NCBI GenBank assembly: GCA_028698185.1
Contig: JAQVDW010000018.1
Span: 1-32,000, forward strand
From: Erysipelotrichaceae bacterium
GTDB lineage: Bacteria > Bacillota_I > Bacilli_A > Erysipelotrichales > Coprobacillaceae
Direction of reading: 5' to 3'
Length of the DNA stretch: 32,000 nt
Part shown: positions 1 through 32,000 of the stretch, piece by piece
Layout of the letters: each line of letters starts with the position of its first letter
Numbering within the stretch: the stretch's first letter is position 1
Translations under genes and position numbers: made by a program
Notes under the pieces: model-generated
The model's input: the letters and a program-made list of their open reading frames with translations, nothing else
Told to the model about the DNA's origin: nothing
Databases searched by the model: none

Positions 1-110
1 TGAGTATTCCGACAATTGAGAGCCACTCTGTCCGGATTTGAGAGCCACCCTGTCCATTGTTCAGAGCCACTTTGCAAATATTTAAATGTTCACTCACAGA
101 GCCACCTCTT
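1..110. repeat. IS21 left terminal inverted repeat with reiterated transposase-binding repeats
   Basis: GAGAGCCACTCTGTCC is at 18-33 and GAGAGCCACCCTGTCC at 40-55. CAGAGCCAC is at 62-70 and CAGAGCCACC at about 97-106. Confidence 0.8.
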
Positions 111-172
111 TTGGAGTAGAATTGAAGTGTAGATTATTGTCTACCTTGCATCTACTAAGGAGGTGTTTTTTC

Positions 173-1717
173 ATGCAAGAAATCAAGAAAATTCTTGAGA
201 AACGTTTTAATGGCGAGAGCCAACGAGCCATTGCTTCATCGCTTCATTTATCGCGTAATACTGTCAGCAGGATTTTTAAGGCTGCTGATAATTCCGGATT
301 GACTTGGGTTCAGTTCCAAAGTATGGATATCGCTCAAATCAGTTCTATTCTTTTCCCTGAGTCAAAATATATTCCTATTCAAGTTGTCCCTGATTTTGAG
401 TATATCCATAAGGAATTACTTAAAGCCGGTACATCAATCAGGGGACTTTGGCAGGAATATGTTGATCAGTGCAAAGACGCGTCTTTGCCATTCTATCATC
501 GGTCTAGATTTTCAGAAATGTACCAGGATTATGTAAAGAAAAATAATTTGACGATGCATATTCATCACAAACCAGGCGACAAAGTCATGGTTGACTGGGA
601 TGGCGTGACTATGAACGTATTTGATCATTTGACTGGCGAGCAGTGCAAAGCTTATTTGTTTGTCGCAACATTACCTTTCAGCATGTACACTTACGTTCAG
701 GCCTGCCCGAATATGAAGCAGGAGGAATGGATCAAATGTCATATCAACATGTACAACTACTTCGGTGGTGTTACCCGCCTTCTTGTTCCTGACAATCTGA
801 AAACGGGTGTCATTGATAATCGCAAATATCAGGATCCCACAATCAATAAAGTGTATCAGGAAATGGCTGATCATTATGATACCTCGATATTACCAGCCAG
901 AGTCAGGAAACCAAAGGACAAAGCGGCGGTAGAAGGCAGCGTTGGCACGATTACAAACTTTATCGTCGGTAGATTGCGTAACCGAAAATTCTTCTCATTT
1001 GAAGCATTGAATAAAGCCATCTGGGAACTGCTAGAGACATACAACGATAATCCCTTCCAAAAAAGAGAAGGTAGCCGCAGGAGCGTTTATATCGACGAAG
1101 AGAGCAATTATATGCTGCCTTTACCAACAGAGCCATTCGAATTAAGTGAGTGGAAAAGACCGATTGTACAGTTGAATTATCACGTTAACATCGACCATAT
1201 GCATTACTCGGTTCCCTATGAATACGCGGGTAAAAGAGTTGATGTCCGGTCTACCGCCAATATTATCGAAGTATTCTATAAAGGTACCAGGATATGCAGC
1301 CACAAGCGCCTTCGTGGTAAAAGCAATCAATATTCAACCAATGTAGATCACATGCCTGAAAATCATCAATTATATCAGTGGAATGGTGAAAGATTTGAGA
1401 AATGGGCAGCATCGATCGGTGAGGCGACCCACGAAGTTGTGCATAAATTGCTCCATAAATATAAAGTCGAAGAGCAAGCATACAAGGGGTGCCTTGCATT
1501 ACTGAAGCTCTCCGACAGATACACATCAACTAGATTAGAAAATGCCTGTCGTTTAGCCCTCGACCATATTTCCCAACCCAGCTATAAAAATATTAAATTG
1601 ATTTTGGAATCTGGTCAAGATTTATTGAGAAATAAAGGCAATGAAAGGACCGCTGCAGGCGATAGTAGTCATGCTTTCGTTCGTGGCAAAGAATATTACG
1701 GAGGAAAACTCAAATGA
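173..1717 (+). CDS. istA: IS21-family transposase IstA (HTH plus DDE integrase core)
   Basis: Based on track ORF 86..1717. The start is moved to ATG 173 (MQEIKKILEKRF), 9 nt after AGGAGG at 158-163. The N-terminal HTH (SQRAIASSLHLSRNTVSRI) and the overall layout are typical of IstA. A paralogous fragment at 12459-12922 shares about 78% amino-acid identity by eye. Confidence 0.93.
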   Translation: MQEIKKILEKRFNGESQRAIASSLHLSRNTVSRIFKAADNSGLTWVQFQSMDIAQISSILFPESKYIPIQVVPDFEYIHKELLKAGTSIRGLWQEYVDQCKDASLPFYHRSRFSEMYQDYVKKNNLTMHIHHKPGDKVMVDWDGVTMNVFDHLTGEQCKAYLFVATLPFSMYTYVQACPNMKQEEWIKCHINMYNYFGGVTRLLVPDNLKTGVIDNRKYQDPTINKVYQEMADHYDTSILPARVRKPKDKAAVEGSVGTITNFIVGRLRNRKFFSFEALNKAIWELLETYNDNPFQKREGSRRSVYIDEESNYMLPLPTEPFELSEWKRPIVQLNYHVNIDHMHYSVPYEYAGKRVDVRSTANIIEVFYKGTRICSHKRLRGKSNQYSTNVDHMPENHQLYQWNGERFEKWAASIGEATHEVVHKLLHKYKVEEQAYKGCLALLKLSDRYTSTRLENACRLALDHISQPSYKNIKLILESGQDLLRNKGNERTAAGDSSHAFVRGKEYYGGKLK

Positions 1718-2451
1718 GCGAACAAACCATAGATAAACTTAAACAAATGAGATTGCCAGTTTTTGCGGAAGAATATCAAAATCAAAAAGGAAATCCAGAA
1801 TATATGAATCTATCATTTGACGAACGATTAACCCTGTTGGTTGATCGGGAATATGATTCAAGAATCAATCATACAATCGATAAGAACATAAGAAACGCCA
1901 AACTTTATGACTCCAATGCCTGCTTGGAAGCAATCAACTATCGACCGGAACGTCAAATTGACAAGGATCTGATCAAAGAGCTTGCAAATAATCACTATCT
2001 CGACGATGGACTTAATATCATCATTATCGGAGCATCCGGCTGTGGCAAAACATGGCTGTCCAATGCCTTTGGCGTCAATGCCTGTAGAGCCAAAAAGAGA
2101 GTTAAGTATATGCGACTACCCGAGCTTCTATCCGATTTTGAGATAGCTAAAATACAAGGAACATATCGCAAGCTACTTAAACAGTTAGGCCGGTATGATT
2201 TACTTATACTTGATGAATTTCTTTTAACCTCAGTCAATGAAAATGAGAGAAATGATATTCTGGAATTGATGGAATCAAGATGCAACAAGCGCTCGACAAT
2301 ATTATGCAGCCAATGGTCGCCGGAAGGTTGGTATCAACGTTTAGGTGAAGGACCGGTTGCGGATGCGATTTTGGACAGGATTATAAACAGCTCATACAGC
2401 ATCCTGTTGCAAGGTTCATCGATGCGCGAGGTATATTCGAAGATAAAATAA
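1714..2451 (+). CDS. istB: IS21-family helper ATPase IstB
   Basis: Walker A is IIIGASGCGKTW and Walker B is LLILDEF. The gene is translationally coupled to istA by an ATGA overlap. Confidence 0.95.
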   Translation: MSEQTIDKLKQMRLPVFAEEYQNQKGNPEYMNLSFDERLTLLVDREYDSRINHTIDKNIRNAKLYDSNACLEAINYRPERQIDKDLIKELANNHYLDDGLNIIIIGASGCGKTWLSNAFGVNACRAKKRVKYMRLPELLSDFEIAKIQGTYRKLLKQLGRYDLLILDEFLLTSVNENERNDILELMESRCNKRSTILCSQWSPEGWYQRLGEGPVADAILDRIINSSYSILLQGSSMREVYSKIK

Positions 2452-2489
2452 ATACCATTGAGCCAGTCATTTGACTGGCTCTCGTTAGT

Positions 2490-2568
2490 GGACAACCTGG
2501 CTCCAATCACCGGACAATGGTGGCTCTATACGAGTGGACAGGGTGGCTCTGTCACACCGGAATATTCA
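2490..2568. repeat. IS21 right terminal inverted repeat with reiterated repeats
   Basis: GGACAACCTGGCTCC is at 2490-2504 and GGACAATGGTGGCTCT at 2512-2527. GGACAGGGTGGCTCT at 2536-2550 is the exact reverse complement of 41-55. The terminus CCGGAATATTCA ends at 2568. Confidence 0.85.
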
Positions 2569-2644
2569 TATTTCGCATTTATGATAATATGTCTTGTTTT
2601 TTGTGCTCTAATTTGTTAAAATAGTGCTAACAAATAAATCATAC

Positions 2645-2679
2645 AAAAAAACCATTGCTTCCTTCAAGAAACAATGGTT
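2645..2679 (-). terminator. Rho-independent terminator downstream of tRNA-Leu
   Basis: AACCATTG (2650-2657) pairs with CAATGGTT (2672-2679). On the minus strand the stem is followed by a U-run (plus-strand A-run 2645-2651). Confidence 0.6.
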
Positions 2680-2875
2680 AGAACCAGTAACCTACTAATA
2701 CTAGATCGCTGATTATATATCAGATTAACTGACATTAATTATGTTAGCTAATGATATCATAAATTAAGCATACATTCAATCCAGTTTAGAAACGGTTATC
2801 GGTCTAAATTGGATTTTTTATTTGCTAACGCAGATAAAATAATCATCACATAATTAAAAGTTAGACAAATCAAAA

Positions 2876-2960
2876 TGGTGCGGGTGACAGGACTTGAACC
2901 TGCAAACCCGAAGGCGCTAGAGCCTGATTCTAGTGCGTCTGCCAATTTCGCCACACCCGC
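2876..2960 (-). tRNA. tRNA-Leu (anticodon CAG), long variable arm, encoded CCA
   Basis: The minus strand reads GCGGGTGTGGCGAAATTGGCAGACGCACTAGAATCAGGCTCTAGCGCCTTCGGGTTTGCAGGTTCAAGTCCTGTCACCCGCACCA. The acceptor pairs GCGGGTG with CACCCGC. The anticodon stem is CTAGA/TCTAG with loop ATCAGGC. The T-loop is GGTTCAAGTCC. Confidence 0.9.
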
Positions 2961-3273
2961 ATTTACATAAGAGACATAAATTTGTCTACCCGATTATTAT
3001 AACACAATCTCATAAAAAGCCAAGAGTTTTTTTGAGATTTTTTTCTTTCATTTTATCGGCGTCAAGAGTTGATACGTTACCGTCGCTCTAGGGTGCTTGA
3101 AGTTACCTGCTGCCCCTCATGTTTATTGAAGTCCGAGTCGATTTTCTAGAGGACCGATCAATTTTGGAAGGGCAACCGGTTTATTTTCTTAACTGATTTA
3201 GAAAATCTTTGGCTGATAAGATCAACAGTGATAGAATAAGACCTATAACAGTTACAAGAGGGGGCTTGCAGTT

Positions 3274-4182
3274 ATGGTATCGTTGCAGATTCAGATATTT
3301 GTTTTGTTGGGAATTGGATTTGTGTTGGCCAAAAGGGGGCTCTTTTCCAAAAGCACCCAGAACCAGCTGACCAATATTGTTTTCCTGGTTGTCTTGCCGG
3401 CGGCGATTGTCAAGTCATTCCAGATAGACCTCGATGCGAGTCTGATGTTTAATTGCGTGTTGATCATGCTGATCTCGCTGGCGATCCAGTTCCTTTACTT
3501 TATCGCCAACAAGCTTCTATACAACCGTTTCGATGAGGATGAGAGAATATGCGCCCAGTATTCGACCATGGTGTCCAATGCCGGGTTCATGGGTATGCCC
3601 ATCGCCTATGGCTTGTTTGGCGACCAGGCCTTGCTCTATGCCTCATTTTTCCTTGTTCCGGTCCGGGTCTTCATGTGGTCGTCAGGCATCTCCCTTTTTG
3701 CCAAGGCAAGCTATGGTAAAATCTGGCGTCAGGTGTTGATCCACCCGTGCATGATTGCGGTCTATGTCGGTTTTGCGGTAATGGGGCTAAAATATTTTGG
3801 AATCGAACTGCCCGGTCCCATAAGCGACACAATCGGAGTCATCGCCAAGTCGAACACAACCATCTGTCTGCTTGTCATCGGAGGGATCCTGGGTGATTTG
3901 GAGCAGATCAACTTCTTCAATCTCAACACTTTGATTTTCAGCTTCTATCGCCTGATTGCATTGCCGTTGGTTGTGATGGCGGGGGTACGGCTTTTCCATG
4001 TTGATTCGCTTATTGGCAATATTTGCATCTTGCTTAGCGCGATGCCGGCTGGAAGCACGACGGCGATGATGGCTCAGCGCTATGAAGGAAACGTCAATTT
4101 CGCGTCCCAGCTGGTCTTTGTCTCGACCTTGCTTTCGCTGGGAACGTTGCCGCTGATCACTTTCATTTTTAATTCATTCTGA
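3274..4182 (+). CDS. AEC (auxin efflux carrier / Mem_trans) family permease
   Basis: A 302-aa polytopic membrane protein. Its N-terminus (IFVLLGIGFVLAKRGLFSKSTQNQLTNIVFLVVLPAAIVKSF) is typical of AEC-family transporters. Confidence 0.8.
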   Translation: MVSLQIQIFVLLGIGFVLAKRGLFSKSTQNQLTNIVFLVVLPAAIVKSFQIDLDASLMFNCVLIMLISLAIQFLYFIANKLLYNRFDEDERICAQYSTMVSNAGFMGMPIAYGLFGDQALLYASFFLVPVRVFMWSSGISLFAKASYGKIWRQVLIHPCMIAVYVGFAVMGLKYFGIELPGPISDTIGVIAKSNTTICLLVIGGILGDLEQINFFNLNTLIFSFYRLIALPLVVMAGVRLFHVDSLIGNICILLSAMPAGSTTAMMAQRYEGNVNFASQLVFVSTLLSLGTLPLITFIFNSF

Positions 4183-4197
4183 CAACTGCAAAGACAG

Positions 4198-4224
4198 AAG
4201 GGCTGCGCCAACCGCAGCCCTTTG
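4198..4224. terminator. Bidirectional rho-independent terminator between convergent genes
   Basis: GGGCTGCG (4200-4207) pairs with CGCAGCCC (4213-4220) around the loop CCAAC. The stem is flanked by A and T residues. Confidence 0.75.
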
Positions 4225-4264
4225 ATTCATCATTTATGAAATTAATGCCGCCGTGATGTGCCTT

Positions 4265-4579
4265 TTAAGGCAAAAAGCGGACTGCGGTGCCATAGGCGAT
4301 GACCTCGGCGGCACCTTGCATGATGGCCGAAGAGGCATAGCGGATATTGATTATGGCGTCCGCTCCAAGAGCCTCGGCCTCGTAGACCATCCGTTTGGTC
4401 GCCAGGGCCCTGGCATCATCCATCATTTTGGTGTAGGCGGTAAGTTCCCCGCCGACCAGGGTCTTTAATCCCTGGGCGATATCATGACCCACGTTGCGGG
4501 TCTGGATTGTACTTCCTTTGACAATCGACAAAGTTTCCAGCTCTTTTCCGGAAATGTAATCAGTATTTACCAAGATCAT
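4265..4579 (-). CDS. YbjQ/UPF0145 family (putative heavy-metal-binding) protein
   Basis: The 104-aa product MILVNTDYISGKE...GADAIINIRYASSAIMQGAAEVIAYGTAV has the characteristic YbjQ_1 pattern. ATG 4579 is preferred over GTG 4588. Confidence 0.8.
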   Translation of the reverse strand: MILVNTDYISGKELETLSIVKGSTIQTRNVGHDIAQGLKTLVGGELTAYTKMMDDARALATKRMVYEAEALGADAIINIRYASSAIMQGAAEVIAYGTAVRFLP

Positions 4580-4781
4580 CAGTTTCACCCTTTCTTATTT
4601 CCTTGATTCTTTCTACTAATACATGGATGGCCCCAAAGCAGATTCCCAAGGCGGCCATATCCAGGAATATCTTTGCGAAAATGGACTCATCCAGACTGAA
4701 GCTAAGATACAGCAAAAAACCCCCATAAAGACATACAATCGCCGTGATCGCTATTGGCGCGATGGTTTTTTTGAGTTTCAA
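4560..4781 (-). CDS. Small two-TM membrane protein
   Basis: A 73-aa product with two hydrophobic segments. It overlaps the ybjQ-like start by 20 nt and lies directly downstream of the 4813-5118 gene, giving an operon layout. Confidence 0.55.
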   Translation of the reverse strand: MKLKKTIAPIAITAIVCLYGGFLLYLSFSLDESIFAKIFLDMAALGICFGAIHVLVERIKEIRKGETDDLGKY

Positions 4782-4812
4782 TGATAGCCCTCCTTGATTT
4801 TTACTCTGTTGG

Positions 4813-5118
4813 TCAGCTGTTCCATAAGAATTTGAATATCAACAGCCAGATTAAAACCAGGCCAATGAAAGTAGCCAGGGTTATTGTCAGGGAACTTTGC
4901 CAACCCTTTTGCGAATAAGCCTTGGCGATCTTCAGACCGGCAGGAATCCAGACGATCAGGAATATGACCGCGAACAGGCCGATGGTGCCGATGTACTCCA
5001 TGGCGGGATAACCGAAAATCTTCCCACCGCTGGTCATCTCGGGCAAAAACGGAATCATGATTGAGCTGACAAGCCAACCGATTGCAGCGATGGCCCAGCC
5101 CGGGTTTGGTTTCTTCAT
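4813..5118 (-). CDS. Small integral membrane protein (3 predicted TM segments)
   Basis: Based on track ORF 4813..5202. The start is moved to MKKPNPGW (ATG 5118). The sequence is hydrophobic throughout. Confidence 0.6.
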   Translation of the reverse strand: MKKPNPGWAIAAIGWLVSSIMIPFLPEMTSGGKIFGYPAMEYIGTIGLFAVIFLIVWIPAGLKIAKAYSQKGWQSSLTITLATFIGLVLIWLLIFKFLWNS

Positions 5119-5441
5119 AGTGTTTTCCTTCTCTTGCTTCACTCCATCAATAAATACAAGAATTCCTACCTTAAATTTAATCCTTTTAAACGGCTTTGTC
5201 AATCGGTTGAAGTGGGGATTAAAAGTGGTCTAACAGTGGTTTCGCCATTAAACATACGTGAAATGGATTTTGGTCAATGTCATTGATTTTAAGCGCACAG
5301 GTTCATTTTCCGGGCAACAAAAGAAGGCAAAAGTGTAAAAATCATCGTTTCCTATGTGCGATTCATTTGACATTGGCGGGACTTGCGGTTATAATTCTTG
5401 AAGTTTATACGAAAAATCTAATCAACTTAGGAAGAAATGTA

Positions 5442-5984
5442 ATGATCGAAGAAATTTTAAAATTCAATGAAGCATTTGTAGCCAAAGAAGAATATGTCAA
5501 GTATGCCACAAGCAAGTATCCAGACAAGAAAATTGCGATTGTCTCATGCATGGATGCCCGGCTTACTGAACTTTTGCCTGCGGCTCTTGGTCTTAAGAAC
5601 GGTGATGCCAAGCTGATCAAGAATGCCGGTGGGATCATCTCCCATCCATTTGGAAGTGCCATTCGCAGTTTGCTTATCGCCATCTACGAACTCGATGTTG
5701 AGGAGATCCTAGTCATTGGCCACACCGACTGCGGCGCGCGCCATACCGACAGCAAAGTGATGATCGAAAAGATGAAGGAAAAGGGAATCAGTCAGAAAAA
5801 CATCGACCTGGTGAAATATTTCGGAGTCGATTTTGAAAAATGGTTAGGCGGCTTCAACGATGTCGATGCCACCGTTATCAACTCGGTCGAGACCATCCGC
5901 AACCATCCGCTGATCACCAAGGACATCAAGGTATATGGGTTTGTCATCGATTCTTATACCGGAAAAATGACCAAAGTCATCTAA
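5442..5984 (+). CDS. Beta-class carbonic anhydrase
   Basis: The zinc-ligand motifs are VSCMDARL (CxDxR) and GHTDCGA (HxxC). The start is moved to MIEEILKFNEAF (ATG 5442), giving a 180-aa product. Confidence 0.85.
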   Translation: MIEEILKFNEAFVAKEEYVKYATSKYPDKKIAIVSCMDARLTELLPAALGLKNGDAKLIKNAGGIISHPFGSAIRSLLIAIYELDVEEILVIGHTDCGARHTDSKVMIEKMKEKGISQKNIDLVKYFGVDFEKWLGGFNDVDATVINSVETIRNHPLITKDIKVYGFVIDSYTGKMTKVI

Positions 5985-6024
5985 TTGTTAACTGTAAAAT
6001 ATGACCAACCGATCGGTGGACTTG

Positions 6025-6069
6025 AAAAATCCGCAGGAAACCCATACCGAGTGTTCCTGCGGATTTTTT
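6025..6069. terminator. Bidirectional terminator (15-bp stem)
   Basis: AAAAATCCGCAGGAA (6025-6039) pairs with TTCCTGCGGATTTTT (6054-6068). It lies between the convergent carbonic anhydrase and ZIP genes. Confidence 0.85.
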
Positions 6070-6104
6070 AATACAACTTATTCGCTTCTATGATGATGTT
6101 GGAG

Positions 6105-6929
6105 CTAACCTAGGGCCACATCCAAAACCATCATGACTGCAAAACCGACCAGGCAGCCAATGGTGGCGATATCGGTATTGGAACCACCCTTTTCCCGCTG
6201 TGCTTCGGGAATCAGTTCCTCGACGACCACATAGATCATCGCCCCGGCGGCAAAGGCCAAGGCATAAGGAAGCATCTGTTGCATCCTGACTACGGCGATG
6301 GCTCCGATGACCCCGGCAATGGGCTCGACAATTCCTGATGCCTGGCCATAGAGGAATGATTTGAAACGGCTGAAGCCTTCCCGGCGCAATGGGATGGATA
6401 CTGCAGCCCCCTCGGGGAAGTTCTGCAGCCCGATTCCGATGGCCAATGCGACTGCTCCGGATATCGAAGCGGTAGTTCCGATGCCTGCCGCCACCGCGCC
6501 AAAAGCGACGCCAACCGCCAACCCTTCTGGAATGTTGTGCAGGGTTATCGCCAGCACAAGCAGGACGCTTCGCTGCCAGTTTGTTTTGATCCCTTCGGCC
6601 TGGGAAGTGTTGAGGCCCATATGGAGATGGGGCAGCAGGTTGTCGATCACATACAGGAAAGCTCCTCCTAAAAGAAAACCGGTGGCTGCCGTGATATAGG
6701 CGACTTGTCCGAGTTCGGTGGCCATCTCGATGCTTGGGGCCAGAAGCGACCAGAAGCTCGCCGCGACCATTACCCCGGCGGCAAATCCCAACATGGCGTT
6801 GAGGACTGTTTTGTTGATGACTTTGAAAAAGAATACCATGGCGGCTCCCAGCGCGGTGACCCCCCAGGTGAAAAGTGTAGCGAACAGTGCCTGTTGAAAC
6901 GGACTGAACTGGCTGATCCATTGAATCAT
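6105..6929 (-). CDS. ZIP family (ZupT/GufA-like) divalent metal transporter
   Basis: A 274-aa polytopic protein with a glycine/alanine-rich TM core and the [10 protein letters not shown] and LQNFPEG motifs typical of ZIP transporters. The start is ATG 6929 behind AAGGAGGGG. Confidence 0.85.
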
Positions 6930-7230
6930 ATATTTCCCCTCCTTGTATATGTGTCGAATATGATCGTTTTTTATCATTTTACCTTTTCGGGTTTGGGAAT
7001 TCAAGAAATGTGCTAGTGAAATTACAGTTGCCAGCATCGGTGGCTTTATTTTATTGTTATCCGACGATTGTGGCAGCGATTATCAAGAACTTTCTGGAAT
7101 ATGACAACTTGAAACAATCCGGGAAAAGTAAATGGTGCTTCCTGCAAACACAAAGAGACACCGAATTCCTAGGTTGGACATGCCTCCTTTTTGATGGTTC
7201 AATCCGCAACAGTTTGCCATGTTGCGCGTT

Positions 7231-8367
7231 TTACAGCCTGGTGACCATCCGGATCGCAAAGATAAGCCGGTTCATGGGGGATGGATTGATTACGATGGCT
7301 TTTTTCGGGCAGACCGACATGCAGTAGTAGCAGCTGATGCAGCGTTTTTGATCGATGGCTATCCTGCCATCCTTCAAAGTTATGGCGTTGACGGGGCAGG
7401 ATGGAATGCACTCAAGGCACCCGTTGCACTTGCTTTGTCTTACCTTGAGGTTGACGAAAGTCTTGGTCACAAATATGCTGCTGTTGTTGTAGGGCAGGTC
7501 AAGCGGGGTCTTGATCAGTTTGGCAAAAAGAAACTGCGGACATTGTCCGATGACCTGGATGTCATCTTCACTCTTGATCATGCCCCTTTTGATGGCCTGG
7601 ATGAAAACGGGGATCTCATCCACATTGTAACCGATCATCTTGGCGGCGACGAAGTCGAGGGCGGCGGGATTTCTCGAGGCGAGGACGACTCCGGTAGCTA
7701 CGGGTTTGCCCAGGGCGGTCGGTCCTCCGTCAAGGCTGAATATCGCGTCCATTACCGAAAGGGTCGGCTTGATGTTTTGGTGGATGTCGATGAAAACGTC
7801 CCCCAGCTCGAATTCGCTGTTTACCCACTGGTGGATTTTCTGCTTGTAGCCTCCGGGCAGACAGCCGAACATGTTCTTGATGGCTCCCGAAAACCGGGTG
7901 GCGCTGTGGGTCTTGAGCTTGCAGGCATCGATGATCAGATCGACTTCGCTTAAAATCGCGGGCATGTACAATTCCCGCAGTCCGTCCGGCCGGTCAGGAC
8001 CTATGTCAATCTTCGCCAGCCGGCATTTTTCGAATTCGACCAGGCGGGCCTGATACTTTCTGGCGACTTTATCGATTTTCGAGGTCACGAATGCCTTTTT
8101 GGTCAGACCCCGCTGGAAAAAGGCAATAGATTCGCCGATATAGATCTCGTTGTTTCTTTCCTGGCAGAGCCGGCACAGGGCATCGATCAGGGCATAATGG
8201 GTGATCGTATGCTGGTTTGGGCTGTTCTGGGACACGAGATTGGGTTTTATCAGAATCTTCTTGTTTTCCGGCAGCTCGAAGCCGATATCTTCGATGGCCT
8301 TTTTGACGGCAAGGTAGACGGCTTCCAGTTCATAAGTGGGGCAACTGACAATTGATACTTGTTCCAT
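7231..8367 (-). CDS. DUF362 domain protein with C-terminal 2x[4Fe-4S] ferredoxin domain
   Basis: The N-terminal part is DUF362-like (ILIKPNLV...). The C-terminus has two CxxCxxCxxxCP clusters, CNGCLECIPSCP and CISCYYCMSVCP. Confidence 0.75.
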   Translation of the reverse strand: MEQVSIVSCPTYELEAVYLAVKKAIEDIGFELPENKKILIKPNLVSQNSPNQHTITHYALIDALCRLCQERNNEIYIGESIAFFQRGLTKKAFVTSKIDKVARKYQARLVEFEKCRLAKIDIGPDRPDGLRELYMPAILSEVDLIIDACKLKTHSATRFSGAIKNMFGCLPGGYKQKIHQWVNSEFELGDVFIDIHQNIKPTLSVMDAIFSLDGGPTALGKPVATGVVLASRNPAALDFVAAKMIGYNVDEIPVFIQAIKRGMIKSEDDIQVIGQCPQFLFAKLIKTPLDLPYNNSSIFVTKTFVNLKVRQSKCNGCLECIPSCPVNAITLKDGRIAIDQKRCISCYYCMSVCPKKAIVINPSPMNRLIFAIRMVTRL

Positions 8368-8948
8368 TGGATTTCCTCCATTCCCTTGATGGTTCCTCTA
8401 CAATCAGTGTAGCACTTCCAGCCTGTTTTCTCAATTTATTTGATGGCTCATATCGCCCGTCAATAACATGTAAAAAAGCCGGGAATAGTCAAAGGCTGGA
8501 TGTGACAAGGTGTTCACTGCTGCCGGTTTTTAAGCCGACAATTCGCTAGAAGAAGCGTTGGAAGAACTTTGCGATGATATTTCATGAATCGTAGATACAA
8601 TCGCTCCAGAAAAGGTCCTGACCGCTGTCCATAAAGAGTATCGTGCAATTCGGGTAATGGAATAATATGTTGAAGGATTTGTAACTGTAATCAGTATCAA
8701 ATCAATCTGTCAATGGGGTGAATTTTGGATTTGGAACGATGCGGCCACGCTGCGTCCTTTTTAATCGCTTTGATAAACGGCTTTATTTTCTGGAATTGAG
8801 GATAAAAAAACATCAAGAAACTTTAAGAAAGCCTTGGATAATATTGTTGGAATATCAATATTAGGCAGTATGGTAGTGGCTGGTATAATAATTGCTATCG
8901 TACTACCTGCTTATCATGCATTTATAAAAAAATAGGTTTTGCTAGTAG

Positions 8949-8972
8949 AAGTCATGTAATTATGACTTTTTT
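8949..8972 (+). terminator. Rho-independent terminator just upstream of the retron promoter
   Basis: AAGTCAT (8949-8955) pairs with ATGACTT (8962-8968), with a T-run at 8967-8972. Confidence 0.6.
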
Positions 8973-9065
8973 AATTTTATGTCGGATTGAACCAAATTTT
9001 TCTAATTGTCGTCTACTATATGTGCCTAATTCAAGCGTAAAAATGTAATATATTTAATTTATGTA

Positions 9066-9094
9066 TTGAAAAAATGTAACATTATATATAAAAT
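9066..9094 (+). promoter_or_regulatory. Sigma-A-type promoter for the retron ncRNA/RT transcript
   Basis: The -35 is TTGAAA (9066-9071), followed by a 17-nt spacer and a -10 of TAAAAT (9089-9094). The predicted transcription start falls at about 9101-9102, exactly where inverted repeat a1 begins. Confidence 0.6.
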
Positions 9095-9101
9095 AAATGT
9101 A

Positions 9102-9230
9102 GCGCATGGCCAGATTTTTCGTTTGTGTTTCGCAAATGTTGAAAATAATGTTGGGCAGAATTGCTCCTTATATAACGCTTACGGTTATACTTGTATATAC
9201 GTATCATTAGCATATTGAGTGGCCATGCGC
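9102..9230 (+). ncRNA. Candidate retron msr-msd non-coding RNA
   Basis: A perfect 11-bp inverted repeat closes the unit: GCGCATGGCCA (9102-9112, a1) and TGGCCATGCGC (9220-9230, a2). G9113 directly follows a1 and is a candidate branching G. Internal hairpins are CGTTTGTG/CGCAAATG (9120-9138) and TATAAC/GTTATA (9170-9188). The unit sits immediately 5' of a retron-type RT on the same strand. Confidence 0.7.
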
Positions 9231-9247
9231 CTAATGGGTGGAAATTT

Positions 9248-10912
9248 ATGAACAAACTATATAAAGTAAAGACTAAAAGAGATTTGGCAGATGCTCTTGG
9301 GATCCCGTATAGAAAACTAACGTATATGCTCTACATATATAAAATTGAAAACTTCTATGAATCGTTTGAAATTGATAAGAAATCTGGCGGAAAAAGAAGG
9401 ATAAACGCCCCAAGAGGAGACTTGCTTGACTTACAAAGACAACTGGCAATGATGCTCGCCGATGTGTATGATAATATAAACGAAAACTGTCGAACTTTTT
9501 CGAACATTTCTCATGGATTTGAAAAAAGAAAAAGCATTATCACTAATGCAAAAATGCATAAAAACAAACGTTATGTTCTTAATTTGGATATAAGTGATTA
9601 TTTTGATAGTTTCAGTTTTGCAAGGGTTATGGGGTTTTTTATAAAAAATTCCAATTTTGAAATGTCAATTGAAGCGGCAACAGTGCTTGCACAATTAACT
9701 TGTTATGAAGGTAAATTACCCCAGGGAGCTCCAACCTCGCCCATTATTTCAAATATGATTTGTAGGATATTAGATTTGCGAATAGCAAAGATTTGTAAGA
9801 GAAATAAAGTTGTGTATTCTAGGTATGCTGATGACTTAACTATCTCTACTAACAATAAATACTTCATTGAAAATTATGAAGATTTTGTATCTAAACTTAG
9901 AGATGAAATTGAGAGATTTGGATTATCTATAAATGAAAAAAAGACTCGATTGTTAACTAACTACGCGAGGCAAGAAGTCACGGGTCTTGTTGTAAATAGA
10001 AAGATAAGCATAAAAAGAGAGTATTGTAAAGATACTAGAGCTATGCTTCATCAATTATTGAAAACTGGCGATTTTTTAATAGATAAACATCCAGGAACAA
10101 TAAGGCAGTTAGAAGGCAGATTTGCGTTTATCAATCAGATTGATTGGTACAATAATAGTTTTGATGGCAATGATCATGGTTTATATAAACTTAATTCTAG
10201 AGAGCGTCAATACCAAAAATTCTTGTTCTATAAATATTTTTACGCTAATGATATGCCTTTAGTTGTTACTGAAGGGAAAACGGATATAATTTATCTTAAG
10301 GCGGCCTTGAGAAAATACCACAAAAAGTACCCATCATTAATAGAAATGAATAACGGAACGTATAGATACAAGGTTTCTTTTTTGAAAAAGAGCAAACGAA
10401 TTAGATATTTTTTAGGTTTTCAGCTTGACGGAGCAGACTCGATGATAAAGATATACAAATACTATACTAAAGGTGGGAATTGTCCGAATTATTTTGAAAT
10501 TATTAGTAAATTGAGCAAAAATGGACCATCTAACCCAGTGATATTACTATTTGATAATGAGCCTCAAAAAAATAAGCCATACTGTAAATTTAGACAAGAG
10601 GCAAAATTAAAAAACAGCCCTCCAGATAATACTAATTTGTCGGATAAACTAGAAGGTAATTTGTATCTTCTAACTGTCCCTATGATGCAAGGAAAATGCG
10701 AGAGTGAGATGGAAGATTTATTTCATGATTCGGTTCTTGAGGTTAAGATTGGTAGTAAAGAATTTAGTCGAGATCCGCACGCTGATTCTAGTAAATATTT
10801 CGGTAAGACTAAATTCGCCGAATATGTTCATAAAAATTTCGAAAATATTGATTTCTCAAATTTTGTGCCACTACTTGATGAATTGAATGATATAGTTATG
10901 AAATTTGAATGA
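9248..10912 (+). CDS. Retron-type reverse transcriptase fused to a C-terminal Toprim-like domain
   Basis: Based on track ORF 9191..10912. The start is moved to ATG 9248 (MNKLYKVK, RBS GGTGGA) because 9191-9247 overlaps msd/a2. RT motifs present are KKSGGKRRINAP, SHGFEKRKSIITNAKMH, LNLDISDYFDSF, LPQGAPTSP, YSRYADDLTIS (YADD codons 9824-9835), INEKKT and the retron-specific VTGLVVN (9977-9985). In the C-terminal region, PLVVTEGKTD (Glu codon 10271-10273) and ILLFDNE (10553-10561) resemble the Toprim E and DxD motifs. Confidence 0.88.
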   Translation: MNKLYKVKTKRDLADALGIPYRKLTYMLYIYKIENFYESFEIDKKSGGKRRINAPRGDLLDLQRQLAMMLADVYDNINENCRTFSNISHGFEKRKSIITNAKMHKNKRYVLNLDISDYFDSFSFARVMGFFIKNSNFEMSIEAATVLAQLTCYEGKLPQGAPTSPIISNMICRILDLRIAKICKRNKVVYSRYADDLTISTNNKYFIENYEDFVSKLRDEIERFGLSINEKKTRLLTNYARQEVTGLVVNRKISIKREYCKDTRAMLHQLLKTGDFLIDKHPGTIRQLEGRFAFINQIDWYNNSFDGNDHGLYKLNSRERQYQKFLFYKYFYANDMPLVVTEGKTDIIYLKAALRKYHKKYPSLIEMNNGTYRYKVSFLKKSKRIRYFLGFQLDGADSMIKIYKYYTKGGNCPNYFEIISKLSKNGPSNPVILLFDNEPQKNKPYCKFRQEAKLKNSPPDNTNLSDKLEGNLYLLTVPMMQGKCESEMEDLFHDSVLEVKIGSKEFSRDPHADSSKYFGKTKFAEYVHKNFENIDFSNFVPLLDELNDIVMKFE

Positions 10913-11524
10913 CCGCATGCCTCAGGTTGAAAATTCCAGTAGTGATATATCGAGATTTGGTAGTTCAAAAATCCAACTAATTTCTACATTTCAGATCATA
11001 TATCTTCTTTTCGCGAACCAAAAGTGATGCATACTGTGTTTTATGGGCATTTAAATTATGAAATGTGATTATTAAAATTTCAATACGAATTACTTTTCCA
11101 GAAGCAGCACTTAATTACTTTTTAACTAGAATCGATTAGCAAGTAATGGGTGGTTATAACAAGTAGACTTATATTGAATATGATAACTTTTGTTTTAGGT
11201 GCTAAGAAAGAAGAAACTTATCAGGAAAAATGAATGTTAACCTATTTGTTTAGGAAGGACTTGTCCTTGGAAGAACAATGCACTAGACCTATGATTATGT
11301 TAAAAGGGGGAATGTCGATGATTATTAGAGGATTTATCACTGGTTTACAAAGAATTTGTTTTAATGGCATTTCAATTAATCTTGGCCCTATAGGATTTAA
11401 TTTTGCTAGTAGTTCTTCCTAAATGAATAATAATGTTTGTATCTAATTTTGCAATCTAAACATCTTTTCGATATTTTCGTCAGTCAACGTACTCTGTTAC
11501 TATCAAAATCAATATTTTATTAAC

Positions 11525-11679
11525 TTAATACATTCCTGAATCGCCCAGATCGGCAGTTCTATTATGCACTAAATAATCGCATACTGGATGATCACTTGCT
11601 GCATCGTTCTGGATCAGTGCCAGGATCTCCAACGCTGATTTCAACGAAGTCACAAAGAAATATTCATTTTTTTGTCCAT
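11525..11679 (-). pseudogene. Small ORF (about 51 codons) interrupted by a frameshift in an A7 tract
   Basis: GGAGGTG plus 5 nt precedes ATG 11679. The frame reads MDKKMNISL then TGA. The +1 frame continues open as ...FFVTSLKSALEILALIQNDAASDHPVCDYLVHNRTADLGDSGMY then TAA (11525-11527). One extra A in the homopolymer (plus-strand T-run 11667-11673) would restore a 51-aa ORF. Confidence 0.35.
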
Positions 11680-11831
11680 GCTATCACCTCCATTCAAAAG
11701 TACATACTTAGTGGGAGGTGATTTTACTTTTAATTTTATAAATACAAGGTATAAGTAATAAGATATATCTATATACATATTGGTCTAATGTGGTTAAAAT
11801 GGAGTTAGATGATTAAAGAAAGGGAATTTAC

Positions 11832-12440
11832 ATGAAAGACACAGATAAAGCGTATTTTGAAATAGTTGATTTTTTACAAAATGCAGATTCGAAGTCATTG
11901 CTCTTAAAAGGTATCTCAGATGACGCGAAAGTCCAGTTGATGCTAAAATCCTTGCACGATGAAAAGCTACTAAGGGGTAGCGTTTATCTTATGCACATGA
12001 AAAAAGATGGGATTGAAAAGTTCTTTAGACCATTTAATATTCCTGGAAGGAAAAAAATCGCCCAATCAAAAACGTACGGTGAAGAAATTAGATTTAGTGA
12101 TATGCAACTAAGATTCTATAAGCTAAAATCATATACAGATTTTCTGATTAATGAAGGACAAATGGATTCTTTTTCGATAGTTTGGCCGATTCAAAGCGCA
12201 GTAGGGAATAGAGAAGATATTGCTAATCTAAAAAAATATATTGGCAGTGCTGATGTGAAGAAAATAATTCTAATCACTTACAATGTGGTACTTCAAGATA
12301 CAGAGGAGATTGAATCGATTGTTGATAAGGTTATAAAACTAGATAAGGAAAACGATGATCCAAAGGTATATAATAGAAGAATTGAAACCGCAAAATACAA
12401 TGATATTCGAAAAACTGCATTATCGGGCGAAAGATGGTGA
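11832..12440 (+). CDS. Hypothetical protein (202 aa), no recognisable motifs
   Basis: The ORF has RBS GAAAGGGA about 7 nt upstream of ATG 11832. Its AT-rich codon usage matches the retron insert. Its stop lies 18 nt from the IS21 relic breakpoint. Confidence 0.6.
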   Translation: MKDTDKAYFEIVDFLQNADSKSLLLKGISDDAKVQLMLKSLHDEKLLRGSVYLMHMKKDGIEKFFRPFNIPGRKKIAQSKTYGEEIRFSDMQLRFYKLKSYTDFLINEGQMDSFSIVWPIQSAVGNREDIANLKKYIGSADVKKIILITYNVVLQDTEEIESIVDKVIKLDKENDDPKVYNRRIETAKYNDIRKTALSGERW

Positions 12441-12458
12441 CATGTTTCCGCGTTTATA

Positions 12459-13071
12459 CCACGCAAATGATCAAATACGCTCATAGTCACGCCGTCCCAA
12501 TCAACCATGACTTTGTCGCCTGGTTTGTGATGAATGTGCATCGTCAAATTGTTTTTCTTTACATAATCCTGGTACAATTCAAAGTAACGGGTTTGATGAT
12601 AGAAAGGCAAAGATGCAGCGCGACATTGTTCCACATACTCACGCCACAATCCCCTAATGTATATTCCTGGTTTGAGTAACTCTTTATGGATGTAATCACA
12701 ATCAGGCAAAATTTGGACTGGTAGATACTTTTCATCTGGAAAAAGCAACGAATTAATCTCGACATCATTCATACTTTGAAACTGAACCCATGTCAATCCG
12801 GTATTATCAGCAGCCTTGAAAATCCTGCTGACTGTATTACGGGATAAATGAAGCGATAAAGCAATGGCTCGTTGGCTCTCACCATAAAAACGTTTCTCAA
12901 GAATTTTCTTGATTTCTTGCATGAAAAAACACCTCCTTAGTAGATGCAAGGTAGATTGTTATCTACACTTCAATTCTACTCCTAAAGAGGTGGCTCTGTG
13001 AGTGAACATTTTATATTTACAAAGTTGCTCTGTATGGTGAACACGGTGGCTCTCAACTAGCGGAATACTCA
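12459..13071 (-). mobile_element. Truncated IS21-family relic (IRL plus the first ~155 codons of istA)
   Basis: The terminus TGAGTATTCCGC is the reverse complement of the sequence ending at 13071, and GAGCCAC repeats are present. IstA-like translation runs from ATG 12922 (MQEIKKILEKRFYGESQRAIALS...DWDGVTMSVFDHL). Similarity to the full copy stops at about 12459, and there is no istB or IRR. The track ORF tail 12293-12458 is read-through into unrelated DNA. Confidence 0.88.
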
Positions 13072-13156
13072 ATTATAATGGGGGCCTAAATGGGGGCCTT
13101 GGAAAAACATATCTATGGAATAGTTGCTAAATAGTTAAAATATTTGTAGATAAAAC

Positions 13157-13199
13157 AAAAAAAGGTATTAAACACCTACAAAATAGTTGTTTAATACCT
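13157..13199 (-). terminator. rpsD rho-independent terminator
   Basis: A perfect 12-bp stem pairs AGGTATTAAACA (13163-13174) with TGTTTAATACCT (13188-13199). On the minus strand it is followed by a U-run (plus-strand A-run 13157-13163). Confidence 0.8.
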
Positions 13200-13214
13200 A
13201 AATTTTTATGAGGT

Positions 13215-13820
13215 CTATCCCATTCTGTTGTAGTACTCAACGATTAATGATTCATTGATTTCTTGATTCAATTCTGATCTTTCAGGCAATCTAGTCAATT
13301 TACCTGTCAACTTAGCTGCATCAACTTCAACGAAAGCTGGTACATGAGTACGTCCTTCGATTGCTGCTTTGATTACTGCCATGTTTAAAGATTTTTCTCT
13401 AACTGCGATCACGTCACCAACGTTTACTTTCATTGATGGGATGTCAGCTTTGATTCCGTTTAATGTGAAGTGTCCGTGGTTTACTAATTGTCTAGCCGCT
13501 CTTCTTGTTGAAGCGAATCCTAAACGGTAAACTACGTTATCCAAACGGCTTTCTAATAGGCAGAAGAAGTTGTAACCTGTGATTCCGTCCATTTTAGATG
13601 CTCTTTTGAATGTGTTGTGGAATTGTTTTTCGTTAACTCCATACATATGTCTCACTTTTTGCTTTTCAGCTAATTGTGCCCCATATTCAGTTTGTTTTTT
13701 TCTTTTTTGTCCGTGTTGCCCAGGAGCGTAAGGACGTTTGTTTAGTTCTTTACCGTTTTCTAAGGTAGAGAAACCTAAACGACGTGATAATTTCCATTGT
13801 GGTCCAGTATAACGTGCCAT
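13215..13820 (-). CDS. rpsD: 30S ribosomal protein S4
   Basis: The sequence [18 protein letters not shown]...[29 protein letters not shown] is canonical S4 and gives 201 aa. The start is ATG 13820, with GGAGG 10 nt upstream. The track ORF start at 13871 is rejected. Confidence 0.95.
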
Positions 13821-13838
13821 TAATATTTTTCCTCCGTA

Positions 13839-13863
13839 TATTGTTTTAGCAAGTAAAACAATA
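13839..13863 (-). promoter_or_regulatory. Stem-loop in the rpsD 5' leader abutting the RBS
   Basis: A 10-bp stem pairs TATTGTTTTA with TAAAACAATA around the loop GCAAG, 4 nt from the GGAGG. It is a possible S4 autoregulatory element; that role is inference only. Confidence 0.35.
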
Positions 13864-14217
13864 ACCCGCATAGATTATCCAGGTTGTGTCCATATTAAGT
13901 ATTTCTCCTTGCAGCAAGATACTCTACAAACGTTGGTTATGAACGCAATTACTGAAACTCCATGTGCTGCTATCATTTATTGCTTTTCAAGCATAACCGA
14001 ATTGCCGGCCAAAGTCAAGAGAAAAACGGCGGAAATATCCCGATATTTTTAATGTTTTCCCATATTTGTTTTGGATCTTGGATATAATCGCGGGAATTTG
14101 GGAAAATATCGAATTTTAGCACCGCCGGGTCTTTTTGTTTCAAACGGGAGGCTTCTATGCTATAATCATTGTAAATATCGTGCAATTATGATATTCTAAC
14201 TAATCGAGGTGAAAAAC

Positions 14218-14607
14218 ATGAAAGAATTGATCTTATTGGTAAATTTGGAAGGTACCCAGGATGGTATCGCCATCGGTTCGATCGCCCGCAATCTCGGGGT
14301 CGAAGTGAAGCATTTGAACGACACTGATTTCAACCAGGAAGTGGGATATCTGATCGGTTTGGAATCATACGAATTCGATGATGAAGCGGACGTTTCATCG
14401 CTTGAAGACAAGATGATGGTACTCCACAACTTCTCGGATGAACAGATCGAATTGTTCCTGGATGTCTGCCGCCAGGCGGAAGTGTCTTACATCCCTTTAA
14501 AAGCGGTAACGACGCCGACAAACGTCCAATGGCGCTTTGTCGAGCTTTATAAAAATGTAAAAGCCGAATTCGAAGAAATGAAGCGGCTGCATGCAGGTCA
14601 AAATTAG
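14218..14607 (+). CDS. DUF3783-like small protein
   Basis: ATG 14218 follows GAGGTGA. The product is 129 aa with an acidic middle region and a C-terminal KAVTTPTNVQWRFVELYKNV pattern recalled from DUF3783 proteins. Confidence 0.6.
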   Translation: MKELILLVNLEGTQDGIAIGSIARNLGVEVKHLNDTDFNQEVGYLIGLESYEFDDEADVSSLEDKMMVLHNFSDEQIELFLDVCRQAEVSYIPLKAVTTPTNVQWRFVELYKNVKAEFEEMKRLHAGQN

Positions 14608-14616
14608 GAGGGGCGC

Positions 14617-15327
14617 ATGAATTCTAAAGTATGTATCGCATTGGATTTTGATTCGACTGCCAAGGTAGTTGAATTTTTGGACTCGTTTCCTGGCGGTGAA
14701 AAACTGCTGGTTAAAATCGGGATGGAAGTCTTCTATGGTCAGGGGCTGGAAATCATCAAGACGGTCAAAAGCTATGGCCATGATATCTTCCTTGATTTGA
14801 AACTCTATGACATTCCCAACACTGTCAAATCGGCGATGAGCCAGCTGGCCAAACTCGATGTGGATATCGTCAATGTCCATGCCAGTGGATCGATCGCAAT
14901 GATGAAAGCGGCGATTGAAGGGCTCGAAGAAGGTAAAATCAAGGACAAAAGACCGCTGTGCATCGCGGTCACCTGTCTTACTTCGCTCTCGCAGGAAGTG
15001 CTGAACAAGGAATTGCTTATCGACAGGACGATCGATGAAACGGTGCTTCAGTTTGCCAAAAACGCCAAAGAAGCGGGATTGGACGGAGTAGTGTGCTCGC
15101 CTTTGGAATCGAAACTGATCCATGACAATTTGGGATTGGATTTCTTGACAGTGACGCCAGGAGTCCGTCTTAAAGACGATTCCATCGATGATCAACAGCG
15201 CGTGACCACACCAAGTGACGCCCGGGTGTTGACATCAAGCTACATCGTGGTGGGCCGGCCGATAACCCGTGCCAAGGACCCATATGCCACATATAAAAAA
15301 ATCGTAAGAGAATTCGAAGGGGAATAA
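14617..15327 (+). CDS. pyrF: Orotidine 5'-phosphate decarboxylase
   Basis: The motifs [12 protein letters not shown] (DxKxxDIxNT) and VTPGVR are present in a 236-aa product. Confidence 0.93.
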
Positions 15328-15962
15328 TGATGGAAAAATTAATCGCAACACACTTATTGGATATTCAAGCAGTATTTTTAAAACCGAACGATCCGTTCAC
15401 TTGGGCCAGCGGAATCAAATCGCCGATCTACTGCGACAACCGGCTGACACTGTCGTTTCCGAAAGTCCGCAAGGATATCGAGGCCGGTCTTGCCAAACTG
15501 ATCAAAGAAAACTATCCTGAAGCCGAATGTCTGATGGGTACTGCCACTGCGGGAATTCCGCATGCGGCATTGGTTGCCGACATCCTTGATTTGCCAATGG
15601 GCTACGTTCGGGGCGGGGCAAAAAGCCATGGCCGCAACAACCGCATTGAGGGAGTGGTGAAACCAGGAATGAAAGTTGTCGTGGTTGAGGATTTGATCTC
15701 GACCGGGGGATCTTCACTTGAATGTGTCGAAGCCCTGAAAGAAGCCGGATGCGAAGTGCTTGGCCTGGTTGCCATCTTCACTTACGGTCTAGCCAAAGCT
15801 GAGGCCAACTTTGCCGCGGCGGAATGCTCATACCATACGCTGACAAATTATGATGCTTTAGTTGAGGTAGCTGTGGCTAAAGATTATATCGCTGAATCCG
15901 ACAAAGAAAAACTGTTTGCTTGGAAAAAAGATCCTAGCGACCAGTCATGGATGGACAAATAG
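15327..15962 (+). CDS. pyrE: Orotate phosphoribosyltransferase
   Basis: The PRPP-binding motif [13 protein letters not shown] is present. The start overlaps the pyrF stop (TAATG). Confidence 0.93.
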
Positions 15963-15969
15963 GCAGTTT

Positions 15970-16827
15970 ATGAACAACGCCAAAATCCGTTTTGACACAG
16001 CTACAGTTTTGAAAGAGGCTTTTCAACCTTTGTTTTTGACTTTTCTGTTCATCCTGCTTATCAATCAGGGAATCAGCACGTTCGCTTCGATGTTTGGTCA
16101 AACGCTATCGCAGATTCTTACGCTTTTAGCCACTGTGGCGACCTTGCCTTTAGCCCAGGGCCAGGTAAAAGCGGCATTGAAGGCGGTCAACAACCAGATC
16201 GATGCCATCGATCCCAAAGACGATGGGCTGGCGGGATTTAGTCATTACCGCCGCTATTTCTCGACCTATTTTGTGGTCTTCATGATCACTTTGATGAGTG
16301 TTTTGATGATTGTCCTGGTGGGAGTCGTTCTGGTGCTTGCCACCCAGGGTGATGTGCTTTCGGGCCTGGGTGATTATTATCTGACATTCACCGATGTCAA
16401 CGCCCTGGTTTTGGCGATGCAAAGTGATGCGGCACTGATGAGTGCGATCTACTCGACACTGGGAATCGTGCTGGCCATCCTTGGGGTCATCGGGCTTGTC
16501 TATCTGTTTATCTACAGCCATATCGCACTGGCCCCCTTCATCCTTGAAAAGTATGACTATCGGGGACTTAAGGCGGTGACCACCAGCGCCAAATACATGA
16601 AGGGCAGGAAATGGGACCTGGTCAAACTGATGGTTTCCTTTTTGCCCCATGCCTTGCTGGGGGTGGTGGCGATGAGTGTCATCGACAGCTTCGTTTCCAA
16701 TATGGTTTTGGCCTCGCTTCTTTCGAGCATTGTCTTCATCGCTGTCTTGAATGTCCGTTTCAAGGTAGCCCTGGCTTACTTCTTCGAAGAAGCGGACATC
16801 GCCTACGAAGGACAGACCCATGACTGA
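15970..16827 (+). CDS. Polytopic membrane protein, DUF975-like
   Basis: The start is moved to MNNAKIRF (ATG 15970). The protein has several TM segments and a YMKGRKWDL motif reminiscent of DUF975. Confidence 0.55.
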   Translation: MNNAKIRFDTATVLKEAFQPLFLTFLFILLINQGISTFASMFGQTLSQILTLLATVATLPLAQGQVKAALKAVNNQIDAIDPKDDGLAGFSHYRRYFSTYFVVFMITLMSVLMIVLVGVVLVLATQGDVLSGLGDYYLTFTDVNALVLAMQSDAALMSAIYSTLGIVLAILGVIGLVYLFIYSHIALAPFILEKYDYRGLKAVTTSAKYMKGRKWDLVKLMVSFLPHALLGVVAMSVIDSFVSNMVLASLLSSIVFIAVLNVRFKVALAYFFEEADIAYEGQTHD

Positions 16828-17566
16828 CAGGCGGCTGCTTGATGATTCACTGCTAACTGGCAAGCTGACTTGGAATATGGTGGCCTATGGTTATCTTACC
16901 GGTGGGGCGATGTATTTTTTCTCGGCTCCGCTGATCGGCCAGTATCTCGCGGTCTTGCTGGTGGGCCATTACGGCAGCTACAGTTTGCTTTTGGGCGTGT
17001 TGAACCTGCTGTTCCAGGCGATCATGCTTGTGACCATGGTTGCCATTTTGAAGGATTTCATCATCGAGAGTGTCCGCCACTTTTCAAAAGGGTGGAAAAC
17101 CGAGCTGCTCTGGGGATTTAGTGTCGGCTTTCCGATGATGTTTATCACCAACTCCTTGCTGGGTGGCCTGGTGACCCTGTTCATCTCGAACGAGAGTGCC
17201 AATGAGGCGGCGATAACCCAGCAGGCCCAGAGCAATTTCGCCTTGATTGCGGTGACCACAATCATTCTGGCACCTGTGGTCGAGGAACTTTTCTTCCGGG
17301 GGATTATTTTCCGTTCTTTTTCGCGGTACAATGTCGTCCTGGGGATGGTTGTCTCGTCGCTGTTTTTTGGCTTCGTCCATATCTACCAGGCCTTGCTGGC
17401 GGGCGATGTCTCGCAGCTTTATTACCTGATCCAATATGGCGGGATGGGCCTGGTGCTTGCCTGGGTGTACGTCATCCGGCGCAATATTCTGAGTGCAATC
17501 TTCGTCCATCTGCTCAACAACGCCATCTCGATGGTCATATTGTGGATATCGTTTGGATTGTTGTGA
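16820..17566 (+). CDS. CPBP family intramembrane glutamic endopeptidase (CAAX protease / Abi-type)
   Basis: The motifs EELFFRG, FGFVH and HLLNN occur in the canonical order. The gene overlaps the upstream gene by 8 nt. Confidence 0.85.
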   Translation: MTDRRLLDDSLLTGKLTWNMVAYGYLTGGAMYFFSAPLIGQYLAVLLVGHYGSYSLLLGVLNLLFQAIMLVTMVAILKDFIIESVRHFSKGWKTELLWGFSVGFPMMFITNSLLGGLVTLFISNESANEAAITQQAQSNFALIAVTTIILAPVVEELFFRGIIFRSFSRYNVVLGMVVSSLFFGFVHIYQALLAGDVSQLYYLIQYGGMGLVLAWVYVIRRNILSAIFVHLLNNAISMVILWISFGLL

Positions 17567-17576
17567 TAAATAAACT

Positions 17577-17608
17577 GGGAGTCTAATCCATTAGGCTTCC
17601 GTTTTTTT
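17577..17608 (+). terminator. Rho-independent terminator after the CPBP gene
   Basis: GGGAGTCTAA pairs with TTAGGCTTCC (17577-17600, including G-U pairs), followed by T7 at 17602-17608. Confidence 0.8.
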
Positions 17609-17638
17609 GTTCTATGACTGTAAATAGGTGAATAATTG

Positions 17639-17647
17639 TGATAGAAT
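17639..17647 (+). promoter_or_regulatory. Extended -10 promoter element of the jet operon
   Basis: TGATAGAAT matches the TGnTAnAAT extended -10 pattern. Only a weak -35 is visible. It lies downstream of the preceding terminator and about 30 nt upstream of the jetA ATG. Confidence 0.45.
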
Positions 17648-17676
17648 GAATGAAATATCGTGCCCGGGGGAATCGT

Positions 17677-19146
17677 ATGCAACTAGAACCAATCAAACAA
17701 ACATCATATCTGACCGCTTTGAACGCTCATCTTTATCGCAGGATCATGCGGATTGTCTATCTTGAGTCGACCCACTACAACTACCATCTCGATCTTGAAA
17801 AGATAATGGAAAAACTGGAAAACGACGAGTTCGAGGGCGCAATCGATGAGCCGGCCGTAAAAAACGCTCTTGACGCCCTGGTGGACTGGGGCAATCTTAC
17901 CGCCATCCAGGATGCCAAGCAGGTCAACACGATTGCCGAATTCAAGGCTCGCAAGTTCCGTTATTCGATCAGTGATATCGCCCTGGAGGTCGAACGGATG
18001 GTGATGAAAATCGAGAACCTGACCGTGAAAAGCAACAGCGCCTCGCTAGGCTACCTCAAGCGGCTGTACCAGGAATTCAAAAAGATTCTCACTCTGAGTG
18101 ACGCAAGTGAAATGCAGCTTCTGGAGTGGTGGGAGTATGTCGGGAATGATTTTGCGACCTTGAACCTGGTTTATAGCGACTACCTCCGTGATTTTTCCGG
18201 TGCCAAGTCGCAAAAGCTGATGCAGTCACTTGAATTTTTGCAACACAAGGAGTACTTCGTCAGGATGCTCAAGGATTTCGTGACCCAGCTGCAGATTTAT
18301 GCCATTGAGTTCGAGAAGATTCTGATAAGTCTTGACCCTAATTACGTCACCAGTCTCCTTGAGCGGATCGTAACCGCCCAGAAGAAGAATCCTTCTTCGC
18401 TTGGTGCTCTTGAATACACCGATGAAAAGTACCTGAGGGATGGGGTCTTTGGCCGTTACAGCGAGCTGCAAAGGTGGTTTGTCAAACTGCCGGGAAGCCC
18501 GAGCGAAGTTGAACAGATCATGGATCGCACCAACGTCATTATCCGCCAGATCATCCAGAATGCGGGGCTGATCATCGACTTCCATGAGGGCATAATATCC
18601 AAGAAGGATGATTACCGCCATTACCTGAAACTTTTTGGCCGGATATCCGATCTTGGTGAGGCCCATAAGCTGGCGGCCCATCTTTTCGGGGTCCATGATA
18701 TCCGTCATTACCAGACCAATGCGCCAAGACTGAGTGAAAGCAGTGCGATTTCGACCTTCGCCGAGGCACCTCAGGTTTTCGAAGTCAAACCGATGACCCG
18801 CAAATACCGGATCAAGCAGGAAAAAATCACCCTGGTGGACCGGTCACTCGAAAAGCAGCTGCAGATCCAGGCGCATCAGGCGATGATTGCCAGCCAGATC
18901 AAGATCGCCAACACCTACATCAAAGCCAAACGGATCGACTTCAAGGATATCGTCGATGAGATATCGCCCGCGACCCGGTTGTTGCTGCTTTCGTGGGTTG
19001 CCAGTGCCAACGGCACAATCGACAAGGTCGGTACAAGCGAGTTTGGCCGACGCTTCAAACTAATGAAAATGGATGAGACCATCACATTGCGCTGCAGTGA
19101 CGGCGACTTGCAGATGCCCCGGTTCATCCTGGAATTCGAGGATTAA
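17677..19146 (+). CDS. jetA: Wadjet JetA (type II, DUF2397/TIGR02677-like)
   Basis: The product is 489 aa from ATG 17677 (RBS GGGGGA). The alternative ATG at 17650 would lie at or before the predicted transcription start. The N-terminus (TSYLTALNAHLYRRIMRIVYLE) resembles the TIGR02677 signature as I recall it. It is the first gene of a coupled four-gene SMC-like operon. Confidence 0.75.
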   Translation: MQLEPIKQTSYLTALNAHLYRRIMRIVYLESTHYNYHLDLEKIMEKLENDEFEGAIDEPAVKNALDALVDWGNLTAIQDAKQVNTIAEFKARKFRYSISDIALEVERMVMKIENLTVKSNSASLGYLKRLYQEFKKILTLSDASEMQLLEWWEYVGNDFATLNLVYSDYLRDFSGAKSQKLMQSLEFLQHKEYFVRMLKDFVTQLQIYAIEFEKILISLDPNYVTSLLERIVTAQKKNPSSLGALEYTDEKYLRDGVFGRYSELQRWFVKLPGSPSEVEQIMDRTNVIIRQIIQNAGLIIDFHEGIISKKDDYRHYLKLFGRISDLGEAHKLAAHLFGVHDIRHYQTNAPRLSESSAISTFAEAPQVFEVKPMTRKYRIKQEKITLVDRSLEKQLQIQAHQAMIASQIKIANTYIKAKRIDFKDIVDEISPATRLLLLSWVASANGTIDKVGTSEFGRRFKLMKMDETITLRCSDGDLQMPRFILEFED

Positions 19147-19147
19147 G

Positions 19148-20257
19148 ATGATACCTAAAGAACTGCTTGAAAACTTCTGGGTCCTTAAAAGCGACGACCC
19201 CAAGAAGTTCTATCAGTTGAAAAGAGAACTGAAACAGTCGCAAAGCTTCATCAACAACCAGATCGGATGGAAAGTCATCGCCAATGACAATCTTCTCAAG
19301 ATTGAAAAGACACCTTATCGGGCTTCGGGCTATATGGGAATCACGGATTTCAACGATGTTGACGACTACCTTTTCCTGGTGGCCACCCTGATCTTCCTCG
19401 AGGACAAGGGGGTGCACGAGCAGTTTTTGCTTTCGCAGTATATTGAAGGGATTGAAGTGATTTTGGGTGACCTGATCGAGCTGGACTGGACGAGCTATTC
19501 GCGGCGCCGGACTTTGATCAGGGTTATGGAATACTGTCTCAACCTGGCCCTGCTTAAGGTCACCGACGGTTCGCTGGAAGGCTTCAAAAGCGGCGGCGAG
19601 GGCGAGGTGCTCTATGAGAACACGGGACTTTCGAAGTATTACCCGGTCAGCTTCAATTTCGATGTCACCAAGATTGAAGGGGTCGATGATCTGGTTGTGG
19701 TGTTGAATGATTCAACCGACACCGTGCGCAATAGCGTCTATCAACAGCTGATCACCAGCCCGGGGGTGACCTGGAGCTCGAGTGAGGATGTCTTTGGCAA
19801 ATATCTCAAGAACCAGCGGTTCAACATCCAGAAAAACATCGACCGCTTTCTTTCTGGTGAGTTGATGGTATTCAAGAACTCGGCCTACTTGATGGTCTCC
19901 AGTGATGATAAATATGGGACCCTCCATCCCAGCGGCAAATCGATAAGTTCGCTGGTGCTGTTTGTCCAGAAGCGGATCGTCGAGATGTGCAACAATGGCG
20001 AATTGAAGCTCTTGGTTGAGGATGTGATCGAGATGGGTGCCGGCGATTTTGGCAAGCTTGTTGTGGGCGTATACAATCAGGTTCTGCCGGGATTGTCGAG
20101 CGAGTACCGCAATATGGACATAAACAATGTGATCAAGGCGGTAGTCGCCTATATGGAGGGCTTCCATCTGATCGAACTAGATGGAGCAAAGATAATAATA
20201 CAAGGGGCAGTGGCCCGCCATGAGGGAAGTTACCCTTATGATTTTGTGGAGGAATAG
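19148..20257 (+). CDS. jetB: Wadjet JetB (type II, DUF2398/TIGR02678-like)
   Basis: The product is 369 aa. The ATG lies 1 nt after the jetA stop. Size and position match the second gene of the TIGR02677-80 cluster. No motif was recognised directly. Confidence 0.65.
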   Translation: MIPKELLENFWVLKSDDPKKFYQLKRELKQSQSFINNQIGWKVIANDNLLKIEKTPYRASGYMGITDFNDVDDYLFLVATLIFLEDKGVHEQFLLSQYIEGIEVILGDLIELDWTSYSRRRTLIRVMEYCLNLALLKVTDGSLEGFKSGGEGEVLYENTGLSKYYPVSFNFDVTKIEGVDDLVVVLNDSTDTVRNSVYQQLITSPGVTWSSSEDVFGKYLKNQRFNIQKNIDRFLSGELMVFKNSAYLMVSSDDKYGTLHPSGKSISSLVLFVQKRIVEMCNNGELKLLVEDVIEMGAGDFGKLVVGVYNQVLPGLSSEYRNMDINNVIKAVVAYMEGFHLIELDGAKIIIQGAVARHEGSYPYDFVEE

Positions 20258-23200
20258 ATGAAAGAAAGATGGCAGATGCATCGGATGGGACTGGTGAATT
20301 TCTGGTATTTCGACGACCAGGAGTTCGAGTTTGCCAATGGCAAGCTTTTGATCCGGGGCCAGAACGGTTCGGGAAAATCGATATCGACCCAATCCTTCAT
20401 TCCGTTCATATTGGATGGAAACAAGGCGCCTTACAGGCTGGATCCCTTTGGGTCCAAGGACCGGCGCATGGAATATTATTTCCTGCTTGACGGCAAGAAT
20501 GATGAATCGGCCGGCTATATCTGGCTTGAATTCAAGAAAACCGGTTCAGAGCAGTACCGCACCCTGGTAATCGGACAGCGGGCCCGCAAGAACAGCGACA
20601 TGCAGTTCTGGAGCGGGATAATTCTTGACAACCGGCGGATCAACCGAGATTTTCAGCTAAAAAAACGGCTTGGCGACTCTTGGCAGATTCTCACCAAACA
20701 GGAGTTCAAAAACGCGCTTGGGGATAGCAACTTCTACTCCGAGCGGGCGGTGGAGTACAAGGCGGCGGTCAACAAGCATGTTTTCGGGTTCGACCAGCTT
20801 GACCAGTACGACCAGTTCGTGGACCTGCTTATCAAGGTGCGGGCTCCAAAGCTTTCCAAGGAATTCAAACCGACCAAGATCTACGAGATCTACAATGAAA
20901 GTCTCCAGGTTTTAAGCGATAGTGATATCCTGCCGATGGTCGAATCGATGGAAGAAATCGACCGGACCCAGGCCAAGCTCGATGAATTCCAGGCGACCAA
21001 AAAGGCGCTTGACAATGTCGGTCGCGTCTACAATCTCTACAATCGCTATTACCTGGGGAAAAAGGCGCAAAACTACACCCGTTATCGCGACGAGTTCGAT
21101 GACCTTTCCAGCCGGCTCAAAGACGGTCAGGACCGGTTTGAAGCCAATCAGGAAGCGCTAATAGATATCGCTAAAAGAACCGATGAGCTAAACGGGGCCA
21201 ATGCCCTGTTGCAAACCGAAAGGGCTGCGCTCCCGCTTGATGACATCGAAGCCAAGATTGAAAGCTACAAACAGGCAAAAGGGGAAAAGCAGGCTCAGGT
21301 CCAGGAACTAAAGGCCCATCAAGGCAAGCTGGATGCCGCCTTGGCGGAAAAGGATGTCAAAATCACCCAGCGGCGCCAGCTTGAACAGGATGGCAGCGAC
21401 TGCGAGTATCGGGTTTTTAAAGGGATCAAAGAACTTGATGCGATCAACGAAATCGCAAAGCTGCCAGGCCACGAAAAGATCCGCCGAATGGAAAGTCAAC
21501 GTGATCTTCTGGGACACTGTGATGAGCTTGAAGGGGAATTGAACAAAGTTTCCAAGCGGGTCGACCAGGTTCTTGTCTGTCTTGACCGGCGCCATCAAGA
21601 ACAACTCCGGCGCGACGAGCTTGCGCAAAACCTCGGCCTGGTCAATGAACAGATTGCCAACTGCAACAGTCTTCTTGATGGCAAGACCCGGGAGATTGAA
21701 AACGTAAGGGACGAACTGATCAACGGATTCTATCGTTTCGCGCAGGGAAGTCCCGCCCTCGATATCACAAGCAGGCTTAATGATCTGGCCAATATCATCA
21801 GGGAATACCAGGGCTATGGCGATTTTAGAATGATTGACCGGATTTTGATCGAGCTCAAAAGCGACCAGGCGCTGACTTTGAACAAGTCGATAATGGAGAC
21901 ACGCTTCGCCTTGGACAACTACCGGAAGGACCGGGATCTGCTTAACCGGGAACTCATCGCCCTGATCCAAACACAGGATCTGACATTTCCGGTCTCCGAG
22001 CTGGTTGGCCAAGGGCGCAGGATCCTTGCGGATAACGGAATTGATTTTATCAGTGTCTATCAGGCCTTGGAATTCGACGAGTCGCTTACGGAAAAACAGA
22101 AGAACATAATGGAAGCCCAGCTGGTGGCAACCAATCTCATCGATGCCATCATCGTCAATTACGAAAACTATGAAAAGGCCCGGGAGCTTTTAAGGGGCAG
22201 CGACCAGGTCCTGGTGGCTCTTGAAAGTCAGGAGGGGACGGGGACGTTCTTTGTCAAGGGGGACCATCCCCGGTTTGAGCGGGAAATCGATGATTTCATC
22301 GCGATGTTCGCTTCCAAAGGCCGCTTCGAACCTGACGGCCATTACCGCCATGGGCTGATGGAAGGTTTCGTTTCCGACAAAAAAGAAAGTCTCTATGTGG
22401 GTGAAAAGTCGCGCAAGGCCAACCGGCTAAGGCAGATCGCTTCGATCGAAGCCAGTATGGCAAAGCTCGAGGAACTTGTGGAATCGACGACCCAGGAAAT
22501 AAAAAGGCTAGAACAGATTGGAGCGCAGCTTGAGGAAGACTATGCCAGCCTCCAGGTTTTTGCCGACCTCGACCGGCTGCTCGAAGAGCTTGACGCGCTT
22601 GAAGTCCAGCTGGTCCAGGCGACCCAAAAACAACAGGAGCTTTCAAATCAGGTGGAGCAAGTCAAGGCCCGGCTGGTAAAAATCAAGAACGAATTGCTTG
22701 GAGCGGCCAGCGATCTGCCATACCATCTGGAAAGTGCCATCTATCAGGATGTCAGGGAAAGTCTAAAAGACTATCAGACCACCTTGAACCAGATCCACCG
22801 CGAATTGCTGCTCTGGGGAACCAAGAACACCCAGGTGCAAACGATCGGCGAGGTGATTGACAAGATTGGGGAACAGGTTGATGAATACTACGATTTGACC
22901 CGCCAGCTGGAAAGCCGGATTGCCAAGAACACCACCATCATCGCGACCATCGAGAATTACCTGAATCAAGAGTCAACCAAAGAGCTCCATGGGCGGGTCA
23001 GAAAAATCGACGAAGCGCTGGAAGCCAATGGGATTGAAATTGAAAAACTTGACAGCCAGCGGCAACATTACCGGGAAGCGAATCTCCTGCTTGAACGGGA
23101 TATCGCCCTGATGGCCAGCCAGTTGGAAAAAGCGAAGGCTTATCTTGATCTTTCAAGAGAACTTTTTGTCCAGGAACTCGATCTAGGATATGTTCAAGGA

Positions 23201-24268
23201 ATCATGGGCAATATCGATGAACAGGCCAAAAAAGCGGGCAGTCTGCTCCAGCCAAATGAAGCGCAAAAGGGCGAGAATGAGCTGTTGCAATCGTTGAACG
23301 ACGCCCAGCGCAACAACTTCTCGGCTTTGACCAATTATGGCATCGCCACGGTTGAGCTGTTCAAAGCCAATGAATCCAACCTGATTTCCCTGCGTTATGC
23401 GATCATGCTCAAGTACCAGAACAAGACGGTCGATTTCTTCGAATTTTACGATAAGATCACCGAAACGATCGAGAACACCCAGCTGCTCATAGTGGAAAAG
23501 GACAAGGAACTATTCGAGAAGTTCTTCTCCGACGCCCTGGCCAACAAGCTGATCCGCAAGATCAACGACGCGAAAAGCTGGGTCAAGGACATGAGCGAGC
23601 TTATGGAGAATCTCAAGACGACATCGGCCATCTCGTTTTCACTGGCATGGAAGCCCAAAGCGGCTCTTTCCAGCGATGATCTCGCGACGCTAGAACTCGT
23701 CAGGCTGCTTGAAAGCGACCGGGAGATCCTGAGCTACGAGAATCTTAACGCCCTCTCGCAACATTTTTCCAAACGGATCAAGATGGCCAAACAGGAATAT
23801 CTTGAAAACGACATCCAGGAGTTCAACTACGGTGACCTGGTCCGCCAGGCCCTGGATTATCGGGAATGGTTCGAATTCTGCCTTTACTACAGACGGTCCG
23901 GAGCTGTCAAGAAGGAACTGACCAATTCGGCCTTCAATGTCCTTTCCGGGGGCGAGAAGGCGATGGCGATGTATGTGCCGCTGTTCACCGCGGTCAATGC
24001 CCAGTACAAGAAATCCGCGAAACCGGACTTCCCGCGCATCATCGCCCTTGATGAAGCCTTTGCCGGAGTCGACAGCGAGAATATCTCGTCGATGTTCGAT
24101 CTGGTGGAGAAACTGGATTTCGATTTCATCATGAACTCGCAGGTGCTCTGGGGCACTGATGGCGCAGTCAAGGAGCTGGCGATATCCGAACTGTACCGGC
24201 CGCTCAATTCCCAGGTTGTATCGACCATAAATTACCATTGGAACGGAAAGGTGAAGACGCTGTTATGA
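20258..24268 (+). CDS. jetC: Wadjet JetC, SMC/MukB-like ABC ATPase (TIGR02680-like)
   Basis: The product is 1336 aa. The N-terminus is RWQMHRMGLVNFWYFDDQEFEFANGKLLIRGQNGSGKS, with Walker A at nt 20357-20380. A long coiled-coil middle region follows. The signature LSGGEKAM is at about 23942 and Walker B IIALDEAFAGVD at about 24038-24073. The ATG directly follows the jetB stop. Confidence 0.88.
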   Translation: MKERWQMHRMGLVNFWYFDDQEFEFANGKLLIRGQNGSGKSISTQSFIPFILDGNKAPYRLDPFGSKDRRMEYYFLLDGKNDESAGYIWLEFKKTGSEQYRTLVIGQRARKNSDMQFWSGIILDNRRINRDFQLKKRLGDSWQILTKQEFKNALGDSNFYSERAVEYKAAVNKHVFGFDQLDQYDQFVDLLIKVRAPKLSKEFKPTKIYEIYNESLQVLSDSDILPMVESMEEIDRTQAKLDEFQATKKALDNVGRVYNLYNRYYLGKKAQNYTRYRDEFDDLSSRLKDGQDRFEANQEALIDIAKRTDELNGANALLQTERAALPLDDIEAKIESYKQAKGEKQAQVQELKAHQGKLDAALAEKDVKITQRRQLEQDGSDCEYRVFKGIKELDAINEIAKLPGHEKIRRMESQRDLLGHCDELEGELNKVSKRVDQVLVCLDRRHQEQLRRDELAQNLGLVNEQIANCNSLLDGKTREIENVRDELINGFYRFAQGSPALDITSRLNDLANIIREYQGYGDFRMIDRILIELKSDQALTLNKSIMETRFALDNYRKDRDLLNRELIALIQTQDLTFPVSELVGQGRRILADNGIDFISVYQALEFDESLTEKQKNIMEAQLVATNLIDAIIVNYENYEKARELLRGSDQVLVALESQEGTGTFFVKGDHPRFEREIDDFIAMFASKGRFEPDGHYRHGLMEGFVSDKKESLYVGEKSRKANRLRQIASIEASMAKLEELVESTTQEIKRLEQIGAQLEEDYASLQVFADLDRLLEELDALEVQLVQATQKQQELSNQVEQVKARLVKIKNELLGAASDLPYHLESAIYQDVRESLKDYQTTLNQIHRELLLWGTKNTQVQTIGEVIDKIGEQVDEYYDLTRQLESRIAKNTTIIATIENYLNQESTKELHGRVRKIDEALEANGIEIEKLDSQRQHYREANLLLERDIALMASQLEKAKAYLDLSRELFVQELDLGYVQGIMGNIDEQAKKAGSLLQPNEAQKGENELLQSLNDAQRNNFSALTNYGIATVELFKANESNLISLRYAIMLKYQNKTVDFFEFYDKITETIENTQLLIVEKDKELFEKFFSDALANKLIRKINDAKSWVKDMSELMENLKTTSAISFSLAWKPKAALSSDDLATLELVRLLESDREILSYENLNALSQHFSKRIKMAKQEYLENDIQEFNYGDLVRQALDYREWFEFCLYYRRSGAVKKELTNSAFNVLSGGEKAMAMYVPLFTAVNAQYKKSAKPDFPRIIALDEAFAGVDSENISSMFDLVEKLDFDFIMNSQVLWGTDGAVKELAISELYRPLNSQVVSTINYHWNGKVKTLL

Positions 24269-25545
24269 TCGAAGAGTGCGTAGCCTACTTCAAGGCGAAG
24301 CCGGAATTCGACCGGGTCTTCAAACTCATGAAAAAGCAGTGGGAGAAATACGGGCGGGCAGCCGGCTACATAATTCTCAAAGACCCGACTGCCAAAGAAA
24401 AGGAGGTCCTGGGCAAGTTTTTGCACCAGGATTATGGCTATCCCGCCGATCTGGCCAAGATCAGATTCAAGATGGTCTCCTTCCAGGAAGCACTGGAAAT
24501 AACCAGGTTCAAAAACCTCGATATCAAGGATATCCTTGACGCCTACTTCCGGATGGAAATATCGACGACCGGACACAAACGGATGGTCGCTCAAAAAAAG
24601 CAGGCTGATTTATTCGAGGCGCTGTCAAAACGGGTAAGCCACCCGTTGGTGGCAGATTGGTTCGATTGGCTGCGCCAATCCAGAACCAGTGGCTATATGT
24701 TGTTCAAGTCATGGGTCAAGGATGATGAAGATTCCGCCTGCCAGGCGATACAAGCGATCGACAGTGCGGTTGGCTGTCTTGATCGAAGTGCGTTTCCCTT
24801 GGCGGTTCTAGGGGCCCAGGTGACGGGCAATCCCCACTATTTCGACCGCAACACCAAGCCGGGGCGGCTGCTTATCAGCTGTTTGGGACATATCCATGGC
24901 GTCACAACCCCGAGTCACGCCCAGGGGATTTTGGAGCTGTATGTCCTGGCCAAAATAACCCCGGATGACATCTCGTCGAGTGTGGTCATCAAGAACATCG
25001 ACCTTTTTCAAGGGGACAAGATCCATCAAGGTGTTGCCGGATTCAATGAATTGAACGAGCCTTGTGTGGTGACTTTGGGCAACCTGGCGAACGTCAGTCA
25101 TGCTTCAAGCAAGCCCTGTGTGTTTGTGTTTGAAAACCAGATGGTCTTTTCATATCTGGCCAGCGAGCGACTCGATAACTGCTCCCTGGTGTGCACTTCG
25201 GGCCAGCTCAAGGTTGCGGCACTGAAGCTTTTCGAAATGCTCGACAGGAAAGTCAGGATCTTTTACAGTGGCGATTTCGATCCCGAGGGCCTGCAAATAG
25301 CCGACAAGCTATTGGGCCGTTTTCCCAATGTGACGCCGTGGGGGTTTAGTGAGGAGCTTTACTTCAAGGCGCTTTCAAGCGAGCCAATCAGCGATGTCCG
25401 CCTGAGCAAACTCGATTCCCTGGCCGACTCGCGCCTTAAACAATTGGGCAAGTCAATCAAGGACCATAAGTTGGCCGGTTACCAGGAAAACATCCTCGAT
25501 TTCTACCGTGAGGACATCGTCAAAAAAATGATGGAAAACAAGTGA
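24265..25545 (+). CDS. jetD: Wadjet JetD, Toprim-type nuclease subunit (DUF2399/TIGR02679-like)
   Basis: The product is 426 aa, and ATG 24265 overlaps the jetC stop (ATGA). The C-terminal Toprim motifs are VFVFENQMVF (Glu codon 25133-25135) and FYSGDFDPEGLQIA (DxD at 25273-25281). Confidence 0.8.
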   Translation: MIEECVAYFKAKPEFDRVFKLMKKQWEKYGRAAGYIILKDPTAKEKEVLGKFLHQDYGYPADLAKIRFKMVSFQEALEITRFKNLDIKDILDAYFRMEISTTGHKRMVAQKKQADLFEALSKRVSHPLVADWFDWLRQSRTSGYMLFKSWVKDDEDSACQAIQAIDSAVGCLDRSAFPLAVLGAQVTGNPHYFDRNTKPGRLLISCLGHIHGVTTPSHAQGILELYVLAKITPDDISSSVVIKNIDLFQGDKIHQGVAGFNELNEPCVVTLGNLANVSHASSKPCVFVFENQMVFSYLASERLDNCSLVCTSGQLKVAALKLFEMLDRKVRIFYSGDFDPEGLQIADKLLGRFPNVTPWGFSEELYFKALSSEPISDVRLSKLDSLADSRLKQLGKSIKDHKLAGYQENILDFYREDIVKKMMENK

Positions 25546-25588
25546 TGACCACCAGGCCAGACAAGGCAGGGTGGTCATCATCTTTTTT
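25543..25588 (+). terminator. jet operon terminator
   Basis: TGATGACCACC (25543-25553) pairs with GGTGGTCATCA (25570-25580), followed by a T-run at 25583-25588. Confidence 0.85.
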
Positions 25589-25731
25589 CGAATCCGGTGA
25601 CCGGGTCCCGAGACCGAAAAGCCTGTGAAATTGAATGAATTGTGTCAATTCCACCTGTTAGGTGCTATAATCTAATTAGCGACAGGCAGACGGGAATGCG
25701 ATTGCAACCAGCAATAAAAGGAGATGGATTT

Positions 25732-26190
25732 ATGGCGTACATCATGGAGATTGTCGAAACTTCGAAGCAGCCCGTTCTTGCGGTAAGGACAACGACTGCG
25801 GTTGAAAATCTGCCCAATATCGTCGGTCCGATCTACGATGAGATAGTGGGCTACATCATGGCAAATAAGCAGGAACCTCTGGGTCCGGCTTTTATCGCCT
25901 ATTACAACATGGATATGGAAAATCTCGACATCAAAATCGGCTTTCCGGTGGCCACAGCCCTGCCAGGCAACGACCGGATCGAGGCGGGTTTCATTCCGGC
26001 CGGGAAAAAGGCCACAACTTTCCACAAGGGATCTTATGGTGATGTCGGGGCGGCATACCAGGCTTTAAGCGAATACCTGGTCAAAGCCGGATACGAGGCG
26101 ACCGGAGTGGCTTATGAATATTACTACAATTCGCCTGGGGAAGTGCCTGACAGCGAATTGTTGACTAAGATCGAACTTTTGCTTAGATAA
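25732..26190 (+). CDS. GyrI-like / AraC effector-binding-domain small-molecule-binding protein
   Basis: The product is 152 aa from ATG 25732 (RBS AAAGGAGA). The pattern ...QPVLAVRTTTAVENLPNIVGPIYDEIVGYI...FIAYYN...IKIGFPV...FHKGSYGDVGAAYQAL is typical of the GyrI-like fold. Confidence 0.7.
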   Translation: MAYIMEIVETSKQPVLAVRTTTAVENLPNIVGPIYDEIVGYIMANKQEPLGPAFIAYYNMDMENLDIKIGFPVATALPGNDRIEAGFIPAGKKATTFHKGSYGDVGAAYQALSEYLVKAGYEATGVAYEYYYNSPGEVPDSELLTKIELLLR

Positions 26191-26220
26191 TACTTGTCCC
26201 TTTGCCTGTTTCATTCAATA

Positions 26221-26246
26221 AAAAAGCTCCCCGGCGGGAGCTTTTA
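26221..26246. terminator. Bidirectional terminator
   Basis: AAAAGCTCCC (26222-26231) pairs with GGGAGCTTTT (26236-26245) around the loop CGGC. It lies between convergent genes and overlaps the HAD gene stop. Confidence 0.8.
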
Positions 26247-26891
26247 GCGTTTTTCCAGATAATCGATCACGTGGTTGAGACTTGGCAGGATCTCTGTCGC
26301 CAGCTGGGCAGGCTGACCTTCGATGGTCACCATGTCCGGGATGGCGATGACTTTGACATCGGCCAGAAATGATGCCATGATGCCGGCTGGAGAATCCTCA
26401 AGGACATAGGCTTCATGGGAATCGATATTTAGCTTCTTGATCGATTCCAGGAAGATGTCCGGTGCCGGTTTGCCGTTTTTGATCTCGTCGCCGCAGATGA
26501 CGTCATTGAAATAATGAGTCAGATTGGCTTTGGCGAGGATATGGTCAACCCGGTGGCGCGAAGAAGAGGTGGCCACCATGGTGAGGTAGTTGTTTGTCTT
26601 CAGGTAGTCGAGCAGCTCGAGCAGACCTGGTTTGATTGTTGGTCCGACTGTATCGAATTCCTGGGCTATCAGTTCGTAGACATTGGCCACGAGCTGTTTG
26701 CAGTCGACGTTCTTGTAGTTTAGCTGCAACCGGTTAAGGTTGTCTTTATGGTTAGAGCCGATCATCGAGCGGTAGAATTCCTCGCTCATCGATTCTCCTT
26801 GTTGTTTTAGCAGATGGTTGTAATAATTGTACGTGGTGCGCTCGCTGTCGATCATCAAGCCGTCCATATCAAAAATTATCGCTTTTATCAT
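26244..26891 (-). CDS. HAD-IA family phosphatase (beta-phosphoglucomutase-like)
   Basis: Motif I is IIFDMDGLMIDSE. A later ATSS motif and a GDEIKNGKPAPDIF segment (Lys motif) are present, together with a VLEDSPAG-type motif IV. Confidence 0.85.
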   Translation of the reverse strand: MIKAIIFDMDGLMIDSERTTYNYYNHLLKQQGESMSEEFYRSMIGSNHKDNLNRLQLNYKNVDCKQLVANVYELIAQEFDTVGPTIKPGLLELLDYLKTNNYLTMVATSSSRHRVDHILAKANLTHYFNDVICGDEIKNGKPAPDIFLESIKKLNIDSHEAYVLEDSPAGIMASFLADVKVIAIPDMVTIEGQPAQLATEILPSLNHVIDYLEKR

Positions 26892-26967
26892 TGTTGTCTC
26901 CTTGATTGTTGTGGGTCTATCTTATCACAATTAATGGGGGATTAGTAGTCTTTCCTGAATCTGAAAA

Positions 26968-26992
26968 TAAAAAAACGTCCCATAGGAACGTT
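26968..26992 (-). terminator. Probable terminator after the tRNA cluster
   Basis: On the minus strand an imperfect stem (AACGTTCC..GGGACGTT) is followed by T7. Confidence 0.5.
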
Positions 26993-27002
26993 GCTTTTTA
27001 GT

Positions 27003-27079
27003 TGGCGGTCTGGACGGGACTCGAACCCGCGACCTCCGCCGTGACAGGGCGGCATTCTAACCAACTGAACTACCAGACC
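27003..27079 (-). tRNA. tRNA-Asp (anticodon GTC), encoded CCA
   Basis: The minus strand reads GGTCTGGTAGTTCAGTTGGTTAGAATGCCGCCCTGTCACGGCGGAGGTCGCGGGTTCGAGTCCCGTCCAGACCGCCA. Confidence 0.93.
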
Positions 27080-27087
27080 GTAAAAAA

Positions 27088-27178
27088 TGGCGGAGACAGA
27101 GAGATTTGAACTCTCGCGCCAGTTACCCGACCTACGCCCTTAGCAGGGGCGCCTCTTCAGCCTCTTGAGTATGTCTCC
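27088..27178 (-). tRNA. tRNA-Ser (anticodon GCT), long variable arm, encoded CCA
   Basis: The minus strand reads GGAGACATACTCAAGAGGCTGAAGAGGCGCCCCTGCTAAGGGCGTAGGTCGGGTAACTGGCGCGAGAGTTCAAATCTCTCTGTCTCCGCCA. Confidence 0.92.
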
Positions 27179-27273
27179 AGGTTTTTACTGCTTTTACATG
27201 ATAGCATTTATTTACATGTGTTGCAATACTTTTTTTCACTTTTTTCAAACACTGTCCAATGTTTAGAAAAAAA

Positions 27274-27349
27274 TGGTCTCCCCGCACGGGCTCGAACCGT
27301 GGACCCTCTGATTAAGAGTCAGATGCTCTACCAACTGAGCTACGGAGAG
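27274..27349 (-). tRNA. tRNA-Lys (anticodon CTT), encoded CCA, unusual C1:G72
   Basis: The minus strand reads CTCTCCGTAGCTCAGTTGGTAGAGCATCTGACTCTTAATCAGAGGGTCCACGGTTCGAGCCCGTGCGGGGAGACCA. The body is a canonical Lys tRNA. The acceptor pairs CTCTCCG with CGGGGAG. Confidence 0.85.
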
Positions 27350-27476
27350 ATTGCATATCGCTTTGGGTTATCCCGAAGTCGACTAGTAAATAATACTACA
27401 TATTTTTGTTTTCTTCAATACAAAAATTGATTTTTTTTCAATAATTATATGATATACTTAAAAAAGAGGTGATGAC

Positions 27477-29213
27477 ATGTTTTATCGACAATCGTTACAA
27501 AATATTCAGGTGGTATTTATCAGCTTGGATGGGGCCCTGCTCGATCTTAACCACCTGCGCTACAATTACATTAAAAAACTCGGCCATGAACAGGGCCGGG
27601 AAGTCGACCTGGTCAAGTTCGACCGCTATCTAGGCAACTACCAGACCGGCTATGATTTCTTGGATTTCGACTTCGACGCAGCTAGGATGGAAGATGAGCT
27701 GTTCGAGTACGCCAAATATGCGACCAAGATCAAAAAGACCGGCAGCGACGAACTGCTCAAGTTCCTCAATTCCCGGGGCATCAAGGTCGCGATCTACACG
27801 ACCTACAAGGCCAAACGGGCGATATCCTATCTCCAGCTTAGCAAGCTTGACCAGTATGTCGATTACGTGATCGGCGGGGATTGCGAGTGCGCCCATCTGC
27901 CAGACAATGAGATCATCGAACTGGTGCTGGAGAAATTTGGCATCTGTCGCAATGAGCTTCTGGTGGTGGCACCCTACAAGTCACTTGTTGCCGCTGCCAA
28001 CCAGAGTTACTGCAACGTCATCTTTTTGAAGGACCTGGTCGAAGCCGATCTGGCTGTGGAACGGATGGTGTACAAGGTCGCCACCAACTGCTTCGAGATC
28101 ATGAACCTGTTCTTGTTCGACCGTTTCGACGACAACGAGATCTATGGCGGCGCTTTGAACTTTTCTAGAACGATGGACGAGGGCGAACTCGAAAAGACGT
28201 ACAACCACCTGGTAAAGGAGTTCGCTGACGATCCCGAACTGCTGCGCCTGGTGCGCCAGAGCTATTTCTACTACCTGGGCGAACTGCAAAACCGCCATTT
28301 TGAGGAGTTTGGCAAGAACCGTCTGAAAAACATCGACTATTCCAAGCTCAATGAAGGCCTGATGCTCAAGGACCACGATCTTGAAGTCAACCAGCTCAAG
28401 GAAAAGATCGAAAAGACGCTGACGTTGGATGTCACCAAGCTGGCCGCCCACAAGGGTGCGCCCAGGGAAGAATCGCCCCTGGACCGGCTTGAAGTCCTGG
28501 AATACGGCCAGACGCCCAACTATATCAAAACACAGCATCACTACGACAGTAAAGAGCCTGGAAACAAGGCCAAAAGGGAACAGCGCCTGAATCTAAGGGA
28601 CCTGGTCGCCAAAGATGCCAAGGACCTCAAGGTGCAGATGGTCGCCAAGAATGCGAAATTCGATCCGGAAGCAGCTGTGGCTCTGCCGGTCAAACCGGCA
28701 GATGACGAGGCTGAACTCCAGCTGGATTTTGCGAACGTCACCGCCAACCAGAAGGATACCCTGGACATGCTTAGTGCTCTCCACACCCGGGAGATCACCA
28801 AAAAGGAACTGAGTGAGACGGGGGTCAAGGAAACGCAGGACTGCCAGCTCGATTACAATAACGATTTCTATTACCAGAAGCGGGGGCCCTTTGCCTGGAT
28901 CCACCTGGTAGCCGTGCCCTTTGTCGCGACAATTTTGGGGATGGTGGCCTACCGGCTGTCCGGGGCGCCGTTTGAAAACCAGAAGGGCTATCTGGAAATC
29001 CTGGATTCGCTGCTGGATTTCTATCTCGATGGCATCCTGGCCATCTACCAGACACTGATCGACTTTGTCCATGTCCGGGCCGCCTTTGTCCCATCATTCG
29101 ATGCGCTGCTTGCCAGCGACTATCGGCTGTACATCCTGTTTGGCTTCTACTTTTTAGCCAACATGGTAATCTACGACTCGATTGTGTCCATTGTCCGGTT
29201 TGTCAGAAAATAA
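27477..29213 (+). CDS. Membrane-anchored protein with N-terminal HAD-like domain lacking the nucleophile Asp
   Basis: The product is 578 aa. The N-terminal VVFISLDGALLD aligns with HAD motif I (hhhDxDG) but reads S-L-D. The middle region is charged and low in complexity. The C-terminus has two or three TM segments (WIHLVAVPFVATILGMVAY and LYILFGFYFLANMVIY). Confidence 0.6.
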   Translation: MFYRQSLQNIQVVFISLDGALLDLNHLRYNYIKKLGHEQGREVDLVKFDRYLGNYQTGYDFLDFDFDAARMEDELFEYAKYATKIKKTGSDELLKFLNSRGIKVAIYTTYKAKRAISYLQLSKLDQYVDYVIGGDCECAHLPDNEIIELVLEKFGICRNELLVVAPYKSLVAAANQSYCNVIFLKDLVEADLAVERMVYKVATNCFEIMNLFLFDRFDDNEIYGGALNFSRTMDEGELEKTYNHLVKEFADDPELLRLVRQSYFYYLGELQNRHFEEFGKNRLKNIDYSKLNEGLMLKDHDLEVNQLKEKIEKTLTLDVTKLAAHKGAPREESPLDRLEVLEYGQTPNYIKTQHHYDSKEPGNKAKREQRLNLRDLVAKDAKDLKVQMVAKNAKFDPEAAVALPVKPADDEAELQLDFANVTANQKDTLDMLSALHTREITKKELSETGVKETQDCQLDYNNDFYYQKRGPFAWIHLVAVPFVATILGMVAYRLSGAPFENQKGYLEILDSLLDFYLDGILAIYQTLIDFVHVRAAFVPSFDALLASDYRLYILFGFYFLANMVIYDSIVSIVRFVRK

Positions 29214-29222
29214 GATTGGCTT

Positions 29223-29258
29223 GGCATCTTTTCTTCTTGAAAGGATGCCGATTTTTTT
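29223..29258 (+). terminator. Rho-independent terminator
   Basis: GGCATCTTTTC (29223-29233) pairs with GAAAGGATGCC (29239-29249), followed by T7 at 29252-29258. Confidence 0.85.
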
Positions 29259-29271
29259 GTTTGAATTTCTA

Positions 29272-29301
29272 TTGACAGGAGACGTCATTAATGGTTATAA
29301 T
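29272..29301 (+). promoter_or_regulatory. Near-consensus sigma-A promoter of the sulfatase operon
   Basis: The -35 is TTGACA (29272-29277), followed by an 18-nt spacer and a -10 of TATAAT (29296-29301). Confidence 0.75.
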
Positions 29302-29314
29302 GTAAGCAGTTACA
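29301..29314. promoter_or_regulatory. Operator-like palindrome O1 (TGTAAGCAGTTACA), abutting the -10 (shares nt 29301)
   Basis: A 14-bp imperfect inverted repeat of the TGTAAC-NN-GTTACA type. Confidence 0.5.
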
Positions 29315-29359
29315 GCGAGCCGGTTACAACAAGGCCTTATAGGCTGTTATTTTTTAATG

Positions 29360-29383
29360 ATATATGTAACCGGTTGCATATAT
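29360..29383. promoter_or_regulatory. Operator-like palindrome O2 (ATATATGTAACCGGTTGCATATAT)
   Basis: A 24-bp palindrome with one mismatch. The core TGTAACCGGTTGCA has the central CG typical of LacI/GalR-family and cre-like operators. Confidence 0.55.
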
Positions 29384-29397
29384 TTTTTGGGAAACAT

Positions 29398-29411
29398 TGT
29401 AACTAGTTACA
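29398..29411. promoter_or_regulatory. Operator-like palindrome O3 (TGTAACTAGTTACA)
   Basis: A perfect 14-bp inverted repeat, 22 nt upstream of the sulfatase ATG. Confidence 0.55.
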
Positions 29412-29433
29412 TAATTTGAAAGAGAGGATTATT

Positions 29434-31233
29434 ATGAGAGCAGTAATGGTTATGTTCGATTCACTGAATCGCCACATGCTTCCGAATTATGGTTGCGACT
29501 GGATCAAGGCGCCCAATTTCAAGCGGCTCGCTAAAAAAACGGTCAGCTTCGACAATTGTTATGCGGGCAGTCTGCCCTGCATGCCAGCTCGAAGGGAGCT
29601 CCATACCGGACGGTACAACTTCTTGCATCGTTCCTGGGGACCGGTGGAACCGTTTGACGATTCGATGCCCGAATTGTTGAAAAGAAACGGAATCTACACC
29701 CACCTGGTTTCCGACCACCAGCATTATTGGGAAGATGGGGGATGCACCTATCATACCCGCTACAGTTCCTGGGAAATCAGCCGGGGCCAGGAGGGTGACC
29801 CCTGGAAAGGCCGCGCCAATTATCGAAGCAAAGAGGATTCGCCGTTTTTCTGGAGCAAGATGGCAAAAAACGCGCCCGGCCAGAATATCCTGAAGCAAGA
29901 CGAGATCAACCGGACCTATCTCCAGGATGAAAAGGACATGCCCCAGGCGGTGACCTTCAAGAACGGAATCGACTTCATCAATGCGAACCACGACCAGGAC
30001 AACTGGTTTTTGCAGATCGAGACTTTTGATCCCCATGAACCGTTCTTCGCTCCGGCGCGTTTTCAGGAATTGTATCCCGACGACTATGACGGGATCGAAT
30101 TTGACTGGCCGCCCTACGGTCCGGTGATGGAAGACGACAGGACCGTGGCCCATGGCAAGAACCGATACAGCGCCCTGGTTAGCATGTGCGACCATTACCT
30201 GGGAAAGGTCCTCGATTTGATGGACGAGCACAACCTGTGGGAGAATACGATGCTTATCGTCAATACTGACCATGGCTATCTTTTAGGGGAACATGGCTGG
30301 TGGTCGAAATCGGTGATGCCAACCTACAACGAGATCGCCCATATCCCATTTTTCATCTACGATCCCCGTTTGAAAATCGCCGGGGAAAAGCGTCAGGCGC
30401 TGGTGCAGACAATCGACATCGCGCCAACCCTGCTGGATTTTTTCAAGGTGGCGATACCAGAGGCGATGGAAGGACGGCCGCTCAAGGACACGGTAGCATC
30501 TGACAAGAAGATCCGCGATCACGCGATGTTCGGGTACCATGGCAGCCACGTCAACATCACCGACGGCCACCATGTCTATATGCGCTCGCCGGTAAGCAAT
30601 TTCAACCGGCCCCTTTACGAATACACCCTGATGCCTACCCATATGAGATCGATGTTCGCCCCTGAAGAACTTGGCGAAATCGAGATCGCCGGACCATTCG
30701 GGTTTTCCAACAAGGCCAAGATGATGCGCATCGAAGTCAAGGCGGAAAGCTTCAACAAGCCAGCCTTCTTTGGTTCCAAGCTGTTCGATATCGACAGCGA
30801 TCCCGACCAGTTGAGCGAGATCGAAAATGAGGATGTCGAGTTGGCGATGATCGAGGCCATCCGCCAAAAGATGATAATCAACGAAGCTCCCGATGAGCAA
30901 TATGTCCGCCTGGGCATTGTAAAAGACCGGCCGCTGACACGGGGAGAACTCAGGATCCAGAAAGAACAGACAATCAATGAACGAAAAGTTGCCGGTCTGG
31001 AATCGTTCGAGTTCCAACATGGCAGTTTCAACATGGTTACCTGCCTGTTGAACCTGCTGGAACCGTCAAAAAGGGCAGGCCTTGTCGCCGATTTCAAAGT
31101 CCAGTTGGCCAACAAAAAAACTAAAACTGTCAAGGACAGGGATGTATACGAACTCCTTGGCAATATGGAACTTACCAATGATCAGTATGCGATGTATAAA
31201 TATTTTGTGAGTGTTGCGAGTCGTACTAAATAA
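29434..31233 (+). CDS. Cys-type sulfatase (formylglycine-dependent), no signal peptide
   Basis: The start is ATG 29434 (MRAVMVMFDSLNRH), behind AGAGAGGA. The canonical sulfatase signature is LPCMPARRELHTGRY (C-x-P-x-R...TG). The product is 599 aa with an extra C-terminal domain. Confidence 0.85.
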   Translation: MRAVMVMFDSLNRHMLPNYGCDWIKAPNFKRLAKKTVSFDNCYAGSLPCMPARRELHTGRYNFLHRSWGPVEPFDDSMPELLKRNGIYTHLVSDHQHYWEDGGCTYHTRYSSWEISRGQEGDPWKGRANYRSKEDSPFFWSKMAKNAPGQNILKQDEINRTYLQDEKDMPQAVTFKNGIDFINANHDQDNWFLQIETFDPHEPFFAPARFQELYPDDYDGIEFDWPPYGPVMEDDRTVAHGKNRYSALVSMCDHYLGKVLDLMDEHNLWENTMLIVNTDHGYLLGEHGWWSKSVMPTYNEIAHIPFFIYDPRLKIAGEKRQALVQTIDIAPTLLDFFKVAIPEAMEGRPLKDTVASDKKIRDHAMFGYHGSHVNITDGHHVYMRSPVSNFNRPLYEYTLMPTHMRSMFAPEELGEIEIAGPFGFSNKAKMMRIEVKAESFNKPAFFGSKLFDIDSDPDQLSEIENEDVELAMIEAIRQKMIINEAPDEQYVRLGIVKDRPLTRGELRIQKEQTINERKVAGLESFEFQHGSFNMVTCLLNLLEPSKRAGLVADFKVQLANKKTKTVKDRDVYELLGNMELTNDQYAMYKYFVSVASRTK

Positions 31234-31245
31234 GGAGAGATAACG

Positions 31246-32000
31246 ATGGAAAAGACAATGCGCAAAGCGAAAATTAGTGAAATATTGAAGTATGGTTTAG
31301 GTGGAGTTGGTTCCAACGTCGCCTTTATGCTGGTAATGGCATATCTGATGTTTTTCTACACCGATGTCTTTGGCATCAATGCGGCGGCAGTCGGCGGTCT
31401 GTTTTTCGTGACCCGCTTCATTGATGCGATAACCGATCCGATGATGGGGATGATCGCCGATCGGACCAGGTCGAAATAAGGGAAATTCCGGGTCTGGGTC
31501 CTGTTTGGAGCGCCGCTGCTGGGGTTGATGGTGGCGATGATGTTTGCAGCTCCCGATCTTTCCCCAACTGGCAAGCTGATCTATGTCTATGTGACCTATA
31601 TCGCCTACTCATTGATTTCGACAATTGTCAACATTCCGTACCATTCACTGACTCCGGTGCTTTCGCAAGATCCCGACCAAAGGACAGTCATTGCCACAAC
31701 CAAACAGCTGCTGGGGCAATTTGGGAATGCCTTTGTGACCATCGGCGCCATCCCGCTGGTGACGATGCTTGGTGGCGGAGCGCGGGCCTGGCAGATCTAC
31801 GGTATTGCCAGTGGAATCATCATTGTGATCGCATTCTATTTTTGCGCCTGGGGTGCGAAGAATCATGACGTTTCCAATGTTGTCACCAAGGAGAGTACAA
31901 GCGAAAACAAACCCAAACTGACATTCAAAAAACAGATGGCTTTGATTTTAAAGAACCGGGCCTTGTTGATGCTGATGATCGCTTTTGGAACCGACATGAT
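31246..32000 (+). pseudogene. GPH-family (MelB/YicJ-like) glycoside:cation symporter interrupted by in-frame TAA; runs off the window
   Basis: The N-terminus is FFYTDVFGI...ITDPMMGMIADRTRSK, then TAA (31477-31479). The same frame continues GKFRVWVLFGAPLLG... to the window end. This reproduces the conserved GPH motif D-R-T-R-S-(R/K)-x-G-K-F-R-P/V-W with the stop at position x. Confidence 0.7.

What the first reader, a model, noticed from the sequence alone, without database searches (positions are those of the whole stretch)
9066..9247. Compact msr-msd candidate: promoter-proximal 11-bp a1/a2 inverted repeat enclosing about 129 nt, ending 17 nt before the RT start codon
Seen in sequence:
- GCGCATGGCCA (9102-9112) and its perfect reverse complement TGGCCATGCGC (9220-9230) flank an AT-rich segment with local hairpins (9120-9138 and 9170-9188).
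- A TTGAAA-17nt-TAAAAT promoter places the transcription start at about 9101, right at a1.
- A G (9113) follows a1 immediately.
- The six-frame track extends the RT ORF to 9191 using a non-ATG start, straight across this structure.

Established: retron ncRNAs are closed by the a1/a2 stem, the branching guanosine sits at the 3' edge of a1, and msr-msd precedes the RT on the same transcript.

Inference:
- This is the retron ncRNA.
- G9113 is the priming 2'-OH.
- The msDNA would be on the order of 60-70 nt.
- I did not manage to fold a convincing long msd hairpin by eye, so the msr/msd boundary is undefined.
Basis: partly seen in the sequence, partly recalled or inferred. Interest (0 to 1): 0.7.

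Follow-up and report, generated by a model that had tools for sequence, protein, structure and literature searches.

The report
Ordinary Ec67-type retron non-coding RNA gene

Summary

On its own the 11-bp repeat is weak evidence, because 8% of shuffles of the upstream 400 nt do as well. Homology settles it.
- The downstream ORF (9248-10912) is a retron Ec67-family RT-TOPRIM fusion. It scores E 8e-229 against PADLOC RT-Toprim_I-C and 624 bits against NCBIfam NF038237, and carries the DxE signature of variant I-C2.
- A repeat followed by "GA" lies just upstream of the RT gene in nearly all of 80 homologous loci.
- A covariance model built from 65 of those elements, including E. coli Eco2 but not this window, matches 9101-9231 end to end (104.5 bits, E 4.6e-22).
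- The a1/a2 stem and the msr hairpin (9120-9138) both show many compensatory changes.

Mapping onto the solved Eco2 complex gives branching G9113, a reverse-transcription stop at G9150/U9149, a first template base at A9218 and an msDNA of about 69 nt. The lack of a long msd hairpin is a family trait.

Verdict: interpretation supported; a new member of a known kind; low interest. msDNA production itself is untested.

The parts
9066..9071 (+). -35-like hexamer TTGAAA
   Evidence: Listed by the promoter scan. TTG peaks 46-49 nt upstream of the branching G in 39 of 66 homologous loci, and the window's lies at -47. Its function is inferred.
9089..9094 (+). -10-like hexamer TAAAAT; predicted transcription start about 9100-9102
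   Evidence: It ends 19 nt upstream of G9113. In 46 of 66 homologous loci a TATAAT-like box (at least 5 of 6 matches) ends 18-20 nt upstream of the branching G. The transcription start has not been measured.
9102..9112 (+). a1 arm of the closing stem (GCGCAUGGCCA)
   Evidence: Perfect 11-bp complement of 9220-9230. Ten of the 11 pairs show compensatory changes across 65 homologs.
9113..9113 (+). Predicted branching guanosine (2'-OH primer), homologous to Eco2 rG15
   Evidence: The column is invariant in A2 and is G in 79 of 80 rows of A3. It aligns with Eco2 rG15, whose 2',5' bond to dT1 is seen by cryo-EM (PMC12405507).
9114..9119 (+). Single-stranded AUUUUU linker (Eco2 ssRa equivalent)
   Evidence: The conserved 'GAUUUU' motif is seen in the family alignment.
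9120..9138 (+). msr stem-loop P1 (8 bp, loop UUU; conserved GUGUUUCGC core)
   Evidence: Six of its 8 pairs show compensatory changes and 96.3% of cells are paired. This helix was not used to pick the sequences. It corresponds to the Eco2 msrRNA stem-loop rG20-rU42, which bridges two RT subunits.
9139..9149 (+). Single-stranded UUGAAAAUAAU (Eco2 ssRb equivalent), ending in U9149, the homolog of the flipped-out rU51
   Evidence: The conserved 'UUGAc.AAAAUG' motif is present. The column aligned with Eco2 U51 is T in 68 of 80 rows. Eco2 F46, which stacks on rU51, is F40 here, an invariant position.
9150..9218 (+). msd: predicted template for a 69-nt msDNA, 5'-TCAATATGC...CTGCCCAAC-3'. It includes the small hairpin P2 at 9153-9166. 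The first ~7-11 nt would stay as the RNA half of the RNA-DNA duplex.
   Evidence: The limits come from the alignment to Eco2: rG52 pairs with dC67 at the stop, and A118 templates dT1. The same rule gives 67 nt for Eco2, as published. This is inferred, not measured.
9219..9219 (+). 'Opposing' G at the 5' edge of a2 (not copied)
   Evidence: The three columns before a2 read GAG in 78 of 80 family members. 'Two opposing G residues' are a general retron feature (PMC7736814).
9220..9230 (+). a2 arm (UGGCCAUGCGC)
9236..9242 (+). Shine-Dalgarno-like GGGTGGA, 5 nt before the ATG
   Evidence: Read from the sequence. Its function is inferred.
9248..10912 (+). Retron RT-TOPRIM fusion gene (554 aa), type I-C, DxE (I-C2) variant
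   Evidence: PADLOC RT-Toprim_I-C, E 8e-229. NCBIfam NF038237 retron_Ec67_fus, 624 bits against a cut-off of 450. It is 37% identical to the Eco2 RT over the full length, with YADD and TEGKTD conserved. The best solved relatives are Retron Ec67 protein 9lm3 and 9i2f, E 1.3e-104. The ATG 9248 start matches the N-termini of homologs.

Best explanation
Window 9101-9231 (+) is the msr-msd non-coding RNA gene of a type I-C (Ec67/Eco2-family, DxE = I-C2 variant) retron. Its single protein gene, an RT-TOPRIM fusion, follows at 9248-10912.

Proposed mechanism, by homology to Eco2:
1. A sigma-70-type promoter (9066-9094) starts one transcript at about 9101 that carries both the ncRNA and the RT gene.
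2. a1 (9102-9112) pairs with a2 (9220-9230).
3. The RT binds the msr stem-loop (9120-9138) and uses the 2'-OH of G9113 as primer.
4. It copies the msd from A9218 leftwards and stops at G9150, with U9149 flipped out. The product is a branched RNA-linked ssDNA of about 69 nt.
5. The msDNA-RT-TOPRIM complex keeps the TOPRIM nuclease caged. When a phage nuclease destroys the msDNA, RNA (tRNA) cleavage is released and infection aborts.

Shown here: the sequence features, the family membership of the protein, the homology and covariation of the RNA, and the positional conservation of the promoter.
Inferred: the transcription start, msDNA synthesis and its exact ends, trimer formation, and the defence function.
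For: - Protein: PADLOC RT-Toprim_I-C, E 8e-229. NCBIfam retron_Ec67_fus, 624 bits against a cut-off of 450. 37% identity to the Eco2 RT over the whole length, with YADD and TOPRIM motif IV (TEGKTD) conserved and motif V reading DNE. The closest solved structures are Retron Ec67 protein.
- RNA in other loci: an a1/a2 repeat followed by 'GA', ending about 15-30 nt before the RT start, occurs in nearly all of 80 homologous loci from Bacillota, Campylobacter, Bacteroidota and Proteobacteria.
- Covariation: an alignment of 65 such elements, without the window, has 97.4% of cells paired and 16 of 19 pairs with compensatory changes. None of 500 shuffles reaches the observed covariation score, and versions with the partners slid by 1-3 columns collapse to 23-51% paired.
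- Model search: the model built from that alignment gives one significant hit in the 32-kb window (the only other, at 3018-3078, has E 0.59), at 9101-9231 on the + strand, full length, 104.5 bits, E 4.6e-22. It also hits 80 of 82 sources, in every locus checked just upstream of the RT.
- Conserved positions: the window agrees with 19 of the 20 columns that are at least 90% conserved.
- Eco2 reference: the Eco2 ncRNA sequence was found at 100% identity in 14 E. coli genomes next to the Ec67 RT gene. It aligns with the window element so that rG15, rU51/rG52 and A118/G119 fall on G9113, U9149/G9150 and A9218/G9219. The Eco2 positions are taken from PMC12916289 and PMC12405507.
- RNA-contacting residues reported for Eco2 (F46, K245, R247, H281) are F40, K232, R234 and H268 here.
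- The promoter hexamers sit at the family's modal positions.
- The ncRNA is identical in four other metagenome contigs that carry the same RT.
Against: - There are no expression, 5'-end or msDNA data for this organism, which is a MAG.
- The 11-bp repeat alone is matched by 8% of shuffles.
- The a1/a2 arms in homologs were located by searching for the best stem, so the pairing percentage of that helix is partly built in. Its compensatory changes and the independent P1 helix are not.
- The conserved UAAUGAG before a2 reads UAUUGAG here.
- The msDNA ends are extrapolated from a relative with 37% protein and 45% ncRNA identity.
- No I-C2 (DxE) retron is reported as experimentally characterised in the three held papers that mention the variant.
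Confidence: 0.93

Rival explanations
1. The element is homologous to retron ncRNAs but the retron is decayed or inactive in this genome and no msDNA is made.
For: The locus lies in a low-GC tract (8500-13000) with an IS21 transposase remnant at 12293-12949. One highly conserved ncRNA position differs: A to U in UAAUGAG. No experimental data exist.
Against: The RT ORF is full length, with YADD, TEGKTD and DNE intact. Nineteen of 20 conserved ncRNA columns are kept, and both helices are fully paired. The promoter hexamers are at the family positions. The sequence is identical in four other samples.
Confidence: 0.05
2. The inverted repeat is a chance or generic regulatory hairpin (terminator, attenuator or operator of the RT gene) and not an msr-msd.
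For: Repeats of 11 bp or more occur in 8% of shuffles of the AT-rich upstream region. The fold z-score is only -2.0.
Against: The element matches, end to end, a model built from other retron loci including Eco2 (E 4.6e-22). The branching G, the opposing G and the internal motifs are all conserved. No T-run follows a2, and the terminator scan reports nothing there.
Confidence: 0.01
3. The region is coding: either an N-terminal extension of the RT from TTG 9191, or the small ORFs 9066-9218 and 9106-9210 that gene callers report.
For: The mechanical ORF list starts the RT ORF at 9191 and lists a 50-aa ORF at 9066-9218. A gene caller called a 34-aa ORF across the element in other contigs. PGAP likewise extends the E. 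coli Ec67 RT CDS over its ncRNA.
Against: RT homologs begin at the position of ATG 9248, where M1 is nearly invariant, and a Shine-Dalgarno-like GGGTGGA precedes it. The element's length varies among homologs by amounts that are not multiples of three. Its conservation pattern is that of paired RNA helices.
Confidence: 0.01

Closest known systems
Retron-Eco2 (Ec67) of E. coli, type I-C1: ncRNA plus RT-TOPRIM, with cryo-EM structures 9lm3, 9i2f, 9i2g and 9s1f
   Same: - The gene order is the same: promoter, msr-msd, then a single RT-TOPRIM gene.
- The ncRNA plan is the same: a1, branching G, A-U-rich linker, one msr stem-loop with a GUG...CGC core, a linker ending in AAUG, the msd, GAG, then a2.
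- The size is nearly the same: 131 against 129-132 nt of ncRNA, and a predicted 69-nt msDNA against the 67-nt one.
- In both, the msDNA shows no strong hairpin.
- The RNA-contacting residues and catalytic motifs are conserved.
   Different: - Protein identity is only 37% and aligned ncRNA identity 45%.
- TOPRIM motif V is DxE here and DxD in Eco2, so this is Mestre's I-C2 variant and not I-C1.
- a1 is 11 bp here and 13 bp in Eco2.
- The msd is AT-rich.
- The host is a Gram-positive Erysipelotrichaceae MAG.
- There is no evidence of the P2-like prophage setting seen in E. coli.
Structured RNA family 'IC' of Mestre et al. 2020 (RT clade 8 retron ncRNAs)
   Same: That paper reports a single consensus msr-msd structure for clade 8, covering I-C1 and I-C2. 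The model built here from 65 clade members describes the same kind of element, and the window matches it.
   Different: Mestre's own model was not available, so identity with it was not tested directly. Rfam 15 has no family that matches either this element or Eco2.
Retron-Eco1 (Ec86), type II-A
   Same: It shares the a1/a2 stem, the branching G, the msr-msd-RT order and a homologous RT (PDB 7v9u, E 4.5e-36).
   Different: Eco1 has a separate effector gene, an extra msr stem-loop and a long msd hairpin. Here the effector is fused to the RT and the msd has no long hairpin.

Membership tests
Retron (msr-msd plus RT) | Reverse transcriptase of the retron clade | tested here: met
   All the best PADLOC hits are retron RT models. 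NCBIfam retron_Ec67_fus scores above its cut-off. YADD is present.
Retron (msr-msd plus RT) | ncRNA gene next to the RT on the same strand, closed by an a1/a2 inverted repeat | tested here: met
   The perfect 11-bp stem 9102-9112/9220-9230 ends 17 nt before the ATG. Ten of its 11 pairs covary across homologs.
Retron (msr-msd plus RT) | Conserved branching G at the 3' edge of a1, facing a G at the 5' edge of a2 | tested here: met
   These are G9113 and G9219. The columns read G in 79 of 80 rows and GAG in 78 of 80 rows. G9113 aligns with Eco2 rG15.
Retron (msr-msd plus RT) | Production of multicopy RNA-linked ssDNA with a 2',5' branch | not testable with these tools
   This needs msDNA extraction or RT-DNA sequencing.
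Retron type I-C (Ec67/Eco2 family) | RT fused at its C-terminus to a TOPRIM domain with motif IV EGxxD and motif V DxD or DxE | tested here: met
   The protein has TEGKTD (342-346) and DNE (436-438), both invariant among 33 homologs. The definition is taken from PMC7736814. PADLOC RT-Toprim_I-C scores E 8e-229.
Retron type I-C (Ec67/Eco2 family) | ncRNA of the clade-8 'IC' type directly upstream | tested here: met
   The model from 65 clade members including Eco2, without the window, gives 104.5 bits and E 4.6e-22 over the full length.
Retron type I-C (Ec67/Eco2 family) | Single protein-coding gene, with no separate effector | tested here: inconclusive
   The neighbouring ORFs tested (11234-11422, 11832-12440 and 12293-12949; the first against NCBIfam only) match no defence family; the last matches an IS21 transposase fragment. 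Absence of a match does not prove that they play no part.
Retron type I-C (Ec67/Eco2 family) | Anti-phage defence that needs both RT and TOPRIM activity; msDNA-caged RNase | not testable with these tools
   This is known for Eco2 only (PMC12916289).
Variant I-C2 | DxE in place of DxD in TOPRIM motif V | tested here: met
   The window has FDNEP where Eco2 has LDNDT at the aligned position. The signature is stated in PMC7736814.

The most novel reading that the evidence does not exclude
The DxE (I-C2) branch of RT-TOPRIM retrons, to which this locus and its Gram-positive relatives belong, has no characterised member in the held literature. It might differ from Eco2 in how its msDNA is sensed or in what its TOPRIM cuts. 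For example, an AT-rich msDNA with few dC sites might escape DenB-type nucleases, which cut before dC, and respond to other phage factors. The self-complementary TATAAC/GTTATA segment at predicted msDNA nt 30-48 lies where Eco2 msDNA (nt 29-50) forms an inter-subunit three-way junction, so it could serve the same role.
Probability: 0.2. Interest if true: 0.35.

Novelty: new member of a known kind. Interest (0 to 1): 0.15.

Why it matters
- It adds little to biology. Type I-C retrons make up about 11% of retrons, and Eco2 is known down to atomic structure.
- It has practical value for annotation. The ncRNA is invisible to Rfam, and gene callers run ORFs across it, both here and in E. coli Ec67.
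- The homology mapping gives concrete, testable coordinates: the primer G, the template ends and a 69-nt msDNA sequence. These apply to a Gram-positive I-C2 retron, a variant for which the held literature reports no experiment.
- Such coordinates are what is needed to reuse a retron as an in-vivo ssDNA source.

Tried and rejected
- Rfam found nothing for the element. Neither the gathering-threshold search nor the E-value search matched the window element or Eco2 itself, so the library does not cover the family.
- I looked for a long msd or msDNA hairpin and found none. The predicted msDNA folds at -5.0 kcal/mol (z = -0.66), Eco2 msDNA at z = 0.05, and the family median z is -0.29. I therefore rejected 'no long hairpin' as evidence against a retron.
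- I tested whether a central self-complementary segment, a possible three-way-junction former, is a family feature. The best stem averages 4.2 bp against 3.8 bp in shuffles, and the window's 6-bp stem has p of about 0.16. This is not supported as a conserved trait.
- The second hairpin, P2, just after AAUG has an MFE of -4 kcal/mol or lower in 81% of members (median z -1.29). Its register varies, so I did not obtain a formal covariation count.
- The statistics of the repeat alone and of the promoter scan alone are not significant.
- The experimental retron census (PMC10849725) was checked for I-C data. It mentions only Eco2 and clade 8, and then in passing.

Full report
**1. The observation**

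Reading 8700-9500 confirms every coordinate in the finding.
- GCGCATGGCCA is at 9102-9112 and TGGCCATGCGC at 9220-9230, a perfect 11-bp inverted repeat spanning 129 nt.
- G9113 lies directly after a1.
- TTGAAA (9066-9071) and TAAAAT (9089-9094) are 17 nt apart. The promoter scan also lists this site, with 10 of 12 matches.
- ATG is at 9248, 17 nt after a2. The mechanical ORF list begins the long ORF at TTG 9191.

Taken alone, these features are weak evidence.
- An inverted repeat of 11 bp or more appears in 8% of dinucleotide-preserving shuffles of the 400 nt upstream of the ATG.
- The RNA fold of 9098-9247 closes a1/a2, but its z-score is only -2.0.
- Promoter-like sites are no more frequent than in shuffles.

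**2. The gene behind it**

The ORF 9248-10912 (554 aa) is a retron RT fused to a TOPRIM domain.
- PADLOC RT-Toprim_I-C scores E 8e-229 over the whole length, and Pfam finds RVT_1.
- NCBIfam NF038237 'retron Ec67 family RNA-directed DNA polymerase/endonuclease' scores 624 bits against a cut-off of 450.
- An identical protein is on record from an Erysipelotrichaceae MAG under that same name.
- It is 37% identical to the E. coli Eco2 (Ec67) protein from end to end, with YADD and TEGKTD aligned.
- The closest solved structures are Retron Ec67 protein 9lm3 and 9i2f/9i2g/9s1f, at E 1.3e-104.
- TOPRIM motif V reads DNE (DxE). Mestre et al. give this as the signature of variant I-C2, whereas Eco2 is I-C1 with DxD (PMC7736814).
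- Homologs start at the position of ATG 9248, so the TTG 9191 extension is an artefact.

**3. The same element in relatives**

I fetched 80 homologous loci from genome assemblies. I then searched the 400 nt upstream of each RT for inverted repeats.
- Nearly all loci carry a repeat of 8-15 bp whose 5' arm resembles GCGTGTGGCTA.
- The arm is followed by 'GA', the repeat spans about 112-190 nt, and it ends about 15-30 nt before the RT start.
- The arms differ between loci, but the two arms always change together. Examples are GCGCATGGCCA/TGGCCATGCGC here, GCGTGTGGCTA/TAGCCACACGC in L005 and GGTGTGCAGGCA/TGCCTGCACACC in L062.

I recalled the Eco2 ncRNA sequence from memory and then verified it. 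It is 100% identical to sequence in 14 complete E. coli genomes, directly in front of the Ec67 RT gene.

**4. Covariation and an independent model**

I aligned 65 distinct elements without the window (A2).
- RNAalifold and direct pair counting give two helices. The first is a1/a2, with 11 pairs of which 10 show compensatory changes. The second is an msr hairpin of 8 pairs, of which 6 do.
- 97.4% of cells are paired, and none of 500 shuffles reaches the observed covariation score.
- Versions with the partners slid by 1-3 columns fall to 23-51% paired.
- The a1/a2 arms were found by a stem search, so their pairing percentage is partly built in. The hairpin was not selected for, which makes it an independent test.

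A covariance model built from A2 was then searched against the window and the loci.
- It gives one significant hit in the 32-kb window (the only other, at 3018-3078, has E 0.59), at 9101-9231 on the + strand: full length, 104.5 bits, E 4.6e-22.
- It hits 80 of 82 sources, in every locus checked just upstream of the RT. These include 14 loci that were not in the seed alignment.
- The window agrees with 19 of the 20 columns that are at least 90% conserved. The exception is UAUUGAG in place of UAAUGAG. Its length of 131 nt is typical (median 132.5), not compact.
- Rfam has no family for this RNA, not even for Eco2.

**5. Anatomy by homology to Eco2**

The published Eco2 landmarks are as follows (PMC12916289; PMC12405507).
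- rG15 is joined to dT1 by a 2',5' bond.
- The linker is rA16-rU19 and the msr stem-loop rG20-rU42.
- A second linker runs from rG43 to rU51, with rU51 flipped out on F46.
- Synthesis ends at rG52:dC67, and the msDNA is 67 nt.

In the model alignment these fall on the following window positions.

| Eco2 landmark | Window position |
|---|---|
| rG15 (branching G) | G9113 |
| rA16-rU19 linker | 9114-9119 |
| rG20-rU42 stem-loop | 9120-9138 |
| rG43-rU51 linker | 9139-9149 |
| rU51 / rG52 (stop) | U9149 / G9150 |
| A118 (first template base) | A9218 |
| G119 (opposing G) | G9219 |

- The same rule returns 67 nt for Eco2 and predicts 69 nt here. The family median is about 71 nt.
- The RNA-contacting residues F46, K245, R247 and H281 of Eco2 are F40, K232, R234 and H268 here.
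- A small hairpin follows the stop site at 9153-9166. A hairpin at this place has an MFE of -4 kcal/mol or lower in 81% of members, but its register varies.

- The predicted msDNA folds weakly (z = -0.66), as does Eco2 msDNA (z = 0.05). The family median z is -0.29.
- This agrees with the cryo-EM finding that Eco2 msDNA forms an inter-subunit three-way junction and not a hairpin.
- The TATAAC/GTTATA segment (9171-9189, msDNA nt 30-48) lies at the corresponding place. However, central self-complementarity is not enriched across the family, so this remains speculation.

**6. Promoter**

- In 46 of 66 loci a TATAAT-like box ends 18-20 nt upstream of the branching G. In the window it ends 19 nt upstream.
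- TTG peaks at -49 to -46 in 39 of 66 loci. In the window it is at -47.
- This positional conservation supports a transcription start at or just before a1. No start has been measured.

**7. Context**

- The retron lies in a low-GC tract (about 0.30-0.34 from 9000 to 12500, against 0.46-0.55 upstream).
- An IS21 transposase remnant lies downstream.
- The same locus, with an identical ncRNA, occurs in four other metagenome contigs.

**8. Verdict**

The element is an ordinary member of a well-characterised family (type I-C, variant I-C2).

Still untested are the transcription start, msDNA production and its ends, and defence activity. The three held papers that mention I-C2 report no characterised member, which is the only mildly open aspect.

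Noticed in passing
window 17650-25545 (+): A complete type II Wadjet system lies about 6.7 kb downstream of the retron. JetA2 is at 17650-19146, JetB2 at 19073-20257, JetC2 at 20258-24268 (1336 aa) and JetD2 at 24238-25545. All four give strong PADLOC hits.
   Followed up: partly
window 86-2451 (+) and 12293-12949 (-): An IS21-family element (transposase with rve/Mu-transposase C domains, plus IstB) sits at the left end of the window. A weak N-terminal IS21 transposase fragment (44 bits, below the cut-off) lies 1.4 kb downstream of the retron.
   Followed up: partly
window 8500-13000: This is a low-GC tract (0.30-0.39) that contains the retron, against 0.46-0.55 at 5500-8500. It suggests a horizontally acquired segment, but no boundaries or repeats were sought.
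   Followed up: no
L081 2490-4430 (E. coli NZ_CP045712.1); L082 2859-2963: PGAP annotates the E. coli Ec67 RT CDS as starting 11 nt upstream of the Eco2 ncRNA, so the CDS runs across it. A gene caller also places a 34-aa ORF across the window's ncRNA in other contigs.
   Followed up: partly
L046, L053, L057, L059, L067, L074, L079 (Streptococcus and relatives); L049 (Brachyspira): This subgroup has larger RT-TOPRIM proteins (about 640-680 aa). Its ncRNA is longer (span 180-190 nt), with a shorter perfect a1 (GCGCATGA) and extra msd sequence. The model matches it at lower scores of 35-60 bits.
   Followed up: no
L068 (Kiloniellaceae MAG): This is the only locus with upstream sequence that the ncRNA model did not hit. 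It has an 11-bp repeat followed by GA, but the repeat spans 209 nt.
   Followed up: no
window 11832-12440 (+), 11234-11422 (+): ORFs of 202 aa and 62 aa lie downstream of the retron; the 202-aa one has no Pfam, PADLOC or NCBIfam match and the 62-aa one, tested against NCBIfam only, has none there. They travel with the RT in the other contigs, but those appear to come from the same genome.
   Followed up: partly
window 27006-27349 (-), 2879-2960 (-), 24282-24387 (+): There are three clustered tRNA genes and a fourth next to the IS21 element. A sub-threshold ALIL pseudoknot match (22.9 bits against a gathering score of 50, E 0.046) lies at the JetC2/JetD2 junction and is probably chance.
   Followed up: no

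What the first reader, a model, noticed from the sequence alone, without database searches (positions are those of the whole stretch)
17639..25588. Complete type II Wadjet (JetABCD; TIGR02677/78/80/79-style) anti-plasmid SMC operon
Seen in sequence:
- Four co-directional genes of 489, 369, 1336 and 426 aa have 1-nt, 0-nt and overlapping (ATGA) junctions.
- The operon is bounded by its own promoter and a strong terminator.
- The 1336-aa protein has the N-terminal Walker A GQNGSGKS embedded in ...GLVNFWYFDDQEFEF..G.LLIRG....
- It also has about 1000 residues of heptad-like charged sequence, then LSGGEKAM and IIALDEAFAGVD.
- The last protein carries Toprim motifs (FVFENQ and GDFDPEG).

Established:
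- Wadjet comprises JetA (kleisin-like), JetB (KITE-like), JetC (SMC ATPase) and JetD (Toprim nuclease).
- It restricts circular plasmid DNA by loop extrusion followed by cleavage.
- Type II Wadjet uses the DUF2397/DUF2398/DUF2399 families. JetB is larger (about 370-400 aa) and JetC about 1350 aa there, whereas type I has JetB of about 200-240 aa and JetC of about 1100 aa.

Inference:
- The type II assignment rests on gene sizes, gene order and the JetC N-terminal signature.
- JetA and JetB are assigned mostly by position.
- Composition matches the host, so the system is not a recent arrival.
Basis: partly seen in the sequence, partly recalled or inferred. Interest (0 to 1): 0.7.

Follow-up and report, generated by a model that had tools for sequence, protein, structure and literature searches.

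The report
Intact type II Wadjet anti-plasmid operon
This is an ordinary, intact four-gene type II Wadjet (JetABCD) system, a DNA-looping motor with an attached nuclease that bacteria use to destroy incoming circular plasmids, sitting at a fixed chromosomal site in a gut-type Firmicute lineage.

Summary
The observation and the interpretation both hold. Window 17677-25545 (+) carries four tightly coupled genes: jetA 489 aa, jetB 369 aa, jetC 1336 aa and jetD 426 aa.

- **Profile searches:** Pfam gives DUF2397, DUF2398, SbcC_Walker_B and DUF3323+DUF2399. PADLOC's best models are JetA2, JetB2, JetC2 and JetD2 (E 1e-103 to 0).
- **Solved structure:** JetA, JetB and JetC align end to end with the cryo-EM type II complex of Neobacillus vireti (PDB 9qe0/9qe1).
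- **JetD:** it has no sequence match among solved structures. A confident model (pLDDT 92.8) is closest to MksG, P. aeruginosa JetD, topoisomerase VI-A and Spo11. The Toprim residues E290, D337 and D339 are invariant in 42 homologues.
- **Age at this site:** the operon lies at the same site (pyrF-pyrE-DUF975-CAAX | jetABCD | GyrI-like-HAD) in two further public assemblies. One of them is a Coprobacillaceae MAG chromosome. dN/dS is 0.08-0.19, so the operon is old at this site and under purifying selection.

Minor corrections:
- The promoter is only an extended -10 box.
- TIGR02678 and TIGR02679 score below NCBIfam's curated cut-offs.
- The JetC "heptad" stretch includes a hinge.

The operon is a new member of a known kind and of low interest. 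A retron type I-C lies about 6.8 kb upstream.

The parts
17576..17609 (+). Terminator-like hairpin plus T-run of the preceding gene (CAAX protease, 16820-17566). It marks the upstream boundary of the jet transcription unit.
   Evidence: 11-pair stem followed by TTTTTTTG. The T-run is conserved in L003.
17639..17647 (+). Candidate extended -10 promoter element, TGaTAGAAT, with a weak -35.
   Evidence: Read from the sequence. It was not reported by the consensus scan. TGTGnTAnAAT is conserved in the related MAG L003. This is an inference, not a demonstration.
17666..17671 (+). Shine-Dalgarno GGGGGA, 5 nt upstream of the jetA ATG.
   Evidence: conserved in L003.
17677..19146 (+). jetA, type II kleisin subunit (DUF2397, 489 aa).
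   Evidence: PF09660 at 335 bits, covering profile positions 1-482 of 483. TIGR02677 at 200 bits, above its cut-off. PADLOC JetA2 E 2e-130. PDB 9qe0_E JetA E 1.7e-45 over residues 4-488.
19148..20257 (+). jetB, type II tandem-KITE subunit (DUF2398, 369 aa).
   Evidence: PF09661 at 218 bits. PADLOC JetB2 E 1e-103. It aligns with residues 20-382 of the 389-residue chain 9qe0_D, spanning both lobes (5-205 and 206-388) of the solved tandem KITE (lobe limits from bioRxiv 10.1101/2025.03.10.642339). TIGR02678 scores only 88 bits, below its cut-off.
20258..24268 (+). jetC, type II SMC-family ABC ATPase (1336 aa). Walker A is at residues 34-41, the signature motif at 1229-1236 and Walker B at 1261-1266.
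   Evidence: TIGR02680 at 640 bits. PADLOC JetC2 at 1159 bits against JetC1 at 69 bits. PF13558 SbcC_Walker_B. PDB 9qe0_A JetC E 3.8e-142 over residues 3-1335. Motif positions.
24265..25545 (+). jetD, type II nuclease subunit (426 aa). The N-terminal part is DUF3323 (CAP-like arm) and the C-terminal part is a DUF2399 Toprim domain with E290, D337 and D339.
   Evidence: PF11796 at 126 bits plus PF09664 at 83 bits. PADLOC JetD2 E 5e-122. E290, N291, G336, D337, D339, P340 and G342 are invariant in 42 homologues. The AF2 model has pLDDT 92.8. The Foldseek top hits are MksG 8b7f, Topo VI-A 1d3y and PaJetD 7til.
25542..25588 (+). Intrinsic terminator: a 12+3-pair hairpin followed by T6.
   Evidence: -28.3 kcal/mol, z -5.2. 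A hairpin plus T-run is present at the same place in L003, with sequence changes.

Best explanation
The region is an intact chromosomal type II Wadjet operon, jetA-jetB-jetC-jetD.

By homology with the reconstituted N. vireti type II system, the complex and its action would be as follows.
1. Two JetC SMC ATPases, one JetA kleisin and one tandem-KITE JetB form a motor unit. Motor units dimerise through the JetA N-terminus.
2. The complex loads on DNA and extrudes loops, using ATP.
3. On a small circular DNA (a plasmid), extrusion runs to completion and the motors stall.
4. The stalled state recruits and activates the JetD Toprim nuclease dimer. JetD cuts the DNA without sequence specificity.
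5. The linearised plasmid is then degraded by host exonucleases. The large chromosome and linear DNA are spared.

What is shown here:
- gene content, order and coupling;
- family membership of all four proteins;
- intact ATPase and Toprim catalytic motifs;
- purifying selection;
- long residence at this chromosomal site.

What is inferred from the homologous system:
- complex stoichiometry;
- loop extrusion;
- specificity for circular DNA;
- Mn2+ dependence;
- the anti-plasmid phenotype.
For: - **Profile matches of all four proteins to the type II families:** Pfam, NCBIfam, PADLOC.
- **Full-length matches of JetA, JetB and JetC to PDB 9qe0/9qe1 only**.
- **Mechanism of the N. vireti system.** It cleaves plasmid DNA, requires JetABC, JetD and ATP, leaves linear DNA uncut, cleaves without sequence specificity and requires Mn2+ (bioRxiv 10.1101/2025.03.10.642339).
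- **JetD.** Confident model; nearest solved folds are MksG, JetD, Topo VI-A and Spo11; the Toprim E and DxD residues are invariant.
- **JetC.** Walker A, signature and Walker B motifs are intact.
- **Operon architecture.** Translationally coupled junctions and a strong terminator.
- **Selection.** dN/dS is 0.08-0.19 for all four genes in three pairwise comparisons.
- **Position.** The same chromosomal site is occupied in L003 and L004.
Against: - Nothing found contradicts the assignment.
- No functional data exist for this operon or its close relatives. The nearest characterised system is distant: JetA and JetB match it at about 160 bits, and JetC scores 479 bits over the full length.
- TIGR02678 and TIGR02679 scores fall below NCBIfam's curated cut-offs.
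- JetD has no detectable sequence similarity to any solved structure, even with a 42-sequence profile. Its nuclease assignment rests on Pfam and PADLOC profiles, the conserved motifs and a predicted fold.
- Expression is not shown, and the promoter is only a candidate.
Confidence: 0.93

Rival explanations
1. The operon is a domesticated chromosome-organising condensin of the MukBEF/MksBEF kind. It would be retained at a housekeeping locus for host chromosome segregation rather than for plasmid defence.
For: The operon sits among housekeeping genes (pyrF, pyrE, a tRNA cluster) rather than on a recognisable mobile element. It has been kept at this site in three diverged lineages under purifying selection. 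The N. vireti paper notes that the type II resting state and hinge resemble MukBEF, and it discusses domestication of Wadjet as the origin of MukBEF/MksBEF.
Against: The JetD nuclease gene is present, translationally coupled (ATGA overlap), under purifying selection (dN/dS 0.11-0.19) and has invariant catalytic residues. In the domestication scenario discussed, loss of the nuclease is the step that fixes a former Wadjet as a chromosome-segregation module. The Jet proteins also evolve faster than the flanking housekeeping genes, which is more typical of conflict genes. A retron defence system lies nearby.
Confidence: 0.04
2. The operon is a different SMC-like system: type I or III Wadjet, Lamassu, SbcCD/Rad50 or RecN.
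For: There are weak secondary hits: PADLOC JetC1 at 69 bits, LmuB at 28 bits and mad3 at 38 bits; NCBIfam Rad50 at 30 bits; Pfam SMC_N at 30.6 bits, below its cut-off.
Against: These hits are explained by the shared ABC-ATPase head. The type II models score 10- to 40-fold higher and cover the full length of all four proteins. The partner genes are DUF2397, DUF2398 and DUF2399, not SbcD/Mre11 or LmuA.
Confidence: 0.01
3. The operon is a decaying or silent remnant that no longer functions.
For: No promoter passes the consensus scan, and there are no expression data.
Against: All four reading frames are intact and have the family-typical lengths. All catalytic motifs are intact. dN/dS is 0.08-0.19. 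The extended -10, the SD and the terminator are conserved in a relative with about 83% JetC identity.
Confidence: 0.02

Closest known systems
Neobacillus vireti LMG 21834 type II Wadjet (nvJET-II; PDB 9qe0/9qe1; Roisne-Hamelin, Liu and Gruber, bioRxiv 10.1101/2025.03.10.642339)
   Same: The gene order and subunit families are the same.
- JetC aligns over 3-1335 against 5-1356 (E 3.8e-142), with a near-identical N-terminal head signature.
- JetB aligns across both KITE lobes (E 4.7e-46).
- JetA aligns over its full length (E 1.7e-45).
- Sizes are similar: JetB 369 aa against 388 residues reported for nvJetB (389 in the PDB chain), and JetC 1336 aa against 1371 in the PDB chain.

   Different: The two are distant in sequence. 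Much of the JetC coiled coil aligns only weakly. The host is a Coprobacillaceae-like Erysipelotrichales bacterium rather than a Bacillus relative. JetD could not be compared directly, because no nvJetD structure or sequence is in the PDB. No biochemistry exists for this operon.
Type I Wadjet and MksBEFG (E. coli GF4-3 JetABCD, P. aeruginosa PA14 JetABCD, C. glutamicum MksBEFG)
   Same: The logic is the same four-subunit SMC plus Toprim nuclease. The JetD model is closest in fold to MksG (8b7f, E 9e-8) and PaJetD (7til, E 2.5e-6). According to the nvJET-II study, the two types share the extrusion-then-cleavage mechanism.
   Different: The Pfam families of JetA and JetB differ. Type I JetB is a single KITE (242 aa in ecJetB) that homodimerises, and the PADLOC JetC1 profiles are about 1100 positions long. 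PADLOC type I models score only 20-70 bits here. The type II JetD N-terminal arm differs from type I, and the subunits are not interchangeable between types.
MukBEF / MksBEF condensins
   Same: They have the same SMC-kleisin-KITE architecture. The type II resting-state geometry and the channel-less hinge are reported to resemble MukBEF.
   Different: They have no nuclease subunit and they organise the chromosome. Here a JetD nuclease is encoded and conserved.

Membership tests
Type II Wadjet (JetA2B2C2D2) | Four co-directional, tightly linked genes in the order jetA-jetB-jetC-jetD | tested here: met
   Coordinates and junctions are given. The gaps are 1 nt, 0 nt and a 4-nt overlap. The same organisation is called on public contigs.
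Type II Wadjet (JetA2B2C2D2) | JetA of the DUF2397 / TIGR02677 kleisin family | tested here: met
   PF09660 at 335 bits (cut-off 28.5). TIGR02677 at 200 bits (cut-off 165.85). PADLOC JetA2 E 2e-130. 9qe0_E E 1.7e-45.
Type II Wadjet (JetA2B2C2D2) | JetB of the DUF2398 / TIGR02678 family: an enlarged (about 370-390 aa) tandem KITE with two lobes | tested here: met
   PF09661 at 218 bits (cut-off 26.9). PADLOC JetB2 E 1e-103. The alignment to the solved tandem KITE 9qe0_D covers residues 20-382, spanning both lobes (lobe limits). Caveats: TIGR02678 scores 88 bits, below its 124.65 cut-off, and the four-WHD fold itself was not modelled here.
Type II Wadjet (JetA2B2C2D2) | JetC of the TIGR02680 family: a long (about 1340-1370 aa) SMC-type ABC ATPase with Walker A, signature and Walker B motifs | tested here: met
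   TIGR02680 at 640 bits (cut-off 462.85). PADLOC JetC2 at 1159 bits over profile positions 1-1352 of 1355. 9qe0_A E 3.8e-142. Motifs at 34-41, 1229-1236 and 1261-1266.
Type II Wadjet (JetA2B2C2D2) | JetD with a DUF3323 N-terminal arm and a DUF2399 Toprim domain carrying the catalytic E and DxD | tested here: met
   PF11796 at 126 bits and PF09664 at 83 bits, both above their cut-offs. PADLOC JetD2 E 5e-122. E290, D337 and D339 are invariant in 42 sequences. The predicted fold is closest to MksG, PaJetD and Topo VI-A. Caveat: TIGR02679 scores 161.7 bits, below its 196 cut-off.
Type II Wadjet (JetA2B2C2D2) | ATP-dependent cleavage of circular but not linear DNA, and reduced plasmid transformation | not testable with these tools
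   This is known for nvJET-II. Here it needs a transformation assay or in vitro reconstitution.
Type II Wadjet (JetA2B2C2D2) | [quoted passage not shown] | not tested
   The evidence is indirect only. JetC has about the same length as nvJetC and aligns with it end to end. No JetC model was built.
Type I Wadjet | Best profile matches to the type I JetA, JetB, JetC and JetD families | tested here: not met
   No type I JetA or JetB model hits at all. JetC1 scores 69 bits against JetC2 at 1159. JetD1 scores 29 bits against JetD2 at 406.
MukBEF / MksBEF condensin | A three-gene SMC-kleisin-KITE operon without a nuclease | tested here: not met
   A fourth gene, jetD, overlaps the jetC stop codon and is conserved.

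The most novel reading that the evidence does not exclude
The operon may be an unusually long-resident, vertically inherited Wadjet fixed at one housekeeping locus (pyrFE ... tRNA cluster) across a Coprobacillaceae-like clade.

Its subunits diverge about 2-3 times more between lineages than the flanking genes do, and increasingly so from JetA to JetD. In the more distant comparison, synonymous divergence is also higher than in the flanks.

This could reflect one of three things:
- exchange of alleles by homologous recombination within a fixed locus;
- arms-race diversification against plasmid anti-Wadjet factors;
- an added host (chromosome-handling) role that explains the stable retention.
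Probability: 0.12. Interest if true: 0.4.

Novelty: new member of a known kind. Interest (0 to 1): 0.15.

Why it matters
The practical value is modest.
- The operon adds an Erysipelotrichales/Coprobacillaceae representative to type II Wadjet. Only one member of that type has been studied biochemically and structurally.
- It predicts that this organism will resist transformation with small circular plasmids. That matters to anyone trying to make such gut anaerobes genetically tractable: deleting jetABCD or using linear or large DNA should help.
- The three syntenic but diverged alleles could be used to map fast-evolving surfaces of JetC and JetD.

It opens no new mechanism or question. PADLOC's type II Wadjet models match all four proteins strongly, so a standard defence-system annotation would be expected to call it automatically.

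Tried and rejected
1. **Genome-collection scan with the flanking CAAX protease.** The aim was to find the organism and any empty sites. No relative was found. No genome with an empty pyrE-CAAX | GyrI-like site was found, so the time of acquisition is bounded only from below.
2. **JetD against the sequences of solved structures.** As a single sequence and as a 42-sequence profile it gave only chance hits. The relationship to JetD, MksG and Topo VI-A is visible only at the fold level.
3. **Consensus promoter scan.** It found nothing upstream of jetA. The promoter claim therefore rests on a hand-read extended -10 box.
4. **Megablast of the operon against PLSDB plasmids.** No match, so there is no sign of recent plasmid origin.
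5. **Rfam at gathering threshold.** Only four tRNAs were found. No RNA family lies in or next to the operon, and none matches the retron ncRNA.
6. **Alternative systems considered and rejected on profile scores:** type I and III Wadjet, Lamassu, SbcCD/Rad50/RecN and MukBEF.
7. **Not done: a JetB or JetC structure prediction.** Sequence alignment to the solved complex already answered the membership question, so another whole-database homologue search was not justified.
Full report
**Observation**

- jetA 17677-19146 (489 aa)
- jetB 19148-20257 (369 aa)
- jetC 20258-24268 (1336 aa)
- jetD 24265-25545 (426 aa)

The mechanical ORF list and the junction sequences confirm a 1-nt gap, a 0-nt gap and an ATGA stop/start overlap.

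A longer jetA ORF starts at 17650. The ATG at 17677 is preferred for two reasons. It is preceded by GGGGGA (17666-17671). It is also the start called on a public contig that carries an identical operon.

- JetC: GLVNFWYFDDQEFEF (11-25), Walker A GQNGSGKS (34-41), LSGGEKAM (1229-1236), IIALDEAFAGVD (1261-1272).
- JetD: FVFENQ (287-292) and GDFDPEG (336-342).

The downstream terminator is real. The hairpin at 25542-25581 plus T6 folds at -28.3 kcal/mol with z = -5.2.

The promoter is less certain. The consensus scan reports nothing upstream of jetA. What can be read is an extended -10 (TGaTAGAAT, 17639-17647) with a weak -35. It lies just after the terminator of the preceding gene (17576-17601). 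The -10, the TG and the SD are conserved in a relative. The terminator is functionally conserved there too.

**Identity**

Profile searches place all four proteins in the type II Wadjet families.

| Protein | Pfam | NCBIfam | PADLOC best model |
|---|---|---|---|
| JetA | DUF2397, 335 bits | TIGR02677, 200 bits, above cut-off | JetA2, E 2e-130 |
| JetB | DUF2398, 218 bits | TIGR02678, 88 bits, below cut-off 124.65 | JetB2, E 1e-103 |
| JetC | SbcC_Walker_B | TIGR02680, 640 bits, above cut-off | JetC2, 1159 bits |
| JetD | DUF3323 + DUF2399 | TIGR02679, 161.7 bits, below cut-off 196 | JetD2, E 5e-122 |

The two sub-threshold NCBIfam scores show that this lineage is divergent from those seed models. 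Each PADLOC match covers nearly the whole profile. Type I and III models reach only 20-70 bits.

In the PDB, JetA, JetB and JetC each match a single entry pair, 9qe0/9qe1, whose chains are named JetA, JetB and JetC:
- JetC: E 3.8e-142, residues 3-1335 against 5-1356.
- JetA: E 1.7e-45.
- JetB: E 4.7e-46, residues 6-366 against 20-382.

That entry is the type II complex of Neobacillus vireti (bioRxiv 10.1101/2025.03.10.642339). The paper defines the hallmarks of the type:
- a single tandem-KITE JetB (lobes 5-205 and 206-388);
- a JetD with a Toprim domain and a divergent CAP-like arm.

The JetB found here aligns across both lobes.

**JetD**

JetD has no sequence-level match to any solved structure, either alone or as a 42-sequence profile. 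I therefore did the following.
- I collected homologues: 617 at E <= 1e-5, annotated where named as TIGR02679 or DUF2399 proteins.
- I aligned 42 of them. E290, N291, G336, D337, D339, P340 and G342 are invariant. These are the Toprim glutamate and the DxD motif.
- I predicted the structure: mean pLDDT 92.8.
- I ran Foldseek against the PDB. The hits were C. glutamicum MksG (8b7f, E 9e-8), topoisomerase VI-A (1d3y), P. aeruginosa JetD (7til), further Topo VI entries and Spo11. This is the fold neighbourhood expected for a JetD nuclease.

**Context and history**

The flanks are ordinary chromosomal genes.
- Upstream: rpsD, a DUF3783 protein, pyrF, pyrE, a DUF975 protein and a CAAX protease.
- Downstream: a GyrI-like protein, two HAD hydrolases, three tRNAs and a sulfatase.

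An identical operon with the same flanks is on a Logan contig (L001).

A Coprobacillaceae MAG chromosome (OY776328, L003) has the same gene order (taxonomy). Identities to the window:
- JetA 91%, JetB 90%, JetC 83%, JetD 80%.
- pyrF 96%, pyrE 96%, rpsD 98%.

A third assembly (L004, ENA ERZ21869602) again has the same order:
- JetA 82%, JetB 73%, JetC 68%, JetD 63%.
- pyrE 97%, pyrF 93%.

The next closest JetD (45% identical, L005) sits in an unrelated sugar-metabolism context.

Nei-Gojobori estimates:
- dN/dS is 0.08-0.19 for all four jet genes in all three pairs.
- For window against L003, dS of the jet genes is 0.63-0.75, within the range of the flanks (0.61-1.58).
- GC (0.49-0.52) and GC3 (about 0.66) match the immediate neighbours.

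No plasmid in PLSDB carries near-identical DNA.

**Mechanism**

I commit to the following mechanism, inferred by homology with nvJET-II and the type I systems.
1. JetA1B1C2 motor units, dimerised through JetA, load on DNA and extrude loops by ATP hydrolysis.
2. On a small circle, extrusion completes and the motors stall.
3. The stalled complex activates a JetD dimer, which cuts at a non-specific position and leaves short 5' overhangs.
4. The linear product is degraded.

For nvJET-II the following were shown:
- cleavage requires JetABC, JetD and ATP;
- cleavage requires Mn2+;
- linear DNA is spared;
- JetD is not interchangeable with type I JetD.

None of this is shown for the present operon.

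**Rivals**

- **Domesticated condensin.** Disfavoured by the conserved, coupled nuclease gene and by the faster evolution of the Jet proteins.
- **Another SMC-like system.** Excluded by profile scores.
- **A dead remnant.** Disfavoured by intact frames and motifs and by purifying selection.

**Novelty and verdict**

This is a textbook type II Wadjet operon in a lineage where none has been studied. PADLOC's type II models match all four proteins strongly, so a standard defence-system annotation would be expected to call it. It is a new member of a known kind and of low interest.

The only mildly unusual aspect is its stable residence at one housekeeping locus across three diverged lineages. This is combined with a divergence gradient (JetA < JetB < JetC < JetD) that is steeper than in the flanks.

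Noticed in passing
window 9102-10912 (+), inside a low-GC island at about 8400-13100: A retron type I-C lies about 6.8 kb upstream of the Wadjet operon. The RT ORF probably starts at the ATG at 9248 and ends at 10912 (554 aa). It matches PADLOC RT-Toprim_I-C at E 9e-229 over profile positions 2-551 of 554. Just upstream is a perfect 11-nt inverted repeat, GCGCATGGCCA at 9102-9112 and TGGCCATGCGC at 9220-9230. It closes a structured 129-nt element of -42 kcal/mol, z -3.6. This is a candidate msr-msd with a1/a2 arms. The island has GC 0.32 against about 0.50 for its neighbours. The RT is absent from the syntenic MAG L003. Rfam has no match.
   Followed up: partly
window 11832-12440 (+), 12293-12949 (-) and 11234-11422 (+): The same low-GC island holds ORFs with no Pfam or PADLOC family. 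ORF 12293-12949 shows only faint HTH/sigma-70 region 4 hits. They could be retron-associated or other cargo of the island.
   Followed up: partly
window 17677-25545 compared with L003 and L004: Divergence rises along the operon, JetA < JetB < JetC < JetD: 91, 90, 83 and 80% identity against L003, and 82, 73, 68 and 63% against L004. The Jet dN ratio (L004/L003) is about 2.4-2.9, against about 1.0-1.8 for the flanking genes. Against L004, dS for jetB-jetD (1.75-2.1) exceeds that of the flanks (0.76-1.43). Possible causes are allele exchange within a fixed locus or faster evolution. dS is near saturation, so this remains unresolved.
   Followed up: partly
window 86-2451 (+) and 2876-2960 (-): An IS21-family element is present: an IstA-like transposase of 543 aa (rve plus Mu-transposase C-terminal domain) and an IstB ATPase of 245 aa. 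It lies next to a tRNA-Leu(CAG) gene.
   Followed up: no
window 13215-13871 (-): rpsD has GC 0.38 and GC3 0.30, whereas the genes immediately downstream have GC3 of 0.51-0.71. Its dS against L003 (0.22) is far lower than that of its neighbours (0.6-1.4). This could be strong codon bias in a highly expressed gene or recent exchange. It borders the low-GC island in both the window and L003.
   Followed up: no
L003 1000-3000: The syntenic MAG also has a low-GC stretch (0.29-0.32) next to rpsD, with different ORFs and no RT. This suggests a variable insertion hotspot beside rpsD.
   Followed up: no
window 27003-27349 (-): A tRNA-Asp(GTC), tRNA-Ser(GCT) and tRNA-Lys(CTT) cluster lies 1.5 kb downstream of the operon.
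   Followed up: no
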